This document shows, piece after piece, positions 1 through 64,000 of a DNA stretch of 64,000 nucleotides. The DNA is from Candidatus Falkowbacteria bacterium (lineage in GTDB: Bacteria; Patescibacteriota; Patescibacteriia; UBA11705; JABHMO01): assembly GCA_018674305.1 (NCBI GenBank), contig JABHAL010000004.1, positions 256,446 through 320,445 of the forward strand, read 5' to 3'. The translations under genes and the position numbers were made by a program. The notes beneath the pieces are model-generated. The model saw nothing but the letters and a program-made list of their open reading frames with translations, ran no database searches and had not been told where the DNA came from. Within the stretch, counting starts at the first letter, position 1; each line of letters begins with the position of its first letter.

Positions 1-136
1 ATAATTATAGAAGCCATTGTGCTGAATTATCCTTTTTTCATGTTCCTGAAAATGTAATTCGTCTGATAGTATATCGTGAATTTAAGTTAGTTAGGCGGGA
101 CCCAAATATCATATAGGATTTGGACGTTACAAACCA

Positions 137-172
137 AAGACTCTCCGATGAAACATCGGAGAGTCTTTTAAT
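137..172. terminator. Perfect GC-rich hairpin (aagactctccgatg / catcggagagtctt) followed by a T-run, just downstream of the rpsA stop
   Basis: Inverted repeat plus TTTT read directly from the sequence. Confidence 0.6.
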
Positions 173-179
173 ATAGAAT

Positions 180-1553
180 TTATTCAGTTTTTTCTTTTTT
201 TGAAGTATCTTTTGGATCTTCTTCAACCTTAGGTTCTTCTTTTGCTTCAGTAACTTCTTCGACTTTAGGTTCTTCTTTTGATTCAGTAACTTCTTCGACT
301 TTAGGTTCTTCTTTTGATTCAGTAACTTCTTCGACTTTAGATTCTTCTTTTGATTCAGTAACTTCTTCAACTTTAGATTCTTCTTTTGAATCTTCAACAA
401 CTTCTGCTTTATCTTCTTTTGCTTTTTTATCTTCTGATTTATCATCCTTGTCATCCATAGATTTGATACTTAAACCAAGTCTATGTTCATTTGGTTCAAT
501 TGAAACGATTTTGAAACTCATAGTGCTACCGGTCTTGGCAAAATCTTCAGTGTTCGTAATTTTTTTATTGGATAATTCAGAGATATGAGCAAGTCCGTGA
601 ATATCTTTATCCAGTTTAACAAATAAACCAAAAGGTGTTGATTTGATAATCTCACCTTCGACCACATCACCAACGGCATATTTTTCGTTAATGTTGTCCC
701 AAGGATCTCTTTGTAGTTTTTTGCTAGATAGGAAAATCTTTGAGCCTTCAACTTTTATGATTTCAGCTTTAACGCTGTCACCAACCTTGAATAAATCAGA
801 TGGGTTGTCAATTCTTTGCCAAGCTAATTCAGAAATATGAATTAAGCCTTCTAGGTTTTGACCAAATTCAACAAAAACACCAAAGTCAGTTACCGCTGTG
901 ATTTTACCATCAACTAGGTCTCCTGGCTTGTATTGACTTAAGGTGTCTTTTTGGTTTTCTTCCCAAGCAGCCTTTTCTGAGGCAATTAATTTTTCATTAT
1001 CAGGATCAATATCTAATACTTTTACTTTGAATTCTTGGCCGATATAGCTTTTTAATTTTTCGAGAATTTTATTTTTATCACCACCTTGAACACGGGGATA
1101 AAATTCTGGACTAAGTTGAGAAACAGGTAAAAATCCTGGAACCCTATTTACGGTAATTAGTAGCCCACCTTTGTTTGCGTCAGTAACTTTAGCTGGGATT
1201 GTTTCTCCGCTAGATTTGTATTCTTCCAGTACGGACCAGGTTTTTAGGTGACCTGCAAAGCGGAAAGATAATTCTAGCAATCCTTGTTCATTTTCAAGTT
1301 CCATTACTGTTGCTTCTGTTGTGTCTCCTACTTTTAGATTACCAAATTCGTCTGATTCATTGTAAAGTTCTTTTCCTCTAATAATACCAGTCATGACTCC
1401 ATTAATGTCAAGTAAAACTTCTTTTTTTGAGCCAGCGATTACTAGACCTTTAACAGTATCACCAACTTGAGGTAGTGATTGTACGTTTTTATCATCCTCA
1501 ATCAATTTGTTCATTGGTGAATTAAGGTCTACTTTGATTTGTTTTTTAGCCAT
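180..1553 (-). CDS. rpsA: 30S ribosomal protein S1 with four S1 domains. The acidic C-terminal tail consists of ~5 tandem 12-aa repeats (KVEEVTESKEEP)
   Basis: Repeated S1-domain signatures (GDxVxGxV, FGxFVxxxxxxxGLxHISE); SD upstream; 36-bp DNA repeats at 215-400. Confidence 0.85.
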   Translation of the reverse strand: MAKKQIKVDLNSPMNKLIEDDKNVQSLPQVGDTVKGLVIAGSKKEVLLDINGVMTGIIRGKELYNESDEFGNLKVGDTTEATVMELENEQGLLELSFRFAGHLKTWSVLEEYKSSGETIPAKVTDANKGGLLITVNRVPGFLPVSQLSPEFYPRVQGGDKNKILEKLKSYIGQEFKVKVLDIDPDNEKLIASEKAAWEENQKDTLSQYKPGDLVDGKITAVTDFGVFVEFGQNLEGLIHISELAWQRIDNPSDLFKVGDSVKAEIIKVEGSKIFLSSKKLQRDPWDNINEKYAVGDVVEGEIIKSTPFGLFVKLDKDIHGLAHISELSNKKITNTEDFAKTGSTMSFKIVSIEPNEHRLGLSIKSMDDKDDKSEDKKAKEDKAEVVEDSKEESKVEEVTESKEESKVEEVTESKEEPKVEEVTESKEEPKVEEVTEAKEEPKVEEDPKDTSKKEKTE

Positions 1554-1890
1554 TTTAGATGGTCTCGTTCCTATAATTTGATATAAAAAATTCCACCTTT
1601 GGTGGAGATTATAAAAAATTTAGTTTTCCAAGGGTTATGAATTAGATTAAAATTTAAAGATTTGTACAAGTTCTTTGATTAGTTTACCGTAAATATAGAT
1701 TTATGTCAAGGCGTTGAAAGAAGGTGTATAAAAAGGAGGGATTATCGGTTTACAAGTTCATTTAATTTTGCTAAAATGTAGGTACATAATATTTTATTAA
1801 ATAAGATACACTTAATGTATCGTTAGTTTTAAATTAGATTAATGTGACATAGATTAGTGTGCTTAAATATAATTTACAACATATAACATT

Positions 1891-2550
1891 ATGAATATAA
1901 CATGGTTAGGGCACTCTTGTTTCAAAATAGAGGGAAAAATCAAGGGTCAGCAAATTACAATATTAACAGATCCTTTTGATAAGAGTACCGGTTTGCGTTT
2001 ACCAAAAGTAAGGGCAGAAATTGTTACTGTAAGTCATTATCATGATGGTCATAGTAATGTTGCTGGGGTTACTCCTGTAGAAGACAAAGGTCTTGTAGTT
2101 ATTGATCGCCCAGGTGAATATGAAGTTGCTGATGTGTTTGTGTTTGGCATAGGTTCTTATCACGACAAAAAACAAGGTAAAGAGTTGGGTAAGTCAGTAA
2201 TGTTTAAATTTGATGTAGGTGGAATTAAAGTTTTACATTTGGGAGATATTGGGACAGTTTTATCTAATCTTCAATTAGAAAAGATTGACGATGTAGACGT
2301 TTTGTTAATTCCCATCGGTGGCAAATATACAGTAAATGCAAAGGAGGCAGCAGAAATTGTACGTCAGATTGAGCCGCGTATTGTTATCCCTATGCATTAT
2401 AAAATTCCAGGATTGGAAATTGACCTTGATGGCTTGGATAATTTTAAAAAAGAAATGGGCAATAAAGCGGAGACGGTAAGTAAATTAAAGATAGCGAAAA
2501 AAGACTTACCGGTCGATGATGTTAAATTAATTATTTTAGAAAAATCATAA
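1891..2550 (+). CDS. MBL-fold metal-dependent hydrolase (UPF0173-like)
   Basis: Histidine-rich motifs HYHDGH and IPMHY; 219 aa typical of the family. Confidence 0.65.
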   Translation: MNITWLGHSCFKIEGKIKGQQITILTDPFDKSTGLRLPKVRAEIVTVSHYHDGHSNVAGVTPVEDKGLVVIDRPGEYEVADVFVFGIGSYHDKKQGKELGKSVMFKFDVGGIKVLHLGDIGTVLSNLQLEKIDDVDVLLIPIGGKYTVNAKEAAEIVRQIEPRIVIPMHYKIPGLEIDLDGLDNFKKEMGNKAETVSKLKIAKKDLPVDDVKLIILEKS

Positions 2551-2635
2551 AAATGAGTACTGAAGAATATTGATATACTGATGTGAAGATATGAACTAAT
2601 CAGTAAATCAGTATGGTCAGTAATCAATTAAACAT

Positions 2636-2959
2636 ATGGAGGGTCATGAACCAGACACAAGATATTTAACCCTTTGGATTTGCGTTATTATTTCTGCCGT
2701 AATAATTTTTACTGGTTGGATTTTTGTGATGAAGTACAATTTTACCAAGATTAATGAGGAAATGGTCAATCAAGATGTAACAGTTGAAAAAGCAACTCAG
2801 GAGATGGGGGAGATGTTTGATGGTGTGAAGAAAATAATGGAAGAACAAGGAAGTCTTCTTGAGGAGGTGCTTGAAAAAGAGGCAGCAAAAGAAAAAGAGT
2901 TGGAAGTCTCAGGCGATAAGAAAATAAAAGAAGATGAGGTGATAACAGAAACAGAATAA
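2636..2959 (+). CDS. Small membrane protein with one TM helix and an acidic C-terminus; hypothetical
   Basis: ORF with SD (atggagggtcATG); hydrophobic N-terminal segment. Confidence 0.4.
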   Translation: MEGHEPDTRYLTLWICVIISAVIIFTGWIFVMKYNFTKINEEMVNQDVTVEKATQEMGEMFDGVKKIMEEQGSLLEEVLEKEAAKEKELEVSGDKKIKEDEVITETE

Positions 2960-3033
2960 TCAAAGTAATTATCAACAAGTCCTTAGCGTGCTACGGATGT
3001 AAATGTTTATATATTTTTTATTTTTAATAATTT

Positions 3034-5547
3034 ATGCCAAAGAAAAAACAAACTGAAAAAAAGCCCAACGAAGAGCAGGCTCCAATCAAGGCAGCAGTTC
3101 AGGATATTTCTATAATTGATGAAATGCAAAGTTCATACATTGATTATGCTATGAGTGTTATAGTTTCTCGAGCGTTGCCAGATGTCCGAGATGGGCTAAA
3201 GCCTGTTCATCGTCGAATTCTGTATGCTATGTGGAGCGTTGGACTTCGTTCTAGTTCTAAATTTCGTAAATCGGCTACGGTAGTCGGTGAGGTTTTAGGT
3301 AAATATCATCCGCATGGTGATCAAGCTGTTTATGATTCAATGGCTAGGATGGCTCAGGACTTTAACATGCGCTACATGTTGGTTAATGGTCAGGGAAACT
3401 TTGGTTCAATGGATGGTGATAGGCCAGCGGCGATGCGTTATACCGAAGCAAAATTAAGAGGCATTTCTGAAGAATTATTATTTGATTTAGAAAAAGATAC
3501 TGTTGATTTTAATCCCAACTATGACGGATCCCACAAAGAGCCCAGTGTTTTGCCAGCCAAGTTGCCACATTTACTTTTGAATGGTGGTGTGGGTATTGCA
3601 GTTGGTATGGCAACCAAGATACCTCCCCATAACCTGATGGAAGTTTGTGATGCGGTGTGTCATATGATTGATAATCCCGATTGTAATTCAGAAGATTTAA
3701 TGGAGCATGTCAAAGGCCCAGATTTCCCAACTGGCGGTATTATTTATGATCAAACTGAAATAAAAAGAGCTTACACTACGGGAAAAGGTAAGATTGTTAT
3801 GCGTGGTAAAACTGAGATTGTTGAAAGCAAGGCCGGTCAATTCAAAATAATTATTTCGGAAATTCCATATCAATTAAACAAAGCCAGTCTATTGGAAAAG
3901 ATTGCAGAGTTTGTAAAAACAAAAAGATTAGAAGGTATTAGGGATGTGAGAGATGAGTCTAATAAGGATGGTGTACGAATTGTGGTTGAGCTTAAGCGAG
4001 ATGCTTTCCCTAAAAAAGTTTTGAATCGGTTATTTAAATTAACCCAACTGCAATCAAATTTCGATGTTAATATGTTGGCTTTGACGGGTGATTATCAGCC
4101 AAAGGTTATGAACTTGTTTGATATTCTTAATTATTATCTTATTCATCGTCAGGAAGTTGTTGTTCGGCGAACAAAATATGAATTAAAAAAAGCAGAAGAT
4201 CGTGCACATATTTTGGAAGGTTTAAGCAAGGCCATTGATAAGATCGATGCAGTGATAAAAATCATTAGAAAATCAAAAGACAAGGAATTAGCAAAGCAAA
4301 ATTTAATTAAGCAATTTAAATTTACTGATATTCAAGCAGTTGCTATTTTGGAAATGCGATTACAGAACTTGGCGAATTTGGAGCGTTTAAAAATAGAAAA
4401 CGAATTAAAAGAAAAGAAAAAAATTATTGCCGCATTAAAAAAATTACTATCTTCTAAAAAAGGTATTTTGGGTGTAATTAAAGATGAGTTAACTGAAATT
4501 AAAGAAAAATATGGTGATGAACGAAAGACTAAGATCATTAAGTCGGCAGTAGGTGAGTTTTCTCAGGAAGACTTGGTCCCGAATGAGCCAGCCTTGGTAA
4601 TGGTCACAACGGATGGATATATTAAACGAATGCCACTAGAGACTTTCAAAACTCAACATCGAGGAGGTAAAGGGGTTATCGGTCTAACAACCAAGGAGGA
4701 AGATGTTGTTGATTTATTATTTACTACTTTGACACATAACGATTTGTTGTTTTTCACTTCAATGGGCAGAGTGTTTCAGCTAAAAGCTTATGATTTGCCA
4801 ATTGGTTCAAGAACCTCAAAGGGACAGGCCTTGGTCAATTTCCTTCAGCTCGGACCTGATGAAAAAGTAACAGAAATATTACCAATAAAAGATCAGACCG
4901 ATGCTAAGTTTTTATTCATGGTTACTGAGAAGGGAACGATTAAGAAAACTGCGATTGAAGATTTTGCTAATGTCCGTCGTTCTGGCTTGATTGCTATTCG
5001 TCTAAAGCCTGGGGACCGTTTACGTTGGGTTAAACCAACTAATGGAAAAAAGCAAATGATGTTAATTTCTGCTCGTGGTCAAGCAATCAGGTTTGCGGAA
5101 AAAGACGTACGAAGCATGGGGCGTACTGCGGCAGGTGTGCGTGGTATTAGACTGAAAGCCGATGATCAATTAGTAGGTGTCGGAATGATTGAACCGGACA
5201 AAGAAAAAGTTTTGCAAGTTTTGACCTTAGCAGAAAACGGCTTTGGTAAGCGTTCAAACCTATCAAACTACAAAGTCCAAAATCGTGGTGGTGGTGGTAT
5301 CAGAACCTTGAAGGTTTCCAGCAAAACCGGAAAAGTTGTGAAAGGGATGATTATTGATTCTGAGCAAAATAAAGATAATGATATTATGGTCATTTCTAGT
5401 AAAGGTCAAGTAATAAGAATGCCTTTCAAGACGATCAGCGAACTTGGGCGTGATACTCAGGGAGTTCGATTGATGCGCTTTAAAGAATCCAAGGATAAGG
5501 TAGTTACATTTTCAAAAATTGTAACTGACGTGAAAGATCGAGGATAA
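3034..5547 (+). CDS. gyrA: DNA gyrase subunit A
   Basis: N-terminal [27 protein letters not shown] motif and C-terminal beta-pinwheel repeats; 837 aa. Confidence 0.95.
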
Positions 5548-5571
5548 TAATTTGTAATATAGTTCAAATAA

Positions 5572-5606
5572 AAATCAGGCGCTTTTGAGTCGCCTGATTT
5601 TTTTAT
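5572..5606. terminator. Bidirectional intrinsic terminator between gyrA (+) and nrnA (-)
   Basis: Hairpin atcaggcg-cttttgagt-cgcctgat with a T-run on both strands. Confidence 0.7.
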
Positions 5607-5621
5607 ATATTTATCCTGATT

Positions 5622-6572
5622 TTATATTTTTACTACTGACCAGCCGGCTTCAATCTTTTCCAACTTGCCGGTGATAGAAAAGCCAGCTGCTTTTGCATGT
5701 CCGCCACCGCCGAATTTTTGTGCTAATCTGGACACGTCAATGTGGTCTTTTGTGGTGCGTAGACTACATTTAATAATGTTGTCATCGCTTTCTCTCATTA
5801 CTAAAATTATGTTTGCTTCGTATAAAGTTGTTAGGAAGTTTGCCATGCCTTCAAATACTTCTGGCAGAATGGCGTCTTGTTTGGTGATAACGGCAGTAAC
5901 AATCTTGTGTTTTTCGTTGAAATGTAATTGAGATAGAATTTTACCCCAAAGTTTTAATGCTTCAGGTGAATTATTTCTCCAGGTGTTCTGAATAATCTTT
6001 TTTATGTTAGCTTTGTTTCGCAAAAGTTCAGAGGCGATAGACATTGATTCTTTGGTGGTTCCAGCATTAGTAAAGTAAGTTGTATCAGTTATAATCCCAG
6101 TCAGGAGTAAGGTCCCAATTTCTTTTGTAATTGGAATGTGATGTTTTTTGAGGAAACGATAAATCAACTCCGTGGTAGCGCCAGCCGGTTGAACAACATT
6201 AATGTCAGCGTAATAAGGATTTGTTTGGTGATGATCAATATTAATTGTAGTGATCTTTCCTCGGACTTGTAAAAATTTTTCAGCAACACCAGTTTGAGTA
6301 GTGTCTCCGCAATCCACAGTAATTATTAAATCATAGTTGAAGAAGTTTAATTCCTCTGAATTTGTATAAAATTGGTTTATGTCAAAAAAATCCAGGTTTG
6401 TAGGAACTGGATCTATGTTTCCAATGGTAACTTTTTTGTCTGGTAGAGAATTAATGTAAAATGCCAAAGCACCTGCTGAGCCTAAAGTGTCTGCATCGGG
6501 TCCGCGGTGTGACAAAATGAGAATATTTTTACATTCTTTGATTAGGGAAAATATTTTATCTGAATCGAGCAT
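5622..6572 (-). CDS. nrnA: DHH/DHHA1 phosphoesterase, NrnA-like oligoribonuclease / pAp phosphatase. Start trimmed to MLDSDK to abut the rbfA stop
   Basis: DHH motif region (ILSHRGPDADTLGSA) and DHHA1 GGGH motif (FGGGGHAKAAG). Confidence 0.75.
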   Translation of the reverse strand: MLDSDKIFSLIKECKNILILSHRGPDADTLGSAGALAFYINSLPDKKVTIGNIDPVPTNLDFFDINQFYTNSEELNFFNYDLIITVDCGDTTQTGVAEKFLQVRGKITTINIDHHQTNPYYADINVVQPAGATTELIYRFLKKHHIPITKEIGTLLLTGIITDTTYFTNAGTTKESMSIASELLRNKANIKKIIQNTWRNNSPEALKLWGKILSQLHFNEKHKIVTAVITKQDAILPEVFEGMANFLTTLYEANIILVMRESDDNIIKCSLRTTKDHIDVSRLAQKFGGGGHAKAAGFSITGKLEKIEAGWSVVKI

Positions 6573-6579
6573 AATTGAA

Positions 6580-6915
6580 TTACTTTTCACTAATTTCATC
6601 AAGCTTGCTGTACATATCATCAGTAAATTGTTCTCGGTCATCAATTTTGAAAGTAAGTGTGGGTGTGAATTTTAAATGAATATGTTTGCCTAGTAAGCCG
6701 CGGATTTCGTGTCTATGGTTAATTAAAAATGCTAAACCTTCTTTTGATTTATCAAAAGGAAGGATACTCACAAAAGCAGAAGCAGTTTTTAGATCAGAGC
6801 CACACTTGACCAGTGATACAGTTATTAATAAATCAAAAGGGGTCTCTATTTTTTGCGAAATTATTTCGCCTAGAGCTTTTTGTAACATTGCATTAACTTG
6901 TAGCATTCTGTCCAT
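6580..6915 (-). CDS. rbfA: Ribosome-binding factor A
   Basis: 111 aa; conservation pattern of the RbfA KH-like fold; operon with nrnA. Confidence 0.7.
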   Translation of the reverse strand: MDRMLQVNAMLQKALGEIISQKIETPFDLLITVSLVKCGSDLKTASAFVSILPFDKSKEGLAFLINHRHEIRGLLGKHIHLKFTPTLTFKIDDREQFTDDMYSKLDEISEK

Positions 6916-7104
6916 AATATTTTTAAATCCTAACTCCTAAACTTTAAATTCTAAACAATTTTTAATTACAAATTTTTAAATTTTAATAATTTGAGTTTGT
7001 TTAGGGTTTATATATTAGGTTTTAGAACTTATCGTTCATTAAGAGTTAAGCTTATTCTATTATAGCAGATTTGTCAATCCTGTCATTCTATAAGATGGGG
7101 TATC

Positions 7105-7133
7105 TTGACATGGTCGAGTTATAGTGTTATACT
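7105..7133 (+). promoter_or_regulatory. Sigma70-like promoter: TTGACA-N17-TATACT
   Basis: Hexamers and spacing read directly; precedes the SD of the 7184 CDS. Confidence 0.55.
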
Positions 7134-7183
7134 CTGGTGAATGGTGTTTTGGTTCATTTTAGTTACTCAGCAAGGAGGAAAGC

Positions 7184-7684
7184 ATGAGTAGACTGAGAGT
7201 AGTTCTGGTTGGTCTTCTGTCTCTGGTAGTACTACTGGCTGGAACAACGAGTTCGCAGGCCAAGGATCGAAATGAAAAACTGAAGGATGCTGTTCCGGTG
7301 ATTGCCGTGGCCTGGGAAAACGCCCAGCCACAGTATGAGCATGAACTTCAGGTTGTGTTCATGTATTACAATGTGGAAATGACATTGGCTGAAGTTTTCA
7401 GTCATGCCAGATTCATGGTTCCTAACAGGACGAATGAACTGGGCTGTCTGGTCTATGAGGATTCAGGTTTTGTGCCTTTCAGTCGGGTTGTGGTTTGTCC
7501 AAAGGACAAGCGAGTGATTGTGCAGGATGATCTGAGTGCTGGAGCAAGTTTGAGCTTCGCTACCAAGTTGAGACCTTACTATCTGCCTCACCTTCTTGGC
7601 GCGTTGTATGACATCGACACAAGCAGGATTGTTGATTGCGAAGGCAACGCAGAAAAATGTTCTTCATTGATGAAGAGTGAATAA
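7184..7684 (+). CDS. Secreted hypothetical protein with a signal peptide, in a GC-rich island
   Basis: SD aaggagg; N-terminal signal sequence LVGLLSLVVLLAGTTSSQA; several Cys; local GC clearly above flanks. Confidence 0.55.
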   Translation: MSRLRVVLVGLLSLVVLLAGTTSSQAKDRNEKLKDAVPVIAVAWENAQPQYEHELQVVFMYYNVEMTLAEVFSHARFMVPNRTNELGCLVYEDSGFVPFSRVVVCPKDKRVIVQDDLSAGASLSFATKLRPYYLPHLLGALYDIDTSRIVDCEGNAEKCSSLMKSE

Positions 7685-7763
7685 GTAAACCTAAGAGTTA
7701 ATCAAATCATATTTGGTTGACTCTTTTTTTTTGTAAATTTAGCCAATGTCTGGCAAGGTTTAT

Positions 7764-7792
7764 TGACAAAATATAAAAAATGTGCTATAGTG
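7764..7792 (+). promoter_or_regulatory. Sigma70-like promoter: TTGACA-N17-TATAGT
   Basis: Read directly from the sequence. Confidence 0.5.
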
Positions 7793-7860
7793 TCTTTGTT
7801 ACGTGGCTCCAGCTTGGCTTACCCCCAAGTTGGTTGGTTCTTTCACACCGGAGGCGCAAG

Positions 7861-8373
7861 ATGCGTCGTGTCTCATTTTTGGTAATTGTAGTGATAGCAG
7901 TTTTGTTTAACGCTCAGGCAATGGCCTGGGAGAAGTTTGAAGATGAGCAGATCAACACTGAAGAGCAATTAATGCTCATGGTTGATTACTCCAAGCCGAT
8001 TCCTGCGCTGACCGTTCTCCAAGTCAAGGTTGAAAAACAAACCAAGACAATTAGAAAGGAGAATGGGGCAACCTGCGAGCAAGAGGTTTCTCGTAAGAAT
8101 GTGTATGGCCGTCGAGTCATGCCCGAACTTACGCCAGAAGGAGAGCAGATAGTAATTTATCTGCAGCCGATTCCTGAGTTGGACTGGATTGTAGTCAAGC
8201 CTCAGGAGCAGAAAGCAATGGCTGTAGTTTTACTACCTGGTTCTCGCACCGCCTACTATCCTTTCAAGTTAGTCAAAGAACTTAAGGATGGCAGCAAGCT
8301 TTATTCTTTGTCCATTGACACGGTTGTGCAATGCGACGCTGAAGGTAAGTGTCAAACCGAAGAAAAGAAATAG
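7861..8373 (+). CDS. Secreted hypothetical protein. Start placed at MRRVSFLV after SD ccggagg; GC-rich island
   Basis: Signal peptide VIVVIAVLFNAQAMA; the listed ORF begins earlier, but an SD plus signal peptide support the internal start. Confidence 0.5.
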   Translation: MRRVSFLVIVVIAVLFNAQAMAWEKFEDEQINTEEQLMLMVDYSKPIPALTVLQVKVEKQTKTIRKENGATCEQEVSRKNVYGRRVMPELTPEGEQIVIYLQPIPELDWIVVKPQEQKAMAVVLLPGSRTAYYPFKLVKELKDGSKLYSLSIDTVVQCDAEGKCQTEEKK

Positions 8374-8386
8374 AAAGGAGAAGGTT

Positions 8387-8608
8387 ATGATTCTTGATTC
8401 ATTTTGTGCAGCCGCGGTTTCGCTTTTGGCTTTGTTCTTGATTATGGTGGGTTGCCTGGCAACTGCCAGTGGTGCAGTGCAGGCGTTTGTAGCCCTGTTT
8501 GCCACCAAGGTAATTCTGGGCAAGGTAGCATTCTTTCTCGGGATGTCGATTCTGGGAGTTGCTGCCTTTGTAACAGGGCTCAAGCTGGATAACCTATCGG
8601 TAGATTAG
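8387..8608 (+). CDS. Small two-TM membrane protein; GC-rich island
   Basis: SD gaaaggagaagg; two hydrophobic helices. Confidence 0.45.
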   Translation: MILDSFCAAAVSLLALFLIMVGCLATASGAVQAFVALFATKVILGKVAFFLGMSILGVAAFVTGLKLDNLSVD

Positions 8609-8623
8609 TTTTTATCTCAACCA

Positions 8624-8662
8624 AAGAGCTGACTTCTCATACGAAGTCAGCTCTTTTCTTTT
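8624..8662 (+). terminator. Intrinsic terminator closing the GC-rich island
   Basis: 13-bp perfect stem aagagctgacttc / gaagtcagctctt followed by a T-run. Confidence 0.7.
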
Positions 8663-8704
8663 AAAAAGATTGAAAAATTATTAAATTAAGTGTATGTTTA
8701 GGAT

Positions 8705-10009
8705 ATGAAATCTTTAATTAAAAAATTTATTCCTAAAAACCTATTAAGTTGGTATCACAAAGGTCTGGCCCTGTTGTCAGCTTTAGTTTATGGTTATCCA
8801 AGTAATAAGATGACTGTGATTGGCGTAACTGGAACGAATGGCAAGTCGACTACTGTAGCTTTAATTTCCAAAGTGTTAGAAATTGGTGGTTTTAAAGTTG
8901 GTGCAACCTCAACTGTAGGTTTCAAAATTGCGGATAAGGAATGGTTGAATGATAAAAAAATGACCATGCTGGGTCGGTTCAAGTTACAAAGTCTTTTACA
9001 TGAAATGGTTAAAGCTGGCTGTCAGTATGCAGTGATTGAAGTTTCGTCTGAGGGAATTAAACAGTCCCGACATTTAGGGATTAATTTTGATTATGCGATA
9101 TTCACAAATTTAACTCCGGAACATTTAGAGTCGCATGGTGGATTTGAGAATTATAGGCGAGCTAAGGGCGAGCTTTTTGAACATTTGACACGCAAAAAAA
9201 GAAAAAAAGAAAAAAAGAAAAAAATATCAATTGTAAACCTTGATGATAAGCACGCAGAATTTTTTATGAAATTTAAGGCAGACAAAAAATTTGGTTTTTC
9301 AATAAAAAATAAAAATGCTGACTTGGTTGCTGAAAATATTCAGGTTACTACCAGTGGAACTTCGTTTCAAGTTAAGGATGTTCAAATCAATCTAAAATTA
9401 ATTGGCGCTTTTAATGTTGAAAACGCTCTGCCAGCTATTGCTATTGCTCAGCAAGAAGGTATTAAGTTAGAAAAAATAAAACAGGGATTAGAGTCTGTTC
9501 AGGTTGTTCCTGGTCGAATGGAATCAATTGACGAGGGACAAAACTTTTCAGTGATAGTTGATTATGCCCCAGAGCCTGCTTCAATGGGGAAGCTTTATAT
9601 AACGATTGACGTACTTCGGCAAGCTCAGCATGACAATCGTGTTATTCACGTGTTAGGATCTTGTGGGGGTGGTCGAGATAAAGCGCGTCGACCGATTCTT
9701 GGAAAGATGGCTGGGGAAAAAGCTGACATCGTAATTATTACAAACGAAGATCCTTATGATGATGATCCAATGCAGATTATTAACGATGTTGCAGTTGGTT
9801 CTATTGAAGCAGGAAAAATTATAGATAAAGATTTATTTAAAATATTAGATCGCAAACAAGCGATTGAAAAAGCTCTTTCTATGGCAAAAGAAAATGATCT
9901 GGTTTTAGTGACCGGTAAAGGTTCTGAACAGCGTATGGCAGTTGCAGGTGGGAAATATGTGGAGTGGGATGATCGTGCCGTGATACGTAAAATATTGCAT
10001 TCAAATTGA
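8705..10009 (+). CDS. murE: Mur ligase family protein, MurE-like. Carries a lysine-rich insertion encoded by a poly-A tract
   Basis: P-loop GVTGTNGKSTT, DYAPEP (DYAHxP-like) motif and C-terminal Mur ligase domain; poly-A tract 9186-9226. Confidence 0.7.
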   Translation: MKSLIKKFIPKNLLSWYHKGLALLSALVYGYPSNKMTVIGVTGTNGKSTTVALISKVLEIGGFKVGATSTVGFKIADKEWLNDKKMTMLGRFKLQSLLHEMVKAGCQYAVIEVSSEGIKQSRHLGINFDYAIFTNLTPEHLESHGGFENYRRAKGELFEHLTRKKRKKEKKKKISIVNLDDKHAEFFMKFKADKKFGFSIKNKNADLVAENIQVTTSGTSFQVKDVQINLKLIGAFNVENALPAIAIAQQEGIKLEKIKQGLESVQVVPGRMESIDEGQNFSVIVDYAPEPASMGKLYITIDVLRQAQHDNRVIHVLGSCGGGRDKARRPILGKMAGEKADIVIITNEDPYDDDPMQIINDVAVGSIEAGKIIDKDLFKILDRKQAIEKALSMAKENDLVLVTGKGSEQRMAVAGGKYVEWDDRAVIRKILHSN

Positions 10010-10042
10010 ATCTTACTATAGGTTCATTGAAAAGAGGATAGA

Positions 10043-10384
10043 ATGATTGAGTTAGACCCTACACTTATTAAGCCTAGATACGCTTGTCCATTTTTTGGTT
10101 TTGCCCGTAGTGGCGGTAGGTTGGTGGTTAAGCATGGTGATTGCTGTTGTTTGCAAAATGGGCGTGTTTGTACTTTGAAAATTACAGGGAGGAAGCCAGA
10201 TTGGGAAGATTGTGGATCTAATTGTAATGAAAATTTTGAGAAAGTGGCAAGTCTTGCTAGGTTCTGTCGAATTTTTCCAAGTGAGTTTGCTCCACAACAA
10301 GTGGATGATAGGAAAAACTGGACAGGGATTTCTCTGAAGGTGTGGGTTGAATATGTAATGGGTGAAAATGTACCAAGACCGTAA
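10043..10384 (+). CDS. Cys-rich small hypothetical protein (9 Cys including a CCC run)
   Basis: ORF with SD (aagaggatagaATG); followed by a hairpin and T-run near 10405-10440. Confidence 0.4.
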   Translation: MIELDPTLIKPRYACPFFGFARSGGRLVVKHGDCCCLQNGRVCTLKITGRKPDWEDCGSNCNENFEKVASLARFCRIFPSEFAPQQVDDRKNWTGISLKVWVEYVMGENVPRP

Positions 10385-10675
10385 CATGAATCATTCCAAA
10401 ATCTATCACAAAGGCTTCTGTTAAAACAGAGGCTTTTTTTATTTAATTTTACACAAAATGTTATCCACAAAAATGTTCTATTGACAGGTACATGATAATT
10501 TGATAGTCTATTTATAACTAATCTTCATTAACCCTCAGGAAGACTTAGTCTTGCGATTGGAGAGTCGGGGACTTTAGGTTTTCACTAAACTACATGCTAG
10601 AGGGCTTAGATTTCCACAATTTGATAAATTAATAACAATAATCCCCGTTCCGTCCCGGGAGGGGGAGTGTTTTTT

Positions 10676-13600
10676 ATGTCTAAAAATATTGAACCAAGAA
10701 AGTACTTTTCTGACTTTTACAAATTCGACTTACCGGATTTGATTGAAATTCAAAAAAATTCCTACGATTGGTTTATGCAACAAGGTCTACGTGAACTGTT
10801 GCATGAGCTTTCACCGATCATTGATATTTCAGATAAAGGCCTGCAATTATCATTTGATGACTATTATCTAGATGAGCCAAAGTTTGATGAAGTAACCTGC
10901 AAGGAAAAAAATGTTACTTATGAGGCACCACTTAGAGTTAAGGTTTCTTTGCATAATACAAAGACCAAGAAAAAGGATGCACAAGAAATATTTTTAGGTG
11001 ACTTCCCTCTAATGACAGATAGAGGAACTTTCATTGTAAATGGAATTGAAAGAGTGGTTGTTTCTCAGATTATCCGTTCTGCTGGTGTGTTTTTTACTTC
11101 AAATTTTGTTCGTGAGAAAAACCGAGTTTTTTATGGAGCTAAGATCATCCCAAATCGTGGAGCATGGTTGGAGTTTGAAACTGATGCTAATAATGTAGTT
11201 TGGGTAAAGATTGATCGTAAAAGAAAAGTTGCTGCCACTTCATTATTACGTGCTTTTGGTGTTGATACAGATGCTGAGATTCTTAGTTTATTCAAGGACG
11301 TAGAAACTCATCCAGATATTAAATATATTGAGGCAACTCTTGCCAAGGATGCATCAAAAACTCAGGATGAAGGTTTAATTGAAGTTTATAAAAGAATTCG
11401 TCCAGGTGATATGGCAACAGCTGAAAATGCTAAGTCACTTATTTTTGCGATGTTTTTCAATTTTGACAGATATGATTTTGCTAATGTAGGAAGATACAAA
11501 TTAAACCAAAGATTTAATACAGAATATCCTTTAACTGAAGAACACCGATTCCTTAAAATTGAGGACGTAGTAAATGTTATTAAAGAAATTGTTAGATTAA
11601 ATATTACCCAGGATCCAGCTGATGATATCGATCATTTAGGAAATAGAAGAATTCGAGCTATTGGCGAATTGATTCAGAACAAGTTTAGAGTTGGTCTTGC
11701 TCGAATGGAAAGAATTGTTAAGGATAGAATGAGTACAATGGATCCTACAACTTTGACATCTTCAAAGTTGATTAATGCTCGGCCTGTTATTGGAGTAGTT
11801 CGAGAGTTTTTTATGTCTTCTCAGTTGTCTCAGTTCATGGACCAAACTAATCCTTTGGCTGAATTGGAACATAAGCGTCGAATCTCTGCTATGGGACCAG
11901 GTGGTTTATCTCGTGAACGTGCTGGATTTGAAGTTCGTGATGTGCATACCACTCATTATGGTAGAATTTGTCCAATTGAAACGCCAGAAGGTCCAAATAT
12001 TGGGTTAGTTGGTCATTTAGCTTCACATGCCCGTGTTAATAATTATGGTTTTATTGAAACCCCATATTTAAAAGTTAAACATAAGGTAACTAAAGACTTA
12101 AAAGATCCAAAGACTGGTGATGTTTTATTCAAAAAGGGGCAGGATGTAACTGGTTTGTCTTTGGAGCAAAGTTCAATCCCAACCAATGAAATAAGAGATA
12201 ATGTTGAAACTCGATTAACTGATAAAGTTGAATATTTAAATGCATTAAAAGAAGAAAAAACAATTACTACTTCATTTACTTCTGCCGTCGATAAAAATGG
12301 TAGATTTGAGAATGAGAAACTTGACACTCGGCATTTTGGGAAGCCAACAATTGATTATACGTATAATATTGATTACATGGATGTGTCTTCTAATCAGATT
12401 GTGAGCGTAGCTACTTCTTTAATTCCCTTTTTAGAACATGATGATGCTGTACGTGCATTGATGGGATCAAACATGCAACGTCAAGCGGTTCCTTGTGTTA
12501 AACCTCAATCACCTATTGTCGGTACAGGTATGGAGAGTGTTGCTGCTCGTGATTCTGGTCATGTGGTTTTGGCCGAAGCTGATGGTGAGGTAACTGCAGT
12601 TCAGGGAGATAAGGTTGAGATGTTAACTAAGAAAGGCGAAGTAAAAGTATACAACTTGAATAAATTTGTATGTTCCAATGCCTCAACAAGTATAAATCAA
12701 CGACCGATTTGTGATGTTGGAGATAAAGTAAAAAAGGGCCAAGTTTTGGCGGATGGTCCAGCTATTCAGAATGGAGAATTAGCACTTGGGCAGAATGCAC
12801 TAGTTGCTTATATGGCATGGGGTGGCTATAACTATGAGGATGCGATCATTGTTTCAGAGAACATGGTACGTGATGATCGTTTTTCTTCAGTACATATTGA
12901 AAATTATACAATTGATGTCCGTGATACTAAACTAGGTTCAGAAATGGTCACTGCTGACATCCCAAATATTAGTGAAGAAAAATTAAAAAATCTTGACGCT
13001 GAAGGTGTTGTCCGGATTGGAGCAACTGTTAAGTCCGGTGATATTTTAGTAGGAAAAATTACACCTAAGGGAGAAACTGAACTTTCAGCAGAAGAAAAAT
13101 TATTAAAAGCTATCTTTGGTGAAAAGGCTAGAGATGTGCGTGACACTTCATTACGGTTAGAACATGGTGAACATGGTAAGGTTGTAGATATTAAAATTTT
13201 CTCTCAAGAAAATGGTGATAAATTATCACCAGGTATAATAAAGTCAATTCAGATTACAATTGCTAATTTGAGAAAGATTCAAGTAGGTGATAAATTGGCT
13301 GGTCGACATGGTAATAAAGGTGTTATATCAAAGATTGTGCCGCTTGAAGACCTACCTTTCATGGAAGATGGTACACCGGTAGATGTTATTTTGACTCCAC
13401 TTGGAATTGCGTCACGTATGAACTTGGGGCAAATTCTAGAGACACATTTAGGACTAGCTGCAGATAAACTTGGCTATAAAGCTGCTACTCCAGTTTTGAA
13501 TGGTATTCATGAAGATCAGATAAAAGAAGAATTGGTCAAAGCAGGATTTCCTGAAGATGGACAATTGACTTTATATAATGGTCAGACGGGAGAACAATTC

Positions 13601-14020
13601 GAAAATAAAGTAACTGTTGGTTATAACTATATTATAAAACTTAATCATATGGTTGAGGACAAGATCCATCAGCGGTCAATTGGTCCTTACTCATTGATTA
13701 CCCAACAGCCTCTTGGTGGTAAAGCTCAATTTGGTGGTCAACGTTTTGGAGAAATGGAAGTTTGGGCGTTGGAAGGTTATGGTTGTGCCCACACCTTGCA
13801 AGAGATTTTAACGATCAAATCGGATGATGTTTTGGGTCGTGCAAAAGCGTATGAGTCGATTATTAAGGGAGAGCCTATAAAAAGATTAAATGTCCCAGAG
13901 TCTTTCAATGTATTGGTTCGTGAACTGAAAGGTTTATGCTTAGATGTTGAACTGTTGAAAGATGGAAAAAGGATTAAAGTTGACGAAAAAGACTTTGAGG
14001 ATAAAAAAACTAAAAAATAA
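10676..14020 (+). CDS. rpoB: DNA-directed RNA polymerase subunit beta. Start moved to the second ATG (MSKNIEP) behind the strong SD gggaggggga
   Basis: Full-length RpoB conservation across ~1100 aa (e.g. GDKLAGRHGNKG, NMQRQAVP). Confidence 0.95.
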   Translation: MSKNIEPRKYFSDFYKFDLPDLIEIQKNSYDWFMQQGLRELLHELSPIIDISDKGLQLSFDDYYLDEPKFDEVTCKEKNVTYEAPLRVKVSLHNTKTKKKDAQEIFLGDFPLMTDRGTFIVNGIERVVVSQIIRSAGVFFTSNFVREKNRVFYGAKIIPNRGAWLEFETDANNVVWVKIDRKRKVAATSLLRAFGVDTDAEILSLFKDVETHPDIKYIEATLAKDASKTQDEGLIEVYKRIRPGDMATAENAKSLIFAMFFNFDRYDFANVGRYKLNQRFNTEYPLTEEHRFLKIEDVVNVIKEIVRLNITQDPADDIDHLGNRRIRAIGELIQNKFRVGLARMERIVKDRMSTMDPTTLTSSKLINARPVIGVVREFFMSSQLSQFMDQTNPLAELEHKRRISAMGPGGLSRERAGFEVRDVHTTHYGRICPIETPEGPNIGLVGHLASHARVNNYGFIETPYLKVKHKVTKDLKDPKTGDVLFKKGQDVTGLSLEQSSIPTNEIRDNVETRLTDKVEYLNALKEEKTITTSFTSAVDKNGRFENEKLDTRHFGKPTIDYTYNIDYMDVSSNQIVSVATSLIPFLEHDDAVRALMGSNMQRQAVPCVKPQSPIVGTGMESVAARDSGHVVLAEADGEVTAVQGDKVEMLTKKGEVKVYNLNKFVCSNASTSINQRPICDVGDKVKKGQVLADGPAIQNGELALGQNALVAYMAWGGYNYEDAIIVSENMVRDDRFSSVHIENYTIDVRDTKLGSEMVTADIPNISEEKLKNLDAEGVVRIGATVKSGDILVGKITPKGETELSAEEKLLKAIFGEKARDVRDTSLRLEHGEHGKVVDIKIFSQENGDKLSPGIIKSIQITIANLRKIQVGDKLAGRHGNKGVISKIVPLEDLPFMEDGTPVDVILTPLGIASRMNLGQILETHLGLAADKLGYKAATPVLNGIHEDQIKEELVKAGFPEDGQLTLYNGQTGEQFENKVTVGYNYIIKLNHMVEDKIHQRSIGPYSLITQQPLGGKAQFGGQRFGEMEVWALEGYGCAHTLQEILTIKSDDVLGRAKAYESIIKGEPIKRLNVPESFNVLVRELKGLCLDVELLKDGKRIKVDEKDFEDKKTKK

Positions 14021-14107
14021 TATACATATAACATGTAACATGTGACATGTAACATCAATTTTAGTGGTGATACATGATACATGATATATGATACATGATT
14101 ATAAAAT
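14021..14107. repeat. rpoB-rpoC spacer built from short tandem motifs: ACATGT x3 and ATACATGAT x4
   Basis: Read directly from the sequence. Confidence 0.6.
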
Positions 14108-17100
14108 ATGGGTTTAGAAAGCTTAAAGATAAATGACTTTGATGCAATCCGTCTTAAGTTGGCCTCACCAAGTGATATTCATGAATGGTCACACGGCGAA
14201 GTTGTTCGGCCAGAAACTATTAACTATCGTACTCAGAAGCCAGAAAAAGATGGTTTGTTTTGCGAGAAAATTTTTGGTCCGAGTAAGGATTGGGAATGTT
14301 ATTGTGGTAAATATAAAAAAATTCGATATAAGGGAATTGTTTGTGATAAATGTGGTGTTGAAGTGACTCGTGCAGTTGTGAGACGTCAGCGAATGGGCCA
14401 TATTGATTTGGCAGTGCCAGTTTCGCATATTTGGTTTTTAAGAGGAATCCCCTCAAAGATTGGTCTAATTTTAGATTTGTCGATACAAAGATTAGAAAAA
14501 GTTATTTATTTTGCCAATTTTATTGTCACTGATGTTGAAGAAAATCTAAGAAAAGAAGAGGTTGAAAAGGTAAAAAAGGAATTCATCTCAAAGCAAAAAT
14601 CTTATGCTGCTCAGTTAAATCAAAAAGTTGAATTGATCAAAGCTAATGATGAAATGAAGAGTGCTGACAAAAAACAAGCAATTAAACAATCAACGGAAGA
14701 AAATCAAGTTTTGTTAGAGGAACTACAAGAAGATTTTAGTGATGCAGAAAAGGAATTAAAAGAATTAAAACCATTGAAAATTATTTCTGAAATTGAGTAT
14801 CATGATTTGTCATTAAAATATGGACATGTGTTTGAGGCTGCGATTGGAGCTGAAGCTATTCGCAAGCTTTTGGAAAGAGTTGATTTGAAAAAGTTGGTTA
14901 CTGAATTAGATTCTGAGTTGAGCACAGATAAAAGTGCAGGAAAAAAGAAATTGATTAACAGGGCTAAGTTGCTTAAGAGTTTACTTCGTAATAAAATCAA
15001 GCCAGAACAAATGATTTTGACGGTTATACCCGTTATCCCTCCAGATCTAAGGCCGATGGTACCACTTGACGGTGGTCGTTATGCAACCTCAGATTTAAAT
15101 GATTTATATAGACGAGTAATTTCTAGAAATAATCGTTTACGTCGTTTGAAAGAATTGAATGCCCCAGAAGTTATTATTAGAAATGAAAAACGAATGCTAC
15201 AAGAAGCTGTTGATGCTCTAATTGATAATTCTGCGAGACAAAGTAAAACAACAACTGCTTCAACTGGTCAAAAAAGAAAATTGAAATCGATTGCTGATTA
15301 TTTAAAAGGTAAAAGAGGTCGGTTTAGACAAAATTTACTTGGTAAGCGTATTGATTATTCTGGGCGTAGTGTAATTGTTATTGGTCCTGATTTAAGATTA
15401 CATCAATGTGGCTTGCCAAAGAAGATGGCTTTGGAATTATTTAAACCTTTTGTTATTAGTGAATTGATTAAACGAGAATACGTACATAATATTCGAAGCG
15501 CTAATCGTTTTATTGAAGCTGACCGAGCAGAAGTTTGGGATATTTTAGAAAATATCATTAAAGATGCTCATGTCTTATTAAATCGTGCTCCAACCTTGCA
15601 TCGTTTAGGAATTCAAGCTTTTCAGCCAGTTTTAATTGAGGGAAGGGCTATTCAATTGCATCCATTAGTATGTTCAGCTTTTAATGCTGACTTTGATGGT
15701 GATCAAATGGCAGTACATGTACCTTTAACGGAAGAAGCAAAAACTGAGGCTCGTGAACGTATGTTGTCAAGTAAGAATTTGCTCAAACCGGCAACAGGTA
15801 ATTCAATTACCACTCCAACTATGGATATGGTTTGGGGCGCTTTTCATGTGACTTACATGACTAAGGAAGATGGGCCAATTAAAATGTTTTCCACTGTAGA
15901 AGAAGCCAAGATCGCCTATGATCTTCGCAAGATTACATTGAAACAACCAATTAAAATACAGGTAAATAAAAATGAATTAGGAAAGAAGATAAAGGAAGAA
16001 ACGTTTGAAACATGTTTGGGTCGAGTTTTGTTCAATAATTTACTGCCTGATAAAATTCCATTTTACAATGAAGTGATTGATAAAAAGAAGATGGCTGCTA
16101 TTGTTCAATTGTGTTTAGAGTTTTATGGATTTGATGAAACAGCTGAAGTTTTGGATGCAATTAAAGATTTTGGTTTCAAGCAATTAACTAAGTCTGGCTA
16201 TTCATGGGGAATGGGTGATTTACCTGAGGTTAAAGGCAAAGGAGAATTAGTTCAAAAAGGTCTTAAGTCCGTTGAAGAAGTTCAAGTTCAGTATGAAGAG
16301 GGTCTTTTGACTAATGATGAACGTTATAGCAAGATTATTGAGACTTGGACCAAGATCAAAGACGAGGTTACTGCACAAAGTCAAAATGTTTTACCAGACG
16401 GAGGTCCGGTTTTCACTATGATTAGTTCAGGTGCTCGTGGTTCTTGGGGACAGTTAACTCAGATGCTCGGAATGAAAGGGCTAGTAACTAATCCAGCTGG
16501 ACAAATTATTGAATTGCCAGTTAAGGCGAATTTTAAGGAAGGATTTACAGCTTTAGAATATTATATTTCAACTCATGGTACTCGAAAAGGTTTGTCTGAT
16601 ACTGCTCTTCGAACTGCTAATGCTGGATATTTAACCAGGCGTTTAGTTGATGTAGCTCAAGACGTAGTTGTACTGAAAGATGATTGTGGTGATGATGTTG
16701 GTCGAGTTATTACTCGTGAAAATAGTGATAAAATGAATTTGAATTTCATAGAGCGAATTACTGGTCGATATCTTATTGACCCAATTAGAAATGAAAAGAC
16801 TGGCCGAGTTGCAGTTAAAGCAGGCGAATTGATTACTCACGAGATTGCTAGAAAATTAGAAAAAATTCAATTTGAATCTGCGAAAATTCGTTCAATGCTT
16901 ACTTGCCGATTTGATAAAGGTGCTTGTCGAAAATGCTACGGCTATGACCTTGCTTATAATCAGCCAGTTGAATTGGGAACTGCTGTAGGTATTATTGCAG
17001 CGCAGAGTATTGGTGAGCCTGGAACTCAGCTAACAATGAGAACCTTCCATACTGGTGGTGTAGCTGGTGGTGATGATATTACTCAGGGGTTACCTCGAGT

Positions 17101-18025
17101 AGAAGAAATTTTTGAGTCTCGTCCGCCAAAGAAAAAAGCTTTAATCGCTGAAGTTGGTGGTTTGGTTTCAATTGAGGAACAGGCTAGAACTATAATGGGT
17201 CCAAAAGGTGAAATTATTGCTAAGACATCATTTGGTCAAAGAATTTTGAAAATTCGTTATGACGAAAAAGAAGAAGATGTTTACAAAATAAAAGAAGGCT
17301 TCACAATCAAGGTAAAAGAAGGTGCCTTGGTTAATGAAAAGGAAACCTTGTATATTGATGATAAGAAGAAAAAGATAAAGTCCAAGCGCCACGGCACAGC
17401 CAAGATTGAAGAAGGTGTTTTGAGAATTGTGACTGAGATTGATAGTGAAAAAGAATATATCATTCCACCAGGAACAGTCGTCTGGGTAAAAGATGGTGAT
17501 TTGATTGAAAAGGGAGCTCAGTTGACTGAGGGGAGTTTGGAATTAGCGCAGTTATATAAAATTAGTGGACGTAATGCTGTGCAAGATTATATTATTAAGG
17601 AAATTCAGTATATTTATTCTTCTCAGGGTCAAAAGTTAAATGATAAACATGTGGAATTAATTTGTCGACAGATGTTTTCTCGTGTTTATATAACTGATTC
17701 CGGTGATACTGATCTATTAGAAGGTGAGATTTCGGAAAAAGCAAGTTTTGTTAAAGCTAATGAAGCTTTGAAAAAAGGTGAGAAACCAGCAACAGCAGAT
17801 GAGATTTTCCTAGGAATTTCCAAGATTTCTCTATCTACTAGTAGCTTTTTGTCAGCTGCTTCTTTTCAGGAAACTGCCAAAGTTTTAATCAATGCTGCAG
17901 TCACTGGTAGAATTGATCATCTAGAGGGTCTAAAAGAAAATGTTATTATTGGTCGATTGATTCCAGCTGGTACAGGGTTTAAACATTATCATAAAGATAC
18001 AGAGAAAAAAGAAGTAAAGAAATGA
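14108..18025 (+). CDS. rpoC: DNA-directed RNA polymerase subunit beta'
   Basis: NADFDGDQMAVH catalytic motif, zinc-binding Cys clusters; 1305 aa. Confidence 0.95.
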   Translation: MGLESLKINDFDAIRLKLASPSDIHEWSHGEVVRPETINYRTQKPEKDGLFCEKIFGPSKDWECYCGKYKKIRYKGIVCDKCGVEVTRAVVRRQRMGHIDLAVPVSHIWFLRGIPSKIGLILDLSIQRLEKVIYFANFIVTDVEENLRKEEVEKVKKEFISKQKSYAAQLNQKVELIKANDEMKSADKKQAIKQSTEENQVLLEELQEDFSDAEKELKELKPLKIISEIEYHDLSLKYGHVFEAAIGAEAIRKLLERVDLKKLVTELDSELSTDKSAGKKKLINRAKLLKSLLRNKIKPEQMILTVIPVIPPDLRPMVPLDGGRYATSDLNDLYRRVISRNNRLRRLKELNAPEVIIRNEKRMLQEAVDALIDNSARQSKTTTASTGQKRKLKSIADYLKGKRGRFRQNLLGKRIDYSGRSVIVIGPDLRLHQCGLPKKMALELFKPFVISELIKREYVHNIRSANRFIEADRAEVWDILENIIKDAHVLLNRAPTLHRLGIQAFQPVLIEGRAIQLHPLVCSAFNADFDGDQMAVHVPLTEEAKTEARERMLSSKNLLKPATGNSITTPTMDMVWGAFHVTYMTKEDGPIKMFSTVEEAKIAYDLRKITLKQPIKIQVNKNELGKKIKEETFETCLGRVLFNNLLPDKIPFYNEVIDKKKMAAIVQLCLEFYGFDETAEVLDAIKDFGFKQLTKSGYSWGMGDLPEVKGKGELVQKGLKSVEEVQVQYEEGLLTNDERYSKIIETWTKIKDEVTAQSQNVLPDGGPVFTMISSGARGSWGQLTQMLGMKGLVTNPAGQIIELPVKANFKEGFTALEYYISTHGTRKGLSDTALRTANAGYLTRRLVDVAQDVVVLKDDCGDDVGRVITRENSDKMNLNFIERITGRYLIDPIRNEKTGRVAVKAGELITHEIARKLEKIQFESAKIRSMLTCRFDKGACRKCYGYDLAYNQPVELGTAVGIIAAQSIGEPGTQLTMRTFHTGGVAGGDDITQGLPRVEEIFESRPPKKKALIAEVGGLVSIEEQARTIMGPKGEIIAKTSFGQRILKIRYDEKEEDVYKIKEGFTIKVKEGALVNEKETLYIDDKKKKIKSKRHGTAKIEEGVLRIVTEIDSEKEYIIPPGTVVWVKDGDLIEKGAQLTEGSLELAQLYKISGRNAVQDYIIKEIQYIYSSQGQKLNDKHVELICRQMFSRVYITDSGDTDLLEGEISEKASFVKANEALKKGEKPATADEIFLGISKISLSTSSFLSAASFQETAKVLINAAVTGRIDHLEGLKENVIIGRLIPAGTGFKHYHKDTEKKEVKK

Positions 18026-18118
18026 TAATAATGTAGAGCGTAACATAATCACATACCAGGCATTGGCAATTACGTTGTTGCTATGTGATAAATGTTATGA
18101 GTTACGTATTTAGAAAGT

Positions 18119-20056
18119 ATGAACAAATACGGTATTATAAAAAATCTAGTTTTGTTTCTAATTGTATTCCTGTTTATTGCAAGTATTTTTAGTTTGTATA
18201 ATGTATCAGAAAAAGAGGTTGGTAAGATTGATATTCAGAAAATGGTACAGGAGATTAATGAAGAAAAAGTGCAAAAAATTGATGTTCAGGGAGACATGTT
18301 AAAGATAACCCTACTAGATGGTACAAATCAAGAATTAAAAAAAGAAACTTCTGAGTCATTGTCAGAGTTATTAAATAATTTTAGTATTTCGGAAGACAAG
18401 ATGAAGAAATTTGCCATTGAAGTTAAAGACGAAAGTGGTTTTAAATACTGGATGGGAGCTATTTTACCATTTTTAATTCCGCTTCTGTTTATCGGAGTGT
18501 TTCTTTGGTACATGCTACGTCAAGTTCAGGGTGCTAATAGTCGAGCCATGAGTTTTGGTCAGAGTCGAGCGCGAGAGGTTAAACAATCAGGTAAAGATAA
18601 AGTTACATTTAAGAATGTAGCAGGTGTTAAGGAAGCCAAAGAAGAACTTCAAGAGATTGTTGAATTTTTGAAATTCCCTAAAAAGTTTACCACCTTAGGT
18701 GCTAAAATTCCTAAAGGTGTTCTTTTAATGGGGTCACCTGGAACGGGTAAAACTCTTTTGGCAAAAGCGGTTGCGGGTGAGGCAGATGTGCCATTTTTTT
18801 CAATTTCAGGATCTGAATTTGTAGAAATGTTCGTCGGTGTTGGTGCTTCGCGTGTACGAGACTTATTCAAAAAGGCCAAAAAGAATTCACCATGTATAGT
18901 TTTTATTGATGAAATTGATGCGGTCGGTAGACAACGTGGTGCAGGACTAGGAGGTTCTCATGATGAGCGTGAGCAAACCTTGAATCAGATTTTAGTAGAA
19001 ATGGATGGCTTTGATCCACACGCTAATGTCATTGTCATGGCCGCAACGAATCGCCCAGATGTGCTTGATCCAGCTTTGCTTCGACCAGGAAGATTTGATC
19101 GGCGGGTGATATTAGAATTGCCAGATATAAATGATCGTGAAGAAATTCTAAAAGTACATTCTAAACAAAAACCTTTATCAAAAGATATAGACATGCGACG
19201 AGTTGCTGAGCGCACACCAGGTTTTTCTGGTGCAGACTTGGCAAACTTGTTTAACGAGGCTGCTATTTTAGCAGCACGCAGGGACAAGAAAAAGATTGAT
19301 CAAAAAGAATTGCTAGAGAGTATTGAAAAGGTTATGTTAGGTCCAGAGAGAAAAAGTCATATTTTGTCTGCTGCGGAAAAAAAGGTAACTGCAGTTCATG
19401 AAGCTGGTCATGCTCTAGTATCACATATTCTGCCTAATTCAGACCCTGTTCACAAAGTATCTATTATTTCTCGTGGTCGAGCAGCTGGCTATACAATGAA
19501 TTTACCTGAGAAAGATAAATATTTACATTCTAAATCAGAGTACATTGATAATTTAGCAGTGCTTTTGGCTGGTCATAAGGCAGAAAAACTTGAATTTGGT
19601 GAGGTTACAACTGGAGCTTCAAATGATCTTCAGCGAGCAACAGATTTAGCGCGCAGTTTAATTACCCAATATGGTATGAGTGATGATCTGGCTCCACGAA
19701 CCTATGGTGATAAAGACGAAATGATTTTCTTGGGTAGAGAAATTTCAGAAAAGAGAAATTATTCAGAAAAAGTAGCTGAACAAATAGATAGTGAAATAGA
19801 CAAGCTAGTTTTACAAGCAGCTCAAACAGCAGAGAAGGTAATTTCTGAAAACAAGGATAAAATGGAGAAAATAGTAAACGAATTATTAGAAAAGGAGAAA
19901 ATAGAAAAAGACGAATTCTTGTTTTTGGTTGATGGAATTAAACTTCCTGCCCCTAAAGATTCAAAAGATAAGAAGGACAAAGAAGATAAAGAAGCAACTT
20001 CTTCAGATGAATCCGAGGAAAAAAAGGAAATAAAAAAAGATAAAGAAAAAGCTTAA
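18119..20056 (+). CDS. ftsH: ATP-dependent zinc metalloprotease FtsH
   Basis: N-terminal TM segments, Walker A GSPGTGKT, second region of homology, HEAGHA zinc motif. Confidence 0.95.
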
Positions 20057-20153
20057 TGTTCCCGGGATGGATTCGTTAAGTTCAGTATAGAAAATAGGCA
20101 TTCTTGTGGGGAGGTGCCTATTTTTGTTTTATTATTTAAAAGTATTAGTATGC

Positions 20154-20182
20154 TTGACAATAGGATTAATTTTAGTTAATGT
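20154..20182 (+). promoter_or_regulatory. Promoter TTGACA-N17-TAATGT upstream of the Cys/His repeat protein gene
   Basis: Read directly; followed by SD aaaaggagga and a TTG start. Confidence 0.45.
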
Positions 20183-20218
20183 ATTTTGATGTTCATTTAA
20201 CTGAAAAGGAGGATATCT

Positions 20219-20725
20219 TTGGGAAATAAAAAATGTAATGAACCGGATTGTCAAAAGCAATCGCAAAATGGTTTTTTCGGTTATTGCGTGGCGCATGGTC
20301 GTGAACAGGGAATTACAAAAAAATCTAATCCTGAATGTAAAGAAATAGGTTGTAAAAAAGTAGCAGTTTTTGGATTTGAAAACTATTGCATCGCGCATGG
20401 TCGTGAATATGGGATTACAAAAAAATCTAATCCTGAATGCAAGGAAAAGGGCTGTCAGAAAAGAAAGAAAGGTGGTTTTAGTGGATATTGTATTGCTCAC
20501 GGACGAGAGTATGGAGTTACGAAAATAAGCAGCATCTTATGTAAAGAAGAGGGTTGTCAGAAAAGAAGGAAAAGTGGTTTTAATGGATATTGTGTTGCTC
20601 ACGGACGAGCGTATGGAATTACGAAAAGATCTACTGGTCCATGTAAAGAAAAGGGTTGTCAAAAAAGAAGGCAAAGTGGTTTTAATGGATATTGTATTGC
20701 GCATGGTCGTGAACATGATGTTTAA
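20219..20725 (+). CDS. Tandem-repeat Cys/His-rich protein. Five ~37-aa repeats of C-x4-C-x(~10)-GFxGYC-x-AHGRExG[IV]TK, a putative zinc-binding repeat of unknown function
   Basis: Five near-identical repeats at protein level and ~111-bp repeats at DNA level; TTG start after a good SD; terminator at 20731-20760. Confidence 0.55.
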   Translation: MGNKKCNEPDCQKQSQNGFFGYCVAHGREQGITKKSNPECKEIGCKKVAVFGFENYCIAHGREYGITKKSNPECKEKGCQKRKKGGFSGYCIAHGREYGVTKISSILCKEEGCQKRRKSGFNGYCVAHGRAYGITKRSTGPCKEKGCQKRRQSGFNGYCIAHGREHDV

Positions 20726-20730
20726 AAAAA

Positions 20731-20760
20731 TAAATCGGCAAAGCATTGCCGATTTTTTAT
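20731..20760 (+). terminator. Intrinsic terminator (aatcggcaa-agca-ttgccgatt + T-run)
   Basis: Perfect stem read directly. Confidence 0.7.
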
Positions 20761-20827
20761 TTGGATAAAATTTTGACATTAGTATGAAAGTGTAATAAAA
20801 TATCTTTAGTTAACGAAGGAGGCTCTC

Positions 20828-21136
20828 GTGAAAACTCAGGATATACTTTGGCGATTGAAAAACCTAGACGAATGGTTTAACGGAGACCAGTGGTGGAGGG
20901 AGCTTTTTAACACACACAAGAAGATAATTAAACAGGCTTGTTTAGATCTAGTAGATCGTTTAGAATTACTAGGATCTTTTTCAGATGCAATTTCTTCTAA
21001 ACAGTTTGCGGTTTTGTTTAATGGAGTTTTTCAGCCTGAACTGAGCATCCATCCTCATATGCAAGAGGAATTGATTGCTCTTTTGTTCAAGGATGATCAC
21101 AATTATCAAAAAGAGGTATGTGATTATTTACAATGA
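20828..21136 (+). CDS. Hypothetical protein (GTG start)
   Basis: ORF with SD acgaaggaggctctcGTG. Confidence 0.35.
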   Translation: MKTQDILWRLKNLDEWFNGDQWWRELFNTHKKIIKQACLDLVDRLELLGSFSDAISSKQFAVLFNGVFQPELSIHPHMQEELIALLFKDDHNYQKEVCDYLQ

Positions 21137-21426
21137 GATAGCAACAGCTCTGATCTAATCAGGGCTTTTTTTATTAAGGATTACGGATTTGTACGGATGT
21201 ACGGATTAATAAAGATGATTATTGTAGCTCTGTATATTCGTACAAATCAGTAATCCGTCCTTGTTGATAATTAGCCACACAATATTTTCAGTAAACGCAC
21301 AAAATGTGCTATAATATAAATGCAAAATTTTATTAATAATTTTGGGTTTTAATTTTGTAATTTAAAAAAGAGGTATAAAGGTATTAATATATCTCCTTTA
21401 TCCCCTTTATCCCTTTTTAATTTTAT

Positions 21427-22437
21427 ATGGAAAAATTTTATCGTTCAATTTTGACTAATGCTTGGAAAATAAACTTGAGAAACAAGTGGTTGTGGTTACT
21501 TGGTTTGTTTGCCGCTATAATTGGGAATGGCAGTGTTTATGAAGCTTTGCTTCGTGGGTTTAATAATATTTCAGAAGGTCGCTCAGTGTTTTTTACATTT
21601 CGTGAGTATGTGGAATCTGGAGTATTTGGCATGTTTTCTTGGGCCAAGTTGTCAGCCTTGTGGCAGACAGATCCTTCAGCTTTTGGCATGAGTATGTTCT
21701 ATATGATAGTAATGATTTGCTTGATAGCAATTCTAATCACTATTGGAGTGATTGGACAAGGTGCATTGATCGCTGGAGTTATTGGTATTGATCAAAATAA
21801 AAAAGTAAAGCTGAAAAATGCGTTTCATGTTGGTGTTGAAAAATTCTGGCCGATTCTTGAATTAAATGTGATCACTAAAGTGTTTTTATTAGGGATTCTG
21901 ATATTCTTGGCTTATTTAGCTTCGTTAATTGTGTTTGCATCTTCAGCGTTTAATATTTTCATTTATGTTTTGTCATTTATAGTTTTTGTGATTTTGGGAA
22001 TAATCATTTATTTCCTAACTATTTATGGTACAGCTTATATTATTTTGCGAAATCAGGGACCATGGGGAGGCCTTAAAAATGCTTGGAAATTATTTACTAG
22101 GAATGTAATGTTGAATTTGGAAATGGGATTCTTGCTATTTATTTTGAATATTGTTGTTGGAATTTTGTTTTTCATTGCCAACTTCATAGTTATTTCTCCA
22201 ATTTTTGTCATTTATGTTTTATTCCTGTTTACTGGCGCAAAAATTATACCTGCAGTTTTAATGATAGTTATGATTTTAGTTTTTATTGCTGTTATGTTGG
22301 TTGTGGGATCTTGGTGGAGTTCTTTCCAATTAGGAACTTGGGCCTTGTTGTTTGAAAAATTGGACTCTTCTAATGCAAAGTCCAAGATTCAACGCTGGTT
22401 TGAAAACGTTAAAGGCCGAAAGAAAAAACGAAAATAA
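21427..22437 (+). CDS. Polytopic integral membrane protein, hypothetical
   Basis: Multiple long hydrophobic segments; basic C-terminus. Confidence 0.5.
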   Translation: MEKFYRSILTNAWKINLRNKWLWLLGLFAAIIGNGSVYEALLRGFNNISEGRSVFFTFREYVESGVFGMFSWAKLSALWQTDPSAFGMSMFYMIVMICLIAILITIGVIGQGALIAGVIGIDQNKKVKLKNAFHVGVEKFWPILELNVITKVFLLGILIFLAYLASLIVFASSAFNIFIYVLSFIVFVILGIIIYFLTIYGTAYIILRNQGPWGGLKNAWKLFTRNVMLNLEMGFLLFILNIVVGILFFIANFIVISPIFVIYVLFLFTGAKIIPAVLMIVMILVFIAVMLVVGSWWSSFQLGTWALLFEKLDSSNAKSKIQRWFENVKGRKKKRK

Positions 22438-22586
22438 ACTTATGTTCATTTAGCCTCCACACTGGGAGGGGATCATAGGGAGCATTCTGTTCCCAAAAAC
22501 AAAAACAAAAAACAAGACTGCCGCAAAACAAGGGCAGTTTTGTTTTTTAAAACTAAAAAATTCCTGAAGGAATTCTTTTTAGTTGT

Positions 22587-23723
22587 TTATTTTTTTACAA
22601 TTTTATAAATGTTCCGAATTACCTGTTGTCCTGGTCGAGAATATTGCCATTGATTTTCAAGTACTAAGCCTTTTGGTAATATGTTTCCTAGATGTATCGG
22701 GTATTGATTTTTAAGCATTTGAAACATGGGGATGATTATAACTATTGTTCCATTTTTAACTAAAACTTTTTTTAACGAATTAAAAGTTTTTGCATATAGG
22801 TTAGTTAAATCTTCGACTATGCTTTGCATTTTTTCTGGTGATTCACCACCGCGGAGAGGTGGACCAAGATAGGGCTCAGTTACAACTGCCTGAATTGATT
22901 CAGGTTTAATTACTCTATCTAGGGTTACAACGTTTTCTTGTTTAATAGTAGCGGTGACAGTTTGTTCTATTTGATCGGCTAGCCAATCAAGATTTTCCTT
23001 GGAATCAGAAATAGCCTTTTTGCTGGCATCAGTACCCGTTACTTTCTGATAATCTGAAAGTAAAGCCTGCTGTAGAACCGTACCAGAGCCACAAAATGGG
23101 TCCAGTAAGGCTTCATCCTTGCCAATCTGGGATAGATTGATCATAATTTGCGCTAGCTTAGGAGGGATCATCCCTGATCGGTCGTCTCTTGCTGGGCGGC
23201 CATAGTCCAATTGAGAATAAAGTTCAAATGGTTGCACCGCCAGAGTTTGACCTAAATAAAAATGGTTTTTATGTTTGAGTAAAACAAGTTCAGTGCCTTG
23301 CTTGTTCAAAATATTTTTTTTCACAATGACTGAACTTAGTGGTTGTTCTTTCCCAGTTACAAAACGAACCTTATGACCGTCTTCTTTTAGTAGCCTTTTG
23401 ATTTGTATTCCAAGTTTATTTGGATCTAGGTTATTATTGTAAACGCTGATGCCAAAGTTTATTTTTTTATCATCAATTTCAATTTCCTTAACCAATGCTT
23501 GAGGGGTTGGTTGGCCGATCTGTTCGATAACTTTCCCAAGTTTAATTGTCCCACCAAGTTGATTGATAAATTCTATTCCATTTAAATCATGTTCAATTTC
23601 TAGAATCAAAAAAGTAGCTTCGCTAGCCGTTTGACTGTAGGAAATTTTTTGTTTTTCTAAAACACTTTGAATCTCAGATTTAGATAATTCTGGATGATTA
23701 CCCAGAATAAAAAAGTATTCCAT
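22587..23723 (-). CDS. THUMP-domain RNA (guanine-N2)-methyltransferase-like, SAM-dependent
   Basis: SAM-binding motif DPFCGSGT, downstream catalytic EPY/PP region and N-terminal THUMP-like region. Confidence 0.65.
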   Translation of the reverse strand: MEYFFILGNHPELSKSEIQSVLEKQKISYSQTASEATFLILEIEHDLNGIEFINQLGGTIKLGKVIEQIGQPTPQALVKEIEIDDKKINFGISVYNNNLDPNKLGIQIKRLLKEDGHKVRFVTGKEQPLSSVIVKKNILNKQGTELVLLKHKNHFYLGQTLAVQPFELYSQLDYGRPARDDRSGMIPPKLAQIMINLSQIGKDEALLDPFCGSGTVLQQALLSDYQKVTGTDASKKAISDSKENLDWLADQIEQTVTATIKQENVVTLDRVIKPESIQAVVTEPYLGPPLRGGESPEKMQSIVEDLTNLYAKTFNSLKKVLVKNGTIVIIIPMFQMLKNQYPIHLGNILPKGLVLENQWQYSRPGQQVIRNIYKIVKK

Positions 23724-24090
23724 GGTTTTTAGTTAAAAGTATAAAAGTAAAAGGTAAAAGTATTTGATAAGGCACTCATTACAATATAATAATACTGTAA
23801 ATTTTTACCTTTGGACTTTTACCTTCTTTGCATTATAACAAAAATAAAAGGCTGTGTCAGTTTGCTCTACTAATAATGAGGAGAGAGATTGTTACAAGTA
23901 GAGCTTATTCCACAACCCTTCCGCACATCTTAGTATATTTGTAAATATTTGTCAAGAGCTTGCTACAAGATGAAGTGAATTTTGTTTATAGATAGTAACA
24001 TTGACTATTTTTAGCAGATTTGCTAGAATGTAATTACATTTAGCCAATAATCCGCATTATCCGCGTTAGATTAGCGGAATCTGTGTTTAT

Positions 24091-26076
24091 ATGAATATTA
24101 CCGAGCTGGCCAGAAAATTAAAAGTCAATACTCAAGAACTCAGGGATAAATTACCAGAGATTGGTTTTGATATTGGTCAAAAGGCAATTAAGGTAGATGA
24201 TAAATTAGCATCTAGAATAATTCGATCTTGGCGTGAATTTCAGGACAGGGTAAGACAGAAAGATGCTTATGAGGCTATTACTAATAAAGATGAACAAGGC
24301 AAAGTAATATTAGACAAAAAAGTTGAAATTCCAGGTGTCTTAACAGTTAGAGATTTTGCTGAATTATTGAAATTACCAGTAACGATTGTTATTCAGGAAT
24401 TGATGAAAAATGGAGTAATGGCATCTTTGAATCAACGAATTGATTTTGATACAGCAGCAATTGTGGCAGCTGATTTAGGTTATGAATCATCAGAGATTAA
24501 TGCAGAAGAAAAAACTGAATTAGATAAAGCTCAGAAAGTTTCTGATAAATTAACAGCTGAAAAAGAAGAGGATCTAAAACATCGAGCACCAATTGTAGTT
24601 ATCATGGGGCATGTTGATCACGGTAAAACCAAATTATTGGATGCAATTCGATCAACTGACGTGGTTGCTGGTGAAGCTGGTGGGATTACTCAGCACATTG
24701 GTGCATATCAGGTTGAGAAAAAGGGTCGTATGATCACTTTTATAGATACTCCAGGACATGAAGCTTTTACTGCGATGCGTTCACGTGGTGCAAAGGTGGC
24801 AGATATTGCCGTTTTAGTTGTGGCTGCCAATGAGGGTGTTAAACCGCAAACAGTTGAAGCTCTAAAGATTGCTCAAGAAGCAAAAATTCCAATTTTGGTA
24901 GCTGTAAATAAAATTGATTTGCCTGATGCCAATCCAGATAAAGTAAAACAAGAATTAGGTAATTATAATCTAGTGGCAGAAGAATGGGGAGGTAAGACCG
25001 CCTTTATTGCAATTTCTGCAAAGTTTAATAAAAATATTGATGCTATTTTGGACCATTTGATTTTAATGGCGGACATGGAAGAAGCAACATTGCGTGCCAA
25101 TCCAGACGGTGATTTTGTTGGTAGTATCATTGAGTCGCATGTAAATCCAGGAGCAGGTCCTGTAGCTACGGTATTGGTTCGTAACGGCACATTGAAAGTA
25201 GGTGATCATCTAGTTATTGATGGTGTGTTGTATGGTAAGGTTAAAGTATTGAGAGATTATCATGGAAAAGAAATCGAAGATGCTAAGCTTTCCGTACCAG
25301 CTGAAATTTTAGGATTCAAGATTGCCCCAAAGGTTGGTGATGTCTTAGAAGTGACCGATGATCCAAAATCAGCAGCAAAAGCCAAGTCATATAAAATGCA
25401 AAAAGAAGAAACTTTCATTAAACATTCAGCTGAAGATACTGAAAGTAGTGATGATTCAAAAATTACACAAATAAACTTAATTCTTAGAGCCGATGTACTT
25501 GGATCACAGGAAGCAGTTATCGAATCATTAACTAAAATTCAAAATGCAGATATTAAAATTAAATTTGTTTCTAAGGGATTGGGAAATATAACAGAGAGTG
25601 ATGTTCAGAGTGCAGAAGCAACTGGCTCATTGATTTTAGGATTCAATGTTATGCCTTCAACAGCAGCTACTGATTTAGCAAAAGAAAGTAAGGTTGAAAT
25701 TGAAACCTTTAAAATAATTTATGAATTAATTGATGAGGTCAAAAAAAGACTGAAAGAATTAATCAAACCGGAAGTAGTTCGACGTGATTTAGGAAAATTA
25801 GAAGTAATAGAGATATTCAAGAAAGCTGATAAGATGCAGGTTGTTGGCGGAAAAGTTATTTCTGGAAAAGTTGAATCAAATTCAAAGGTTGCAGTTTTAC
25901 GTGGTGAGGAATTTATAACTTCAGGTAAGGTGACTCAATTGCAAGCTGGAAAACAAGAAGTTAAGGATTGTGTTAAGGGTCAAGAATGTGGCATTAGCTT
26001 TGAAGGTCAGCCTTTAATTGAAAAAGGTGATATTTTGGATATTTATCAAGAAGAAGAAGTTTTTAAATCGTTATAG
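24091..26076 (+). CDS. infB: Translation initiation factor IF-2
   Basis: G-domain motifs [17 protein letters not shown]; C-terminal IF-2 domains. Confidence 0.95.
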
Positions 26077-26106
26077 TAAATAGTAAATAGTAAACCCTAA
26101 CCAAGA

Positions 26107-26245
26107 GGTTTTTTTTGTTACTCCTGATTAATCACTCCCCTCCGTCATTCCGGGCCGTGACCCGGAATCTGTGTGATGATTCATGAGATCCCGGATCAAG
26201 TCCGGGACGACAAGTGAGGGCGCGGGTTTTTTTGTTACTCTTGAC
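26107..26245. repeat. GC-rich ~100-bp structured element in the infB/GGDEF intergenic region. It has two perfect hairpins and is flanked by a direct repeat TTTTTTTGTTACTCYTGA. Possible REP/MITE-like element or structured RNA
   Basis: Hairpins attccggg-ccgtga-cccggaat and cccgga-tcaag-tccggg; GC far above flanks; flanking direct repeats at 26107-26125 and 26226-26245. Confidence 0.5.
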
Positions 26246-26269
26246 AAAATTAAAGTGTTTTGGTAAAGT
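26241..26269 (+). promoter_or_regulatory. Promoter TTGACA-N17-TAAAGT for the GGDEF-like gene
   Basis: Read directly; SD gggagga precedes ATG 26315. Confidence 0.45.
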
Positions 26270-26314
26270 CTTTTATTGATAAGGACCTTTAAATGGACAC
26301 AGGGAGGATGTGAA

Positions 26315-27065
26315 ATGTCTAATCCTACAGATACAGGTACAATTAATTGGTATGAATTGTATCAGCAAACTGAAAGACTGATGAAAAAGACTAGTTCTAA
26401 GCTTAAAGAAGCTGATGACTTGATTGGCTCTATGAGAGTCAAGGAAGATGAATTACTGGCAGAAATTGAGCAATTGAAGGAGAAACTGGATGAGTTTCAA
26501 ACAGATCAGCTAACTGATTTGATGCCATCCAAATTGTTCAATAAAATTTTAGAGAAGTATTTCTTACAAGCGCAACGAAGTCTTCAAAGTGTAACCAATA
26601 GTTTGGGGAAAGCTCCGGGGAAGTCGTTAACAATTTTAGTTATTGATGTTGATCGATTCTCAATGATCAATGATCAATGATCAGTATGGAAGTGATTTTG
26701 GCGATCTGATTTTGCAATTCGTGGCAATGGTTATTAGTAAAAAGATTCGTGGATGTGACATTGTTACCAGAAAAGGTCAACAGTTCCGGGTAGCGCTGAT
26801 TGATTGTGATGCAAAAGCTGGTATTATGAAAGCGCAGGAAATTTCTAAGAGAATAAATCGTCAGGCTTTCGGTAGTGGGCAGGACGACGAGGTCAAAATT
26901 GCTGTTACCATCGGGATCGCTACTTATGATCATAATATGACTTTACCGCAACTGCGTGAAAAAGCATTTTGTGCAATGAAGCATGGCAAGGATGCAGGTT
27001 GTAGGAATTGTGTGTCTGTATATGGGAAGAGTGGAGACTATCAAATTGTCTTCAAGCCTAGCTAA
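26315..27065 (+). pseudogene. Degenerate GGDEF-domain (diguanylate cyclase-like, GQQF instead of GGEEF) protein with an N-terminal coiled coil. It is split into two ORFs by a frameshift at a (CAATGAT)x3 heptamer repeat; removing one unit restores a single in-frame protein
   Basis: ORF1 ends ...LVIDVDRFSMINDQ* and ORF2 begins MINDQYGSDFGDL..RKGQQFRVAL..IGIATYD (GGDEF fold); tandem heptamer at 26662-26684. Confidence 0.6.
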
Positions 27066-27076
27066 TTAAATGACCC

Positions 27077-27104
27077 AACCCGGAAAAATTTCCGGGTTTT
27101 TTAT
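27077..27104 (+). terminator. Intrinsic terminator (cccggaaa-aa-tttccggg + T-run)
   Basis: Perfect stem read directly. Confidence 0.7.
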
Positions 27105-27320
27105 TTCTCACAACTGTTCTTGACAAATAATTTTAAGATGATAAAATTGTATTACAATGTAATACACTGCCATGCGTGAAGGAATTACCAATAATCAATA
27201 ATCAAATCCTAAACAATTACCTAAATAAAAATAACCAAACTATAAATATTTTGAGAGTTGTGAATTGAATATTATAATTTGTTTATTATTTGGTGGTTGT
27301 GATTTGGTCATTATATAGTT

Positions 27321-27461
27321 ATGCGATGTGTTGTAACCATTTCTTTGCCAGAAGAGATGTGCAAAGAAGTAGCAAAACAAATGAAAAAACATAAGTTTGT
27401 GTCTAAAAGTGAATTCATGCGACATGTTCTTCGTTTTTGGTTAGAGAATAATGGTAAATAG
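27321..27461 (+). CDS. Ribbon-helix-helix (CopG/Arc-like) small DNA-binding protein, 46 aa; not in the ORF track
   Basis: MRCVVTISLPEEMCKEVAK...SKSEFMRHVLRFWLENNGK matches an RHH beta-strand plus two helices; possible regulator or antitoxin. Confidence 0.45.
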   Translation: MRCVVTISLPEEMCKEVAKQMKKHKFVSKSEFMRHVLRFWLENNGK

Positions 27462-27585
27462 GTACTGATAATACTAATTTACTGATGTGAAAAAATAGAG
27501 TTAAAAATTATTTTGTATTGATGTTGGTGATTACTATTTAAATTTATTTATCAGTATATCAGTAACAATCAGTAATCAATTTCAT

Positions 27586-27903
27586 ATGGAATTAAAAGAC
27601 AACAACTTTGAACAAGAAGTTCTTAAGTACGAAGAGGGGCCAGTGTTAGTAGATTTCCATGCACCTTGGTGTGGACCGTGTCAAATGCAAGGTCCAATCA
27701 TTGAAGAGCTATCCAAGGAAATGCAGGACACTAAAGCAAAGGTATTTAAATTAAATGTTGACGAGAGCAATCAAACCGCTCAAAAGTATGGCGTAATGAG
27801 TATTCCAACATTGATTATTTTTGTTAAAGGGGAACCGAAGGAAACCATGAATGGTTTACAAAATAAAGATGTTCTAAAAGAAAAATTACAAGCGTTAATG
27901 TAA
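27586..27903 (+). CDS. trxA: Thioredoxin
   Basis: WCGPC active site; 105 aa. Confidence 0.9.
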   Translation: MELKDNNFEQEVLKYEEGPVLVDFHAPWCGPCQMQGPIIEELSKEMQDTKAKVFKLNVDESNQTAQKYGVMSIPTLIIFVKGEPKETMNGLQNKDVLKEKLQALM

Positions 27904-28032
27904 TTTAAATCCTAATATCTAAATCCTAAATCCTAAACAAATTAAAATTTTCAAAATGCAAATATGGAGATGAATTTAGTGATTTTGAGTTTTGGGCCTT
28001 GTTTAGAGTTTAGCGATTAGAATTTAGAGTTT

Positions 28033-29001
28033 ATGAATAAATATGATGTCATTATAATCGGTGGTGCTTGTGCCGGATTGTCCGCGGCGGTTTACACCGC
28101 TCGACGTGAATTAAAAACTGTGGTTTTAACTAAAGATGTAGGTGGCCAGTTAGCTATTACTACTGAAGTTGAAAACTACCCAGGAACTTTGTCAATCAAA
28201 GGACCTGAATTAGCTATGAAATTCAAAGAACATGCTGAAAAGTCTGGAGCAGAAATTAAATTTGCTGAAGTTACAGAGATTCAAAAAAAGGAATCTGGCT
28301 ATGTTGTTAAAACCAAGGAGGAAGAGTATGAAGCCCCAGTGGTTATACTCGCTTTTGGCTTAAAACAGCGCCTGCTGGGTGTTCCAGGTGAAAAGGAATT
28401 AACTGGTAGAGGTGTGGCTTATTGTGCTACCTGTGATGGCCCGTTATTCAAAGGAAAAAGGGTTGCAGTTGCTGGTGGTGGTAATTCTGCTTTTGATGCA
28501 GCGGACTATTTAGCAGATTTGGCAGAAAAAGTTTATATGTTTATTCGCCGAGACGTGTATCGAGCTGAGGACACTTTAATTGAGGCAGTCAAAGCAAGAG
28601 ATAATGTTGAAATTATAGATTTTATAGAAGTTGAAGAATTTATTGGTGCTCATAAATTAGAAAAAGTGAAATTGATGAATAATGAAACCAAGGAAAAAAG
28701 CGAACTTGAACTGGAGGGTGTTTTTATTGAAATTGGCTGGGAAAGTCAAGTTAAACAAATTAAAGGACTATCTGAATTGGTTGAAGTTAGCGAACGTGGC
28801 TTTGTTGTTGTTGATAATGAAGGCAAAACAAAAGCTGACGGAATATTTGCTGCCGGAGATGTTACCGATACTCCATTCAAACAGGCTGTAATTTCAGCGG
28901 GTGACGGCGCCAAGGCAGCTATGGGCGCAGCAGTATACATTCAACGCTCAAGAGGGAGAGAGATTGGAGATGTTTTGAGTGATAGAGCTAAGCGAAAGTA
29001 A
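28033..29001 (+). CDS. trxB: Thioredoxin-disulfide reductase
   Basis: FAD motif GGACAGLSAA, redox CATCDG, NADPH motif GGGNSA. Confidence 0.9.
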   Translation: MNKYDVIIIGGACAGLSAAVYTARRELKTVVLTKDVGGQLAITTEVENYPGTLSIKGPELAMKFKEHAEKSGAEIKFAEVTEIQKKESGYVVKTKEEEYEAPVVILAFGLKQRLLGVPGEKELTGRGVAYCATCDGPLFKGKRVAVAGGGNSAFDAADYLADLAEKVYMFIRRDVYRAEDTLIEAVKARDNVEIIDFIEVEEFIGAHKLEKVKLMNNETKEKSELELEGVFIEIGWESQVKQIKGLSELVEVSERGFVVVDNEGKTKADGIFAAGDVTDTPFKQAVISAGDGAKAAMGAAVYIQRSRGREIGDVLSDRAKRK

Positions 29002-29011
29002 ATAATGAATT

Positions 29012-29596
29012 ATGCAAGAATCAATTAAACCACAAGAAAGCCTAAAACAAAGTTTACAAAAAATTTCCCAAACTTTTAAAGATGATTTACACCAGCTTGG
29101 TCTTGGTGAGGTTGAAGGTGAAGAGTCACGTGATTTTGATTTTGAAAATTACGGGTTAAAGTTCGAACAATCCGAAGTTGAACGAGGGGAATTTAAATTT
29201 GAATATGATTTAATGCAACTGCAAGAAATGATTAAAGAATTAGAAGTGACTTTAAAAGTTGGAGGAGAAGAAGCTTGGCAAATGACTTATCGAGAAGGTG
29301 GACGTTTTTTGGCTGCTTGTTTTGCAGGTTTGGAATATCTTGAAGATCCGAAAGAAGCTTTTGCTACCTTGGTTTTTCGTTTAACAAAAAATCATCCTTG
29401 TGAGGATGGCAATAAACGAATTAGTTCAGTGATGTTTGTTCTTGGCTTGCTAGAAAATGGTATGCAAATTGAAGAAATTAAACAAAATATTGACCTTGAA
29501 GAGTTCGGGATGGTTATGAGCCAAATTGAAAGTGAAAAAGGCGATGAAGTTCGTGAAAAAATAAACAAGTTTCTGGCAGGTTTAGGGTATAAATAA
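29012..29596 (+). CDS. Fic/Doc-family protein with an acidic N-terminal extension (Doc-like HPCEDGNKR motif)
   Basis: HxFx(D/E)GNKR signature of Doc/Fic near the C-terminal half; 10 bp after the trxB stop. Confidence 0.55.
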   Translation: MQESIKPQESLKQSLQKISQTFKDDLHQLGLGEVEGEESRDFDFENYGLKFEQSEVERGEFKFEYDLMQLQEMIKELEVTLKVGGEEAWQMTYREGGRFLAACFAGLEYLEDPKEAFATLVFRLTKNHPCEDGNKRISSVMFVLGLLENGMQIEEIKQNIDLEEFGMVMSQIESEKGDEVREKINKFLAGLGYK

Positions 29597-29597
29597 T

Positions 29598-29632
29598 AAA
29601 AGTCACTAATTGATAGTGACTTTGTATTTTGT
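29598..29632. terminator. Bidirectional terminator (aagtcacta / tagtgactt) between convergent genes
   Basis: Read directly. Confidence 0.6.
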
Positions 29633-30178
29633 TTAACTATAGACGTGAATTGAATCTCTATCCTCTCCCATATAAGCACCACAGATTGTACAGTGGAGAT
29701 TTGACCCGCTATGCCCTGAAAGTGGCATCTCTCCAATAGTGTTTTCGTAACGAGATTCTGGTGAGCCAGGAACAATACCACAAGTACTGCATTTATAAAA
29801 TGGGGGAGCAAAGATTGTGTGATTTGTTCCAGTTCTTTCTTGTAGCTTTCTAAGTGATTTTTCAACTGCAAGGTTTGCTTCTGTGTCGTCAGGTTTTTTA
29901 GACTGCATTATGGTGACCATTTGATGGGTCATAATGAGAATATCATGCAGTGCTTTTTTCCCCTTGGAAACATAGATTTCTTTTTCTGGTATAATTTCGT
30001 CGAGATAGTATTTGTTGTCTTGTTGAATAACTTCATGGTTGGGAAATGAGTGTTGCAAAAAGGCAAGGACAGTATCAAAAACTTTACCTTGATCCTTAAG
30101 TAGCCTCATTCTTTCATCATGAATTTGTGCATCAAGCACAGTTCGTTGGAGTTCTAATTCCTCTAATTTATTACCCAT
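29633..30178 (-). CDS. Hypothetical protein with an N-terminal coiled coil and a C-terminal CxxC...HCxxC zinc-ribbon
   Basis: ORF with SD (cggaggtttataATG); Cys pairs CSTCG and HCTICG. Confidence 0.45.
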   Translation of the reverse strand: MGNKLEELELQRTVLDAQIHDERMRLLKDQGKVFDTVLAFLQHSFPNHEVIQQDNKYYLDEIIPEKEIYVSKGKKALHDILIMTHQMVTIMQSKKPDDTEANLAVEKSLRKLQERTGTNHTIFAPPFYKCSTCGIVPGSPESRYENTIGEMPLSGHSGSNLHCTICGAYMGEDRDSIHVYS

Positions 30179-30243
30179 TATAAACCTCCGTGTTTCAAAG
30201 AAATAATGAACATTGTTAATAAAATTATCATATTTTAAAATTT

Positions 30244-31524
30244 ATGTCAACACCATTTGAAAATGCAATTAAACAATTAGAAAAAGCTGCTCAAGTAATT
30301 AATCTTGATAATAAAGTTTTTCAATTGCTAAAAACTCCAGATCGAATTTTGCAAGTTAAAGTGCCAGTAAAAATGGACGATGATAGTTTGAAAATATTTG
30401 AAGGATACCGAGTTCAACATAATAATTGGGCTGGGCCATACAAAGGGGGTCTTCGTTATTATCCGACAGTTGATCTGGACGAAGTTAAAGCCTTAGCGTT
30501 TTGGATGACAATTAAATGTGCAGTGGCCGGGATTCCTATGGGTGGAGGAAAGGGTGGAGTTACCGTTAACCCAAAAGAGTTGAGTGAAGGTGAATTAGAA
30601 AGACTCAGTCGTGAGTTTGGTAAAGCTTTAGCTCCTAACATCGGACCGAAAGTGGACGTGCCAGCTCCAGACGTTTATACCAATTCAAAGATTATGAGTT
30701 GGGTGAAGGAATCATTTGTTGAATATCAAAAAAATATAATTAAAGAAAACGGTTTTGAATTGACTGAAAAACAAGAAAAAGAGTTTGATGCAGTTATTAC
30801 CGGTAAAGCAATTGATGAAGGTGGTAGTCTGGGCCGTGATCGTGCCACAGCAATGGGCGGATTTTACATCTTACAACAAATGGTTGAGACGCGATTAATC
30901 TCGTCTTTACAACCAACCATCGCCATTCAAGGTTTTGGTAATGCGGGTATGACCATGGCAGAGCTTTGCGCGGAAGCTGGTTATAAAGTTGTGGCCGTAT
31001 CTGACTCCAAGGGGGCTATTTATAATTCGGAAGGATTAGATATTAAAAAGGTGGTTGAACAAAAGAAATCCACAGGGCAAATTCAGGAGATTGAGGGTGG
31101 AAAGGAGATAACTAACAGTGAATTGCTGGAGTTAGAGGTGCACGTTTTGGTCCCAGCTGCCTTAGAAAATGTTATTACCAAGGACAATGCAGATAATGTT
31201 AAAGCCAAGTTTATTATTGAATTGGCCAATGGGCCGGTAACTCCAGAAGCAGATGAAATTTTAGCTAAAAATAGCATAAAATCAGTGCCTGATGTATTGG
31301 CTAATGCTGGTGGCGTAACTGTCAGTTATTTTGAATGGCAACAGAATTTAGATAATAGCTCCTGGACAGAAGAGGAGGTTCTTGCTAAGCTAAAGGAGGT
31401 TATTATTCCTGCCTGGAAAGAAACTTTGCAAATTCACCAAGAAAAGCAAATTGACTTAAGAACAGCTGCTTTTGTCCGAGCACTGGAAAGATTGAAAAGA
31501 CTTTGCTATACTATAAATACATAA
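30244..31524 (+). CDS. gdhA: Glutamate dehydrogenase (Glu/Leu/Phe/Val dehydrogenase family)
   Basis: Catalytic K-region GGGKGG, NAD(P) Rossmann GFGNAG. Confidence 0.9.
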   Translation: MSTPFENAIKQLEKAAQVINLDNKVFQLLKTPDRILQVKVPVKMDDDSLKIFEGYRVQHNNWAGPYKGGLRYYPTVDLDEVKALAFWMTIKCAVAGIPMGGGKGGVTVNPKELSEGELERLSREFGKALAPNIGPKVDVPAPDVYTNSKIMSWVKESFVEYQKNIIKENGFELTEKQEKEFDAVITGKAIDEGGSLGRDRATAMGGFYILQQMVETRLISSLQPTIAIQGFGNAGMTMAELCAEAGYKVVAVSDSKGAIYNSEGLDIKKVVEQKKSTGQIQEIEGGKEITNSELLELEVHVLVPAALENVITKDNADNVKAKFIIELANGPVTPEADEILAKNSIKSVPDVLANAGGVTVSYFEWQQNLDNSSWTEEEVLAKLKEVIIPAWKETLQIHQEKQIDLRTAAFVRALERLKRLCYTINT

Positions 31525-31548
31525 GAAAACTAATAATTTTCAAACACT

Positions 31549-31806
31549 ATGGCAAGAAAATTGAATCCAGCATTAATGAAACCATTAACACTTACTGCTG
31601 AATTAGAAGCTGTTGTTGGTAAAGGGCCAATGCCACGTTTCGAAGTTGTAAAAAAGATTTGGGTTTACATCAAGAAGAATGATCTTCAAAACCCAGAAAA
31701 CAAAAGAAACATTATTGCTGATGACAAGCTAAAACCACTTTTCGGTGGTAAAAAAGAAGTAAACATGTTTGAAATGACAAAACTTGTTTCAAAGCACATG
31801 AGCTAA
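31549..31806 (+). CDS. SWIB/MDM2-domain protein
   Basis: 85 aa matching the bacterial SWIB pattern (LSxELxAVVG...RxEVVKKIWxYIKxNxLQxPxNKRxI..DxKLKxxFG..xVxMFEMxKLxSKH). Confidence 0.65.
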   Translation: MARKLNPALMKPLTLTAELEAVVGKGPMPRFEVVKKIWVYIKKNDLQNPENKRNIIADDKLKPLFGGKKEVNMFEMTKLVSKHMS

Positions 31807-31816
31807 ATGATATTAT

Positions 31817-31852
31817 AAAGACCCGAGGTTTTATCTCGGGTCTTTTGTTTTA
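31817..31852 (+). terminator. Intrinsic terminator (aagacccgag...ctcgggtctt + T-run)
   Basis: Read directly. Confidence 0.7.
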
Positions 31853-31859
31853 AATTAAA

Positions 31860-32507
31860 ATGATGTACCGTAATGATATGGACTATTCTTACGAACAAAA
31901 TTTAATTGATCAAGGCTACCAGTATATTTGTGGAATTGATGAAGCTGGTAGAGGCCCTTGGGCCGGACCATTGGTGGCTGGCGCGGTTATTCTTGATTCA
32001 AACAAGGATGATTATTTTCCTTTACTCAATGATTCTAAACAGTTGACTGCTAAGAGACGAGAGGAGGCTTTGTTTGAAATAATGGACAAGGCTAAAGCTT
32101 GGGCAGTCGGTCTGGTTCGTCATGGTGAAATTGATCAGCATGGTTTAGGCTTGGCTAATAAGATTGCGATGAAAAGAGCCTGGAGACATTTACCTATCAA
32201 ACCTGATTTTATTGCTTGTGATCATATGCATGGTTTGGCTTTTGAAACGCCAAGTGAAATTGTGAAAAAGGGAGATGCAACTATTATATCAATCGCGGCA
32301 GCTTCTATTGTAGCAAAAGTTTTTCGTGATCGGATGATGGAAGCTTTTTCCAGGAAATATCCGGAATATGAGTTTGAAAAACATAAAGGTTATGGAACTA
32401 AGCTTCATTTAGAAAATATGGAGAAATATGGAGTTTGTCCTATTCATCGACGTTGTTTTAAACCAGTGGCTAGAATAGAATTATTTGGTAAGAAAACTAA
32501 ACAGTAG
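31860..32507 (+). CDS. rnhB: Ribonuclease HII
   Basis: GIDEAGRGPWAGPLV active-site motif. Confidence 0.9.
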   Translation: MMYRNDMDYSYEQNLIDQGYQYICGIDEAGRGPWAGPLVAGAVILDSNKDDYFPLLNDSKQLTAKRREEALFEIMDKAKAWAVGLVRHGEIDQHGLGLANKIAMKRAWRHLPIKPDFIACDHMHGLAFETPSEIVKKGDATIISIAAASIVAKVFRDRMMEAFSRKYPEYEFEKHKGYGTKLHLENMEKYGVCPIHRRCFKPVARIELFGKKTKQ

Positions 32508-32662
32508 GTAGATTATCAGTTTTAAATAGCGAAAATTTTTCGAGTGAATTTGATAGTCACTGGAGACAGTATGCTATTGACAAAAAATTCAGCTTAATGT
32601 AATATAGGATGAATAACTTGAATTATTTGATTTAAGTAAACTAACCCTTTTGGAGGTGGGCC

Positions 32663-32959
32663 ATGGCTAGAAATGGAAAGCCAGGTTACTTTATTCTTCT
32701 TGACGACATTGAACATACTCTGCTGAAGGCACAACAGCATTTTGCAGAGGGGAGATTGGCCGAAAAAAATGAGTGTTTTAACGTATTTAGTGCTTTTTGC
32801 GCAACTCTAGAAAGATTCGATGATATTCCCCCTGACAAAAATCAACAGATTCTAGAAAAGTTACGTCAAATGCAATCAAGTTTGGAAAATGAATCCGAAT
32901 TTGAGGATTTTTCTGGAAAATTGCGATCCTTAGCCAGTGCTCTAGGAAGTAACCAATAG
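32663..32959 (+). CDS. Hypothetical protein
   Basis: SD ttggaggtgggccATG; hairpin + T-run terminator at ~32968-33000. Confidence 0.4.
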   Translation: MARNGKPGYFILLDDIEHTLLKAQQHFAEGRLAEKNECFNVFSAFCATLERFDDIPPDKNQQILEKLRQMQSSLENESEFEDFSGKLRSLASALGSNQ

Positions 32960-33016
32960 AAATTCAATCACCCCTTTTTAACAGAAAGGGGTTTTTTATT
33001 TAATTTTACCTAATAC

Positions 33017-33045
33017 TTGACATAATCGAGACATTGTGCTATATT
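33017..33045 (+). promoter_or_regulatory. Promoter TTGACA-N17-TATATT
   Basis: Read directly. Confidence 0.5.
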
Positions 33046-33123
33046 ACTATGATAATTGAACTTTGAAATGATCCTAAAGTACTTCGATGTTACATCAAAG
33101 ACTTTAGGGCAAGGGGCTAAATA

Positions 33124-34506
33124 ATGCAGAGAAACCATGTGATTATTGGTTTGATCCTACTAGGAGTAATTTTCCTAGCGATTTCTTTACCACTCGGACT
33201 GTTTTGGGTGGCGAAGAGCGCAACCCAAGATGAATGGAATTCCAAGGTTAGTGGTCGTCGGACACCAGCTGAGATTAAGGGAATTATGGACGCTATGGTT
33301 AGGTATAACCAAGAGCCACCAAACTTTCTTCCGCAGTCTGGATTAGATGATCACCTTTGTGCAGCAACAGTAATCAACGCAATGAATTTCATTGTCGGTG
33401 AAGACCTGTTGCAATCTGTACCAGCTTGGTTTTTTCAAAAAACCAATCAGGACAAATTGACTTTGGTGTTTGATCGATCTGATGACTTTACTGTTGAAGG
33501 CAGTTCAGTTGTTGAAAAAAAAGATCGTGGCTTTTGGTTAAGTAAGATTTTACCAGATCCTAATGGTATGTACGTTCTTGGGTATTTGTACCGAGATAGT
33601 GTAGCCATGGGAACTTTGGCAAAAAAGGAACTAGGCGCAACGTTGAATTCACATTTGATGCTACTTTTACCAAAGGTTGGTGAGCATCGTTGGGGATTTC
33701 ACTTGTTCCACGCGCCCGGCAAAGAGCACCTTAATCCGGTCTTGATTGAAAGGCTGGATGACAGGATGGCCAAGGATTTCGACCTGATCTACATTTGGCA
33801 GATCAAAGGAATTGAGTTGCCAGAAAAAGGTGAGGACATGTTCGTGGTGAATGATTCTTTACCTTATGAAAAGGTTCATTCGCATTTGAACAATGGTCCG
33901 GAGTTTTTGGAATATTACTTAGATACAATTGCTGTGTGGTGGCTGAATTTTGGTCGCTACGAGCAGTTTCCCGATGTTGTTAAACTCCATGACGGAGTGG
34001 TTAAAGTACCGCTTAACGGTAAAGTGTTTCATGGAAAAGTTTTGGGCTTTTACAAAAAAGTCCCGATCTACTATCATGGACACGAAACCCAAGCTCGAAG
34101 CAACTTTGGTCAAACCTGGCAGTGCGTTGAATATGCAAACAGGTTTTTGGTTAAAGCTTGCGAGCATCGCAATCTAGAAAGGACTGGTCATGCAGACAGT
34201 TATTTCTGGAAAGCGAAGGCTAAGGGGTTGGAATCATATCTGAATGGTAGCTTGACCGCACCACAGCCAGATGATTTGCTCATATTTGATAAGTCAGATT
34301 CAGATGGTAAGGTCGGTCACATAGCAGTTATCACTAGCGTTGATAAAGATAAAGTTTGTTTCGTGCAACAGAACTTTGGCAAGCGATGGTATGACTGTTT
34401 GCCAGTTGTGGTTTCTGATCATAATTGGTACATTGAAGCAGGAAAACCTTATCCAGCACTTGTTGCTGGTTGGGTTAGAGCTAAGAATAATGCAGTAAAC
34501 TTATAG
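33124..34506 (+). CDS. Membrane-anchored CHAP-domain protein (putative peptidoglycan amidase/peptidase); GC-elevated
   Basis: N-terminal TM; C-terminal CHAP catalytic Cys (QCVEYANRF) and His (GHIAVITSV). Confidence 0.55.
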   Translation: MQRNHVIIGLILLGVIFLAISLPLGLFWVAKSATQDEWNSKVSGRRTPAEIKGIMDAMVRYNQEPPNFLPQSGLDDHLCAATVINAMNFIVGEDLLQSVPAWFFQKTNQDKLTLVFDRSDDFTVEGSSVVEKKDRGFWLSKILPDPNGMYVLGYLYRDSVAMGTLAKKELGATLNSHLMLLLPKVGEHRWGFHLFHAPGKEHLNPVLIERLDDRMAKDFDLIYIWQIKGIELPEKGEDMFVVNDSLPYEKVHSHLNNGPEFLEYYLDTIAVWWLNFGRYEQFPDVVKLHDGVVKVPLNGKVFHGKVLGFYKKVPIYYHGHETQARSNFGQTWQCVEYANRFLVKACEHRNLERTGHADSYFWKAKAKGLESYLNGSLTAPQPDDLLIFDKSDSDGKVGHIAVITSVDKDKVCFVQQNFGKRWYDCLPVVVSDHNWYIEAGKPYPALVAGWVRAKNNAVNL

Positions 34507-34520
34507 AGCAAGGAGAAAGA

Positions 34521-35048
34521 ATGAAAGGGACTAAGAAACTTTGTTGTATGATTGCTCTGGCTATGTTGTCACTATTGCTCATGGGCGGTGGTGGACCTGA
34601 TTACAATGGTTGTGATTGTGACTGGGATAGCGATAGTTCTTCATATGAAGCATCTGAGCCAGATCCATGCCAAATTGCTAAGCGAGCTGCCTTTGAAAAA
34701 GGCCAAAAGGCTGGGAGGAATCAGGCTGAAAGTGTTGCCGAGAAAAATCGCATGGAATTGCATCAGGAGATTGATCTTAAGCAAGCTACTATCGATAAGT
34801 TGAAGGCTGAAATGAAGGCGATTCAGGAAGTTGCCAAAATTGAGGCTGAACAAAAACCCGAGGATCTCCAAACTCAGCTGATAAAGATTATTACTGTGAA
34901 GAAGGGATACTGGGTGAAGAAGCATGTGGATGAGGTAGAAGGTTCGGATATTCGAGCCACCTACATTTGCAATTCCTGGGAATGGGGAAAAGCGAATCCA
35001 ACGGTGTTTCCGGGGGATAAACTCAAAGTCTGCAAGTTTTCTGAATGA
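34521..35048 (+). CDS. Secreted/lipoprotein-like coiled-coil protein; hypothetical
   Basis: Signal peptide with LMGGGG; SD aaggagaaagaATG. Confidence 0.45.
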   Translation: MKGTKKLCCMIALAMLSLLLMGGGGPDYNGCDCDWDSDSSSYEASEPDPCQIAKRAAFEKGQKAGRNQAESVAEKNRMELHQEIDLKQATIDKLKAEMKAIQEVAKIEAEQKPEDLQTQLIKIITVKKGYWVKKHVDEVEGSDIRATYICNSWEWGKANPTVFPGDKLKVCKFSE

Positions 35049-35165
35049 ATGTAAACACAAAGAAGTCTTACGTCACACGTGAGGCTTCTTTTTATCCTTG
35101 AAAAGTTAGTTAAATTAGGGTAGAATATTAATGTTGTTACAAATTCTACAAATATTAGTAATCTT

Positions 35166-37991
35166 ATGAAGTACGATCACAAAAAAATTGAAAAAAGGTG
35201 GCAGAAATTTTGGCAAGAAAATGAAGTTTATAAAACTCAGGATGATAAAGAAAAACCAAAGTATTATATTTTGGATATGTTCCCTTACCCTTCAGGTGCA
35301 GGTTTGCATGTGGGACATCCAAAGGGTTACATTGCCACTGATATAATTGCTCGTATGAAAATGATGCAGGGCCATAATGTTCTTCATCCTATGGGGTGGG
35401 ACGCTTTTGGTTTGCCGGCAGAAAATTATGCAATTAAAAATAAAGTTCATCCACGCGATGCAGTAGCCAAAAATGTTAAAGTTTTCAAGGAACAGTTGAA
35501 TAAAATTGGATTTACTTATGACTGGAGTCGCGAGATTAATACCACAGATCAAGATTATTATAAGTGGACTCAGTGGACGTTTTTGAAAATGTTTGAAAAA
35601 GGTTTGGCTTATGAATCTGAAGAACCGATTATTTGGTGTCCAAGTTGTCAGACTGGCTTAGCAATGGAAGACTTGGAGGATGGCAGGTGTGAACGTTGTA
35701 ATAGTGAGATTGAACGGAAACCAATGCGCCAGTGGGTTTTGAAAATTACTGATTATGCTGAGCGTTTATTGAATGATTTAGATAAGTTAGATAAGTGGCC
35801 AGATTCTATTCGAGAGATGCAGAAGCATTGGATTGGTAGATCAGAGGGAGCTGAGGTAAAATTTGAAATCCGAAATTCGAAATTCGAAATTACCGTTTTT
35901 ACTACTCGTGCTGACACTTTGTTTGGGGCGACATTTATGGTGTTAGCGCCTGAACATCCGTTAGTTCAAGAAATCACAACTGAAGAAAATAAAAAACAAG
36001 TTGAAAAATATATTAAAAAAGCTTCAGCTAAATCAGATCTTGAACGAGCAGAATTACAAAAAGATAAATCTGGGGTTTTTAGTGGAGCGTATGCCATAAA
36101 TCCTGTTAATAATGAAGAAATACCAATTTGGATTGCTGATTATGTTTTGATGAACTATGGCACCGGTGCAATTATGGCTGTTCCAGCGCATGATCAACGT
36201 GATTTTGAGTTTGCAAAGAAATACGATATTCCGATCGTGCCAGTTGTAATGCCATTTATCAAGGCTCAGGATAATGATTTGCCAAAAAAGAACAAAAAAA
36301 CAGAAAAGAGAAATAATGTGATTGTAGTTGTTAAACATTGGGCAGAGGATAAATATTTTTGCTTGGATTGGAAGAATTTCGGTTGGACTTCTTTTGTTGT
36401 CGGTGGAATTGAGGATGGCGAAAGTTCCGAAGATGCAGCTTTGCGAGAAATGAGAGAAGAGTCGGGTTATCAAAATGTTAAGTCAATTAAAAAATTAGGT
36501 GGACCGATAGCTACAAATTTTTTTGCTAAACACAAGGATATTAATCGTGAAACGGTTATTGAAGGCTTTTATGTTGAATTAACTGATGGTGAATATGTTG
36601 AACCATTAGATAAGGATGTTGAGCATCATGTTGGACAGTGGGTTGATAAGGATAAAGTGTCTTCATTTATTAATTTGGAAAATCATTCCTGGTTTTTTGA
36701 TATATCAACGAATGGAGAATCAGTTTATTCTGGTAAAGGAATAAGTATTAATTCTGAGGAATTCAATGGACAAACTACATTAGAAGCTATGGAGGGAATT
36801 GTTAAAAAAGCTGGAGCAATCAAAAAAATAAATTATAAACTTCAAGACTGGGTTTTTTCTCGTCAGCGATATTGGGGTGAGCCAATTCCAATAATTCATT
36901 GTGAAAAGTGTGGCCCCGTAGCAGTTCCAGAAAAAGATTTACCAGTTAAACTACCGGAAGTTGAGAGTTACGAACCAACTGGAACAGGTGAGTCACCTTT
37001 GGCAGGTATTGATGAATGGGTGAATGTTGAATGTCCGAAGTGCGGTGGTCTAGGAAAAAGAGAAACTAATACCATGCCTCAGTGGGCAGGTTCCAATTGG
37101 TATTATCTTCGTTATATTGATCCAGCTAATGATAAAGCTTTAGTCGACAAAGAAAAAGAAAAATATTGGTCTCCAGTTGATTTTTATGTCGGCGGTGCAG
37201 AGCATGCTACTCGGCATTTAATTTATTCCCGGTTTTGGCATAAGTTTTTATTTGATATCGGAGCAGTTAGTTATGATGAACCATTTACTCGACTTCAGCA
37301 TGTAGGTTTAATCATGGCCGAAGATGGCCGAAAAATGAGTAAGCGCTGGGGGAATGTTATCAATCCAGATGATATTATAAAAGAGTACGGCGCTGATGCC
37401 CTGCGTGCTTACGAAATGTTCATGGGTCCATTTGATCAGGCTAGTGTTTGGGATACTAATGGGTTGCGAGGAGTCAAAAAGTTTTTGGATAAGGCACACG
37501 ATTTAGGAGGTAAAGGGGACAAAGGAGATAATAAAGAAATTGTTACTCTGTTGCATAAAACGATAAAAAAAGTCACCAAAGACATTGAAACTATGGATTT
37601 CAATACTGCTATTTCACAGATGATGATTTTTGTAAATAAAATTCAATCAACTGGCTGTAGTCAACAGACACGTAAAATGTTTTTACAAGTATTGAGTCCG
37701 TTCGCACCACATTTGTGTGAAGAATTATGGAGTCAGCTCGGGGAAAAGCAAAGTATTTTCTTGTCTGAGTGGCCAAAGCATGATGAGAAGTTAATTATTG
37801 AGGAGACAGTTGAAATTCCAGTCCAAATAAATGGCAAAGTACGAGTTAAGCTTCAGGTTGAACCTAATATTTTAGAAGAAAAATTGAAAGAATTGGTTTT
37901 TGCTGATGACCAAGTGCAACGATACGTTGAAGACAAAGAAGTAAAGAAATTCATTTATGTTAAGGGCAGGTTAGTAAGTTTAGTGGTTTAA
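35166..37991 (+). CDS. leuS: Leucyl-tRNA synthetase carrying an in-frame ~160-aa Nudix hydrolase domain insertion (approx nt 36250-36735)
   Basis: HVGHPKGY (HIGH), TTRADT editing motif, AHDQRDFEFA and KMSKR (KMSKS). A perfect Nudix box GGIEDGESSEDAALREMREESGY (GX5EX7REUXEEXGU) lies between the editing domain and the SEEFNG motif. Confidence 0.9.
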   Translation: MKYDHKKIEKRWQKFWQENEVYKTQDDKEKPKYYILDMFPYPSGAGLHVGHPKGYIATDIIARMKMMQGHNVLHPMGWDAFGLPAENYAIKNKVHPRDAVAKNVKVFKEQLNKIGFTYDWSREINTTDQDYYKWTQWTFLKMFEKGLAYESEEPIIWCPSCQTGLAMEDLEDGRCERCNSEIERKPMRQWVLKITDYAERLLNDLDKLDKWPDSIREMQKHWIGRSEGAEVKFEIRNSKFEITVFTTRADTLFGATFMVLAPEHPLVQEITTEENKKQVEKYIKKASAKSDLERAELQKDKSGVFSGAYAINPVNNEEIPIWIADYVLMNYGTGAIMAVPAHDQRDFEFAKKYDIPIVPVVMPFIKAQDNDLPKKNKKTEKRNNVIVVVKHWAEDKYFCLDWKNFGWTSFVVGGIEDGESSEDAALREMREESGYQNVKSIKKLGGPIATNFFAKHKDINRETVIEGFYVELTDGEYVEPLDKDVEHHVGQWVDKDKVSSFINLENHSWFFDISTNGESVYSGKGISINSEEFNGQTTLEAMEGIVKKAGAIKKINYKLQDWVFSRQRYWGEPIPIIHCEKCGPVAVPEKDLPVKLPEVESYEPTGTGESPLAGIDEWVNVECPKCGGLGKRETNTMPQWAGSNWYYLRYIDPANDKALVDKEKEKYWSPVDFYVGGAEHATRHLIYSRFWHKFLFDIGAVSYDEPFTRLQHVGLIMAEDGRKMSKRWGNVINPDDIIKEYGADALRAYEMFMGPFDQASVWDTNGLRGVKKFLDKAHDLGGKGDKGDNKEIVTLLHKTIKKVTKDIETMDFNTAISQMMIFVNKIQSTGCSQQTRKMFLQVLSPFAPHLCEELWSQLGEKQSIFLSEWPKHDEKLIIEETVEIPVQINGKVRVKLQVEPNILEEKLKELVFADDQVQRYVEDKEVKKFIYVKGRLVSLVV

Positions 37992-38008
37992 TATATTGGA
38001 AAATAATA

Positions 38009-38048
38009 AAAGAGCTCAGTCATGTTGCATGACTGAGCTTTGTTTTTC
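38009..38048 (+). terminator. Intrinsic terminator after leuS (agctcagtcatg-ttgc-atgactgagct + T-run)
   Basis: Perfect 12-bp stem. Confidence 0.75.
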
Positions 38049-38105
38049 ATTCATTGAATGCTTTACACAGATATTCATTCTTGTCTTCCAATCATTCCAA
38101 TTCAA

Positions 38106-38312
38106 TTAAGCTGCATCAAGGTACCTTTCAACTTTTTCTTTCATTTTTGGTTTGGGTGCTCCGGGAAAGAGGATTAAATCGTCGGGTCCACTTCTGGAAC
38201 TGCAACCACCAGGACCAGCTTCCATTTTCTCCTTTTCATCGTCCTCAGGACACTTGAAGTTTAACAACTCGTTAATAAGAACACTTTGCAATGGTTGGCG
38301 TAGAGTTTTCAT
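38106..38312 (-). CDS. Small GC-rich hypothetical protein (68 aa; start at MKTLRQP after SD ggaggttaaaATG)
   Basis: ORF plus SD; composition unlike neighbours. Confidence 0.3.
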   Translation of the reverse strand: MKTLRQPLQSVLINELLNFKCPEDDEKEKMEAGPGGCSSRSGPDDLILFPGAPKPKMKEKVERYLDAA

Positions 38313-38654
38313 TTTAACCTCCATTTCACGCCTATTGAATATGCTCAGCAGTCCCTTACTGCCGAACAAACACACCTTCTCTATTTATATTGTATGACAT
38401 CAAAATACTAATGAACATAGTTTTTGTGGACAAGATTTGTCTGTTTTTGTCAATCTATAATTAATTATTTTTATAAAAAGAAGATTTACATTTTAGAAAT
38501 TATTTACATTGTTAACATAAAGTATGAAAATTTAGAACAAAAAGAATGTTATAAATCAGTAACAATAGTGTCGGATTTGTGGATAACTACTTTGAAATGT
38601 TGTCAGAACCTGCTAACATTTAAGTAGAGGGGTTTGACGACTAAAAATTGAAAT

Positions 38655-39407
38655 ATGGCACTAGCACAGGAATTATTAGCAATTGGTTTAAGTGATAAGG
38701 AGGCAGATGTTTATTTAGCTGCATTGCAGCTTGGTTATTCTTCTGTTCAAGAAATATCACAGAAAGCTAATATTAATCGCACAACAGCATACACCCACAT
38801 TAAAAATTTAATCAGTCGGGGACTTTTGAATGCAACCGAAAAAAATGGTAAAATTTTTTATGTCGCTGAACGACCAGAAAAATTGGAATATATTTATGAA
38901 CAGCAGGAAAATGAAATCAAGCGCAGGCGACAGATGTTAGATCAAATCATGCCCAAGTTAGAATCTCTTTATAATGTAGCGAAAGATAAGCCTTCAGTTC
39001 GCTATTATAACTATAACAGCCCAGAAGATTTAAAGGTTGTTAGACAAGAAATTGCTCAACGGCGATCCAATATAATGTATAATATTTTTAATTATGAATT
39101 GTATAAAGATTATGTCTCTCGTCGTCATGTACAAAACATTTTAGATTCAGTCCAGACTTTTAAAACTATATATATAGCGAATCATAAAATTGTTGATAGC
39201 CGTTTACGACCACTCTTAAAAAACGATAAATTTTTCATTAAATTTCTCACAGAAGCAAAGTTTGGATTTTTGTGTGAAGTTCTAATATCTGATGATAATG
39301 TTTATATTGCTGGCAAAGGAGATTGGTTAATCATTCGCGATGAACTTTTTTCGCAAACCCTTGGTTTGTTATTTGAAGCTTTGTGGGGCATTGCTGAGGA
39401 ATTTTAA
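38655..39407 (+). CDS. TrmB-family HTH transcriptional regulator (paralog 1)
   Basis: N-terminal winged-HTH GLSDKEADVYLAALQLGYSSVQEIS...NRTTAY; ~250 aa with C-terminal effector domain. Confidence 0.65.
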   Translation: MALAQELLAIGLSDKEADVYLAALQLGYSSVQEISQKANINRTTAYTHIKNLISRGLLNATEKNGKIFYVAERPEKLEYIYEQQENEIKRRRQMLDQIMPKLESLYNVAKDKPSVRYYNYNSPEDLKVVRQEIAQRRSNIMYNIFNYELYKDYVSRRHVQNILDSVQTFKTIYIANHKIVDSRLRPLLKNDKFFIKFLTEAKFGFLCEVLISDDNVYIAGKGDWLIIRDELFSQTLGLLFEALWGIAEEF

Positions 39408-39428
39408 ATAAACACAAAATAAAAAAGT

Positions 39429-40172
39429 ATGTTAATTAAAGAGTTACAAGAATTTGGTTTAAGTGATAAAGAATCTAGAGTTTATTTGGCTGCTCTTGAA
39501 CTAGGAACATCCACGATTCAGGAACTTTCACAGAAATCAAATGTTAATCGAGCAACTACCTATATTCAGGTGGAGACATTGTTAAAAAGAGGATTGCTCA
39601 GTACAGTAGATAAAAATAAAAAAAGTGTTTTTATTGCTGAGCGACCTGACCGATTGTTGTCGATCCTGGATGAACAAAAGCAAAAGATTGAGAATAAACA
39701 TGACAAGATAAAAAAACTTATACCTGATTTTGAAGCTTTATATAATGTGATTGGCGATCGGCCAAGAGTTAGATTTTTTGAAGGAAGTGTAGGTGTGGAT
39801 GCTTGGAGGCAGGATGTTTATAAGTTTGGCCCAAGTCAGCTAGATATGATTTTACCGTTAGTAGAGGATTTTGATGAAAAGAGTCAAGATACAAGTTTTC
39901 TAGAGAAAATTTTAACGCGTGTTCAAGCGGTGAGATTATTAGTCCCGGAAGAAAAAAGACAATTCATGAATAAGATTTTAACATCAGAAAATTTGCTTGT
40001 GAAATATCACAAGTTAGTTGATTTTAGAGCTGAAATGATAATATATAGTAATAAGGTTTATATTAGCAAGGCTCTAGGCGCTGCTAATATGGCTGTGTTG
40101 ATGGAGGACAAAATGTTTTATAAGAGTTTTTTGGCGATATATGATGTTTTGTGGGATGTTGCAGAAGAGTAA
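39429..40172 (+). CDS. TrmB-family HTH transcriptional regulator (paralog 2)
   Basis: GLSDKESRVYLAALELGTSTIQELS...NRATTY. Confidence 0.65.
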   Translation: MLIKELQEFGLSDKESRVYLAALELGTSTIQELSQKSNVNRATTYIQVETLLKRGLLSTVDKNKKSVFIAERPDRLLSILDEQKQKIENKHDKIKKLIPDFEALYNVIGDRPRVRFFEGSVGVDAWRQDVYKFGPSQLDMILPLVEDFDEKSQDTSFLEKILTRVQAVRLLVPEEKRQFMNKILTSENLLVKYHKLVDFRAEMIIYSNKVYISKALGAANMAVLMEDKMFYKSFLAIYDVLWDVAEE

Positions 40173-40186
40173 ACTTTTTAAAAATG

Positions 40187-40225
40187 AAAACACCATCAGA
40201 TTTGTACTGATGGTGTTGTTTTTAA
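40187..40225 (+). terminator. Intrinsic terminator (aacaccatcag-atttgta-ctgatggtgtt + T-run)
   Basis: Perfect stem. Confidence 0.75.
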
Positions 40226-40265
40226 ACACAGGAAAGTCAGTATTATTTATTACCTCGGGGGGCGA

Positions 40266-40484
40266 CTAGCGCAACACTCCCGCAGTAGGAAAACGCGTTA
40301 TTTTCGGAAGACCATTTTCAGTTTTACTTATCGATGAAAAACCAGTTCCACCACCAAGTCCAGACATCTTTACTTCACGAACGTGTAAAACATTTGAGTT
40401 ACTCACTCTCGGTGTCAACTGTGTGCAGCAATTTGCAGCAGTGTGTAATCTGCTTCTCGTAAAAGGATAAAATTTTGCCCGCAT
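40266..40484 (-). CDS. Small GC-rich hypothetical protein (72 aa) with its own strong promoter and SD
   Basis: Minus-strand TTGACA-N17-TATACT (40543-40572) followed by aaggagg-N6-ATG. Confidence 0.4.
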   Translation of the reverse strand: MRAKFYPFTRSRLHTAANCCTQLTPRVSNSNVLHVREVKMSGLGGGTGFSSISKTENGLPKITRFPTAGVLR

Positions 40485-40539
40485 ACTTTTCCTCCTTGAA
40501 AAGTGTTAACTATTCCCGTTTGGGTTGAATAATTAACTG

Positions 40540-40575
40540 TTTAGTATAGCAAATAACAAAAAGTTTGTCAAGGGC
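40540..40575 (-). promoter_or_regulatory. Minus-strand promoter TTGACA-N17-TATACT (...tttgcTATACT)
   Basis: Read directly on the reverse complement. Confidence 0.5.
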
Positions 40576-40676
40576 AAGGTGATATTATATATTTCAAATG
40601 TTAGCAATTATTACCATTCGTGAAATGTGTAAATTTAGACAACTTTAGTGAGTGTTTGAATTAATTGTTAGATAGT

Positions 40677-40705
40677 ATTGACAAAATCATAATAATTTGC
40701 TATAC
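40677..40705 (+). promoter_or_regulatory. Plus-strand promoter TTGACA-N17-TATACT (...tttgcTATACT), near-identical in architecture to the divergent one
   Basis: Read directly. Confidence 0.5.
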
Positions 40706-40830
40706 TCCAATGTTGAGTATTTGGCTATAATGCTTGTATAGCTAAAGACTTGGAAGATATAATTGTTTTTCCATAGCAGCTCTAATAGTATGTTGGAGCT
40801 GTCATTGGGCAGATAAACAGGAGGTGTCAT

Positions 40831-41007
40831 ATGTCCAGACATAGTAAGAGGCATAAGTCTCGAAAAGTGAAAGAGTATGATCCTCACCGTGTCATGCGAG
40901 AAATTGCTAGGACGTTGATTGGCTCAAAACCCAGACAGGTCCATTCGGGTAAAAAGGGCCAAAAGGGTTATGATCGCAAACGTGAAAGAGCAATTCCCAA
41001 CTATTAA
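40831..41007 (+). CDS. Small, very basic protein (58 aa, MSRHSKRHKSRKVKEY...)
   Basis: Strong SD acaggaggtgtcatATG; not in the ORF track (<60 aa); preferred over the antisense ORFs. Confidence 0.45.
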   Translation: MSRHSKRHKSRKVKEYDPHRVMREIARTLIGSKPRQVHSGKKGQKGYDRKRERAIPNY

Positions 41008-41017
41008 GGAGGTCGTC

Positions 41018-41074
41018 ATGAAAACGATGAATACATTTCGAGAGTTTTCTATAAGAAAACTCTCATCAACTTGA
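41018..41074 (+). CDS. 18-aa micro-ORF (MKTMNTFREFSIRKLSST) with a strong SD; possible leader or regulatory peptide
   Basis: aaggaggtcgtcATG. Confidence 0.2.
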   Translation: MKTMNTFREFSIRKLSST

Positions 41075-41123
41075 GCGAATAATTTATTTGTTAATTCACG
41101 TTGATTAATAGAGGAGGTATAGC

Positions 41124-41252
41124 ATGACTCCCCGTAAAATCGTTTGTCTCCACTGTGGTGGGACGCATGGGTCTGAGAAACAGATCCGTACCTGTAAGAA
41201 ATTGCAGGACCGCCAAAGTGGTAAAAAGAAAGGCAAGAAAAAAAAGAAGTGA
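41124..41252 (+). CDS. 42-aa basic Cys-containing (CxxC...C) protein with a poly-Lys tail
   Basis: SD agaggaggtatagcATG; terminator immediately downstream. Confidence 0.4.
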   Translation: MTPRKIVCLHCGGTHGSEKQIRTCKKLQDRQSGKKKGKKKKK

Positions 41253-41258
41253 CAAAAA

Positions 41259-41292
41259 AAGAACGCGGATTCATGATCCGCGTTCTTTTCAT
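41259..41292. terminator. Bidirectional terminator (aagaacgcggat-catg-atccgcgttctt)
   Basis: Perfect 12-bp stem with T-runs on both strands. Confidence 0.75.
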
Positions 41293-41309
41293 TTATTTTT
41301 GAGGTTTAT

Positions 41310-43271
41310 TTACTGTTGAACTATGCCGTCAGTTTCCGCATGTTGATCCAGTTCCAGCGCTGAGGTTAAAATATTTTTGGTCTTAATAATTGTGTCTTCT
41401 GAAACACTGTCTTTTGCTGACAACGTAGTATTTCCAGTGAGTTTGATAATTTTGCCAGCATCTTCAAGTTCTGGGGTTATAACTATTGCAAAGTTGGCAT
41501 GTGCCTCTTTTACGGTTTCTGGTAATCTATTTATTTCCCAAGTAATTTTATTTGTGTTGCTATTGTAATTAATTTCCCCAGTACTGACGTAACTTTCATC
41601 TGGCCATTCAGCATATTCTGGTAATGAAGCGTTCACGGTTATGTTTTCTATTTCGTGAATATCGTTAGATAGATCCCAGAAGACTTTGATTGTAGTTTTT
41701 TTGCCAACCTCGAAGGGTAGAGGGCCACTGCCAATCGGCGTACCGTCTTCAAAGTAATACAAAGCTTTAGTTCCTAAGTCAAGGTCAGAATTGATAGTTA
41801 AAATAACGTGACTGCTTGTGACTGGTTCAGTTTTAACTCCTAAGTGTTCAGACAAATCAAGGCTGGAAAACACATCAAGTGAGGCTTTGCCAAGTGAATT
41901 AATACTGTCCAGGTCGGCAAAAGTATTCAAAGGTAGAGAAAAGTCTAAACTGAATTCCTGACCTGTAGCTAAAGTAGCTAATTCTGGAATTTGAGTTTTA
42001 TCCCAGGTGATTTGCTTGCCTGTCTCAGTTTTTTCTATTTTTCCATAGTAGTCATCTTCAATTTTATTCCAATTCAAAAGATCTACAGGCTGACTATTGA
42101 TAGTAGTTGTTAAAATTAAATTATTGTAATCTTGTTCCCCAGTATTTTTACTGATAATGGTGAAGTCCAAGTCTTGGCCTAGTTCAATGTTTTTGTTTTC
42201 TGTTGTACCATTGACAATAGTGTAGGTGTTGATGGCTTGGTCAATAATTTTGATGGATAGTTCTTCTTCGTGAACTTTGAAATACTGTTCCTCATTGCCA
42301 AGTAGTAGGAGCTCAAGCAAAAATGTTTTTGTTCGATCGTTATCAGAAAGGATGTTCATGTCAGCATCAAAGAAACCTTCAACTAATATTTCCTTACTCT
42401 GAGATGATTGATTTAAGTCAGCAATAATCCATTGATTATCGTCTTCGTAGGTAGTCGGATTGGCTGATTGAAAAGTGAATTTATCTGGGTAGGTGATTTG
42501 CAGTTTGGCATTATAAAAGTCAAGTTTAGCTTCGTTTTTAATTTTTGTTTTTAAATTGATCTTTTGACCAGGAGTTATATTAGAAGGGTAATTGGTTATG
42601 AATTCAAGTTCGGGTGCTTGTGTTATTAAGCTGAAGGTTGCTTCTTTGGTGAATTCTGAATTAAAGTTGCTTGGTTGAAAGGTCAATTTAACAATGATCT
42701 TTTGTTCTTCTTCAATCTCGTCAATAATACTGCCAGATATGGTTATTTGGCCATTGTCACCAATTTCCAGTTCACCCAACTGCCAAGCGTGATTAACTGG
42801 CTCAGGCTCTAGTTTCTCAATAAGTAAACCGTGTGGATATTGAACATGCAATCTGGAGTCAAGAAGACTAACTTCTCCTAAGTTTTGATAATTAATAATG
42901 AAGTCAAACTGTTCTCCAATTTTTATTTTTTCAGGACCTTCAATTGTTAGCTCGAGGCTTTGTTTTTCAAAGGTTTTGTTGGAGGAAAAATACAAAAAGC
43001 CGGCTAAAGCTGAGCCCGCTAGTAATAGTAATACAATTAAAGAAAAGATAATAAATCTTTTTTTTCTTTTTTTGCGATCTTTATTAATTAAAGTCCTTAG
43101 ACTTAAATCCTGCTCTGAGTCACTGACTGAGTCGAGTCCTTGATGTTGGTCATCAATATCCTGTTCTTCATATAGCTCAATTAATTCTTTAATGGGATTT
43201 TCTTCTGGATATTCGATCTTTTTTCTTTTAAAAACTAAAGTTTTATTTTTGTTTTTTTTATTTTTACTCAT
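41310..43271 (-). CDS. Membrane-anchored large extracellular protein (N-terminal basic region, single TM, beta-rich repeats)
   Basis: 653 aa; TM FIIFSLIVLLLLAGSALAGFLYF; operon with upstream 891-aa protein. Confidence 0.55.
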   Translation of the reverse strand: MSKNKKNKNKTLVFKRKKIEYPEENPIKELIELYEEQDIDDQHQGLDSVSDSEQDLSLRTLINKDRKKRKKRFIIFSLIVLLLLAGSALAGFLYFSSNKTFEKQSLELTIEGPEKIKIGEQFDFIINYQNLGEVSLLDSRLHVQYPHGLLIEKLEPEPVNHAWQLGELEIGDNGQITISGSIIDEIEEEQKIIVKLTFQPSNFNSEFTKEATFSLITQAPELEFITNYPSNITPGQKINLKTKIKNEAKLDFYNAKLQITYPDKFTFQSANPTTYEDDNQWIIADLNQSSQSKEILVEGFFDADMNILSDNDRTKTFLLELLLLGNEEQYFKVHEEELSIKIIDQAINTYTIVNGTTENKNIELGQDLDFTIISKNTGEQDYNNLILTTTINSQPVDLLNWNKIEDDYYGKIEKTETGKQITWDKTQIPELATLATGQEFSLDFSLPLNTFADLDSINSLGKASLDVFSSLDLSEHLGVKTEPVTSSHVILTINSDLDLGTKALYYFEDGTPIGSGPLPFEVGKKTTIKVFWDLSNDIHEIENITVNASLPEYAEWPDESYVSTGEINYNSNTNKITWEINRLPETVKEAHANFAIVITPELEDAGKIIKLTGNTTLSAKDSVSEDTIIKTKNILTSALELDQHAETDGIVQQ

Positions 43272-43277
43272 AATGGT

Positions 43278-45953
43278 TTAATCCAAGATAAAAGCAAACA
43301 TTTCATCAGCTCTAGATTGAGATTCAATCACAAAGCTATTTTTGTCGTTTTTTAGTTCCGGTGGGTATGTCCAGCCAGAGTTTATTGCATAAGGTAAATT
43401 GAACTTCAAGTTATAAGTTGTATTTTGTTGTCCCGCTTGTTTTTGCCAGAATAAAGAATGAAAGCCAGATTGTGATTTACTGTCAAATAAAGAAAATCGA
43501 TCTTCAGTGGTAGTTAAATTGAGCGTGATTGGGAGACGATATTTGAATATGAAAGTTTTTGTTTCTCCAGGATCGACTTGTTCCCAATTGCCAAAGACAG
43601 TTTTGTTGAATTCATTGTTTATGAAGGTTCCAGTGTTTGGATCTACCCAAACCTCACCCTGTATATTTTGTAGATGTTCATCTGTTTGCCAATGTTCTTC
43701 AGGTTCTTCAAACGCTTCAGGCGGGACTTCTTCAAAATTCTGAGCTGAAATTAGTTGACTACCAAAAGGGACATAAATTCTAACATAATTTAGATTTGAG
43801 GTTTTTCCGAAAAAATTATTTAAGTCACCGTTATGTGTGCGAGTAATTTCCAAAGTATTAATAATCTCACCATTGTTGTAAACATCAGTTGTTAAGTTCA
43901 AGGTCTGATCAATGTAAGCATCAGTTTTGCCTCCACCAATGTTGGTATTGATTACAGCCAAATAATCCTTGGAAGAATCTAATAGTTCACCGGTCCAACC
44001 ATATTCAGAAAATTTATCCTGAACTTGAGTTTCCTTGAAATAGAGTTGAATCTCTTTTTGTTCCAGATTAGTTTTGATTGTTTTTGCTAATGAAATTAAT
44101 TGTTCGCCCTGGAGGTCAAATAAGCTGTTAATAAGCTCTGGTGCCAGGTACGATAAAATCTTTTTTGGCTGATTTTCTTGAACATTGTCATAATCAATTT
44201 CAATTGCTTTTTGCAATTCTAGTACTATGTTGTCATTATTAAAAGTTTTATTATATTCAGGTAAATAAATAGGCCCTGAAACTTTCATCAGTTCAGGTAA
44301 GAATGAAACATTAATAGCAACCACGCCGTCAACTGTTGGCCCACCAGAGTGTTCATAGAACCACATAATTTTTTCAGCAGAAGTAGGAAAATCAGCAAAC
44401 CAGTTGGAGTCTTGCAGTTGCCAAAGAGGATTAACCACGTGTAATTGATAAGGTGAAATTAATTTTTTATGTAATTGACCTTGTACGTCATAGGTTCCCC
44501 CGCCAGGGATTTCAATATTGGTAATTTGACCGCGATCAACATCAACTAAAGCCATACTTCCCATGAAGCCGCCAGTTGGTCGAAGTTCATTATTGTTTTG
44601 AAAGACGAATAAGTAGCGTTTTTTGTGTTTTTGCCCGAGAATAGAATTAAGTGTGCCAGTAAAGGTGTGGAATTCTTGTATGTCACTATTCAAAAGACCT
44701 AGATATTCTTGGATGGTTCCATATATTTCTTTTTTATCATCTGGTACTGCTTCGGGTCTGATTTGTTGAAGATCATAATTTAGGCGGTCAAGTTTTGGTG
44801 AAATTGAGCTTAGTTCAGTTTGTAATGTGCTGATATGATCTGTTAAATATCCACCGGTTTGGCTTTTGAAATTAGTGAAAAGATTGGTTATTGATTGGCC
44901 CAAGCCAGAAACCTGCTCACCAGCGTCAAGTAAATGTTCTGCATCTGCTAGGTTAGGGCTGTTGATTGGAATGAGGTTAAGAATTGTCTTTAACGAGGTG
45001 CTCATGCTATTTAGTTTTTCTCCAGCTTCTACAAAGTTTTGATTTGCTGTTGAAAAACTGGTTTGTGCCATTTGCGGGTTGTCGTTAGCTAATTGAGTGC
45101 TTGCCACTTTTAAGTCTTCATAAGCTGTGGTTGCATAATTTACAATTTGCTCTTGTGATTTTCTGATTTCATTATATTGACCAAAAACTTTGATTGGTAA
45201 AATAATAATTATACATATAGCAATATAGGCGGCCAGTGGACGGTACCAAAATAAAGGTAAATTGAAATTATAGTGCCAAGGTTTTATTGTGAATTGTTTT
45301 TGCCAAGATTTTGATTTATGCTTTTTGTTTTTGTGAGAAGGTGCTGTTACTTGAATTGGGTCTTCGTGCTGAGCAATAACAACTTTTTCTTTGGATTCAA
45401 GTTTTTCTGTTATAACCACAGTTTGTTTTTTTGTTTTAGTTGTAACTTTAAGGGTTTGCGTTGGTTTTTCCCTGTGCTTCTTGGTAACGCTATGAAATCT
45501 AGATAAAACAGTACGTTTTTTTGCTTCTTTTTCTCGCTTTTTCTCTATCATTGCCGATAAGTCCAAAACAAAAGGTGAGTGTACCTGCTTGGTTGTGGTA
45601 CTATTAACTGTAATTTGAGAGGGATCTTTTTTGTTGGCTGAAATTGCTTCTTTCTCTGGTAAAAGTTTAGCTAATGCCTTGACGAGATTTTGTTCAATTG
45701 TTTTCTCAGCATTTTTTAGGTTTTGATTATCAAGAATTTCGTCAATTTCATGTTGAAGTAAACCCAAAGTCAAAGTTTCTTTTTGAGAAACTTTTTTTAC
45801 TCTCTTGGCGGAAGCTTTTTTTACAGGCTTGGCTTTTGGTTTGTTTGCTTTCGCTTTTGCTTTTTTGCGTAACGGTTTTTTGGGTTTCTTGACCGTCGAA
45901 GTTTTGGTGGAGACGGTTTTCTTTTTTTGTTTTGCAGTTGCTTTACGCGCCAT
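43278..45953 (-). CDS. Large membrane-anchored surface protein (Lys-rich N-terminus, single TM, ~650-aa extracellular region)
   Basis: 891 aa; TM PLAAYIAICIIIILPIKVF; 6-bp gap to downstream gene. Confidence 0.6.
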   Translation of the reverse strand: MARKATAKQKKKTVSTKTSTVKKPKKPLRKKAKAKANKPKAKPVKKASAKRVKKVSQKETLTLGLLQHEIDEILDNQNLKNAEKTIEQNLVKALAKLLPEKEAISANKKDPSQITVNSTTTKQVHSPFVLDLSAMIEKKREKEAKKRTVLSRFHSVTKKHREKPTQTLKVTTKTKKQTVVITEKLESKEKVVIAQHEDPIQVTAPSHKNKKHKSKSWQKQFTIKPWHYNFNLPLFWYRPLAAYIAICIIIILPIKVFGQYNEIRKSQEQIVNYATTAYEDLKVASTQLANDNPQMAQTSFSTANQNFVEAGEKLNSMSTSLKTILNLIPINSPNLADAEHLLDAGEQVSGLGQSITNLFTNFKSQTGGYLTDHISTLQTELSSISPKLDRLNYDLQQIRPEAVPDDKKEIYGTIQEYLGLLNSDIQEFHTFTGTLNSILGQKHKKRYLFVFQNNNELRPTGGFMGSMALVDVDRGQITNIEIPGGGTYDVQGQLHKKLISPYQLHVVNPLWQLQDSNWFADFPTSAEKIMWFYEHSGGPTVDGVVAINVSFLPELMKVSGPIYLPEYNKTFNNDNIVLELQKAIEIDYDNVQENQPKKILSYLAPELINSLFDLQGEQLISLAKTIKTNLEQKEIQLYFKETQVQDKFSEYGWTGELLDSSKDYLAVINTNIGGGKTDAYIDQTLNLTTDVYNNGEIINTLEITRTHNGDLNNFFGKTSNLNYVRIYVPFGSQLISAQNFEEVPPEAFEEPEEHWQTDEHLQNIQGEVWVDPNTGTFINNEFNKTVFGNWEQVDPGETKTFIFKYRLPITLNLTTTEDRFSLFDSKSQSGFHSLFWQKQAGQQNTTYNLKFNLPYAINSGWTYPPELKNDKNSFVIESQSRADEMFAFILD

Positions 45954-45963
45954 ATTATAGTAT

Positions 45964-47109
45964 TTATTTTAAATTTTTATATATTTGTAAAGTTTGTTCA
46001 GCGCATTTTCTCCAGTGAAATCTTTCAACATTATATTTTGCCTTATCAATTAATTCTTGGTTTGTTTTTTTATCAGTTAAGACCAGATTAATTTGTTTGG
46101 CCATTTCCTCAATATTTTTTGGGTCAAAGAATAGGGCAGACTCTCCAAGTGTTTCCGGCATGGATGAGGTGTTGGTTGAGACAACGGGACAGCCACAGTT
46201 TTGAGCTTCTATTCCGATTAAACCAAAGCCTTCAATAAAGGATGGAACAACAAAGGCGGAAGCTCCATTGTAAATCGCCGGTAATTCATCATCTTCAATA
46301 AAGCCTGTGGCAATAATGTCGTGCTTAAAAGGGGATCTATTAATTTCGTCCTGAACCTTTGTATAATGTAAATCCTCTCGACCACCAAGTACTAATTGGA
46401 TATCCAAATTATGCTTTTTCTTTAGTAAATTAAAAGCTTGGATTAATCCTTCAATGTTCTTGTGGGAACGCCAGACACTAACGAAAAATATATACGGTTT
46501 CGTGATACCGAATTTTTCTTTAACTGTACTAATTATACCACTATTTTCAATAATTTTAAAACGTTCGTCCACACCATGATGGATAACTTCAATTTTTTCG
46601 GAATTAATATTGAAATGTCTAACTATATCACGCTTGGTGCTATTGGAAACTGCAATAATTTTACGTGATTTGTGCATTGTTGACTTAAAGACCGTGCGAT
46701 AGGCCCACTGTCTGAATCCGGATTTTGCTTTGTGGCCAGGATAGTAAAAGGGAGTTATGTCATGAATGGTGCAAATTGATTTTTTGCGATATAAAATTGG
46801 TGAATTGAAGTGGGGGTAGTGGATTAGGTCAAATTTATGCTTCATTAATTCCAAAATGAAACTTGTTTGTTCTGTCAAAGTGTAATGTTGAACTTTGGTT
46901 AGCACTTTTGTAACCCGTTCGTTCGGTGGATTGAATCTCGAAAACTCAGGTTCACGCAAGAACAAGATATATTCATTAGTTTTATCCAACATGAAAAGTT
47001 CATCAGTTAATTTCTGAATGTAAGTTCCGATTCCACTGAATTGTGAGGCGCCATACATGCGCGCGTCGATTGCTATTATCATATTCTTAGTTATTGTTCC
47101 TGAATTCAT
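45964..47109 (-). CDS. Glycosyltransferase family 4
   Basis: GT4 signature EGFGLIGIEAQNCGCPVVSTNTSSMPE. Confidence 0.85.
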   Translation of the reverse strand: MNSGTITKNMIIAIDARMYGASQFSGIGTYIQKLTDELFMLDKTNEYILFLREPEFSRFNPPNERVTKVLTKVQHYTLTEQTSFILELMKHKFDLIHYPHFNSPILYRKKSICTIHDITPFYYPGHKAKSGFRQWAYRTVFKSTMHKSRKIIAVSNSTKRDIVRHFNINSEKIEVIHHGVDERFKIIENSGIISTVKEKFGITKPYIFFVSVWRSHKNIEGLIQAFNLLKKKHNLDIQLVLGGREDLHYTKVQDEINRSPFKHDIIATGFIEDDELPAIYNGASAFVVPSFIEGFGLIGIEAQNCGCPVVSTNTSSMPETLGESALFFDPKNIEEMAKQINLVLTDKKTNQELIDKAKYNVERFHWRKCAEQTLQIYKNLK

Positions 47110-47235
47110 TCGGGGTAGCTCCTTTGGCTATTTTCATATTTTTAGTTATTGTTCCTGAATTTATTCGGGGTAGCTCCTTTGGCGATTTTCATATCCTCAG
47201 TTATTATCCCTGAATTCATTCAGGGTACCTCCTTT
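47075..47235. repeat. Three tandem ~55-bp REP-like units, each holding a small hairpin (cctgaat-tc-attcRgg) plus the SD and first ~13 codons of the GT4 gene. The third unit supplies the C-terminus of the transposase-like ORF
   Basis: Direct alignment of units at 47075-47129, 47130-47184 and 47185-47235. Confidence 0.7.
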
Positions 47236-47769
47236 ACACAAAGTTTCAAGAAACATGTTTTCATCTTCATGTTTTTTTATTTTCAAAATAGACATTATTC
47301 TTAGTTCCAGTTCTTCTTGGTCAAATTCTTTACACAGTTCCTGAAAATTACAATATTTATATTTTTTCAATTCATTAAATGAGTGGATAATACCATGGCG
47401 GAGAGGGTTTCCTAGGATATATGCTGAAATGTTAGCATAAGCAAGTTCATCAAATATTGCCCAAGCGTAATATTTTTTCCAAAGTTGTCCTTCTCTGTTA
47501 GTTTGAATGTTAATTAATCGTGCTGATGCTCCCGCTAGATCTTTAAGGAATTTTTTACGTTGTTTTTGTTCTTCACAGTCAATAATTAAATGTAAATGGT
47601 TATTTAGTATGGCGAAATATTCAATATTAACATTATTATTTTTAGCTGCTTTATTAAATTGGTTTAAAATAATTTCTTTCAAAGGGTCGTCGAATTTTAC
47701 AATAATCTGATCAGTGAGTGAATAGGTGATGAAATATTTGCGTTCGGGGTAGAATTGGTATTTGAGCAT
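47197..47769 (-). mobile_element. HuH-Y1 (IS200/IS605-TnpA or RAYT-like) transposase, 190 aa
   Basis: HuH motif NHLHLII and catalytic Tyr region AYILGNP; flanked on both sides by REP-like hairpin repeats. Confidence 0.6.
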
Positions 47770-47774
47770 ATTAA

Positions 47775-47870
47775 TTATTTGGTAGGCCCAAATGAATTTG
47801 GGGGTAATTGTTTAGGATAATCCCAAATTGTTCTGAATTGTACATGCGACGGTCTATAGCGATTTTTACA
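47775..47870 (-). pseudogene. Decayed duplicate of the GT4 N-terminus (..VKIAIDRRMYNSEQFGII..)
   Basis: Translation of the minus strand resembles MIIAIDARMYGASQFSGIGTY of the intact GT4; preceded by two more REP-like units at 47862-47950. Confidence 0.35.
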
Positions 47871-47950
47871 TTCTTAGCAATTATACCTGAATTCATTCGG
47901 GACATTATTTTCAGTTATTATCCCTGAATTTATTCGGGGTACCTCCTTCA
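47862..47950. repeat. Two further REP-like units homologous to 47075-47235
   Basis: Sequence similarity (attttcagttattatccctgaatttattcggggtacctcc). Confidence 0.55.
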
Positions 47951-48011
47951 TACAAGGTTTCTAAAAATATCTTTAAGCATTTCCAAATTACTAATTACAG
48001 ATTACTAATTA

Positions 48012-48743
48012 CTATTCTAAATTGTTCCAAACTAAATCCCATATTGATTTCATGGTCTGAGCAATTGCTTGATCTTCAATTATAACAGCTGTATAAGGTT
48101 TTTTAAAGGATATGAGCGAAACTTTACTTTGGTAAATGTTGATTTCGGTTTCAAAGTTAATATCTTTAACTAGTTTTGTTTGGCGTAGTTGTTCTTTGTC
48201 TTTCGATTTCATTAATTTCCCCTTCGGACCATTTTTTGCAATGCAGTAAAAATGAGTATTGTTTTTTTTGCGTGCTTCAGGTCCAGCTGACCAGAGAAAA
48301 TCTGCTGGCAGGGTTTCGAACATCTTTTCATAGTCAGTAAATCCGAATATTTCACCATCTTGAACCGCGTAGTCAGCATAAGCTGTTTTAAGTCCTTCAA
48401 GTCCTTGGTGGAATTTAACTTTTGGTTTATTTGCGGGAGCATTGAAGATACTTAAGAATTCAGGAAGGTTGTTTCGTGCTTGCTCAATCCTTTTTTCAGC
48501 TTTGCTTATTACGGTTTTGGGGTTTTCTGCGACAAGGAGAAGTTTGCTACCTTTTTTTATTTCACTAACTAGTCCAAGGTTCTTCAAATCTTCAAGAAAG
48601 TTGTATATACTGGTTCTCTTCACATTGGATTCTTCAGCAAGTTCTTGAACAGTGGCTGAGCCTAGCTCAAGACAGGCAAGGTACACTTTGGCCTGCTTTT
48701 TTTGTATACCTAAACTTGTAAGAGAATCGAGTAAGTATTGCAT
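48012..48743 (-). CDS. TrmB-family HTH transcriptional regulator (paralog 3)
   Basis: QKKQAKVYLACLELGSATVQELAEESNVKRTSIY. Confidence 0.65.
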   Translation of the reverse strand: MQYLLDSLTSLGIQKKQAKVYLACLELGSATVQELAEESNVKRTSIYNFLEDLKNLGLVSEIKKGSKLLLVAENPKTVISKAEKRIEQARNNLPEFLSIFNAPANKPKVKFHQGLEGLKTAYADYAVQDGEIFGFTDYEKMFETLPADFLWSAGPEARKKNNTHFYCIAKNGPKGKLMKSKDKEQLRQTKLVKDINFETEINIYQSKVSLISFKKPYTAVIIEDQAIAQTMKSIWDLVWNNLE

Positions 48744-48921
48744 ATTTGTCTAACTTGTAGACATTGTATATAAAATAGTGAACTTTGTCAATTTTCACTA
48801 AAATTAGCCTTTGATTTAGTGCTCTTAATTTTTTATTCAAAATTCTTGTCTTAATTCTTGACGATTTCTTTTTAAACTAATATAATATATTGTTCTGTTC
48901 ATTAAAACTAGGGAGATTGTA

Positions 48922-49329
48922 ATGTGGCAATCATTTATTTTGTGTACGATTTTGGTATGTGTTTATTTTGCTTCGGCAATACATTCTTCTGTTGAATCAA
49001 ATTTTAATGAGCCAAGTTGGCTACGAACTGTTGGAAACGTTTTGGGCACTATATTTGTTCTTCTGTTAGGGGTCGTTGGTATTGCAATGATGAGCTATAT
49101 TAATCTGGAAGTCTTTAATTATCGAGAAAAAGTCATTCAATTGGTTTATGCCGGCGATTTGTTTGAATATTATATTGATAATGGGGCTCAAATTGTACGG
49201 AAATTCTCGTATAGTCCAGAGGTTCTTTGGATATGGAATTCTGGCATGTCGTTGCTTCTTATGGGTGTTATTAAGGTGATATCATTGTTGGTTAAGTTTT
49301 TTGACCCACTGCCTTTGAAGGGTTATTGA
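48922..49329 (+). CDS. Hypothetical membrane protein
   Basis: SD gggagattgtaATG; several TM segments. Confidence 0.4.
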   Translation: MWQSFILCTILVCVYFASAIHSSVESNFNEPSWLRTVGNVLGTIFVLLLGVVGIAMMSYINLEVFNYREKVIQLVYAGDLFEYYIDNGAQIVRKFSYSPEVLWIWNSGMSLLLMGVIKVISLLVKFFDPLPLKGY

Positions 49330-49383
49330 TATTTAGTTTGTCGTTTTTAAGAGAAGTGGATATTCATTAACAAGGAGGAGCAA

Positions 49384-50187
49384 ATGAAAGTACTAAAAAA
49401 GGCTGAGTGGTCTTGGAATATGTCAGGTACGTGGTTGGGGTTGAAAGATGTTGGTGATTTTTGGATAAATCGAGTTGGAAGGATTTGGGAAGGATTTTTC
49501 TTCTGTGGGTTTATCTCTATTTGGGGAATAATTGCTTTTGGCGGCAGTATTGTTGGTCTCGCGAATCTTTTCCATGATGGTCACGCTGAGGTCATGTGTT
49601 CATTTTGGGAAGTTTGGGGTTACGTTTTGTTTGTGTATTTTTTTCTAATTAGTGTGGTAGTATTTTTGAAATTTATTAAAAAATATATTGTTAAAGAAGT
49701 TACTGACTCTGAGTTGCTCGGTACATTTTTTAGGAAACGATATTCAAAGTTTTTTGAAAAACATTTAGGTCAAAAGAGTCAATATTTTCAACTACTCACA
49801 AAATGCAAGGATGTTAAAAAGCAAATTGAAAAACAGTTGCGAATACTTGATGGACAACCCGATGATTCTGATCTTTTGGAAAAGGGCAGGGAGAGATTAA
49901 AAAAGTCTCTTGCTGGGTTGGATCTGGATCTACAAAAATTAAAAAAATTTCGGGAAGGCATGAAAGCGCCGTTGGATAAACTTTTGGGAATGATTGAGTC
50001 TTCTCAGTTTAAAAGCTTCCTGAAACAATTGGATGCGATAACTCATTCCAATCGTTTAGGAAATTGTGTTCAGGATGTGAGAGCTGGGTATTTGCACGAG
50101 TTGGAACTGTTTTTAGTAAAGTTTCAATCAATGGAAAAAGAAGTACGAATAATCAAATTTCCTACATTAAAAATGAAACTGAAGTAA
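49384..50187 (+). CDS. Hypothetical membrane / coiled-coil protein
   Basis: SD aaggaggagcaaATG; terminator at 50200-50238. Confidence 0.45.
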   Translation: MKVLKKAEWSWNMSGTWLGLKDVGDFWINRVGRIWEGFFFCGFISIWGIIAFGGSIVGLANLFHDGHAEVMCSFWEVWGYVLFVYFFLISVVVFLKFIKKYIVKEVTDSELLGTFFRKRYSKFFEKHLGQKSQYFQLLTKCKDVKKQIEKQLRILDGQPDDSDLLEKGRERLKKSLAGLDLDLQKLKKFREGMKAPLDKLLGMIESSQFKSFLKQLDAITHSNRLGNCVQDVRAGYLHELELFLVKFQSMEKEVRIIKFPTLKMKLK

Positions 50188-50199
50188 ACGTATGTAACA

Positions 50200-50238
50200 A
50201 AAGCCCCACTATTTGTAAATAGTGGGGTATTTTTTTAT
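50200..50238. terminator. Bidirectional terminator (ccccactatttgtaaatagtgggg)
   Basis: Perfect stem with T-run. Confidence 0.7.
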
Positions 50239-50531
50239 GCACATTGGGCACTTAAAATTTCTACTGAATGAATCACCAACGGACCGAATAATTTTTCCAA
50301 GGCAGGTAGAGTTGAGGTCTGGGTTTGCTCTAGATTATTCAAGGTTGTAGCTTCTTTCTGTTTTTCGATCAAATACCAGCCATCAATCCAAAGTTCTAGC
50401 CACTTGCCAGTTTGAACATGTTGCAAAATGTGAGGTTGTTTTTCATCTTCCATGTATTTCTCCACAGTTAAAGGTCGATATTGTAATTTAGCATGATAAT
50501 GCGAGTGTGTCAACCCTTGTGATTGGTTCAA
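50235..50531 (-). CDS. Hypothetical protein
   Basis: ORF only. Confidence 0.3.
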   Translation of the reverse strand: MNQSQGLTHSHYHAKLQYRPLTVEKYMEDEKQPHILQHVQTGKWLELWIDGWYLIEKQKEATTLNNLEQTQTSTLPALEKLFGPLVIHSVEILSAQCA

Positions 50532-50597
50532 TTGACAAAATTATACTGCTTTGCTAATATAGCTAATCAATAGTTCATTCAACCGAGGAGGTTCATT

Positions 50598-50960
50598 ATG
50601 CCGACAGGAAGAGAATTAGTTTTTGGTATGGGAATAATGTACGGTATTCCAATATTAATTCTTTTAGCCGTAATTTTTGGTGTTGGATATTGGATTGGTG
50701 GAAACTCAGGTGCTGATTCTGCTCAAGGTTCCCCGGCTGAAGTGACACTGGGGAGTCATGAGCTTGTACAAGCATTTTGTAAATATGATCAAGCTATTAT
50801 TGTAGATGAAGATGGTGAAAACAAGTTTGTCAGTTTGCCAGACGTTTGTCGGTCCAGATGTCCAGAGTCGATTGATTCAACCAAGCCGACCTTTGTAACT
50901 ATTTTTGAAAAAACTGATCAAATTGAATGTGATTGGGTCACGAAACTAAGGACAGAATAA
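50598..50960 (+). CDS. Membrane-anchored hypothetical protein
   Basis: SD ccgaggaggttcattATG; N-terminal TM; terminator 50966-50992. Confidence 0.4.
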   Translation: MPTGRELVFGMGIMYGIPILILLAVIFGVGYWIGGNSGADSAQGSPAEVTLGSHELVQAFCKYDQAIIVDEDGENKFVSLPDVCRSRCPESIDSTKPTFVTIFEKTDQIECDWVTKLRTE

Positions 50961-51050
50961 ATATCATGCTCCGCAATGCGGAGCTTTTTTATCTGACAAT
51001 TTCAGTATAATTATATATAATAAAGAGAGGTGATAACTGAGAGGTGAAAA

Positions 51051-51446
51051 ATGAACTGTCTTGAATTTCGAGCAGTAATTGGAAGAATTGAAGAAATAGC
51101 TCCACGGGGTAAAGATTTCCTTCAATTGCAATTACATGTAAATGGTGAGACTGTGTGTGTTGTTTGCCGACAATTTGCTTTGGCCAGTTTATACCGATTG
51201 AAAGAAGAGGTTGGAGAGGAGTGTCCCGCAGTTGAGCGTCTTAATTTGATCATTTACTATCCGCCGACTTTGATTGATCAATCGATTGAACAACAAAGGG
51301 CTTTTGTGGCTGACAAGTTAGGTGAATTAACACCAGAACAAAGAAGAATCGTTTACAACGAAATTTTAAAAGAAGATTTTAGAGACGGTGATGAACATTT
51401 ACCCTGGCATGACATTGTCAAACGCTTTGTAGCAAAACATACATAG
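51051..51446 (+). CDS. Hypothetical protein
   Basis: SD gagaggtgaaaaATG; followed by two hairpin terminators (51446-51476, 51489-51527). Confidence 0.4.
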   Translation: MNCLEFRAVIGRIEEIAPRGKDFLQLQLHVNGETVCVVCRQFALASLYRLKEEVGEECPAVERLNLIIYYPPTLIDQSIEQQRAFVADKLGELTPEQRRIVYNEILKEDFRDGDEHLPWHDIVKRFVAKHT

Positions 51447-51488
51447 GCTTCGGAACACTTCCGGAGCTTTTTTTGTTTAATAAAAAAT

Positions 51489-51527
51489 AAAGAGGCAATC
51501 TTATTAAGATTGCCTCTTGTGTTTTTC
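51489..51527. terminator. Bidirectional terminator (agaggcaatcttattaagattgcctct)
   Basis: Perfect 11-bp stem; T-runs on both strands. Confidence 0.7.
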
Positions 51528-51530
51528 ACT

Positions 51531-51725
51531 TTAGTTGCTCATTTCGAACAACTCTCGGTCGACCTGTTTGCGAACAGCCTGCTTGCTGTTGCGTCGCACC
51601 AGTCGCCGTGCCAATCGTTTCATGTTCCGCGGGTGACAGCCGTACGGGTTGCAACAGGTGCAACGCCAACCTCCAGGACCCGCTTGCAACTTACCCTTTC
51701 CGAAGTACTCCTTGGCCAAACTCAT
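51531..51725 (-). CDS. Small basic Cys-rich protein (CTCCNPYGCH) in a ~58% GC islet
   Basis: SD gggaagg-N5-ATG; strong compositional contrast; the opposite-strand ORF looks non-coding. Confidence 0.35.
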   Translation of the reverse strand: MSLAKEYFGKGKLQAGPGGWRCTCCNPYGCHPRNMKRLARRLVRRNSKQAVRKQVDRELFEMSN

Positions 51726-51883
51726 TTGCACCTTCCCGGTTATTAAAGCTCTTTATTGAGCTATAATGAAACCGGGGTATGTGCTTCGATGTGTTGAAGT
51801 TCATGTTATCCTCCATGAATTGAATTGAACAAAGAACATAAGATGATATCATACACATTTGGTTTTGTCAAGTATAACTGGTT

Positions 51884-51920
51884 GAATAAAAAACTGCAAC
51901 CCGGGTGGGAGTTGCAGTCT
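51884..51920 (-). terminator. Minus-strand terminator (ctgcaac-ccgggtgggag-gttgcag + T-run) for the lipoprotein gene
   Basis: Read directly. Confidence 0.6.
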
Positions 51921-51946
51921 GTTGTTCTCTAAGGGTTGAGTGCAGA

Positions 51947-52132
51947 CTATTTTTCCATTTCTTTGATTGCAGAACCTATTCCACTTCCTTCTTTTCTGTA
52001 ATCTTCGAGCGTTTTATCGCTGCCGGTTTTCGGAGGTGGCTTCTTCACAACCGGAACGCTGGACGGGTGAGTATGGCCGGTACAGCCAGCGAGAAAACAA
52101 AGGCACATTACGGTAAGTAGCAATCTCTTCAT
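51947..52132 (-). CDS. Small lipoprotein (lipobox LAGC)
   Basis: MKRLLLTVMCLCFLAGC signal/lipobox; SD taggagg; GC-rich. Confidence 0.5.
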   Translation of the reverse strand: MKRLLLTVMCLCFLAGCTGHTHPSSVPVVKKPPPKTGSDKTLEDYRKEGSGIGSAIKEMEK

Positions 52133-52271
52133 CGCAGCCTCCTAATGATCCGTTGGGGGTTAAAGAACAGCTATATATTTTGTTAATTAATTTTGAGGTT
52201 TTTGTCAATAGCTGTAATAGTGATACGGAGGAGACATGTTAAGAAAAAAGTGAAGGCATGACAGCTTTCAC

Positions 52272-52643
52272 TTATTGACTAAAGGTTTTGGAAAAGCCGA
52301 AAATTAGTAAAAGTTGATTTTGTTTAAGCATCTCATTCGGCTGAATATTCGGAGGTAGAGTTATGGAGTTCTGTTGTTTAATGTTTTGCCAGCGAACATA
52401 TTCACCTAAAAAAAGTTTTCTCGTGATTTGTTCCTCTTCAATTGAATAAAGCGTATCTCCAATTTGAGTTTCTACCAGAAAAGTAATGGCGTGAAAATAA
52501 ACTGTTCGAGTTTTGGCTTCGATTTTCCCTAATTTTTTCACTAACGGAAAATATTCAGCTGCTTGAACAGTACCTGAACAAGTAAATAGCAAAATAACAA
52601 TTATAAAGGCAAAAGCTTTAGCAAAACCTTTAAATACTTTCAT
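52272..52643 (-). CDS. Secreted hypothetical protein
   Basis: Signal peptide ...TCSGTVQA; SD gaggagggaaagATG. Confidence 0.45.
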   Translation of the reverse strand: MKVFKGFAKAFAFIIVILLFTCSGTVQAAEYFPLVKKLGKIEAKTRTVYFHAITFLVETQIGDTLYSIEEEQITRKLFLGEYVRWQNIKQQNSITLPPNIQPNEMLKQNQLLLIFGFSKTFSQ

Positions 52644-52812
52644 CTTTCCCTCCTCAATGGATTGACAAGAGTAGGTTAATTAGATGGTAGCTTGACTAAT
52701 TTGAGTTGTCAACAGGTTTGATTTGACAAAGGCTTTGGTCGTGATAAAGTAGGTGTAAGAATTTGAGCAGCTTCTGATCGATCCCATGCTTGTCGTGTGT
52801 GAAGTTCTTCGC

Positions 52813-53955
52813 TTAAGATTTAGCGGAGAACTTTTTTATTTCCTGCAAATAATCTTGAGCAGTTTGATACCAGTGAATATCCTTTGATTTTTGTAAACCT
52901 GCGGCTATATATTGTTTGGCTAGCTTTGAATTAGTCATTTGCTTCATGGCACTGTAGAGATCGTTTGTGTCAGTTGGATTAATTAAAAGGGCAGCTTGTT
53001 GGCAAATTTCTGACATGGATGAATTGTTTGAGGTAATGACGGGACAGCCACAGGCCATTGCTTCAATTGGGGGAAATCCAAACCCCTCATAAAATGAAGG
53101 ATACACAAACATAGAAGCTAAATTGTAAAAATATCGTTTCTCAGAATCTTTGATGTATTTAGTGAAGATAATATTTTTTGACTGTTGTTTGATGATTTTT
53201 TTATAATGCCAACCTGGTTTACCGGCGATTACTAAACTATATTCAGGATGTTCCTGATGAAATAAGTTAAAAGCCTTAATTAGTGAAGTGAGGTTTTTTC
53301 TTGGCTCAATCGTGCCGAGAAACAAAATGAATTTCTCTGGTAGTTTGTATTTATTTTTTATTTTTTTAAATTTAGGATCTTTCGGATTTAAAATTCTATA
53401 ATTCTGAGAAATGCCGGAGTATATAGTTTGAATTTTCTTTGGAGCAATTTTGTAAATGTCGATTAAATCTTGCTTGGTGTTTTTTGAAACAGAAATAACT
53501 TGATCTGCTTGCTGAAAAAGTTTATTAGGATTTACAAACCAATGCCATAGTTTACGTTTGAAAGATAGAAATTCAGGAAAAATTTCAAAACTGAGATCAT
53601 GAGCGGTGATAATGTAGGGACAGTTTGTTTTGAAAAATGAAATATTAGGAAATAAGAATAAATCGATTTTCGAAGATTTGTATTTGTGAATAATTATTTG
53701 ATCAAGTTTTGGGTGAGAAAATATCTTTAACGTTAAGTTGAGTACCTTGTTGGACATTTTGAACTCACAATAATGTACATTGTCTTTGGGAAACTTAGGA
53801 ATATATTTGTTAACCTTTTGTCTGGAATTATAAAAAAGATAGTACTGGTTGGTACTATCTACTTCAAATAAATGTTTTAGGAGATAAAAAGTGTATTCGC
53901 CAACGCCAGTCAGTTCGCGTTCCATTAAGCAACGGATGTCGATACCTATATTCAT
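52813..53955 (-). CDS. Glycosyltransferase family 4
   Basis: EGFGFPPIEAMACGCPVITSNNSSMSE. Confidence 0.85.
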   Translation of the reverse strand: MNIGIDIRCLMERELTGVGEYTFYLLKHLFEVDSTNQYYLFYNSRQKVNKYIPKFPKDNVHYCEFKMSNKVLNLTLKIFSHPKLDQIIIHKYKSSKIDLFLFPNISFFKTNCPYIITAHDLSFEIFPEFLSFKRKLWHWFVNPNKLFQQADQVISVSKNTKQDLIDIYKIAPKKIQTIYSGISQNYRILNPKDPKFKKIKNKYKLPEKFILFLGTIEPRKNLTSLIKAFNLFHQEHPEYSLVIAGKPGWHYKKIIKQQSKNIIFTKYIKDSEKRYFYNLASMFVYPSFYEGFGFPPIEAMACGCPVITSNNSSMSEICQQAALLINPTDTNDLYSAMKQMTNSKLAKQYIAAGLQKSKDIHWYQTAQDYLQEIKKFSAKS

Positions 53956-54074
53956 AAACTCTAAATTCTAATAAATAAACTCTAAACAATTTTTCAAATA
54001 CAAATTTATAAATATCAAAACGTTAATTTGGGTTTTAAATTTTTAATAATTATAATTTGTTCAGGATTTAGAAA

Positions 54075-55169
54075 TTAGGGATTGGGATTTAATTTGTTGA
54101 CTATAAATTCTTTTATTTTTTGTTTAAAAATATTTACATCAAACTGTAAAGCATGTTCTCTAATTGTTTGAGGATTGTAATCTTCAATCTTAAAGCTTAA
54201 AACTTTATCGGCAAGATCTTCCCAGATTTGTTCCTCGAAAAGAGTACCTGTCTTGCCTTCGATTACAGTTTCTGTTGCTCCGCCTGCTCGATAGGCAATT
54301 ACTGGGCGACCACTGGCCATGGCTTCGACAGCAGTGATACCAAAATCTTCAAGTTGTGGATTAAGGAAGGCTTTGCATTTGCTATAAAGAGCAATCTTTT
54401 TTTGTTCCGGCACCTTACCCAAGAATTCAATATTGTTTTTAGCTATTTTTTTTAAATTTTTCAATTGTGGACCATCACCAAATATTTTCAGAGGTAGATT
54501 TAATCGGTTAAAAGCTTGAACAATAAGATCAAACCGTTTATAGCCGACCAGACGACCACCAGCTAGAAAATAATCTTCGACTTTATCAGTAACCTTGAAT
54601 TTGTGAGTGTCCACTGGTGGATAAATTACAGTACTTTCCTTGTTGTAGTATTTTTTTATTCGTTTTTGAACTTCTTTTGAGTTGGCGATAAAGTGATCGA
54701 CTCGGTCAGCTGCGATTTTGTCCCACTGGCGAAGTTTAGTTAACGATATTGGTAACATCTTTTTGATTAAAAAATTCTGATTCAAATCTTTCAGATAGCC
54801 GTGAGTATTAGTCCACAAGAATCGTGGTGGAGTATGACAATAGCAGATGTGTGTTGAGGTTGGTCCAGGTATTACGCCCTTTGAAAAGATTGAAGAGCTG
54901 GATAATATCAACTTGTATTTTGTAACTGGATGGTGCTCAGTTGCAGCTGGCATAAAATTCAAATACCATTGGTACTTGGAAACACCAAAAGGAAAGTTTT
55001 GTAAAAATGAAGTATGTATCTTTTTTTTGGCAAAATCCTGGGCAACATTTTTCTTATCATAAACCAGCGTGTACATTGAGCTTTTAGGAAAAATATCCAT
55101 AAAGGCTTTGGCTACACGCTCAGCGCCTCCGTCCTGCGTTAGGTGGTCATGAACTAGAGCTACATTCAT
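54075..55169 (-). CDS. Glycosyltransferase family 4
   Basis: FGITAVEAMASGRPVIAYRAGGATETV. Confidence 0.85.
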   Translation of the reverse strand: MNVALVHDHLTQDGGAERVAKAFMDIFPKSSMYTLVYDKKNVAQDFAKKKIHTSFLQNFPFGVSKYQWYLNFMPAATEHHPVTKYKLILSSSSIFSKGVIPGPTSTHICYCHTPPRFLWTNTHGYLKDLNQNFLIKKMLPISLTKLRQWDKIAADRVDHFIANSKEVQKRIKKYYNKESTVIYPPVDTHKFKVTDKVEDYFLAGGRLVGYKRFDLIVQAFNRLNLPLKIFGDGPQLKNLKKIAKNNIEFLGKVPEQKKIALYSKCKAFLNPQLEDFGITAVEAMASGRPVIAYRAGGATETVIEGKTGTLFEEQIWEDLADKVLSFKIEDYNPQTIREHALQFDVNIFKQKIKEFIVNKLNPNP

Positions 55170-55395
55170 ATTTACTGAAACATTAAAATATTAAAGCATA
55201 AAAGCATTTACAGTAGATGTTTTCATACTCCAGTGTTCTCTTATTTTCTTGTGTAAGTATCTTAGCAAAATATGTGAAAAAAACCAAGAGTAAACAAAAA
55301 AACTCATTACTGGCATGCTGAACTTGTCCGCCTCGTCCGACTGACGTCGAACAGTCGAGACGGGTTTCAGTATCTAGTAAGGAGTTTGGTTATAG

Positions 55396-56829
55396 TTAAA
55401 CTCGTGATTTTCTTATGAGTACAACAAAGGGTGTCTTTAGCATTACCCAGAAATCAAGTTTTAGTGACCAGTTTTCTATATAGTAGGTGTCAATTTTAAC
55501 TTCTTCGTCAAAGTCCAAATCGCTACGACCAGAAATTTGCGCTACCCCAGTAATGCCTGGTTTAATATCCAAAACTCGTTTGTGATGTTTTTTGTATTTA
55601 GCAACCTCTCTTGGTTGATGTGGTCGTGGTCCAACTAAACTCATGTTTCCAATCCAGACGTTAAATAATTGAGGCAGTTCATCGAGTGAAGACTTTTCCA
55701 TGAACCTACCAATTTTAGTTCGACGTGGATCTTTCAGGATTTTGTAAACTGGCCCATGTCTTTCAGATTGTTTTTCTGCTAGTTTCTTTTCATATTCCAA
55801 GACTTCTTTTTGATTAGTGTATTTTTCAAATTGCTTGCCAGTACAGTACTTGGTGTACATTGATCTGAATTTAAAAACATTGAAAGTTCCTTTGCTATGA
55901 ACACGTTCATTTTTGTAAATTGCTGGACCATTATCTTCTAATCTAATAATAATAGTTAGAAGTATCATTATAGGGCTAAATACAATAATTAGAAAAGTAC
56001 TTAGAATAAAATCTATTAACCTTTTTATAATTTTCCCCCAGCCATCTAGTTTAGTTTTTCGAATTTCAATTAGTGGTACACCCGCAATCATGTGTACTTC
56101 TACGTTGGTTGTTCGTGCTTCGAATTGACCAGCTGCATATTTAAAAATAATGTTATGTTCTGCACAAAAATCTGCTAGATCGATTGAAACCTTTCGGGAT
56201 AAACTCGAATCGGTTTGAACGATTTCATCAATACCTTTTCGCTTTAGTAGCTTGAGCAGATCTTCCTTGTCATTGGGGTCAAATTCTTGAATCCTGGCAA
56301 TTATTTTATAGCCCAATTCAGGTTGTCCCTTGAAGGTATCAATAATTTCTTCTGTGTTTTTGTTTTTTCCAACAATAACAATATTATGGACACCCCAGCC
56401 AGACTTTAGAGTATGGCGATGAATTTTTCGTACAATCACACGAACAAGCATTATTAGAAAAATACTTAACACCCAGGCTGTCAGGACAATGAATCGGGAG
56501 GAGAAATATTCGCGAACAAAAAACATGTAAATAATGATGGCAGTCATGCCAGTGGAACAGGCCAAGACAATTTTAGCTAACTCGTCAGTTACTTTGCGAC
56601 GGTGGAATGAATATAAGCCAGCCGCTGCAAAGAATAATAGCCAGACTGCTGAAACAGATAAAACAAAAATAAAATACCGCTCAAACGGTAAGTCAAAAAT
56701 TACAGGTCTGATTTCCTGAACAGACTCTTCGTAACGAATTACATAAGCCAAGAGCCCAGCTGCCACCAAGGTTATGTAATCAATTGGAATTTTTAGAAAG
56801 GTGAAAAATAATTCAGCATTCTTTTTCAT
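55396..56829 (-). CDS. Polyprenyl-phosphate sugar phosphotransferase (WbaP/WcaJ-like bacterial sugar transferase)
   Basis: N-terminal TM helices plus C-terminal sugar transferase domain (PGITGVAQISGRSDLDFDEEVKIDTYYIENWSL). Confidence 0.85.
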   Translation of the reverse strand: MKKNAELFFTFLKIPIDYITLVAAGLLAYVIRYEESVQEIRPVIFDLPFERYFIFVLSVSAVWLLFFAAAGLYSFHRRKVTDELAKIVLACSTGMTAIIIYMFFVREYFSSRFIVLTAWVLSIFLIMLVRVIVRKIHRHTLKSGWGVHNIVIVGKNKNTEEIIDTFKGQPELGYKIIARIQEFDPNDKEDLLKLLKRKGIDEIVQTDSSLSRKVSIDLADFCAEHNIIFKYAAGQFEARTTNVEVHMIAGVPLIEIRKTKLDGWGKIIKRLIDFILSTFLIIVFSPIMILLTIIIRLEDNGPAIYKNERVHSKGTFNVFKFRSMYTKYCTGKQFEKYTNQKEVLEYEKKLAEKQSERHGPVYKILKDPRRTKIGRFMEKSSLDELPQLFNVWIGNMSLVGPRPHQPREVAKYKKHHKRVLDIKPGITGVAQISGRSDLDFDEEVKIDTYYIENWSLKLDFWVMLKTPFVVLIRKSRV

Positions 56830-56955
56830 ATGATAATAAGATAAAGAAGGCTATAGAAGATCAGTTAGATTTAACTAGCCAAAAGTATTTTGCTTTTGTT
56901 ATCTTCTTCATCCCCTTGCTCTTTTTAATCTTCTTCTAGTGTATCAAATAAAAGA

Positions 56956-57412
56956 GCCATAAACAAGCGAGTAAGCCGGATTCTGTTTTAGCTGTCATCT
57001 ATCTGGGCCAAAGATTACTCTTTGGCTCACGCGGGCTACCAAAACTTGCCCTTGCACTCAGGTAAGGATTTAGCCGTTTCACCCTTGATGTTTCCATCAA
57101 GACTAACCCCGAAGGGTTCCGGGAAATCACTTTCCACGGCGTCCCGATGTTGCTTTCGCAATTCGGGACACCTTGACTCTTGCGAGTCTCGGCGTCTCTG
57201 CTCGCACCTCTATCTCACGATCGACAGGAATTACCTGTTACCCGTGTCAATTAAATAACCGAGTGTCCGGACTTTCCTCCCTTCTTCGCTCTTCACTCCG
57301 TTCAGAGCTACGTAGGGCAAGCCAGTCTCATAAGTTGATTAGGACTAGCCTGCCCTTCGAAGCTCTCGCGAAGCAGAGGGCGAAGAAGGGCGACAGTTCT
57401 GCTTGTTTATGG
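56956..57412 (-). ncRNA. rnpB: RNase P RNA (bacterial type). The 13-bp P1 helix GCCAUAAACAAGC / GCUUGUUUAUGGC defines the ends within about 10 nt
   Basis: Minus-strand P4 signature GGGAGGAAAGUCCGGAC (rc of 57265-57281), 3' P4 strand ACAGAAUCCGGCUUAC (rc of ~56970-56985) and AAGGGUGAAACGG. GC-rich block with no credible ORF; a TTGACA-N17-TATATT promoter starts transcription at the P1 5' end. Confidence 0.75.
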
Positions 57413-57418
57413 CTACAT

Positions 57419-57452
57419 AAAATATAGCAAATTTTATTGAGTTTGTCAAGTT
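57419..57452 (-). promoter_or_regulatory. rnpB promoter TTGACA-N17-TATATT (minus strand)
   Basis: Read directly; the -10 lies ~7 nt upstream of the P1 5' strand. Confidence 0.55.
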
Positions 57453-57504
57453 TTTTGTCTAAATTTATTGCTAATTTAGGTAAAATATATTAATGTTTTT
57501 TTTA

Positions 57505-57533
57505 TTGACAAAATGTATTTATTTTGTTAATAT
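57505..57533 (+). promoter_or_regulatory. Promoter TTGACA-N17-TAATAT for the 57566 operon
   Basis: Read directly. Confidence 0.5.
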
Positions 57534-57565
57534 GAAATATCTTTGCTCATTGACAGGAGGCAGTT

Positions 57566-57985
57566 ATGACTCAGGTTAAAATCACCAGAGGCCCATTATT
57601 TCCCGAAGATTCGTTCGGCATGGTTGTCAATTGGTATAGATTAAAAATCAACCGAGTGGAAGAAATTTGTCGGGGTACTGTTTATGATCAATCATTTGCT
57701 AAAATCATAGAACATTTGAAATATTTGCATGATAATCCACCTGCAAGAGCAACTTATTTTGCAGGGATGACAGCTTCAGGTTTGATTTTTCAGGATGTTC
57801 AAATTGACTGGAAAGCTAGCCGTATTGTTAAACGTAACGGTCAGGATGTCGCTTTGCTAAAGACTAAGGGTTTGACTGATCGTATTCTTGTTTGGGCTGG
57901 GAAAAGCGTATTAGCACAAGGTTTTGAGATTACAGAAAGTGAATTTAGAATAGTTGTTTGTTTAATTGTTGCAGTGGAGGTTTAA
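57566..57985 (+). CDS. Hypothetical protein
   Basis: SD gacaggaggcagttATG; stop overlaps the next start (TAAATG). Confidence 0.4.
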   Translation: MTQVKITRGPLFPEDSFGMVVNWYRLKINRVEEICRGTVYDQSFAKIIEHLKYLHDNPPARATYFAGMTASGLIFQDVQIDWKASRIVKRNGQDVALLKTKGLTDRILVWAGKSVLAQGFEITESEFRIVVCLIVAVEV

Positions 57986-58402
57986 ATGCCAAGAGAAAGT
58001 TCTATTACTCAGGAAATGACGAGATTTTTGAAACAGGCAGGTTTGCCAATTTCAATTCAAGAACTGTTTAACACGGTTTTGGCTTACAAAGGTACACCGA
58101 ATAAAGATGGTGATGATGAGGAAGTTGAATATGGATTTGCAATTGTAAAAGACTTTGAGTTCAAGACACAAGATGGTGTTTTGCAAATCATCTTGTGGTG
58201 TTGTGATCCAGATGAAATGGCGTCTGGAGTTGAGCCAGATGAAGACGGAGAAAGAACCTATACTGAATTTGTTTACAATTATGAATTTGATGATGAAGGG
58301 ACGTGGTATTGTGAAGAAGAAAATTGGGATGTGTTGCTGGAAGTAACTCGCTTGTTTGATCCTGCCAAAAGAAAACGGGCAAGGCCCGAGCCGGCGTCTT
58401 AA
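57986..58402 (+). CDS. Acidic hypothetical protein, translationally coupled to the 57566 gene
   Basis: ORF; terminator at 58414-58446. Confidence 0.4.
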   Translation: MPRESSITQEMTRFLKQAGLPISIQELFNTVLAYKGTPNKDGDDEEVEYGFAIVKDFEFKTQDGVLQIILWCCDPDEMASGVEPDEDGERTYTEFVYNYEFDDEGTWYCEEENWDVLLEVTRLFDPAKRKRARPEPAS

Positions 58403-58413
58403 TAAACCAATCA

Positions 58414-58446
58414 AAAAAGTCCGATCAGAGATCGGACTTTTTTTAA
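58414..58446. terminator. Terminator (aagtccgatc-agag-atcggactt + T-run)
   Basis: Perfect stem. Confidence 0.7.
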
Positions 58447-58937
58447 TTATTCCGGTCATGATGCCAACGTTCAGGATTTGTTCGGATATACCAACGGGAA
58501 TGGTCTAATTCGGATTGATTACGCAAAACGCGGTCGTAATATGATTTTTGCCAACGGAATTCCGATAAACCATTTTGATGAATAAATTTTGATGATGTGG
58601 TTTTGAATGCGCCGATGATTCCGGGGATGGGTTTTGTTTTTCGTGGTAGGGACCGGTCGCGACCGGTCCCTACATCATCGACGATACGAATAATCACATG
58701 AACGTGATTCGGCATAATAATCCATTCATCCAAATTTACATGTTCGTATTGTTTTGTTAACCAAAATAATTGTTGACGTGTAATTACCCCCGATTCATTC
58801 AACACCATTTTATCATTTACGACATTCCCAAACCATTCAATCCGATTATTTGTGCAAATTGTTAAATAATAAAAACCCGCCAATGAATAGTCAATGAATT
58901 TTGCCCGGTTTAATTTTCGATCTGGTCCTGTATACAT
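58443..58937 (-). mobile_element. Second HuH-Y1 (IS200/RAYT-like) transposase, 164 aa, with a perfect 28-bp GC-rich palindrome (58646-58673) embedded in-frame
   Basis: HuH NHVHVII and Tyr motif WYIRTNP; the palindrome gtagggaccggtcgcgaccggtccctac encodes ..VGTGRDRSLP.. Confidence 0.6.
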
Positions 58938-59007
58938 ATATTGCTATTGTTACAGGTATAATATTAATCCCCAAGTAAAATGTTGTCCACGTTCGTCAAG
59001 AGTTTGA

Positions 59008-59045
59008 AAAACAAAAAATCCTCCTTGGTGTTTGGAGGATTTTCT
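59008..59045 (-). terminator. Terminator for trpS (atcctcc-ttggtgtttgg-aggat + T-run on the minus strand)
   Basis: Read directly. Confidence 0.55.
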
Positions 59046-59065
59046 TGACGAGTATATTTGACAGT

Positions 59066-60043
59066 TTACAATCCAATAACTTTCCTAACCTGTTCCATTT
59101 TCTTTTCAGCTAATTTCTTCGCTCGCTGGGCACCATCTGCTAATATAGAATCAATTTCTTTGTCCGAAATAGAATTAAATTTTTTCTGAATTGGTTCAAC
59201 AAACTCAACTACTCTTTCCGCCAATTCAGATTTGAAATCGCCATAACCTTTACCCTTGAATTCCTTTTCAATTTCAGGGGCCTCTTTGCCAGTGACTAAA
59301 TGATAAATGGTCATTAAATTGGCAAGAGCTGGACGTTTATTGGGATCGAATTTGATATCTGTACCAGAATCAGTTACAGCTTTTTTTATTTTTTTGCGAA
59401 TCAGGTCAGAGTCATCACTCAAGGCAATGTAATTATTTTCAGAAGTTGCTGATTTGCTCATCTTTTTTTCTGGATTATCTAAACCTTTAAGTCGTGCAGA
59501 AACCTTATTGATTTTTCCTTCTGGTAAAATAAATACGTCACCATAAAGATTGTTGAATTTTTTGGCAATTGTTCGTGCCAGTTCTACGTGTTGTAATTGA
59601 TCTTCACCAACTGGAACCACGTTCGTATCGTAAAGTAGAATGTCGGCTGCCATTAGACATGGATAGGTGAATAAGCCGGAATTTACATTTTGTTTGTGCT
59701 GTTCGGATTTGTCTTTGTATTGTGTCATGCGTTCCAATTCCGCAATTGGGGTTACGCAATTCAAAAACCAACCTAGTTCAACATGCTCCTTTACATCTGA
59801 CTGTCTGAATACAATATTTTTTTTGGGATCCAGGCCGGAAGCAATGTAAATTTTTGCCAAGTCGTAAATATTTCTATTTAATTTTTTTGGATCTTGATGA
59901 ACTGTTAGCGCATGCAGATCTACAATTGAGAAAATAGAGTCATATTCCTTTTGTAATTCTAGCCAATTATAAATAGCCCCGAAATAATTTCCTAGGTGAA
60001 TAATACCTGTTGGTTGGATACCGCTGAAGATTCGTTTAGACAT
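59066..60043 (-). CDS. trpS: Tryptophanyl-tRNA synthetase
   Basis: N-terminal GIQPTGIIHLGNYFGA (HIGH-like) and KMSKS. Confidence 0.9.
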   Translation of the reverse strand: MSKRIFSGIQPTGIIHLGNYFGAIYNWLELQKEYDSIFSIVDLHALTVHQDPKKLNRNIYDLAKIYIASGLDPKKNIVFRQSDVKEHVELGWFLNCVTPIAELERMTQYKDKSEQHKQNVNSGLFTYPCLMAADILLYDTNVVPVGEDQLQHVELARTIAKKFNNLYGDVFILPEGKINKVSARLKGLDNPEKKMSKSATSENNYIALSDDSDLIRKKIKKAVTDSGTDIKFDPNKRPALANLMTIYHLVTGKEAPEIEKEFKGKGYGDFKSELAERVVEFVEPIQKKFNSISDKEIDSILADGAQRAKKLAEKKMEQVRKVIGL

Positions 60044-60176
60044 AAGTGAGTACTGATTATACTGATATACTGATAAATCATGTAGATCAGCATTAAATGA
60101 CGTAAATCATGTATTGATTATATGCTATATAAAAACTTTACTACAATTTGTATTATAGCAAAACTCATGATTTAAA

Positions 60177-60218
60177 TCAAAAACCCCACCTCGGTAAAAC
60201 CTGGGTGGGGGTTTTTTA
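60177..60218. terminator. Terminator downstream of rnj (aaccccacc...ggtgggggtt + T-run)
   Basis: Read directly. Confidence 0.65.
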
Positions 60219-60361
60219 TTTGAATTTTCAATTATTCAATTACCAATTTACAATAAATTTTCAGTTACAGAATTTTCAATTGTCTATCCGTTGAGTTTGA
60301 AAATTGAAAATTGGTGATTTAATGAAAATTGTAAAATTGTAAATCGTAAATTTTTTCGAGT

Positions 60362-62161
60362 CTAAACTTCTATAACCACTGGAATAACCATTGGTCGGCG
60401 TTTGGTTTTTTTCCAGAGTAGGTCGCCAACATGATCGCGCAATTTGTTTTTCAGTAACATTGGATCAAAGTTTTTGTTTTTAGTTTTGCCAACTGTTTTG
60501 CGTACCAGATTACGAGCATCTTCAATAAGTTGCCGGCTTTCTTTCATGTAGACAAAGCCACGTGAAATTATATCAGGACTACCTACCAATTCGCCAGTTT
60601 TGCGTTTTGCTGTAACAATAACTACAAACATACCATCTTCAGACATCATCCTTCTGTCGCGAAGAACTATGGATGAAACATCACCTACTCCGAGGCCGTC
60701 AACCATTACGTATTCAGTTGGTACTTTCTCGGCAGTTAATTTACCGCTGGCTTCTTTCTGATGTGGACCCTTCATAAATTCCATAACCTGACCATTGGAA
60801 GCAATAAAAATGTTATCTTTCGGGGTTCCAATATTTTCAGCAATTTCTCCGTGAATCCGAAGCATGAAATGATTGCCTTCAATTGGAATGAAATATTTAG
60901 GGTTAAGCAATTTAATGATTAAGCGTAAATCTTCAGCTTTGGCATGACCACCAGCATGGATGTCCATGTTTTGATAATGAAAAACTTTTCCGCCATTGCG
61001 GTAGATTGTATCTTTCAAGCTTTGAATTGTTCGTTCATTTCCAGGAATAACTGAAGATGAGAAAACTACACTGTCACCCTCCTTAATTTTAAGAAATTTA
61101 TGGTCTGAATTAGCAATTCTCATTAATACAGCATTTTCTTCTCCTTGCGCGCCAGTGCCCATTACCATTACCTTATTATCAGGTAAGCGCTTGAATTCTT
61201 TTTCTTCAATGATTGTTCCTTTCTTGATTTTTATAATCTGAAGACTTCGAGCAATATCCAGATTGGTGTTCATGCTTCTTCCTTCAACCAGAACTTTTCG
61301 ATTATATTTCTCGGCCAATTCTAATAACTGTTGCATTCGATTAATCATCGAAGCAAATGTGCCGACAATTATTCTGCCATGGGCTTGTAAAAATATTTTT
61401 TCTAGATCGCCAGTAATTTCAGTTTCTGATAACTGATATCCAGAGTGTGGTGCGTCGGTACTGTCGGATAGAAGTGCAAGAACACCGCGGGCTCCAATCT
61501 GAGCAACTCGGCTCAAGTCCATTGGTTTGTCATTTACTGGGTTAAAGTCAATTTTGAAATCGCCAGTGTGGACGACTGTTCCTACTGGGGTGTTTACAAC
61601 AACACCAAAACTATCAGGGATGCTGTGAGTAACTCTAAAAAATTCAACACTAAATTTACCTAGCTGAATTTTGTCTTTGTCTGGCGCAATTTTTTGAATC
61701 ACAAGAGGAGTCGTTTTGTATTCTTCGTGTCGACGCTTTACTAGTTCTGCTGTAAGTGGGGCAGTGTAAATTGTTGGATTGCCTAACTTTGGACATAAGT
61801 GGGATATTGCGCCAATATGATCATAATGTCCATGTGTAATGACAACACCGCGAATGTTTTTTGCTCTAGTTTCCAAATAGGTAATATCTGGAATGATATA
61901 ATCTATTCCTGGCATGTTTTCTTCAGGAAATTGTAATCCCATATCAATGATGACAATATCATCACCATATTCTAGGACTGTCATGTTTCGACCAACCTCT
62001 TCTAGTCCACCCATAACCATAATTCTTAGTTTTGGTTGGATTTTGTTTTGTGTGATTGGTCTATGTTTGTTTGCACCGTGCCTTTTGGTAGGCCGGTTTC
62101 TGTGTTTGCTTTGGTTCCCGGGCACTCTAGGTGGCCGAGGACTGGTTTTTGTATTAACCAT
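60362..62161 (-). CDS. rnj: Ribonuclease J (MBL/beta-CASP)
   Basis: HGHYDHIGA MBL motif, beta-CASP region and C-terminal domain; basic N-terminal extension. Confidence 0.9.
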   Translation of the reverse strand: MVNTKTSPRPPRVPGNQSKHRNRPTKRHGANKHRPITQNKIQPKLRIMVMGGLEEVGRNMTVLEYGDDIVIIDMGLQFPEENMPGIDYIIPDITYLETRAKNIRGVVITHGHYDHIGAISHLCPKLGNPTIYTAPLTAELVKRRHEEYKTTPLVIQKIAPDKDKIQLGKFSVEFFRVTHSIPDSFGVVVNTPVGTVVHTGDFKIDFNPVNDKPMDLSRVAQIGARGVLALLSDSTDAPHSGYQLSETEITGDLEKIFLQAHGRIIVGTFASMINRMQQLLELAEKYNRKVLVEGRSMNTNLDIARSLQIIKIKKGTIIEEKEFKRLPDNKVMVMGTGAQGEENAVLMRIANSDHKFLKIKEGDSVVFSSSVIPGNERTIQSLKDTIYRNGGKVFHYQNMDIHAGGHAKAEDLRLIIKLLNPKYFIPIEGNHFMLRIHGEIAENIGTPKDNIFIASNGQVMEFMKGPHQKEASGKLTAEKVPTEYVMVDGLGVGDVSSIVLRDRRMMSEDGMFVVIVTAKRKTGELVGSPDIISRGFVYMKESRQLIEDARNLVRKTVGKTKNKNFDPMLLKNKLRDHVGDLLWKKTKRRPMVIPVVIEV

Positions 62162-62405
62162 AAATTAGTTTCGGGCAGAACCATTAGTAACTATAAGGAA
62201 GTTCCGTATCAGTTAATTTTTTTCTGCACGATGAAGTTTTAATTATTGTTTTTAATTAACAAAATAAGCAGCGTTTGAAACGCGTAAGCTTTGGTTTGAT
62301 TTTTTATATAGAAGTGTTTTTGATTCGTTTAAATTATACTATAGGTTCTCCGAAGTTACAAGATTTTTCTTTGCTGCTAGGCCAACTGATCTTGTAATTT
62401 TGTAG

Positions 62406-64000
62406 CTATTTACCCCACTTTCGGTCAGTTTTAATGTACCATTCATTTATCAAGGAGAAGCGATTGGCTGGAATAATAATATTAGAAGTATTAAAGCCTT
62501 TAATTTTTTTGTTTTGCGGGTAAGTATAGGTCGGGTTGAAAAGGAAAATAGCAGGAACGGTTTCCGCAATGATTGTTTGGAACTGTTTGTACTTTTCCGC
62601 TCGTTGTTTGTCATCACTGGTTTTCCGCGCACTTTCTAATAGGGTATCGACATCAGGATGATTGAGTGAAGTTAAGTTTAACCCAGGGTAAGATCGTTGA
62701 CTTGAGTGCCAAAACGGGTATGGGTCAGGATCATGTCCTAATATTTGACCATACAGAAGGGCCTGATAGCTGCGATCTTTAATAGTTTCCTGTATTTTGT
62801 TTGGTTCAATGATTATTAAGTCGATTTTAGCACCGATTTGTTGCCATTCTTTTTGTAATTCTTTAACAATTTTGACATTTTCTGGTTGGTTGACAGTTGT
62901 TAGCTCAAACTCAAAATAGCGGTCGCCCTTTTTTCGGACAGGGTAGGCGTAAGCTTCTTTGGCGGATACACCTTCTTCATTGATTGTTTCATCACTTTCG
63001 CCTTCAGCTTTTGGTTCCTCATAATCTGCTAATTTCCAGCCTGCTTTTTCGAGTTCTGTTCGTGCGTGTTGTACGTTGAAAGGATATTTAACAATATCGG
63101 GATTGTACCCCAGAGTGTTAGGCAAAATGCAAGCGTCAATAATTTGGGCTTCTGCGTTTAGAATTTCATTAACAATTTTTTCTTTATTAACTGAGTGAGT
63201 TAGAATTTTTCGAATACCTAAATCTTTTAAAACTGGATTTTGGTCATAGTTAAAGAAAACACTGGTGTATTGAGGCAAGTGAAGTAAGTTGAAATTTAAG
63301 TTTCGATTATTTATGATTCTGGCTCGAATCTCTTTTGGTAGGTAGCTGATCCCGTCAACTTTTTTGTTATTTAGAGCTTCAACTGCTTGTTCAAAGTTTT
63401 CGTAAAATTTAAGATCTATTTTTTCGATGAAGGGTGTATTTATATAATAATTTTCATTGGCAACAAGTTCAAAGTTTTTGATTTGGCCATTTTTGTTTTT
63501 CAGTAGGGAATTAAATTCAAACGGGCCACTGCCGATTGGCTTTAGATTATATTCAGCCAGCATCATGTTTTCTGGGACAATATTTTTCCAAATGTGTTCA
63601 GGTAAAATACCAGTGGTTAAACTTTCCAGAAATGGAGCAAAGGGTTTTTCTAGGGAAAAGCGTACAGTGAACTCGTCGATTTGGTCTATGATAATTCCTT
63701 GAAAATTGTAATATAAAGGAGTTTTAGTTTGAGTGTTTTTAATTCGGTCGAATGTGAATATCACATCTTCCGCGTTTAGATTTTCTCCATCGTGCCATTT
63801 GATGTCTTGTCGTAAATTGAAAGTATAGACCAGCTGATCGTTGCTGAGTTGATAACTATCTAATAGGTCTTTGGTTAATCCTTGGTCGGTATATTTGAAT
63901 AATCCTGAATAAACCAAAGTTGAGATATCAAGGTCTACATCACTGGCTCGAGAAAACAGGGGATTGATATAGCGAGGTGAGCCAACTAATCCTTCGGTAT
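62406..64000 (-). CDS. ABC transporter substrate-binding protein, family 5 (OppA/DppA-like). N-terminus lies beyond the window end
   Basis: SBP_bac_5 conservation; the reading frame continues upstream of the listed Met to position 64000. Confidence 0.7.
   Translation of the reverse strand, partial: TEGLVGSPRYINPLFSRASDVDLDISTLVYSGLFKYTDQGLTKDLLDSYQLSNDQLVYTFNLRQDIKWHDGENLNAEDVIFTFDRIKNTQTKTPLYYNFQGIIIDQIDEFTVRFSLEKPFAPFLESLTTGILPEHIWKNIVPENMMLAEYNLKPIGSGPFEFNSLLKNKNGQIKNFELVANENYYINTPFIEKIDLKFYENFEQAVEALNNKKVDGISYLPKEIRARIINNRNLNFNLLHLPQYTSVFFNYDQNPVLKDLGIRKILTHSVNKEKIVNEILNAEAQIIDACILPNTLGYNPDIVKYPFNVQHARTELEKAGWKLADYEEPKAEGESDETINEEGVSAKEAYAYPVRKKGDRYFEFELTTVNQPENVKIVKELQKEWQQIGAKIDLIIIEPNKIQETIKDRSYQALLYGQILGHDPDPYPFWHSSQRSYPGLNLTSLNHPDVDTLLESARKTSDDKQRAEKYKQFQTIIAETVPAIFLFNPTYTYPQNKKIKGFNTSNIIIPANRFSLINEWYIKTDRKWGK

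Follow-up and report, generated by a model that had tools for sequence, protein, structure and literature searches.

The thioredoxin genes of Candidatus Falkowbacteria, a small uncultured bacterium of the CPR, are followed at this locus by a gene whose product carries the active-site signature of Doc toxins and are preceded by a gene for a 46-aa ribbon-helix-helix (RHH) protein. A sequence-only reading of this DNA had proposed that the two might form an atypical toxin-antitoxin arrangement built around trxA and trxB. We therefore asked whether the 194-aa protein truly belongs to the Doc family, whether the RHH protein is its partner, and how a Doc-type protein might be accommodated behind thioredoxin genes with no antitoxin gene at its side. 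The window, that is, the whole stretch of DNA analysed, is 64,000 nt long, and the parts of the locus have the following coordinates within it.

27120-27147, + strand: promoter-like site TTGACA-16 nt-TAAAAT (11/12 matches, with a TG extension), assigned to the putative RHH-trxA-trxB-doc unit
27148-27166, no strand assigned: candidate operator, the double palindrome TGTATTACA-A-TGTAATACA
27321-27461, + strand: ORF for the 46-aa RHH protein (CopG-type; Pfam RHH_1), conserved in all relatives
27461-27577, + strand: predicted RNA hairpin spanning the spacer from the RHH gene to trxA (MFE -24.6 kcal/mol, z -2.2)
27586-27903, + strand: trxA, thioredoxin with WCGPC (Pfam Thioredoxin, E 9.4e-29)
27906-28033, + strand: predicted RNA hairpin spanning the spacer from trxA to trxB (29-nt inverted arms, MFE -28.8 kcal/mol, z -3.1)
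28033-29001, + strand: trxB, thioredoxin reductase with a CATC active site (Pfam Pyr_redox_2, E 9e-39), publicly annotated as "thioredoxin reductase (NADPH)"
29012-29596, + strand: doc, 194-aa Doc-type protein with a predicted Fic fold (profiles, AF2 models, dN/dS), publicly annotated as "hypothetical protein HN858_03620"
29012-29200, + strand: N-terminal segment of the doc product, residues 1-63, specific to the family
29201-29593, + strand: Doc core, residues 64-194, six to seven predicted helices (Foldseek)
29393-29419, + strand: catalytic loop HPCEDGNKR, residues 128-136
29599-29623, no strand assigned: putative hairpin terminator serving both directions, for doc and for the 181-aa gene that converges on it (stem of 10 bp, with T tracts on either strand)
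29633-30178, - strand: orphan ORF of 181 aa, CxxC...CxxC near its C terminus, a cargo gene in its own right and independent of doc
30244-31524, + strand: gdh, for glutamate dehydrogenase, which forms the conserved downstream edge of a variable slot

The proposal that doc starts 10 bp after the trxB stop is confirmed by the coordinates, since the stop ends at 29001 and the doc ATG lies at 29012, which leaves 10 nt between the two. The genes are read in different frames, and what might look like a fusion to the thioredoxin operon is thus adjacency, with no protein fusion. Our scan saw no terminator-like site at the trxB-doc junction, and downstream of doc there is a hairpin terminator (its counterpart in the related lineage L002 lies at 6589-6612), which supports the earlier idea that doc is transcribed together with the thioredoxin genes. 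As judged from simple consensus scans, in a CPR organism with poorly known signals, co-transcription of doc with trxA-trxB is most likely. The TTGACA/-10 geometry of the promoter-like site is found directly 5' of the double palindrome in ~20 related lineages. Moreover, the spacers inside the unit have structured counterparts elsewhere: analogous, non-homologous hairpins occupy the RHH-trxA spacer in L002 (z -2.6) and L001 (z -8.6), and a structure similar to that of the trxA-trxB spacer is found in L002 (z -3.0).

By motif, profile and predicted fold, the 194-aa ORF encodes a real Doc-type protein of the Fic family. The Doc motif reads HxFx(D/N)(A/G)NKR, and the Lys at its eighth position defines Doc kinases (PMC4177925), the P1 member of which is described as a Fic-fold kinase of EF-Tu (PMC4177925, PMC6529018). 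The signature HPCEDGNKR, picked out in the earlier reading, is indeed present, once in the whole protein, as the loop H128-P-C-E-D-G-N-K135-R136, in which the Lys of the Doc signature stands at position 8 and Cys replaces the canonical Phe at position 3. As in P1 Doc, the loop is thus of the Doc type, and an alignment puts HPCEDGNKR on the HIFNDANKR of that protein. Residues H128, D132, G133, N134, K135 and R136 are invariant in the alignment of all six family members; position 3 is occupied by Cys in four of them, by Leu in the other two and never by Phe. The Pfam Fic profile (PF02661), a search that had been suggested as a check, matches narrowly, passing its cut-off of 24 bits by 0.5 bit (24.5 bits) and covering residues 110-144 only. 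NCBIfam TIGR01550 (DOC_P1) aligns with residues 112-184 at an E-value of 1e-6, with a score (28.9 bits) below its cut-off of 38.65, and the PHROG "Doc-like toxin" matches at 3.8e-7. Taken as a single sequence, the protein has weak profile support. When 1.84 billion representatives were searched exhaustively with a profile, 73 distant matches came back, nearly all with HxFxDGNKR; position 3 is Phe in nearly all of these ~70 distant relatives, the other residues seen there being Tyr (twice) and Leu (twice, in P0010 and P0067). The doc family itself consists of six clusters, to which second and third homology searches added none.

Structure prediction, the other check that had been suggested, likewise gave a Fic/Doc fold, with P1 Doc and FICD as the best matches in the PDB. 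Two independent AF2 models of the 194-aa protein were obtained (pLDDT 77-78, pTM 0.79-0.80), and the predicted models contain the six-helix core that characterizes the Doc fold. For the first model, the best Foldseek match was P1 Doc (3k33_A/3dd7_A), with a probability of 0.99, a TM score of 0.59-0.60 when normalised to Doc and 123/124 aligned columns. For the second, FICD and Doc chains came first, 3dd7_C superposing with a TM score of 0.62 and an rmsd of 3.8 Å, so that P1 Doc ranks at or near the top of the structural matches for both; the corresponding E-values are modest (0.1-0.4), as opposed to probabilities of 0.9-0.99. The dN/dS of doc is 0.12 overall, 0.18 in the N-terminal segment and 0.10 in the core. 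The protein is also strongly acidic (pI 4.6, net charge -17), ranking third among 47 ORFs with a median pI of 7.6, which is unlike most Doc cores and may point to a target other than EF-Tu.

Upstream of the motif, the earlier reading had described an acidic region of ~100 aa with no recognisable Phd. The second half of this description stands, since neither Phd/YefM nor any other antitoxin family in Pfam or NCBIfam matches residues 1-100; the first does not, because acidity spans the whole protein (net charge -7 for residues 1-63 and -10 for residues 64-194). Residues 1-63 are predicted to comprise a kinked helix (11-27) and an invariant LHxLGLGEV stretch (26-34), followed by an acidic linker modeled with low confidence, and residues 11-30 reach a pLDDT of ~80 in both models. 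This segment of ~60 aa is conserved, is under purifying selection and is confined to the tiny doc family. When residues 1-63 were searched alone, no homologue was detectable, and a PDB profile search with the segment returned nothing meaningful. Although an hhalign comparison of the full-length protein with RhuM-Doc fusions runs through query residues 10-153 with a probability of 98.9%, the N-terminal 63 residues alone align with the RhuM-type middle region with a probability of 0.85% and in a different register, and a relationship between the two was set aside as unsupported.

Could the segment restrain the Doc core from within the same chain? In EzeT, a zeta-toxin kinase, a cis-acting N-terminal antitoxin within one polypeptide has been demonstrated (PMC4803016). 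The 194-aa protein resembles EzeT in that a solitary kinase domain of a toxin family, with no antitoxin gene, follows a conserved stretch of 60-80 residues at the N terminus; it differs in its fold, which is unrelated (Fic/Doc rather than the zeta/PezT UNAG kinase), and in that its own cis-inhibition is a conjecture. By this analogy, an EzeT-like role as a cis-inhibitor is plausible for the segment. Class II Fic proteins (FICD/HYPE, NmFic) offer another comparison, sharing the Fic fold and a helix N-terminal to the core, and FICD is among the top Foldseek matches of the second model over 224-231 columns, yet with a poor rmsd of ~13 Å. However, a regular-expression search found no alpha-inh motif ([ST]xxxE[GN]) in the 194-aa protein, and its loop is of the Doc type (K) and not of the AMPylator type (G).

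As for the RHH protein, the 46-aa ORF that had been noticed upstream of trxA, and described as missed by the ORF track, does exist, but in four Falkowbacteria MAGs it already bears the NCBI name "ribbon-helix-helix protein, CopG family". Pfam RHH_1 (PF01402) matches its residues 5-42 with 29.5 bits (cut-off 20.5, E 6.9e-7), its homologues are 45-52 aa long, its dN/dS is 0.18, and Cys3 and Cys14 are invariant. The protein amounts to a bare beta-alpha-alpha DNA-binding fold, with no C-terminal toxin-binding extension like those of ParD, CcdA or FitA. The candidate operator consists of two 9-bp palindromes with centres 10 bp apart, 19 bp in total, which across relatives reads TGTAwTACA-n-TGTAATACA and touches or overlaps the -10 element. 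The window holds a single copy. While the DNA on either side is unalignable, the double palindrome is invariant, and, with two mismatches at most, it stands 5' of all the RHH genes of 19 distinct lineages. Tandem short palindromes one helical turn apart are the classic layout of a dimer-of-dimers autorepressor. The 46-aa protein is probably an (auto)repressor of the thioredoxin locus, and its co-occurrence with the double palindrome suggests that it acts there; the two invariant cysteines may constitute a thiol switch. With the minimal repressors of the CopG/Arc type it has in common its 46 aa, the RHH_1 match and a promoter abutted or overlapped by tandem palindromes; it differs from them in its setting, a thioredoxin/thioredoxin-reductase operon of CPR bacteria, and in the invariant C3 and C14. 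In our literature search, neither a thiol-switch RHH protein nor trx genes under an RHH regulator came to light.

Gene distribution then separates the RHH protein from Doc. The RHH gene and the double palindrome precede trxA-trxB in ~19 lineages, at least 13 of which are demonstrably without Doc; conversely, the Doc-bearing trxA-trxB-doc locus of lineage L031 has neither. Since the RHH protein is present without Doc and Doc without the RHH protein, the former is not the partner of the latter, and the partnership suggested from the sequence does not hold. RHH-trxA-trxB recurs, whereas doc is patchy and in L031 follows trxA-trxB with no RHH gene ahead of them.

All six members of the doc family sit in one slot, which is bordered by gdh on one side and by trxB or a malic-enzyme gene on the other. 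In L001, doc lies between the malic-enzyme gene and gdh with a 1-nt spacer on each side. In at least 13 related lineages in which the slot is fully covered, doc is absent and no remnant of it is left: a maximum-sensitivity hmmsearch of stop-free segments, run for degraded doc in the trxB-gdh gaps of Doc-free relatives, gave a best E-value of 2.9. Each Doc-bearing lineage has a closer sister that lacks doc. The slot also carries unrelated cargo, including a Y1-transposase-like gene that adjoins doc in L031, and the GC content of doc is below that of the neighboring genes. When the identities of Doc and GDH were compared across the six Doc-bearing lineages, as a measure of vertical versus lateral descent, the Spearman coefficient was 0.44 (p = 0.10). 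The only gene common to all six loci is doc itself, with trxB (10 nt away) or the malic-enzyme gene (1 nt) as its upstream neighbor, and no partner or antitoxin gene is co-inherited with doc among them. The 181-aa ORF has only three homologue clusters and no family match; it was rejected as a Doc partner because in L033 it fills the slot with no doc beside it, and because the Doc-bearing lineages L001, L005, L031 and L032 lack it. Hence doc is patchily distributed cargo, accessory and dispensable, in a slot of variable content, and the link of doc to thioredoxin is positional.

What, then, of a module split around trxA and trxB, with the RHH protein as antitoxin or dedicated regulator of Doc? 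RHH-type antitoxins are a known class, the 46-aa protein weakly matches a ParD model (E 0.01), the two genes belong to one probable transcription unit in the window, and both occur in the window, L002, L005 and L001. These points are outweighed by the RHH gene and operator that accompany trxA-trxB in at least 13 lineages free of Doc, by L031 with its trxA-trxB-doc and neither RHH gene nor operator, by the missing toxin-binding tail, by the two housekeeping genes that intervene, and by the L001 doc gene wedged with 1-nt spacers between the malic-enzyme gene and gdh. Such a module is largely refuted by gene distribution, and we regard it as extremely improbable. We rate as unlikely a second alternative, an anti-phage or abortive-infection device made up of one gene, in which an autoinhibited Doc kinase, lodged in the trx operon and expressed from it, would shut down translation upon infection. 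The best PADLOC matches of the 194-aa protein are to PDC-S23 (E 1.4e-9), a single-gene candidate family to which RhuM-Doc fusions (Virulence_RhuM plus Fic, for example BifA of Streptococcus equi) also belong; in the exhaustive search, these fusions came closest in sequence to the Doc core (E 1e-8). They make up about half of the distant relatives, have PDC-S23 matches as strong as 1e-131, lie in restriction-modification (R-M) and defence neighborhoods (PMC3710099), and have no dedicated antitoxin described in the literature checked (PMC3710099). The patchy distribution, the variable slot, the Y1-transposase-like neighbor in L031 and the lower GC content would fit as well. However, the PDC-S23 similarity is limited to residues 102-167 of the Doc core; the RhuM N-terminal domain (PF13310), present in P0007, P0012 and P0030, is absent from the 194-aa protein, and its gene lies outside R-M and defence islands, with no R-M or other defence genes nearby. 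That the gene is tightly packed into housekeeping operons, 1-10 nt from its neighbors, also speaks against such a device, and neither PHROGs, beyond the generic Doc family, nor the BFVD viral structure library, in which the protein has no significant match, provides a link to phages.

Alternatively, the protein could be a catalytically attenuated or dead relic of Doc kept for a nontoxic role, such as binding or regulating a partner, in which case no antitoxin would be needed, and none is present. In favor of this, no family member has the motif Phe that nearly all of the ~70 distant relatives keep; Cys or Leu stands there instead, a replacement by which Doc activity could be reduced or lost; solved structures of P1 Doc, according to their entry titles, carry the motif mutants H66Y and F68S. 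The acidic surface is also unusual. The two P1 mutants were reportedly used because their toxicity is lowered. Yet the loop keeps its His, Asp, Gly, Asn, Lys and Arg unchanged in homologues that are 55-99% identical, the low dN/dS of the core is the pattern expected of a working active site, and the Leu found at position 3 also occurs in other proteins with a Doc motif (P0010 and P0067). We consider a relic quite unlikely.

The reading that we favor, and hold to be probably correct when its parts are taken jointly, is that the 194-aa ORF encodes a genuine Doc-type protein maintained by selection and carried as accessory cargo, that the RHH protein is the probable (auto)repressor of the trx locus and not the partner of Doc, and that the mechanism, which we infer, would run as follows. 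The doc gene would be read through from the RHH-trxA-trxB promoter up to the hairpin at 29599-29623, and its product would use ATP to phosphorylate a target protein. If P1 Doc is a guide, that target would be one of the translational GTPases, for example EF-Tu, which Doc modifies at Thr382 and whose gene is not among the ORFs annotated in the window. A Doc protein without Phd might be tolerated because its N-terminal segment restrains it in cis, as in EzeT, and/or because the change of Phe to Cys/Leu attenuates it. Because doc shares the trx promoter, the dose of Doc would be expected to rise with that of TrxA and TrxB. A bolder extension, which we find improbable, is that the protein is the first single-chain Doc "toxin-antitoxin", in which the kinked helix 11-27 and the LHxLGLGEV stretch would dock in cis on the Doc core, like the C terminus of Phd in trans, and be released under a specific signal. 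Since doc shares its promoter with trxA-trxB under a repressor bearing cysteines, a kinase that arrests translation would increase under oxidative stress along with the thioredoxin system, and redox stress would lead to growth arrest. Our literature search found no single-chain Doc reported.

The protein shares its motif and predicted six-helix core with P1 Doc and departs from the P1 Phd-Doc system in several ways. No Phd/YefM or other antitoxin gene accompanies it, trxB or the malic-enzyme gene taking the upstream position; it has ~60 additional residues at its N terminus, Cys or Leu for the motif Phe and a strong acidity; and it scores below the TIGR01550 cut-off and is encoded on a CPR chromosome, inside a housekeeping operon. 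It thus adds a modest new member to the known Doc family. For toxin-antitoxin biology at large, the locus illustrates that adjacency among closely syntenic genomes is not evidence for partnership. Doc-type kinases appear to persist without an antitoxin gene in streamlined CPR genomes, a finding of modest importance, and the 194-aa protein offers a compact candidate for the self-restraint of Doc in cis or for its taming by the Phe-to-Cys/Leu change. Were the single-chain reading true, a minimal CPR cell would have its growth arrest coupled to redox stress. The RHH protein and the conserved double palindrome ahead of trxA-trxB, found across a Falkowbacteria-like lineage, are a testable candidate for thioredoxin regulation in these bacteria, and this by-product may prove the more useful result.

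The thioredoxin genes lie in the order IF2, GGDEF, RHH (46-aa ribbon-helix-helix protein), trxA, trxB, doc (194-aa Doc-like protein), a minus-strand 181-aa ORF, gdh, SWIB and RNase HII, in a window of 36% GC.

Features of the locus (window coordinates)
27077-27098, plus: terminator after the upstream GGDEF gene (terminator scan)
27321-27461, plus: RHH, 46-aa ORF (Pfam RHH_1, 29.5 bits vs. a cut-off of 20.5)
27461-27577: spacer hairpin, RHH-trxA
27586-27903, plus: trxA (Pfam family assignment)
27906-28033: spacer hairpin, trxA-trxB
28033-29001, plus: trxB (Pfam family assignment)
29012-29596, plus: 194-aa Doc-like ORF, ATG 10 nt past the trxB stop codon
29393-29419, plus: HPCEDGNKR motif, residues 128-136, single occurrence in the protein
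29599-29623, both strands: bidirectional hairpin just past doc, the next plus-strand terminator-like site after 27077-27098
29633-30178, minus: orphan 181-aa ORF with a C-terminal CxxC...CxxC

The sequence-only reading had correctly placed the RHH ORF ahead of trxA and the 194-aa ORF, with its motif, directly behind trxB. However, the Doc/Fic protein is not fused to the thioredoxin operon as it had stated, since trxB and the 194-aa ORF are in different frames and are therefore merely adjacent genes. RHH, TrxB, the Doc-like protein and the 181-aa protein have 100% matches among the NCBI entries for Candidatus Falkowbacteria MAGs, where RHH is named "ribbon-helix-helix protein, CopG family" and the Doc-like protein "hypothetical protein HN858_03620." These matches identify the window as CPR/Patescibacteria DNA. 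No recognizable Shine-Dalgarno sequence lies within 25 nt ahead of five start codons (27321, 27586, 28033, 29012, and 30244). A tandem triplication of 7 nt (CAATGAT x3, 26661-26681) breaks the GGDEF gene (26276-27065) into two ORFs that overlap, while its counterpart in the related metagenome locus L002 is intact, encodes 225 aa and is 7 nt shorter at this site; the break may reflect a pseudogene, variation by strand slippage or a faulty assembly. Elsewhere in the window, leucyl-tRNA synthetase (941 aa, 35166-37991) displays an unusual architecture, in which the editing domain (residues 220-372) is closely followed by an inserted NUDIX domain (residues 386-498; PF00293, E 1.2e-10). There are also three TrmB-like regulator paralogs (38655-39407, 39429-40172, and 48012-48743), two of which adjoin, and an IS200-like Y1 transposase gene (190 aa, 47197-47769).

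The proposed Fic assignment of the 194-aa protein held in Pfam, although narrowly (24.5 bits vs. a cut-off of 24, residues 110-144 only), while the match to NCBIfam DOC_P1 (TIGR01550; residues 112-184, E 1e-6) falls under that model's cut-off. A word-indexed search of 5.8 billion proteins, in which single-sequence and profile queries agree, yielded six family clusters (55-99% identity). When 1.84 billion representatives were searched exhaustively, the whole family was reduced to one representative and the next matches had E 1e-8 or weaker. The 73 distant matches of this search, a mix of small classical Docs and ~330-aa RhuM-Fic/Doc fusions, nearly all display HxFxDGNKR. All six members share the loop's H, D, G, N, K, and R without change; at position 3, where almost every distant relative has Phe, four of them have Cys and two have Leu. 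The Lys at motif position 8 is a signature of Doc as a kinase, not an AMPylator (PMC4177925).

Structure prediction produced the expected Fic/Doc fold. We generated two independent AlphaFold models, of the window protein and of P0006, the most divergent member of the family, both with a pLDDT of 77-78 and a pTM of 0.79-0.80. The best PDB match of the former is P1 Doc (3k33_A and 3dd7_A), with a probability of 0.99, a TM-score of 0.59-0.60 normalized to Doc and 123/124 columns, while the top seven matches of the latter consist solely of FICD and P1 Doc chains (among them 3dd7_C, TM-score 0.62, rmsd 3.8 Å). The E-values of these matches are modest (0.1-0.4), but the outcome agrees between both models. 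With a dN/dS of 0.12 vs. an 81%-identical relative, doc is under purifying selection. Judging from sequence and models, residues ~64-194 correspond to a Doc core whose active site seems intact. The whole protein has a pI of 4.6, which makes it more acidic than all but two of 47 ORFs (proteome median 7.6), and the acidic N-terminal region described earlier is real (residues 1-63, net charge -7), but acidity is also found in the core (residues 64-194, -10).

Residues 1-63 lie ahead of the starting point of P1 Doc. This segment contains residues conserved in the family, that is, LHxLGLGEV (26-34), D43, G48-L49, F61, and F63, and has a dN/dS of 0.18. Both models predict a kinked helix (~11-27 or 11-31, pLDDT ~80) followed by a low-confidence acidic linker. 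In agreement with the earlier remark that no Phd is recognizable ahead of the motif, Pfam and NCBIfam gave no antitoxin-family match for the segment, a PDB search with the segment alone found no match, and the [ST]xxxE[GN] inhibitory motif was not found in the protein. A relationship to RhuM-type proteins was considered and rejected: although a full-length profile-profile comparison against 24 of them aligned residues 10-153 (probability 98.9%), the segment alone reached only 0.85%, in a changed register, and the alignment was therefore carried by the Doc core.

Does doc belong with RHH? Scanning metagenomes with an alignment of RHH gave 22 loci, whose conserved neighbors were then mapped. The backbone operator-RHH-trxA-trxB-(malic enzyme)-gdh-SWIB-RNase HII is present in ~19 distinct lineages, and all six Doc family members sit between trxB, or the malic-enzyme gene after it, and gdh. 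However, RHH-trxA-trxB-doc is not conserved as a unit: at least 13 of the ~19 RHH lineages have a fully covered trxB-gdh interval without Doc, sometimes of only 8-90 bp, and profile searching at maximum sensitivity detected no remnant of Doc in these intervals. Conversely, L031 has IF2-trxA-trxB-doc, then a Y1-transposase-like gene, then gdh, with neither the RHH gene nor the palindrome described below. Each Doc-containing lineage has a closer Doc-less sister, L021 for L001 (TrxB 87% identical), L016/L017/L022 for L005 (GDH 77-80%), and L010 for the window and L002 (IF2 74-75%). RHH and Doc are inherited independently, and the Doc-containing loci have nothing in common beyond the doc ORF itself. 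A split RHH-Doc toxin-antitoxin module, the atypical arrangement originally envisaged, is essentially excluded by this gene distribution.

Repeated loss and lateral exchange could each account for the patchy distribution; the correlation of Doc identity with GDH identity is only moderate (Spearman 0.44, p = 0.10), and the GC content of doc is below that of its neighbors, most clearly in L001 (0.32 vs. 0.41-0.42). The MAG with L001/L008 (CAZQEI010000001.1, GCA_964592195.1) is titled "uncultured Gammaproteobacteria bacterium" at NCBI, but every gene of its locus is syntenic with the Falkowbacteria window, down to the lineage-specific RHH, operator and Doc, and the label is probably wrong. Other Doc-less intervals hold unrelated cargo, such as opposite-strand small two-TM proteins (~90 aa) or a 130-aa four-helix-bundle protein, and in L013 a GNAT-like ORF follows trxB on a contig that stops before gdh. 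The post-trxB junction forms a hot spot of small accessory genes (L013, L016, L017, L018, L022, L029, and L031), the Y1 (IS200-like) transposase-like gene of L031 encoding 244 aa. The 181-aa ORF, which matches no family and has just three homolog clusters, is independent cargo of the same slot, which its homolog in L033 (1710-2258) fills without Doc.

As for transcription, there is no terminator between trxB and doc in the window, L002 or L005, and L002 has a counterpart of the 29599-29623 hairpin behind doc. The simplest account is a single RHH-trxA-trxB-doc transcript, as had been supposed, under RHH control; RHH would thus regulate doc in a purely transcriptional sense in this genome, but it is not its partner, the two being inherited independently. 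The RHH-trxA and trxA-trxB spacers form long spacer-spanning hairpins (also L001 3043-3183; L002 4450-4528 and 4841-4975), with z-scores of -2.2 to -8.6 across lineages. Their sequence differs by lineage while their hairpin character recurs; possible readings are elements for the processing or stability of RNA and miniature inverted-repeat insertions.

Solitary Doc domains were known before, and the protein described here is a member of the Doc branch of the Fic superfamily, predicted to work like Doc. It shares the catalytic residues and predicted fold of the Doc subfamily but lacks the motif Phe and falls short of TIGR01550; unlike the toxin of a type II module, it has no adjacent antitoxin, the defining genomic feature. 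Because the alpha-inh motif is absent, it is not a class II Fic protein. Its core and N-terminal segment are under purifying selection, its Doc-type fold is predicted and its catalytic loop preserved, and doc is an accessory gene in a variable slot, without any partner gene. The protein would phosphorylate a target in an ATP-dependent manner; if P1 Doc is a guide, this would be EF-Tu or a different translational GTPase, although the acidic surface leaves the target open. Tolerance without an antitoxin could be explained if the N-terminal segment restrained the Doc core in cis, as demonstrated for the zeta-toxin kinase EzeT (PMC4803016), or if the Phe-to-Cys/Leu change attenuated activity. A single-gene defense role, as for the RhuM-Doc fusions (PADLOC candidate family PDC-S23), is plausible if unlikely; the protein is not itself a RhuM-Doc because the RhuM domain is absent. 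That it is a catalytically dead Doc relic is disfavored, and quite improbable, because the catalytic residues are invariant.

The RHH gene is preceded by a 19-bp double palindrome, TGTAwTACA-n-TGTAATACA (27148-27166), which occurs once in the window, is invariant amid otherwise unalignable DNA, and is found with two mismatches at most in 19/19 distinct lineages, being absent exactly where RHH is absent (L031). A TTGACA/-10 promoter always lies directly ahead of it, or has its -10 element inside it, while the distance to the RHH start codon varies by lineage from 1 to 154 nt. The palindrome thus tracks the promoter, as an operator should, and two 9-bp palindromes one helical turn apart suit a CopG/Arc-type dimer-of-dimers RHH repressor. 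In the window, the lineage-specific insert of ~150 nt between operator and RHH start contains a 27-nt imperfect direct repeat (74% identity, 27250-27276 and 27289-27315), and within the first copy lies another promoter-like site, TTGAGA-16-TATAAT. All 19 RHH sequences retain Cys3 and Cys14, an invariance that, together with putative control of trxA-trxB, suggests a hypothetical thiol switch, for which the literature searched offered no precedent. Although not the main point of the sequence-only reading, the conserved unit of RHH, operator and trx genes, invariant cysteines included, may be the more original element of this locus; in Falkowbacteria-like CPR bacteria, RHH is a candidate for a thiol-switch repressor acting on the thioredoxin system.

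Follow-up and report, generated by a model that had tools for sequence, protein, structure and literature searches.

The leuS gene lies on the forward strand of the 64-kb stretch of DNA that was analysed (the window) and codes for a bacterial-type leucyl-tRNA synthetase (LeuRS) into which a Nudix domain is inserted. The features of the gene and its product are as follows, with amino acid (aa) positions counted along the protein.

35166..37991 (+): leuS, 941 aa, bacterial-type leucyl-tRNA synthetase, stop codon TAA (ORF list)
35307..35318 (+), aa 48-51: HVGH, the HIGH signature of the class I catalytic site (motif search)
35823..36248 (+), aa 220-361: N-terminal part of the CP1 editing domain (PF13603)
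35901-35918 (+), aa 246-251: TTRADT, the threonine-rich editing motif (motif search)
36186-36212 (+), aa 341-349: AHDQRDFEF (motif search)
aa 352-361: KYDIPIVPVV, directly before the insert
36249..36752 (+), aa 362-529: Nudix cassette of 168 aa nested in CP1, comprising an N-terminal extension, the Nudix fold and C-terminal helices
36402..36470 (+), aa 413-435: Nudix box GGIEDGESSEDAALREMREESGY, the metal-binding catalytic motif, with the pattern GX5EX7REUXEEXGU
36519..36548 (+), aa 452-461: FFAKHKDINR, the X-loop signature, presumed substrate-specificity loop, with the consensus [FY][FY]-A-x-H-K-x-x-N-R
aa 530-535: SEEFNG, directly after the insert
36753..36815 (+), aa 530 to ~550: C-terminal remainder of the CP1 editing domain (alignment to the insert-less relative P0014)
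aa 557-571: conserved block YKLQDWVFSRQRYWG (motif search)
37332..37346 (+), aa 723-727: KMSKR, the KMSKS signature (motif search)
37533..37874 (+), aa 790-903: anticodon-binding domain (PF08264, 87.1 bits)

The complete protein matches the TIGR00396 (leuS_bact) profile at 1041.6 bits, above the cut-off of 548.4, and contains PF13603 at 227 bits. Its full-length structure model (pLDDT 90.7, pTM 0.82) gave the LeuRS of Thermus thermophilus, Escherichia coli and Neisseria gonorrhoeae as the best Foldseek matches (E ~1e-82). As the sequence-only reading had proposed, the synthetase is otherwise canonical, with the HIGH, TTRADT, AHDQRDFEF and KMSKR motifs all found. Among 87 LeuRS homologues, H48 and H51 of HVGH, K723 and K726 of KMSKR and the editing residues T246, T247, R248, D250, T251, H342, D343, R345 and D346 are invariant. 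Judged from its sequence, the leuS product is a working-type bacterial LeuRS in which both the aminoacylation and editing motifs are intact. It shares with the solved LeuRS-B structures (4aq7, 2bte and 7nu2) a Rossmann core with HIGH and KMSKS, a CP1 domain within this core, an anticodon-binding bundle and a C-terminal domain, with Foldseek TM scores of up to 0.85 (target-normalised) and intact editing-site residues, but differs from the solved LeuRS proteins (~760-880 residues) in its length of 941 residues. The Nudix-bearing LeuRS is probably the housekeeping enzyme, since this is the only leuS seen in the 64-kb window. Some related loci carry 'Woesearchaeota' labels, but an archaeal origin of the window is ruled out by the bacterial rpoB, rpoC, gyrA, ftsH and infB genes that it encodes. 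Rfam and tRNA scans of the window gave no matches.

The in-frame Nudix insert that had been read from the sequence between KYDIPIVPVV and SEEFNG was borne out by profile and structure alike. Pfam NUDIX (PF00293) matches at 41.9 bits with the whole protein and 46.2 bits with the insert alone, well above the gathering score of 21.1, and the predicted structure of the insert is a Nudix fold (pLDDT 96). The box at aa 413-435, described beforehand as a textbook one, is perfect, occurs once across the six frames of the window and lies on the predicted Nudix helix (421-433), while the insert aligns to no known LeuRS insertion. The coordinates first proposed, 36250-36735, were essentially correct and fell slightly short at the 3' end, with the insert spanning 36249-36752. 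The placement after the end of the editing domain, by contrast, did not hold. PF13603 is interrupted by the insert at approximately profile position 151 of 185 (aa 220-372 match profile positions 1-151), while P0014 has a contiguous PF13603 domain at residues 222-404 (profile positions 1-185), with a 14-residue loop at the cassette site. As PF13603 is split and aa ~523-550 of the window protein align to the end of the P0014 editing domain (P0014 residues ~385-404), the insert lies within, rather than after, this domain, and the Nudix module is nested in a surface loop of CP1. The 'IN|S' at the 3' junction belongs to LeuRS, as it is also found in the insert-less P0014. Neither direct nor inverted repeats, a sign of mobile elements, could be made out at the ends of the cassette beyond short matches at chance level. 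An intein or other self-splicing insert is ruled out, given that the fold is Nudix, not HINT, and that the insert starts with Met-Pro-Phe.

Mean identity to the window protein is ~37% for the insert and ~65% for the core. Across 75 homologous inserts the box residues are nonetheless near-invariant, with G413 retained in 74, G414 in 73, E419 in 61, R427 in 63, E428 in 74, E431 in 69, E432 in 74 and G434 in 71. Among vertically inherited pairs with unsaturated dS, the dN/dS of the insert (0.06-0.15) is comparable to that of the core (0.08-0.10). The insert is apparently an active and complete Nudix pyrophosphohydrolase domain, with its catalytic residues intact and under purifying selection. It could alternatively represent a non-catalytic Nudix fold serving as a nucleotide sensor, regulator or spacer, similar to the regulators NrtR and AraR. 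These two proteins and NadQ are among its structural neighbours, and degenerate Nudix boxes occur in some copies of the same subfamily located in prolyl-tRNA synthetases (ProRS; see below). Given the retention of the box Glu, Arg and Gly in nearly all of the 75 LeuRS inserts despite their low overall identity, and the perfect box of the window copy, a non-catalytic role seems highly improbable.

The insert resembles the known Nudix (MutT-like, PF00293) enzymes in its alpha/beta/alpha fold of ~150 aa with GX5EX7REUXEEXGU on the catalytic helix. The structures compared were those of the Enterococcus faecalis MutT/Nudix protein 2azw and the Ap4A/ApnA hydrolases of Aquifex aeolicus (3i7u), T. thermophilus (Ndx1, 1vc8) and Mycobacterium tuberculosis (Rv2985, 9cxx). 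Unlike the known Nudix enzymes, it has a conserved N-terminal extension and an X-loop of the form [FY][FY]AxHKxxNR in place of the Tyr, Pro or SQPWPFPQS markers, and it is either part of an aminoacyl-tRNA synthetase (aaRS) or genetically linked to one. A class Ia synthetase with an extra enzymatic domain is also represented by NF040702 ('isoleucine--tRNA ligase, N-acetyltransferase domain-containing'); however, the domain in LeuRS is Nudix rather than GNAT and the window protein, at 78 bits against a cut-off of 1999, is not a member of this family. Extra aaRS domains are a major theme in eukaryotes, and we know of no catalytic domain reported to be nested within an aaRS editing domain in bacteria. 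A large 2026 survey states that PF13603 never hosts insertions (PMC13114784), while in the window LeuRS this domain does host an insert, giving a doubly nested architecture.

The LeuRS-Nudix layout is common to hundreds of related genomes. PF00293 is found in 87 of the 120 nearest LeuRS clusters, all of them from Patescibacteria/CPR, so that the Nudix-bearing form is the majority among the nearest LeuRS relatives. An exhaustive search recovered 390 clusters related to the insert at E <= 0.001, and LeuRS proteins or LeuRS fragments account for 102 of the 150 closest insert relatives. When genomes were scanned with a seven-sequence insert alignment, sampling one subclade, all 42 matches fell inside leuS frames. 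A word-indexed homology search with the insert alone returned no match, which reflects a limit of the index and is uninformative on rarity, since the full-length and exhaustive searches gave hundreds of relatives. The source names of the Nudix-bearing proteins read only 'leucine--tRNA ligase', 'leucyl-tRNA synthetase' or 'class I tRNA ligase family protein'. The sequence-only reading had been aware of no description of the architecture, which agrees with its absence from the literature searched, but the sequences themselves are abundant in public data under these generic names.

The history of the module is distinct from that of its host. The identities of insert and core are uncorrelated (rho 0.02), and near-identical LeuRS proteins may carry inserts that are only 39% identical. 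Between P0010 and P0017, identity is 30-48% within aa 346-526 and 97-100% in the rest of the protein, and at least 56 allele changes are required on a tree of 103 tips. A single LeuRS may contain up to three Nudix copies. The CP1 insertion site is one of two hot spots, and in sibling LeuRS proteins the same hot spots host Ham1 (ITPase), ASCH, serine-hydrolase and nucleotidyltransferase domains. Lineages acquire the Nudix module, lose it and exchange it with one another like a cassette, and the breakpoints fall in the conserved LeuRS blocks on its two sides. The discordance is not due to fast, relaxed evolution, as third-codon identity declines from ~0.65 to ~0.4 within the insert in true orthologs and vertically inherited inserts have a low dN/dS. 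Assembly chimeras are also unlikely, as both flanks of each pair share their lineage and gene order is shared between the window and locus L001 for over 10 kb.

Such turnover could be explained by conflict or immunity, whereby the inserted enzymes would protect LeuRS or tRNA by neutralising the toxins or antibiotics directed at them, and cassette replacement would represent an arms race. Aminoacyl-adenylate mimics would be among the targets, as would toxic nucleotides, (p)ppApp for instance, and tRNA ends that have been marked with ADP-ribosyl or pyrophosphoryl groups. The lack of correlation between core and insert identity, the divergence confined to the insert in P0010 and P0017, the number of allele changes, the multiple Nudix copies and the other enzyme types at the same sites would all fit this explanation. 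Natural LeuRS-directed toxins also exist, such as agrocin 84 (TM84), seen with the E. coli LeuRS (PDB 3zgz), and a self-immunity LeuRS is the subject of a published paper (PMC5059758). Yet searches of defence-system and phage libraries gave nothing specific, with no significant match among the PADLOC-DB defence models (only the candidate family PDC-S07, 17.8 bits, E 4.8e-4), and the flanks of leuS in the window and L001 contain no toxin, antitoxin or defence genes. The vertically inherited inserts are, moreover, under ordinary purifying rather than diversifying selection, and the acidic nature of the domain disfavours direct tRNA binding. A role in conflict is accordingly considered distinctly unlikely.

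Members of the Nudix subfamily also occur outside LeuRS. The same subfamily is inserted in a class II ProRS, between the anticodon-binding and C-terminal domains. Free-standing members are located 2-3 bp upstream of leuS, in one case beside an insert-less leuS. Others precede thrS by 49 bp or follow argS at a distance of 13 bp, the latter next to an IleRS-like gene. The loci abutting leuS, thrS or argS make up four of the six informative free-standing loci. A free-standing gene next to an insert-less leuS, set against the fusion, constitutes a fused/split 'Rosetta stone'. A distinct Nudix subfamily is tied to aaRSs in CPR-type genomes, and a general link between the two is supported because the module is both fused to two unrelated synthetases and adjoins aaRS genes. 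In a broader model, here put forward as speculative and rather unlikely, the CP1 domain would act in CPR LeuRS as a platform on which whole genes for small enzymes dock, at two hot spots, and are swapped between lineages through flank-anchored recombination, amounting to a cassette system within an essential gene of translation. The cargo would serve aaRSs generally, as suggested by the occurrence of the same Nudix in ProRS and beside leuS, thrS and argS, and would destroy adenylate- or toxin-derived nucleotides, with its turnover driven by conflict.

Two of the free-standing members have other neighbours. One lies 5 bp downstream of fpg/mutM, while another shares its contig with genes for dUTPase, thymidylate kinase and additional Nudix proteins. 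These neighbours, along with Ham1 (an ITP/XTP pyrophosphatase) and the other small hydrolases at the same hot spots, suggest a role in nucleotide-pool sanitation. The module would then be a MutT/NudI/MTH1-like (d)NTP pyrophosphatase acting on oxidised or aberrant nucleotides, parked in a permissive CP1 loop and uncoupled from leucylation. CP1 loops would tolerate such inserts, and fusion to an essential and constitutive gene would guarantee expression in a streamlined genome. MutT, NudI, NudB and NUDT15 are structural neighbours of the insert, MTH1 is among the PDB sequence matches, over the box region only, and an acidic domain suits a small-molecule substrate. However, sanitation does not account for a subfamily that hardly occurs away from aaRS genes (with 102 of the 150 relatives in LeuRS, one clade in ProRS and four of six free loci abutting leuS, thrS or argS) and leaves the fused/split pair with an insert-less leuS unexplained, while the conserved HKxxNR X-loop seems unlike MutT-type specificity features. 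This role is viewed as possible but somewhat doubtful.

The nature of the substrate was further considered on the basis of the X-loop and of matches to characterised enzymes. The X-loop is a specificity region in Nudix enzymes, and in ApnA hydrolases it contains a conserved Tyr ~17 residues past the box (PMC5389931; the latter from Dunn et al. 1999, as summarised there). In the family studied here an aromatic pair occupies positions +17 and +18 after the box, with Phe-Phe in the window protein and F (107) or Y (48) at +17 and F (80) or Y (69) at +18 in the family. The position of the ApnA marker Tyr is Phe in the window protein, and Tyr in only ~30-40% of the family. The X-loop K is found at +22 in 133 of 165 family members and the N and R are near-invariant, with K96, N99 and R100 conserved in the insert. 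The module has a net charge of -7 (family mean -6.7), while the X-loop is basic, with H, K and R. The curated ApnA and RppH/NudH models were not matched above their cut-offs, the best NCBIfam matches being weak ones to RppH/NudH-type models (29 bits against cut-offs of 116-118; NF001936 RppH, 29.1 bits, cut-off 118). The family has no conserved Pro at +14 to +28, the marker of ADP-ribose diphosphatases, and the scores with the NudE, NudF and YffH models (16-24 bits) are far under the respective cut-offs. The NudC motif SQPWPFPQS is absent from the insert (NF001299, 16.8 bits, cut-off 158), and the MutT equivalogs TIGR00586 (14.4 bits against 97.9) and NF008044 (16.9 bits against 148) likewise fall short. 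A PDB sequence search gave matches at the level of the Nudix box only (E >= 7e-4) and so pointed to no particular Nudix subfamily. The identity of the insert to any solved Nudix protein is at most 23%, and the top structural match, 2azw, is itself uncharacterised.

CP1 is mobile and handles the 3' end of the tRNA. The location of the domain on CP1 raises the option of a tRNA- or RNA-directed Nudix enzyme, which would strip tRNA-Leu, during charging, of a cap or of a group attached through pyrophosphate (5'-ppp, NAD or Np4A caps, or adducts at the 3' end). RppH, NudC, NUDT12 and decapping effectors are structural neighbours and the RppH models rank top in NCBIfam, but these matches are weak and the net charge of the module is unlike that of RNA-binding Nudix enzymes. 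The ProRS module, furthermore, is differently placed relative to the tRNA, and free-standing forms exist, making activity on tRNA an improbable explanation.

The leading explanation, with a probability of roughly one in three, is that the Nudix domain clears adenylate-derived dinucleoside polyphosphates. The sequence-only reading had likewise suggested that the domain may clear Ap4A, or else act on leucyl-adenylate. The substrate would be small and rich in phosphate, a nucleotide formed by all synthetases from their aminoacyl-adenylates, most likely the dinucleoside polyphosphates Ap4A, Ap3A or Ap4N, which would be hydrolysed at the site of production to ATP or ADP and AMP. Adenine nucleotides would be recycled and a build-up of alarmones or RNA-cap precursors prevented in organisms with a minimal nucleotide metabolism, while tethering to, or co-transcription with, the synthetase would match hydrolase dosage to synthetase dosage. 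A small phosphate-rich substrate is favoured by the acidic module with its basic X-loop, the weak RppH/NudH matches and the aromatic pair at +17/+18. Where Ap4A metabolism involves separate enzymes, an aaRS such as LysRS is the producer and a Nudix enzyme (NUDT2 or RppH/NudH), ApaH or YqeK the hydrolase. LeuRS-Nudix would present the same pairing of producer and hydrolase, its own Ap4A activity being putative, but the known Ap4A hydrolases are separate and unlinked proteins, while the CPR Nudix is covalently inserted or operon-linked. Clearance of Ap4A in particular is opposed by the lack of a close characterised relative and the replacement of the marker Tyr by Phe in the window protein. LeuRS is also a comparatively weak producer of Ap4A, and ArgRS is not known to make any. 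The Ham1, ASCH and other siblings and the fpg/mutM, dUTPase and thymidylate kinase neighbours are more in keeping with a general cleaning of the nucleotide pool than with Ap4A specifically, and a housekeeping role does not account for the fast replacement of the cassette.

Most of the nearest relatives, members of a vast bacterial radiation that is still poorly understood, have the Nudix-LeuRS layout. Cassette exchange within an essential gene is uncommon as a way for proteins to evolve, and it bears on LeuRS phylogenies as well as on annotation, since the source names of these proteins say only 'leucine--tRNA ligase' or similar. The fused/split pattern over four synthetases makes the functional link testable. 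If the Nudix domain clears Ap4A-type by-products, the fusion would be the first case in which an alarmone producer is covalently joined to its hydrolase and would offer a direct handle on the nucleotide economy of ultra-small symbionts.

The leuS gene of the window encodes a bacterial-type leucyl-tRNA synthetase (LeuRS) carrying a Nudix domain in the same reading frame. The relevant features are:

35166..37991, + strand: leuS, single ORF, bacterial-type leucyl-tRNA synthetase of 941 aa
aa 48-51 of LeuRS: HVGH
aa 246-251 of LeuRS: TTRADT
aa 341-349 of LeuRS: AHDQRDFEF
36249-36752, + strand: Nudix insert, 168 residues between KYDIPIVPVV (aa 352-361) and SEEFNG (aa 530-535)
aa 413-435 of LeuRS, within the insert: Nudix box GGIEDGESSEDAALREMREESGY
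aa 723-727 of LeuRS: KMSKR

All of the LeuS motifs quoted in the sequence-only reading of this stretch (HIGH, TTRADT, AHDQRDFEF and KMSKR) are found in the 941-aa protein, which scores 1041.6 bits against TIGR00396 (cut-off 548.4) and contains the Pfam domains tRNA-synt_1, PF13603 (the CP1 editing domain) and Anticodon_1. Its AlphaFold model is confident (pLDDT 90.7, pTM 0.82) and matches solved LeuRS structures with E-values of ~1e-82, and the LeuRS catalytic and editing residues show no variation across 87 homologues. The in-frame Nudix domain proposed in the same reading was likewise recovered, both through the box at aa 413-435 and through the HMM search it had suggested, in which the insert alone scored 46.2 bits with Pfam NUDIX (gathering score 21.1). 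This box is the only one in the six frames of the 64-kb window. All sequence and fold criteria applied place the protein in both bacterial LeuRS and the Nudix superfamily. Membership of the curated Nudix subfamilies RppH, MutT, NudC, NudE and NudF was rejected, with all scores far below the cut-offs.

The earlier placement of the insert after the end of the editing domain was wrong, as it lies inside PF13603 and breaks this domain at profile position ~151 of 185. In P0014, a LeuRS lacking the insert, PF13603 is contiguous (residues 222-404, profile 1-185). A 14-residue loop stands at the cassette position, and the remaining editing-domain segment aligns with aa ~523-550 of the window protein. 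The architecture is thereby doubly nested, with the Nudix domain inside CP1 and CP1 inside the Rossmann core.

Conservation of the box was counted in 75 LeuRS homologues that share this insertion site. G413 is retained in 74, G414 in 73, E419 in 61, R427 in 63, E428 in 74, E431 in 69, E432 in 74 and G434 in 71 of these inserts, which average ~37% identity to that of the window, as opposed to ~65% for the LeuRS core outside it. For genomic locus pairs with unsaturated synonymous sites, the dN/dS of the insert is 0.06-0.15, comparable to the 0.08-0.10 of the core. The simplest reading is that of a working LeuRS bearing a Nudix hydrolase predicted to be functional as well. A non-catalytic role for the Nudix domain fits the data less well and is very improbable.

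The window can be assigned to a bacterium on the basis of its single-gene rpoB and rpoC, gyrA, ftsH and bacterial infB, and the LeuRS sequences closest to its own carry the labels Patescibacteria, Parcubacteria or Moranbacteria. PF00293 is present in 87 of the 120 nearest LeuRS clusters. An exhaustive HMMER search with the insert against 1.84 billion representatives yielded 390 relatives at E <= 0.001, of which 184 reached E <= 1e-10, with recognisable LeuRS flanks in 102 of the best 150. A pattern-limited scan that took a single genome for each species yielded 42 loci, all 42 matches falling within leuS reading frames. The source names shown for these proteins in public data are only leucine--tRNA ligase or similar. 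Full-text literature searches for a Nudix fusion to an aminoacyl-tRNA synthetase (aaRS) found no description; the supposition that the architecture is undescribed thus holds for the papers searched, although it is abundant in public sequence data. The 2017 Nudix clan survey (PMC5389931) is silent on tRNA synthetases, as is the AARS Online paper on Nudix. A 2026 survey of domain insertions (PMC13114784) treats the LeuRS editing domain as insertion-exclusive, with zero instances of host function, a statement that the window LeuRS contradicts. The combination of Nudix with CP1 is widespread in sequence data and undescribed in the searched literature.

Many bacterial-type leuS-Nudix loci occur in metagenome-assembled genomes (MAGs) labelled Woesearchaeota, Pacearchaeota, Iainarchaeum or 'archaeon' (L010, L012, L015, L016, L018, L022, L023, L025, L029, L030, L033, L037 and L039), and a clade of prolyl-tRNA synthetases (ProRS) with a Nudix domain is placed among ProRS labelled Nanoarchaeota or Woesearchaeota. 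Such labels reflect either mislabelled or mis-binned MAGs, or CPR-DPANN gene transfer. Four insert relatives (P0136, P0151, P0189 and P0210) have Trp at otherwise invariant Gly positions of the box (e.g. VWWVEE...ETWY), suggesting translation with UGA as Trp of genomes that use UGA as Gly (code 25, Gracilibacteria/Absconditabacteria), in which case the Nudix module would extend to these taxa.

Insertions in CPR LeuRS are concentrated at two hot spots, site A close to where PF13603 begins and site B, occupied by the window insert, at profile ~146-151. Site A carries Ham1, ASCH, or one or two Nudix domains, and site B carries Nudix, a serine hydrolase, both in tandem, or a nucleotidyltransferase. 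One LeuRS can hold as many as three Nudix copies; the main form has a single Nudix at site B (104 proteins of the set examined).

The inserts behave like an exchangeable cassette. Pairwise core and insert identities are uncorrelated among 75 insert-bearing LeuRS (Spearman 0.02), and the syntenic ortholog at locus L001 is 88% identical to the window protein in the core and 29% in the insert. Between these two, amino acid identity falls from ~0.9 to 0.15-0.5 between aa ~350 and ~548, and third-codon identity from ~0.65 to ~0.4 across the insert, indicating that the insert DNA diverged much earlier than the DNA flanking it. The LeuRS proteins P0010 and P0017 are 97-100% identical outside aa 346-526 and 30-48% inside, P0052 and P0108 show the opposite pattern, and LeuRS without an insert occur among close relatives at 76-77% core identity. 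The minimum number of changes on a core-only tree with 103 sequences is 24 for the states none, Nudix and other (shuffled expectation 36) and 56 for the insert allele (shuffled expectation 72). The cassette breakpoints fall within two conserved blocks, AHDxRDxEFA and YKLxDWxFSRQRYWG, both candidate homology arms for exchange; a search for terminal repeats at the cassette ends found none marking it. A role of the inserted module in conflict or immunity would account for this turnover, but it is supported by neither defence libraries nor neighbouring genes and is on that ground considered improbable.

Two contigs of one Moraniibacteriota MAG (JALSQF01 contigs 3 and 2; L036 and L043) each carry a leuS-Nudix fragment truncated by the contig end, which could represent strain heterogeneity or a duplicated leuS. 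In one MAG a single in-frame TAA interrupts leuS (L028:3860-4180, AHDERDWEFARKYNL*FVQVVAPLF) exactly at the junction preceding the Nudix cassette. The stop may stem from a sequencing error, mark a pseudogene or reflect a LeuRS that is truly split.

The gene order infB, thioredoxin reductase, GDH, RNase HII, CHAP, leuS and two TrmB genes is common to the window and L001, with the position of the TrmB pair retained:

38655-39407 and 39429-40172, + strand: tandem paralogous TrmB-family regulators of 250 and 247 aa, just 3' of leuS

Immediately upstream of leuS, L001 has an extra 124-aa PDDEXK_3 (nuclease-fold) gene (L001:9583-9957), absent from the window (compared interval 35049-35165). No tRNA genes or Rfam families at gathering threshold were found in window positions 1-64000, despite the presence of rpoB, rpoC, gyrA, ftsH, infB and leuS.

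The same Nudix subfamily occurs in a class II synthetase, the ProRS P0224, between the anticodon-binding and C-terminal domains. This ProRS-Nudix form is a small clade (5/120 nearest ProRS) with boxes ranging from canonical to partly degenerate. Free-standing members of the subfamily (160-190 aa) keep the N-terminal extension of the LeuRS insert, so that the cassette corresponds to a whole gene. One (P0149) stops 2 bp short of a leuS with an insert of its own, and another (P0207) 3 bp short of an insert-less leuS, forming a fused/split pair. Of the others, P0212 lies 49 bp upstream of thrS, P0214 follows argS at a distance of 13 bp and precedes an IleRS-like gene, P0191 comes after fpg/mutM and P0233 is beside a MarR-family gene. 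Four of the six informative loci thus adjoin aaRS genes. As a rough estimate, ~5% of genes in a ~800-gene genome have an aaRS neighbour, and if this holds the chance of such an outcome is of the order of 1e-4. These comparisons demonstrate a Nudix module under selection, predicted to be catalytically competent and coupled physically or genetically to synthetases of both classes. A further case of a hydrolase inserted in an aaRS is a 1,184-aa class Ia synthetase with an inserted His_Phos_1 (histidine phosphatase) domain (L050:6094-9648, logan:SRR36607724_34459), IleRS-like on the basis of tRNA-synt_1, Anticodon_1 and DUF5915. Its neighbours include three or four separate Nudix genes, argS, dUTPase, thymidylate kinase and a Zeta-toxin-like kinase.

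The Nudix substrate would be a compound that synthetase reactions have in common. With a net charge of -7 (family mean -6.7) the module is acidic, so a small molecule is a likelier substrate than an RNA backbone. A role directed at tRNA ends fits the data less well and is quite improbable, though less so than a non-catalytic one. A conserved, basic signature, [FY][FY]-A-x-H-K-x-x-N-R, lies +17 to +26 past the box, in the region defined as the X-loop (PMC5389931), the presumed substrate-specificity loop, and its basic residues would suit a phosphate-rich X group. The better structural neighbours include Ap4A and ApnA hydrolases, and the NCBIfam matches are weak ones to RppH/NudH models. On these grounds, clearance of adenylate-derived dinucleoside polyphosphates, as proposed in the sequence-only reading, is tentatively ranked first (probability roughly 0.35). 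Against this ranking, the marker Tyr of ApnA hydrolases is Phe in the window protein and in the family is Tyr in only some members, and LeuRS makes rather little Ap4A while ArgRS is not known to make any. The Nudix family is moreover accompanied by Ham1, MutM, dUTPase and thymidylate kinase, company that fits general sanitation of the nucleotide pool, a possible but somewhat doubtful role that leaves the aaRS association unexplained.

The interest of the system lies in the aaRS-wide association of Nudix, the repertoire of alternative inserted enzymes, the dynamics of a cassette within an essential gene, and the testable idea that a producer and its hydrolase may be covalently coupled.

Follow-up and report, generated by a model that had tools for sequence, protein, structure and literature searches.

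A single-copy Y1 HUH gene bounded by its own hairpin repeats: a probable REPtron in Candidatus Falkowbacteria

A Candidatus Falkowbacteria MAG carries, between the gene for a TrmB-family regulator and a GT4-DUF4012 cell-envelope operon, what is probably a REPtron: a single-copy, domesticated Y1 HUH gene (TnpAREP/RAYT, Y---NP) bounded by cognate hairpins, with the repeats of this genome known from this one locus of the window, that is, of the whole 64 kb stretch of DNA analysed. The flanking repeats are tied to the Y1 gene, and this tie is supported by its recurrence at each of the seven homologous loci examined, where the hairpin sequences differ. The first-pass annotation of this DNA had suggested either a RAYT/REP system or an IS200/IS605-type insertion; the Y1 fold, the class-2 motifs and the gene-tied hairpins at all seven loci bear out the former.

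The tnpAREP/RAYT-like gene (47197..47769, minus strand) encodes 190 aa with the HuH motif NHLHLII (NHLH; H58 and H60), W97 and the Y motif YILGNP in AYILGNP (Y117). The earlier identification of this ORF as a Y1 transposase or RAYT from its HuH and Tyr motifs is upheld by Pfam, by NCBIfam and by the structural match described below, and the profile search suggested there as a check of the fold gave a Y1-transposase match (Y1_Tnp, PF01797; 41.4 bits against a cut-off of 23, E 1.9e-10). Among the NCBIfam models, REP_Tyr_transpos was by far the best at 73.0 bits, with transpos_IS200 at 29.8 bits, the cut-offs being 80 bits (equivalog NF047646) and 55 bits, respectively; that the protein falls under the curated NF047646 cut-off (73.0 vs 80) counts against reading the locus as a REPtron. 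A profile search against PDB sequences matched ISDra2, TnpAREP and IS608. The AF2 model (pLDDT 88.3) found only Y1 transposases among its top 30 PDB matches (30/30), the best being E. coli TnpAREP 4er8 (E 2.5e-8, 152 columns) with the IS200/IS605 transposases behind. The ORF is intact and keeps all catalytic residues; H58, H60, W97, Y117, N121 and P122 are invariant across 20 homologues, and the C-terminus is a conserved helical extension of ~65 aa. The Y1 HUH superfamily is marked by a HuH motif, a catalytic Tyr on helix D and a ferredoxin-like fold of beta-sheet and helices; given that motif, Tyr and modelled fold all match, we assign the protein to it. Its motifs, as read from the sequence, are those of class 2 TnpAREP, for which Y---NP is the signature as opposed to the Y---Q of IS200 (PMC6006769). 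It is the only copy of this Y1 subfamily in the 64 kb, and three lineages share its position, in keeping with the low copy number and stable, housekeeping-like location of TnpAREP/RAYT genes. The other RAYT of the window (58443-58937) is 29% identical to it, and a search for the same repeat units around that gene, proposed in the first-pass annotation, found terminators only.

Six hairpin units make up the locus, five direct and one (F) inverted immediately upstream of the Y1 gene; the five had been recognised at first pass, the inverted sixth at 47787-47809 had been missed. Tandem Repeats Finder reported a period of 55 with 3.0 copies, 88% matches and a score of 258 over 47072-47235, and a repeat search placed units at 47082, 47137, 47192 and 47906, plus 47841-47901. 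On the plus strand, unit A (47082..47136, hairpin 47099-47114) is followed by unit B (47137..47191, hairpin 47154-47169), which is 94.5% identical to A and has the ATG of the hairpin changed to ATA; since the two differ at only 3 of 55 positions, B is likely the youngest duplicate and the last duplication recent. Unit C (47192..47246, plus strand) has the sole perfect palindrome among the units, CCCTGAAT-tc-ATTCAGGG at 47208-47225, with the foot TTAT on the plus strand. It also contains the Y1 stop codon, an SD-like AAAGGAGG and a copy of ATGAAAATCGCC, and the last 12 codons of the Y1 ORF lie within it, as had been noticed before. On the other side of the Y1 gene, unit D (47870..47905, plus strand, hairpin 47886-47901) is truncated where it meets unit E, the E-to-D spacing being 37 nt vs 55. 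Unit E (47906..47974, plus strand, hairpin 47922-47939) forms the left part of a segmental duplicate: the feature is 84% identical over 69 nt to 47192-47260, and ~25 nt of it (47951-47974) are homologous to the 3' end of the Y1 ORF. REP F (47787..47809, minus strand), which is inverted relative to units A-E, reads AATTAC-CCCCAAAT-TC-ATTTGGG on the Y1 sense strand and ends 17 nt ahead of the Y1 ATG, a position equivalent to that of the upstream hairpin of the homologous locus L005. D and F together form an inverted REP doublet with arms at 47870-47901 and 47787-47818, 51 nt apart.

A hairpin is predicted in every unit of the window, in agreement with the earlier description of the repeats, though the hairpins are weak, with stems of 6-7 bp and DNA folding energies of -2.5 to -7.7 kcal/mol. 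Compared with shuffled sequences, only unit C shows a clear excess (z -3.6), A, D and E lying at about -2 and B at -0.7, and four of the five direct copies need G-T wobbles for full pairing on the plus strand. Unit F has the foot TTAC, and units A-E have TTAT/TTGT; none has the canonical REP foot 5' GT[AG]G, and GTAG is present solely on the 3' side of the hairpins of A and B. With up to three mismatches, the 17-nt hairpin core CCTGAATTCATTCGGGG occurs seven times in 64 kb, where 0.09 matches would be expected. Six lie at this locus; the other one (22889) falls within a coding gene unrelated to it and was rejected as chance. Neither further copies of the unit nor other TTAC-foot hairpins were found in the window outside the locus, a result that counts against the REPtron reading, abundance throughout the genome being what defines REPs. 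A 16-nt match lies at 27206-27221 of the window. Exact scans of two contig collections that exclude the source genome, one of metagenomes (ATTRTNCCTGAATTYATTCRGGG) and one of genomes (TNCCTGAATTYATTCRGGGTA), each returned three chance matches in coding sequence of unrelated organisms.

The repeats have altered the start of the neighbouring gene. The GT4 glycosyltransferase gene (45964..47082, minus strand) has the conserved start MIIAIDARMYG and encodes 372 aa, while its longest ORF runs through unit A to 47109 (381 aa); the same nine codons separate the NCBI annotation (372 aa) from that of other source(s) (381 aa). Since the GT4 orthologues begin MKIAIDARMYG, matching the ATG at 47082, the stretch "MNSGTITKN" is REP-derived. 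The "13 codons" of the GT4 5' end that each repeat had been said to reproduce are made up of these nine REP-derived codons and four genuine GT4 codons (ATGAAAATHGCC), and in units B and C only those four are true GT4 sequence. On the minus strand, unit A supplies a canonical SD (AAAGGAG, 9 nt) and an ATG (47109) in the GT4 frame, 27 nt upstream of the conserved start; relatives have no SD at the corresponding position. There is also a decayed copy of the GT4 5' end (psiGT4; ~47815..47869, minus strand), which covers the first ~18 codons in ~55 nt and reads GTA AAA ATC GCT ATA GAC CGT CGC ATG TAC... This copy had been described before, at 47775-47870 and downstream of the transposase; it is real, but the part at 47787-47809 is REP F, and in gene orientation the copy lies upstream. 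PsiGT4 with unit D is 74% identical (63/85) to unit A with the GT4 5' end, and on these alignments a diverged segmental duplicate (Y1 3' end-E-D-psiGT4) is recognisable upstream of the Y1 gene. Beyond it lies the conserved upstream neighbour, the TrmB-family regulator gene (48012..48743, minus strand). A promoter and terminator scan gave one strong promoter-like site, at 48791-48763 upstream of the TrmB gene, no terminator-like site between it and GT4 on the same strand, and nothing beyond chance inside the repeat locus; 46500-48500 matched no Rfam family at E up to 1.

Based on these observations, we propose the following history. By analogy with E. coli TnpAREP in vitro, the enzyme would bind a folded single-stranded hairpin with its 5' foot, nick it and rejoin it, and the local array would have been made by such events or by replication slippage between units. 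First, a 55-bp unit comprising SD-like sequence, hairpin and the first four GT4 codons would have been tandemly duplicated to give C and A. The segment [Y1 3' end-C-A-GT4 5' ~55 nt] would then have been copied upstream of the Y1 gene and have decayed to E-D-psiGT4. Finally, A would have been duplicated again to give B. As a side effect, the last REP unit would place its SD and in-frame ATG ahead of an ancestral GT4 start that had no SD, and we speculate that the GT4 enzyme may carry nine additional REP-encoded residues or be produced with altered efficiency.

It could be argued that the repeats are unrelated to the Y1 gene, being slippage duplications of the GT4 leader or TrmB operator palindromes, with Y1 as a bystander. 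TrmB-type regulators bind palindromes, and such a regulator gene is the conserved neighbour here; furthermore, the hairpins are weak and the units are confined to this locus within 64 kb. We nonetheless consider this highly improbable in view of the homologous loci. Hairpins adjoin the Y1 gene in all seven that we examined (L005, L009, L016, L017, L018, L020 (L020/L021) and L022), with stems that are lineage-specific but compensatory, and the foot recurs, as 5'-TTAC/TTAY-CCC in five loci, TTAC being listed for unit F of the window, L005, L009, L017 and L020. In the covariation count, for which the hairpins were chosen by eye, 96.9% of cells were paired and four of seven stem pairs were compensatory, a result reached by none of 500 shuffles. 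The hairpins also recur kilobases from the gene, within 10 kb, in two relatives (L009 1029-1147; L018 8020-8140, 13296 and 14514). Most homologous loci have tandem arrays: L005 has TTACCCCCCACTTCAGTGGGGG twice upstream and once, inverted, downstream, with a 12-nt unit repeated six times up to the GT4 ATG; L009 has four hairpins, a 13/14-nt unit seven times and two copies of a 115-nt composite element with ATTACCCC...GGGGTAAT at its ends; L016 has at least four copies of a ~68-nt unit, and L020 2.7 copies of a 43-nt unit. Y1 homologues beside groEL, polA, a HAD hydrolase or a radical SAM gene, without TrmB, have hairpin arrays too, at least one of them inserted in frame within a polA gene. Conversely, the closest GT4 relatives retain TrmB-GT4 without Y1 (empty sites L023, L025 and L026) and have no such hairpins. 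This comparison with genomes lacking the insertion, put forward in the first-pass annotation, bears out the tie between hairpins and gene, and on its account the palindromes were rejected as TrmB operators.

Those same empty sites would be expected of a recent IS200/IS605 insertion before or into GT4, a tnpA-only element like IS200 with F and C as its subterminal hairpins. Hairpins bound the gene as they do in IS200/IS605, the fold also matches the TnpA of IS608 and ISDra2, and more distant Y1 homologues sit in unrelated contexts. Against this stand the Y motif, which is Y---NP and not Y---Q, the score with the NCBIfam IS200 model (29.8 bits vs 55), the lack of an adjacent tnpB-like ORF, and the single copy in 64 kb with the same neighbours in 23 of the 23 contigs read. 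The flanking hairpins are inverted on the two sides of Y1, not direct, in the window, L005, L020/L021 and L022; L017 is an exception, with direct flanking hairpins, and this counts against the REPtron reading. Moreover, the Y1 genes at the GT4 site in three lineages are 50-60% identical, compared with 61-66% for their GT4 neighbours, and form one clade, with presence and absence interleaved on the GT4 tree. Since the Y1 genes have diverged about as far as their neighbours and belong to one clade, residence at the site is old. We rejected a recent insertion on motif, copy number and phylogeny, and an IS200/IS605 element, the second of the original suggestions, seems to us very unlikely.

If the locus is a REPtron, its present activity is a separate matter. 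It may be the decaying relic of a once-active REP/RAYT system, with enzyme and repeats now inert and of no effect on GT4, an explanation that agrees with ours on the identity of the element and differs only on whether it is still active. Drift has left the stems A+T-rich and with wobble pairs, in units A-E the TTAC foot has degenerated to TTAT/TTGT, and there are no dispersed copies in 64 kb; the L009 orthologue is a pseudogene, three related lineages have lost the gene altogether, and copy number is constant among four assemblies. The last of these points also bears on copy-number polymorphism as a form of phase variation, which finds no support, the four independent assemblies being identical across 1200 bp of the locus. 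On the other hand, the ORF is intact with all its catalytic residues, 71 blocks of the assembly index list exactly this protein sequence, with constant neighbours in the 23 contigs read, and the three differences between A and B speak for a recent duplication. Taken together, we regard an inert relic as a possible but less likely state of affairs.

A much bolder proposal would make the array a regulatory module. Enzyme-driven gain and loss of units before the start of the next gene, in the window, L005 and L020, would supply or remove an SD, an alternative in-frame start and an mRNA hairpin, and so tune or switch an envelope glycosyltransferase operon, and the TTAC-tagged REP class with its own RAYT subclass would join the GTAG and CGTC repeats as a third tag family. 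We think this unlikely.

Nearly all characterised REP/RAYT systems come from Proteobacteria and Cyanobacteria, and the genomes of Patescibacteria (CPR), of ~1 Mb, are usually poor in repeats. The locus and its relatives extend the REP/RAYT partnership to this group, with departures from the classical systems in the TTAC foot in place of GT[AG]G, the very short stems, the strong tendency to form tandem arrays and the in-frame array in polA. They also provide a clean example of an array remodelling the 5' end of a neighbour, in which four codons were captured, an SD and an in-frame ATG donated and a fragment of the gene start duplicated. This is relevant to the annotation of gene starts, as the nine codons between two sources at GT4 illustrate, and expression of a surface-polysaccharide operon could be affected. 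Nevertheless, as a REP/RAYT arrangement the locus is ordinary; what is unusual is the host, along with a few details, and the REPtron concept is unchanged.

Among known systems, the IS200/IS605 elements (IS200, IS608 and ISDra2) share with the locus the catalytic fold, a coding sequence bordered by subterminal hairpins recognised as ssDNA, and a tetranucleotide (TTAC in IS608) serving as cleavage or target signal. In IS608, TTAC does not form the foot of the hairpin but sits 19 nt away from it. These elements differ in being multi-copy and mobile, in their Y---Q motif, in often carrying tnpB and in having hairpins on the same strand at both ends. Within the TnpAREP families, subclass 2.6 (Bertels group 5), from Bacteroidetes, and class 3, from Planctomycetes, Acidobacteria and Proteobacteria (Quentin et al. 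2018, PMC6006769), resemble our protein, by their description, in the HuH motif NH[LIV]H and a length of ~180 aa. Two motifs differ, the W motif being W[KNDE] here and WQ there, and the Y motif YILGNP here and YIH[QN]NP there.

REPINs (Bertels and Rainey 2011, PMC3116915) are likewise inverted REP doublets, as are D/F in the window and the 115-nt element present twice in L009. Unlike REPINs, the feet of D and F face inward and enclose the GT4 fragment, and the window shows no population of copies. A TnpAREP-family gene held beside a particular host gene, with a hairpin, has a parallel in the marine picocyanobacteria, where tnpAREP lies at a conserved distance from procA with a conserved intergenic hairpin; a role in remodelling the procA sequence was proposed, and the authors later stated that causality was unsupported (Laurenceau et al., bioRxiv 10.1101/2020.03.09.984088). 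That gene is of subclass 2.1, convergent and present in many copies per genome, whereas ours is co-directional and single-copy, and remodelling here is limited to the first codons of GT4.

The closest parallel in arrangement is the REPtron of E. coli, in which tnpAREP (yafM/RAYT) is flanked by REP/BIME (Ton-Hoang 2012 PMC3333891; Messing 2012 PMC3479197, PDB 4er8; Corneloup 2021 PMC8266576). In contrast to that system, the foot here is 5'-TTAC/TTAY and not GT[AG]G, the stems are of 6-8 bp with a loop of 2-4 nt and no bulge, the protein has the additional C-terminal helical extension of ~65 aa, the hundreds of dispersed copies have no counterpart outside the locus in the 64 kb window, and the host belongs to the CPR. 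Common to both are a single-copy Y1 HUH gene with its own hairpins inverted on its two sides, REPs in arrays, the Y---NP motif and an enzyme whose AF2 model has 4er8, the E. coli protein itself, as its best structural match.

The 190-codon ORF (47769-47197, minus strand) matches Pfam Y1_Tnp at 41.4 bits (cut-off 23) and the NCBIfam model for REP-associated tyrosine transposases at 73 bits, slightly below its cut-off of 80; its score against the NCBIfam IS200 model, 29.8 bits, lies well under that figure. A profile of six homologues matched the solved structures of ISDra2, E. coli TnpAREP and IS608, and the best PDB match of an AlphaFold2 model, made with 20 homologues as input (pLDDT 88.3, pTM 0.83), was 4er8, the complex of TnpAREP with a REP hairpin (E 2.5e-8 over 152 aligned columns), with all other IS200/IS605-type transposases ranking after it. 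Residues H58, H60, W97, Y117, N121 and P122 are invariant among 20 homologues, and the Tyr motif, YILGNP, fits the Y---NP signature that separates class 2 (TnpAREP) from IS200 (Y---Q) according to Quentin et al. (PMC6006769). A helical C-terminal extension of ~65 residues is conserved across the subfamily, which is small; among 1.84 billion library representatives, 11 clusters matched the protein at <1e-30 and 166 at <1e-10. The first-pass annotation had offered either a RAYT/REP system or an IS200/IS605-type insertion. The Y---NP motif, the 4er8 match and a hairpin-bracketed layout at related loci favour the former, while a recent insertion of the latter type is contradicted by the Tyr motif, the copy number, the lack of tnpB and the old residence at the site. 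We conclude that the locus is a REPtron whose enzyme belongs to a small, CPR-restricted TnpAREP-like subfamily and whose hairpins are short, atypical and TTAC-footed.

In minus-strand order, a TrmB-family regulator gene (48743-48012) is followed by an A+T-rich spacer of 61 nt, hairpin repeat units E and D, a stretch of ~55 nt resembling the first 18 codons of the glycosyltransferase gene GT4, the inverted unit F, the 190-codon ORF, units C, B and A, GT4 itself, a DUF4012 gene and the gene for a 653-aa protein. Around the locus lies a cell-envelope glycan cluster (43278-54000), which also includes a Bac_transf priming transferase gene and two further GT4 genes; its DUF4012 protein has 891 aa, its 653-aa protein has a faint CLIPPER match, and its three TrmB-family regulator genes lie one upstream and two convergent downstream. 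Immediately past the TrmB stop codon, the spacer contains a 7-nt tandem repeat (AATTACT, four copies, 47986-48014). Since similar AATTACGAATCTA-type repeats occur in the TrmB-GT4 spacer of an empty-site relative (L023, 4845-4925), this A+T-rich repeat is older than, and independent of, the Y1/REP element, and may serve as a promoter or operator.

Tandem Repeats Finder returned a 55-bp unit in 3.0 copies at 47072-47235 (88% matches, score 258), and a repeat search placed further copies at 47862-47950, together with two pairs of inverted repeats involving 47787-47819. The 17-nt core has six matches in the locus and one more elsewhere in the window, which has three mismatches and lies inside an unrelated coding gene; shuffles give an expectation of 0.09. 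The repeats listed in the first-pass annotation are therefore real, although the inverted copy F, directly 5' of the ORF, had been overlooked. Units A and B, which differ at 3 of 55 positions, are the youngest pair. Outside the locus, the 64-kb window contains neither a further copy of the unit nor another TTAC-foot hairpin, and scans of two public collections, neither containing the source genome, gave chance hits alone. At 27206-27221, 16 nt (ATCCTAAACAATTACC) exactly match the sequence immediately 5' of F; this stretch is intergenic, beside a promoter-like TTGACA and with no hairpin after it, and could be chance or a remnant.

Orthologous GT4 proteins start MKIAIDARMYG. The NCBI annotation starts the window GT4 at this conserved position (372 aa) and other callers nine codons earlier (381 aa); the extra codons, MNSGTITKN, are the REP hairpin plus its 3' flank. 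Both B and C carry the first four GT4 codons, ATGAAAATHGCC, and after them the SD-like AAAGGAG again, so the 55-bp duplication spanned from upstream of the hairpin to codon 4. Thus, of the 'first ~13 codons' of GT4 earlier thought to be repeated, four are genuine in B and C and nine are REP. The decayed second copy of the GT4 N-terminus reported at the same time is present, as ~18 codons continuing from unit D, and ~25-45 nt in front of unit E are similar to the Y1 ORF at its 3' end (84% over 69 nt). The E-D-GT4-like stretch is most readily explained as a diverged duplicate of the segment Y1 3' end-C-A-GT4 5' end. The REP gives the window GT4 an AAAGGAG 9 nt from an in-frame candidate ATG; an SD precedes the GT4 start in no relative compared. 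At another locus (L020, 3097-3125), the gene after the array is likewise called from an ATG inside the last hairpin (MRGKKS-MIKAIVSD), which adds six codons before what is apparently the genuine start of the HAD-hydrolase. Start prediction seems to be misled repeatedly by REP arrays that abut start codons.

The interpretation was settled by comparison with related loci. In L005 and in L009, a Candidatus Kuenenbacteria locus, Y1 homologues 50% and 55% identical sit at the equivalent position, ahead of GT4-DUF4012 genes orthologous to those of the window; the window repeat sequence is absent from both, and each has hairpins of its own. L005 carries TTACCCCCCACTTCAGTGGGGG twice upstream of the Y1 homologue, an inverted copy that overlaps its stop codon and a 12-nt half-site repeated six times as far as the GT4 ATG, and L009 has four hairpins in a 115-nt block, with ATTACCCC and GGGGTAAT at its ends, then seven 13/14-nt repeats. 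Distant homologues adjoin unrelated genes, and hairpin arrays are present again: a ~68-nt unit in at least four copies with an assembly gap (L016), three hairpins upstream and one on the stop codon (L017), several hairpin kinds (L018), a 43-nt unit in 2.7 copies up to the next gene's start (L020) and one hairpin either side, inverted (L022). Upstream of the L016 Y1 gene (4600-4965), CCCTCCCTTTAGGGAGG and CCCCCACATAAATGTGTGG alternate within the unit until a run of N interrupts them, and the array is therefore longer than assembled. Contigs of several other homologues (P0012, P0007) end <500 bp from the gene, which suggests that the repeats break assemblies.

When 14 hairpins from four loci, picked by eye, were put in register, 96.9% of stem cells were paired and 4/7 pairs had compensatory changes, a result reached by 0/500 shuffles; the foot TT and the CC/GG pairs are invariant. 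The alternative that the palindromes are TrmB operators is contradicted both by relatives with an empty site and by loci that have arrays but no TrmB. In two relatives the repeats are also dispersed. The L009 115-nt block is intact and recurs 5 kb away (1029-1147), at the 3' end of another gene, and the units flanking the L018 Y1 gene are also found at three further places; one 30-nt unit, CCCGCTTCGACTCGCGTCGAGCGAGGCGAG, lies four times in frame inside the DNA polymerase I gene (polA, 8020-8140), with further copies flanking the Y1 gene, 2 kb away, and at 13296. The repeats thus behave like REPs in relatives.

The exact Y1 protein is encoded on Candidatus Falkowbacteria contigs (GCA_018703365.1) and many metagenome contigs, with the same neighbours in 23/23 contigs read. 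Four independent assemblies agree at every position over 1200 bp around the locus, and no copy-number variation of the units was therefore seen among them. The Y1 gene and hairpins are absent from the closest GT4 relatives, L023 (73%), L025 and L026, which have TrmB-GT4-DUF4012, or small ORFs then GT4. In a neighbour-joining tree of GT4, loci with and without Y1 are interleaved, and the three Y1 genes of the GT4 site form one clade, separate from those elsewhere. The simplest reading is a single old arrival followed by repeated loss, although the same spacer may instead have been targeted repeatedly. The L009 orthologue (6001-6560) is decayed, its start being ATA and its catalytic Tyr codon TAA.

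If it acts like E. coli TnpAREP, the enzyme would recognise a folded single-stranded hairpin with its 5' foot, and would cleave and rejoin DNA close by (PMC3479197, PMC8266576); tandem arrays could form by strand transfer between adjacent units, or by slippage. In DNA folding, only the + strand allows full pairing in four of the five direct units, via G-T wobbles, and the GC skew of this strand is positive across the window. The strand with positive skew is usually the lagging-strand template, where such enzymes meet single-stranded DNA, and the + strand is therefore, tentatively, that template. The locus may now be an inert relic, which is compatible with its identification as a REPtron. The REPtron has amplified locally, remodelling the 5' end of the neighbouring gene as a side effect.

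A second RAYT-like gene (58443-58937, minus strand; 164 aa; motifs PNHVHVII, WQ and YIRTNP) is 29% identical to the Y1 protein. The 55-bp units, for which the first-pass annotation had proposed a check there, are absent, and its flanks have terminator-like hairpins only. Between its HuH and Tyr motifs lies a perfect, in-frame palindrome, GTAGGGACCGGTCGCGACCGGTCCCTAC (58645-58672), with no other copy in the window. This is an inserted 'double-foot' REP, the hallmark of subclass 2.4 when found in-gene (Quentin 2018, PMC6006769).

Our findings are relevant mainly to REP/RAYT specialists and to gene-start annotation, and add a further case to a known concept, REPtrons having already been described. 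The 5'-TTAC foot of the upstream hairpin lies on the sense strand in the window, L005, L020/L021 and L022, and that of the downstream hairpins lies on the antisense strand. The Y1 gene is thus bracketed as TTAC-hairpin, gene, hairpin-GTAA, which is the layout described for the tnpAREP REPtron (PMC3333891; PMC6006769; PMC8266576).

Follow-up and report, generated by a model that had tools for sequence, protein, structure and literature searches.

The locus analyzed here raises the question of why an intact transposase-like gene of Candidatus Falkowbacteria carries a perfect palindrome inside its own coding sequence: as a repeat that the gene tolerates, as an element under selection, as a by-product of the encoded peptide, or as an artefact. 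Coordinates refer to the window, the whole 64-kb stretch of DNA that was analyzed.

A REP in frame inside a tnpA-REP gene was described in 2018 for TnpA-Y1 subclass 2.4 (Quentin, Siguier, Chandler & Fichant, BMC Genomics 19:475; PMC6006769). Its authors call the in-gene REP the "remarkable and unique feature" of this subclass, which corresponds to RAYT group 4 of Bertels et al. 2017 (PMC6006769). Members carry the signatures NH[IFV]H, WQ, and YIxNNP (Table 1, PMC6006769), are hosted by Cyanobacteria, Bacteroidetes, and various phyla, and possess "double-foot" REPs with 5' GT[AG]G and 3' C[TC]AC ends (PMC6006769). The in-gene REPs are additional to flanking REPs, which lie within ~1 kb in the large majority of members (PMC6006769). 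The insertions preserve the frame and generally fall between HuH and Y, in a variable beta3/alpha-C region that a structural model places at the periphery of the protein, where an insertion is probably harmless to activity (PMC6006769). GTAG-tagged REPs, REPs within ORFs, and REP-flanked RAYT genes were reported by Di Nocera, De Gregorio & Rocco 2013 (BMC Genomics 14:522); the word "transposase" is absent from the host ORFs listed there. There is no mention of an in-gene REP in Nunvar 2010, Bertels 2017, Messing 2012, or Corneloup 2021. As for activity, it is known from other RAYTs that TnpA-REP binds single-stranded DNA at the REP hairpin and the GTAG on its 5' side, cutting at a CT or CA close by (PMC3479197, PMC8266576).

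A reading of this stretch from its letters alone, the sequence-only reading, had considered a REP-like element within its cognate transposase gene unusual; it is instead a described hallmark of subclass 2.4 (PMC6006769). The phenomenon is already published, and the Falkowbacteria gene is a further example of it in a CPR genome.

A perfect palindrome within an open reading frame

The palindrome, GTAGGGACCGGTCGCGACCGGTCCCTAC, consists of two 14-bp arms with zero spacer. It lies in frame within the minus-strand ORF at 58443-58937, where it codes for V89-G-T-G-R-D-R-S-L97 and the first base of P98 (Table 1). A scan of the sequence bore out the claim of the sequence-only reading that a perfect 28-bp palindrome lies at 58646-58673 inside a HuH-Y1 ORF. 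Its HuH (NHVH) and Tyr (WYIRTNP) motifs, at H78-V-H80 and Y150, and its in-frame peptide VGTGRDRSLP (V89-P98) are likewise present as described, while its estimate of about 60% GC for the palindrome was too low: the measured value is 71%, against 36% in the 64-kb window. No other perfect palindrome longer than 14 bp occurs in the 64 kb scanned, and none of 100 shuffles reproduced one of 28 bp. Folding predictions give the 28-mer a hairpin of -17.6 kcal/mol (z -5.4) for DNA and of -25.5 kcal/mol (z -4.3) for RNA.

Table 1. Features at the RAYT-like locus (window coordinates)
Feature	Position	Strand	Remarks
RAYT / TnpA-REP-like Y1 HUH gene	58443..58937	-	164 aa, intact; from ORF list, profiles, and fold
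HUH motif, H78-V79-H80 in NHVH	58698..58706	-	read from sequence
Putative catalytic Tyr150 in Y-I-R-T-N-P	58488..58490	-	read from sequence
Double-foot REP (probable)	58646..58673	.	perfect 28-bp palindrome; GTAG foot on both strands
Bidirectional intrinsic-terminator-like hairpin	58413..58443	.	overlaps RAYT stop codon (58443-58445) at 58443
Promoter-like -35/-10 (TGGACA, 17-nt spacer, TAATAT)	58961..58989	-	consensus match only; 24 nt upstream of start codon

A second copy of the 28-mer was absent from the 64-kb window with up to 3 mismatches allowed. Searching with the 14-nt half-site, again with up to 3 mismatches, returned a single further match (53614-53627, 3 mismatches), which looks like chance; the possibility of degenerate REP relics near the RAYT gene was set aside, as the half-site search gave just this chance-like match. 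Palindromes with arms of at least 6 bp between 58300 and 59100 comprise the terminator-like hairpin, the REP, and one short AT-rich stem. Two other identities for the 28-mer were considered and rejected. A known RNA family or a terminator finds no support in the Rfam search, which gave no match over the palindrome, or in its surroundings, where no T-run follows the stem on either strand, and the element is absent from the terminator scan. A head-to-head dimer of two mini-REPs is suggested by the presence of GACCGGTC twice within the 28-mer; this was taken for a coincidence, the substructure being missing in other members of the family.

Fold and motifs of the encoded protein

Profile searches relate the protein to the Y1 transposases at differing strengths. 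Its score against Pfam Y1_Tnp (25.5 bits) just passes the cut-off of 23, that against the RAYT equivalog of NCBIfam, REP_Tyr_transpos (NF047646), is 46.6 bits (E 3e-12) and does not reach the cut-off of 80, and NCBIfam transpos_IS200 gave no match. The identical protein is found on 28 contigs from several sources, one of which names it "transposase [Candidatus Falkowbacteria bacterium]."

An AF2 model built with 80 homologs has a pLDDT of 89 and a pTM of 0.83. Its top Foldseek match is 4ER8, E. coli TnpA-REP bound to a REP hairpin (TM 0.62, rmsd 2.8), followed by IS608 TnpA and ISDra2 TnpA, and the Tyr motif W-Y150-IRTNP aligns with the Y-motif region of 4ER8. In the 80-sequence alignment, H78 and H80 are invariant, as are the N-terminal Thr26 and W129 of the W129-Q130 pair ahead of the Y motif, while Y150, I151, N154, and P155 are each conserved in at least 90% of the sequences. 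Fold and motifs place the protein of ORF 58443-58937 with the REP-associated tyrosine transposases (RAYTs).

Judging from sequence patterns, the gene looks like its own transcription unit, running from the promoter-like site (58989-58961) to the terminator-like hairpin (58443-58413), which has no sequence kinship with the REP. No hairpin other than this terminator-like stem adjoins the gene; the nearest one upstream is the trpS terminator at about 59016-59045, ~80 nt from the RAYT gene. No second copy of this gene occurs in the window. The window does hold one other HUH ORF, on the minus strand at 47197-47769, a RAYT with N-P-L-R-H-G after its Tyr.

The loop that takes the insertion

The AF2 model places the HUH strand at residues 78-85, followed by a loop at 86-103 and a helix at 104-121, and the loop block 91-100 has a mean pLDDT of 59. 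Given this layout, the palindrome is predicted to code for part of a poorly ordered beta3/alpha-C loop. Alignment to 4ER8 opens a gap of ~15 residues opposite the palindrome-coded peptide, and the loop is ~10 aa shorter in palindrome-free homologs (L008, L028, L035, L059). Relative to E. coli TnpA-REP and these homologs, about 10-15 residues are extra, precisely at the palindrome-coded peptide.

Palindromes in homologous genes

A protein search returned 95 relatives, including proteins from CPR, Bacteroidota, Omnitrophota, and Calditrichia. We examined 80 homologous genomic loci from many phyla at the DNA level, with hosts that include Cyanobacteria, Bacteroidota, Chlorobiaceae, and Chloroflexota. 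A perfect in-gene palindrome, defined in the homologs by an arm of at least 9 bp and a loop of at most 6 nt, is present in 54 of the 80 loci, and most of the remaining loci have shorter hairpins; some intact homologs have no palindrome. The in-gene palindromes concentrate in one region of the gene, 59 of 66 mapping to query residues 80-109, with a minor second site in the beta-hairpin turn at residues 40-45. Their density is accordingly uneven, at 3.24 per kb in loop DNA versus 0.147 per kb in the remainder of the loci. Among the homologs, the offset of the palindrome from HUH ranges from 13 to 146 nt and its copy number from 0 to 4.

The palindromes are diverse in sequence (for example, GTAGGGGCGGTTCGCGAACCGCCCCTAC, GTAGAGATAATTCATGAATTATCTCTAC, and GTAGGGGCACGGCATGCCGTGCCCCTAC), and nearly all of those in homologs start with GTAG(G/A)G and end with C(C/T)CTAC. 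In a 24-sequence alignment, stem positions 5-12 consist exclusively of Watson-Crick pairs, and each of these positions except position 6 is occupied by two to four pair types. Across 14 pairs, 81 of the 336 sequence-by-pair cells differ from the commonest pair on both sides, compared with 19 in shuffles. The percentage of paired cells is partly circular because the palindromes were picked for being palindromic, and the sequence diversity is the informative part of this comparison. Six single mismatches were seen (three A-C, one C-C, one C-T, and one A-G). We had considered G-U pairs as a means of telling RNA-level from DNA-level maintenance, and this test proved unusable because the palindromes were selected as Watson-Crick; the mismatches show no G-U preference in the sense strand.

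The palindromes are read in two frames, as GTA|GGG in 22 cases and as xGT|AGG in 13, and none uses the frame in which the TAG of the foot would be read as a codon. An identical palindrome is read as CRGTACRAPT in one locus (L029) and as VGARHAVPLP in another (L080). Peptides like VGNGRDRSLQ do recur at one alignment position among the homologs. Since diverse, compensated palindromes are read in two frames, it is the DNA that is conserved and not the peptide.

The closest ortholog with DNA available, a Kuenenbacteria protein of 65% amino acid identity (P0002), has a perfect 48-bp palindrome, CCCCACGCCTGTAAGGAACGGTCGCGACCGTTCCTTACAGGCGTGGGG, at the same place in its gene. Compared with the window's 28-mer, two of its pairs are changed in compensated fashion, and it has a symmetric extension of 10 bp. 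No further copy of the palindrome lies near this ortholog within the 6.5 kb examined.

Flanking and dispersed copies

In many loci, further copies of the same palindrome flank the gene, ahead of the start codon by ~17-35 nt, no more than about 40 nt from the stop codon, or at both places; such loci are a classical REP-RAYT-REP unit plus a third, in-gene copy. REPs lie within ~1 kb of the gene in 29 of 45 homologous loci, and six loci (L018, L039, L046, L050, L067, L073) contain arrays or several dispersed copies. The copies within one locus often differ from one another by compensated pairs (L004, L018, L025, L050), which indicates that each copy is individually kept symmetric. Palindrome divergence follows protein divergence (Mantel r 0.29, a value that none of 2000 permutations reached). 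In roughly a quarter to a third of the loci, the window included, the DNA examined contains no copy besides the in-gene one, a share slightly overstated in that the gene span of the count took in the immediate flanks.

A metagenome scan for GTAGGGANNGGTCGCGACCNNTCCCTAC recovered at least 127 sites in at least 120 contigs. Among the matches listed, the NN pairs are complementary in 119; 19 sites fall inside RAYT-like ORFs, another 4 no farther than 300 nt from such an ORF, and the remaining 104, mostly intergenic, have no RAYT nearby. Sites of this family also occur in frame inside the genes for EF-G, RF-1, RNase HII, LigA (the NAD-dependent DNA ligase), an NRPS, and a glycosyltransferase. One unrelated contig (L096) has the window's exact 28-mer, located between two genes that converge on it. 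On account of the metagenome, in-gene, and L096 copies, the window's palindrome is a member of a dispersed GTAG-footed REP family.

These results bear on the proposal, made from the sequence alone, that a REP-like element had been inserted in frame into its cognate transposase gene. The proposal gains support from the extra residues, about 10-15 over E. coli TnpA-REP and the palindrome-free homologs at exactly the palindrome-coded peptide, and from the other copies. Beyond the window, the family occurs at more than 100 other metagenome sites and the exact 28-mer at one; the 64-kb window contains no other copy. In homologous loci, moreover, the in-gene palindrome matches the palindromes that flank the gene, which favors the reading as a REP.

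Relationship to known systems

When set against the published signatures of subclass 2.4, the protein resembles its members in the HuH signature (N77-H78-V79-H80, of the NHVH form), in the WQ signature (W129-Q130), and in lacking a C-terminal extension. Like them, it has a variable beta3/alpha-C insertion (loop 86-103) with a double-foot REP in frame between HuH and Y, the palindrome falling at codons 89-98, and the ends of the palindrome, GTAG...CTAC, conform to the double-foot pattern, as do those of most homologs. The Y motif, Y150-I-R-T-N-P, agrees with the class 2 motif Y---NP and differs from YIxNNP at one position (T for N). Other differences from the subclass are the host, here a CPR bacterium, Candidatus Falkowbacteria, and not a member of the Cyanobacteria or Bacteroidetes; the HuH-to-Y distance, 70 aa here versus a subclass median of 88; and the flanking REPs, of which there is none within 1 kb of the gene, nor any other copy in the 64 kb. 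Based on the published signatures and the REP layout, with flanking REPs absent and the Y motif one position off, the gene would quite probably be assigned to subclass 2.4, taken together with the view of its palindrome as a double-foot REP that is a tolerated passenger.

The E. coli TnpA-REP (RAYT group 2, YafM, 4ER8) shares the fold (TM 0.62) and, as far as the motifs indicate, the HUH/Tyr chemistry. E. coli REP/BIME elements share with the palindrome a hairpin with a 5' GTAG foot, which the E. coli enzyme reads base-specifically (PMC3479197, PMC8266576). By analogy, the palindrome is the type of hairpin that serves enzymes of this class as a single-stranded DNA target for binding and cleavage. 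In contrast to the Falkowbacteria locus, the post-HUH loop of the E. coli protein is ~15 residues shorter and without a REP, the stem of E. coli REPs is bulged and has a single foot, and the E. coli protein has an inhibitory C-terminal tail that is absent here. The RAYT features of Nunvar et al. 2010, namely HUH, Tyr, and an N-terminal Thr, are all present (H78, H80, Y150, T26; PMC2817692), while the protein has N-P-E-R-W-H in place of their motif NP(L/V)(R/K)xG, and the flanking REPs of a RAYT in the sense of Nunvar are missing at 58443-58937. Because this motif is absent and the score stays below the NCBIfam cut-off, we regard the protein as a RAYT broadly defined (class 2), outside the E. 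coli-type group.

GTAG-tagged REP families and Rickettsia palindromic elements are, like the element studied here, short GC-rich palindromes with a GTAG terminus. As with the GTAG-tagged REPs, the family is dispersed and mostly intergenic, between convergent or co-directional genes, and occasionally in frame in housekeeping genes. The foot and the palindrome are both present in the window, and the dispersal is seen in metagenomes, with one copy in 64 kb of this genome. Unlike the GTAG-tagged REPs, the element has full symmetry, each strand bearing a foot, and its host gene is the presumed cognate transposase.

The TnpA proteins of the IS200/IS605 group (IS608, ISDra2) have the same Y1 HUH fold, and a DNA hairpin substrate with a 4-nt guide 5' of the stem would, by analogy, be a further point in common. 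Unlike the present case, IS200/IS605 hairpins lie at the element ends, outside tnpA, and the enzymes are obligate dimers of multicopy insertion sequences. The gene studied here is single in the window, has no terminal hairpin pair, and has no match to transpos_IS200; the subterminal LE/RE hairpins and multiple copies that define IS200/IS605 elements are not found in the window.

Origin and retention of the in-gene palindrome

The account that we favor is that the ORF is probably a subclass 2.4 RAYT whose palindrome is a double-foot REP kept as a tolerated passenger. REP copies would build up beside and inside the gene of the enzyme that mobilizes them. A functional protein would survive only insertions into the permissive loop or, more rarely, into the 40-45 turn, and only two frames would be possible, those that avoid the TAG of GTAG. 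Once inserted, a REP copy may stay on as a tolerated passenger. Its perfect symmetry would be preserved through the DNA, whether hairpin-templated correction restores it or selection favors copies that are still RAYT substrates; selection on the peptide would not be what keeps the symmetry. Template switching, with the hairpin as template, is a well-known mutational route by which near-palindromes are corrected. As such correction would suffice, the compensated changes and the symmetric extension are explicable without selection.

Several observations can also be read as signs that the in-gene REP is a selected cis-acting element, either an autoregulatory target or a protected seed copy, which we consider unlikely. 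As its second option, the sequence-only reading had named a hairpin in cis that the enzyme might recognize within its own gene. As an autoregulatory target, it would confront the enzyme, an RNase, or the ribosome with a stable hairpin in the RAYT gene or its mRNA and so limit RAYT expression; as a seed, it would ensure that enzyme and substrate are co-inherited and that the REP population could be re-founded after transfer or loss. Such an element would agree with the occurrence of a palindrome in the same loop in the majority of homologs, which span many phyla (54 of 80 have a perfect one with arms of 9 bp or more), with the quarter to a third of loci, roughly, in whose examined DNA the in-gene copy stands alone, and with the compensated differences among copies of one locus. 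The Kuenenbacteria palindrome, too, stayed perfect and changed solely by compensated substitutions and a symmetric extension. Moreover, the loop lies immediately before alpha-C, whose invariant Lys112 may, on visual inspection of the 4ER8 alignment, be the counterpart of K82, a residue that contacts the hairpin in the E. coli enzyme. The palindrome in the loop of most homologs and the compensated changes in Kuenenbacteria fit active retention at least as well as passive carriage. On the other hand, the spread of offsets and copy numbers and the use of both open frames resemble repeated gain, loss, and indel turnover and not one conserved regulatory layout, and the palindrome is missing from some intact homologs. 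The same REP family is found in frame in unrelated housekeeping genes, so survival in frame needs no RAYT-specific function; template-switch correction could preserve the symmetry without selection; and the stem is followed by no U-tract and matches no known RNA family. Weighing these points, we hold carriage as a tolerated passenger to be likely and a function for the in-gene copy to be improbable. A more far-reaching version is that in CPR-like lineages the in-frame REP is the sole surviving copy and is under selection, which would turn the RAYT gene into a self-contained replicator with its substrate, an autoregulatory target or seed, built into the coding sequence and with symmetry maintained copy by copy; this is decidedly doubtful.

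Far less probable still is a role for VGxGRDRSL as a conserved functional motif of the protein, with the palindrome as a by-product of its codons. The recurrence of the peptide at the same alignment position in many homologs would be expected of such a motif, but reading the same palindrome in two frames yields unrelated peptides (CRGTACRAPT and VGARHAVPLP), which already contradicts it and on which ground we rejected it. The palindromes also vary widely in sequence while keeping their symmetry, the same DNA occurs between genes and in unrelated genes, and the peptide lies in a loop modeled with low confidence. Nor is there much reason to see in the palindrome an assembly or sequencing artefact (a fold-back chimera) or a chance terminator inside the ORF, an idea that we find scarcely credible. 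Library artefacts can yield perfect GC-rich palindromes, and stable stems do resemble terminators. Yet the identical protein appears on 28 contigs from several sources, orthologs and distant homologs have equivalent palindromes, and the ORF remains open across the palindrome; a terminator is further opposed by the lack of a T-run on either strand and by the element's absence from the terminator scan.

Implications for REP-RAYT systems and annotation

The locus extends the "REP inside its own RAYT gene" arrangement of subclass 2.4 to a reduced CPR genome. The Falkowbacteria locus is peculiar in missing the usual flanking REPs. Across 80 genome loci and at least 120 metagenome contigs, the in-gene copy is conserved as DNA, through two reading frames, compensated changes, and one symmetric extension, and it can be the sole copy in the DNA examined. 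If the in-gene copy were functional, it would offer a handle on the long-term cohesion of REP-RAYT pairs. For now, a tolerated passenger is the simplest reading, and the significance of the arrangement is modest. Annotators who meet peptides such as VGxGRDRSL or xRDRSRPVPT in proteins that are conserved elsewhere along their length (EF-G, RF-1, LigA, RNase HII) should take them for REP insertions and not for real motifs.

In-frame palindromes in RAYT homologs and unrelated genes

The REP family of the window (GTAG...CTAC palindromes) also occurs on metagenome contigs in frame within genes unrelated to the RAYT, encoding EF-G, RF-1, RNase HII, NAD-dependent DNA ligase, an NRPS, and a GT4 glycosyltransferase, contributing extra peptides, for example VGTGRDLSL, VGNGRDRSLQ, or RERSRPFPT. 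In RAYT homologs, a minor second site of in-frame palindrome insertion corresponds to query residues 40 to 45, the turn that joins strands 37-40 and 43-46. At the main site, the variable loop between the HUH strand and alpha-C, four homologous loci (L016, L021, L041, and L053) carry two to four tandem copies or half copies, which are translated as repetitive peptides. Locus L046 holds an array of about eight related palindromes (GTAGGGCCATGCCATGGCATGGCCCTAC and variants, many spaced about 77 bp apart) at 4193-4873, just upstream of a RAYT whose loop contains only a weak palindrome with 6-bp arms. In the palindrome of the Kuenenbacteria ortholog, the 28-bp core has undergone two compensated changes and is extended symmetrically by 10 bp at either end, which suggests that the palindrome grew by templated copying.

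One published “TIRYT”, rca 2775 (PMC3733652, Additional file 5), begins in the alignment with ...RLGRPQGVAPTITEPGSGRPQGVAQTI..., followed by LKTMTTKLYADGVRQSGWPPF. This sequence is similar to the repeats that the palindromes encode in homologs L040, L058, and L074 and to the alpha-C region of these proteins. Entry rca 2775 may be a mis-started member of TnpA-Y1 subclass 2.4.

Other features of the window

The other HUH/Tyr gene of the window matches Pfam Y1_Tnp (41 bits) and NCBIfam REP_Tyr_transpos (73 bits versus a cut-off of 80), contains the classical NPLRHG motif, and has related small palindromes on both sides. Together, the gene and its non-GTAG palindromes look like a second, different REP-RAYT unit. 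The full-length RNase P RNA match (85.9 bits; E = 3e-26) falls below the Rfam gathering score of 100 and probably represents an RNase P RNA of divergent CPR type. Two neighboring ORFs, neither with a Pfam match, directly adjoin the RAYT as a pair and share its bidirectional terminator-like hairpin.

Positions of palindromes and other features (window coordinates unless an L number names a homologous locus or contig)
Feature	Position	Strand	Remark
In-frame REP sites, six unrelated genes	L083 3987, L123 12235, L185 6030, L190 7231, L098 11045, L102 2812		
Palindromes at beta-hairpin turn	L041 5107, L064 2859, L068 5073		Proteins with insertion: P0055, P0066, P0070
Perfect 48-bp palindrome	L201 3270-3317		Kuenenbacteria ortholog
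Other HUH/Tyr ORF	47197-47769	-	190 aa
Small palindrome CCCTGAATTCATTCAGGG	47208-47225		3' end of other HUH/Tyr ORF
Small palindrome CCCAAATGAATTTGGG	47787-47802		Upstream of same ORF
Small palindrome CCCTGAATTTATTCGGGG	47922-47939		Upstream of same ORF
RNase P RNA class A (bacterial) match	56956-57333	-	Rfam, model positions 1-367
ORF	57566-57985	+	139 aa
ORF	57986-58402	+	138 aa
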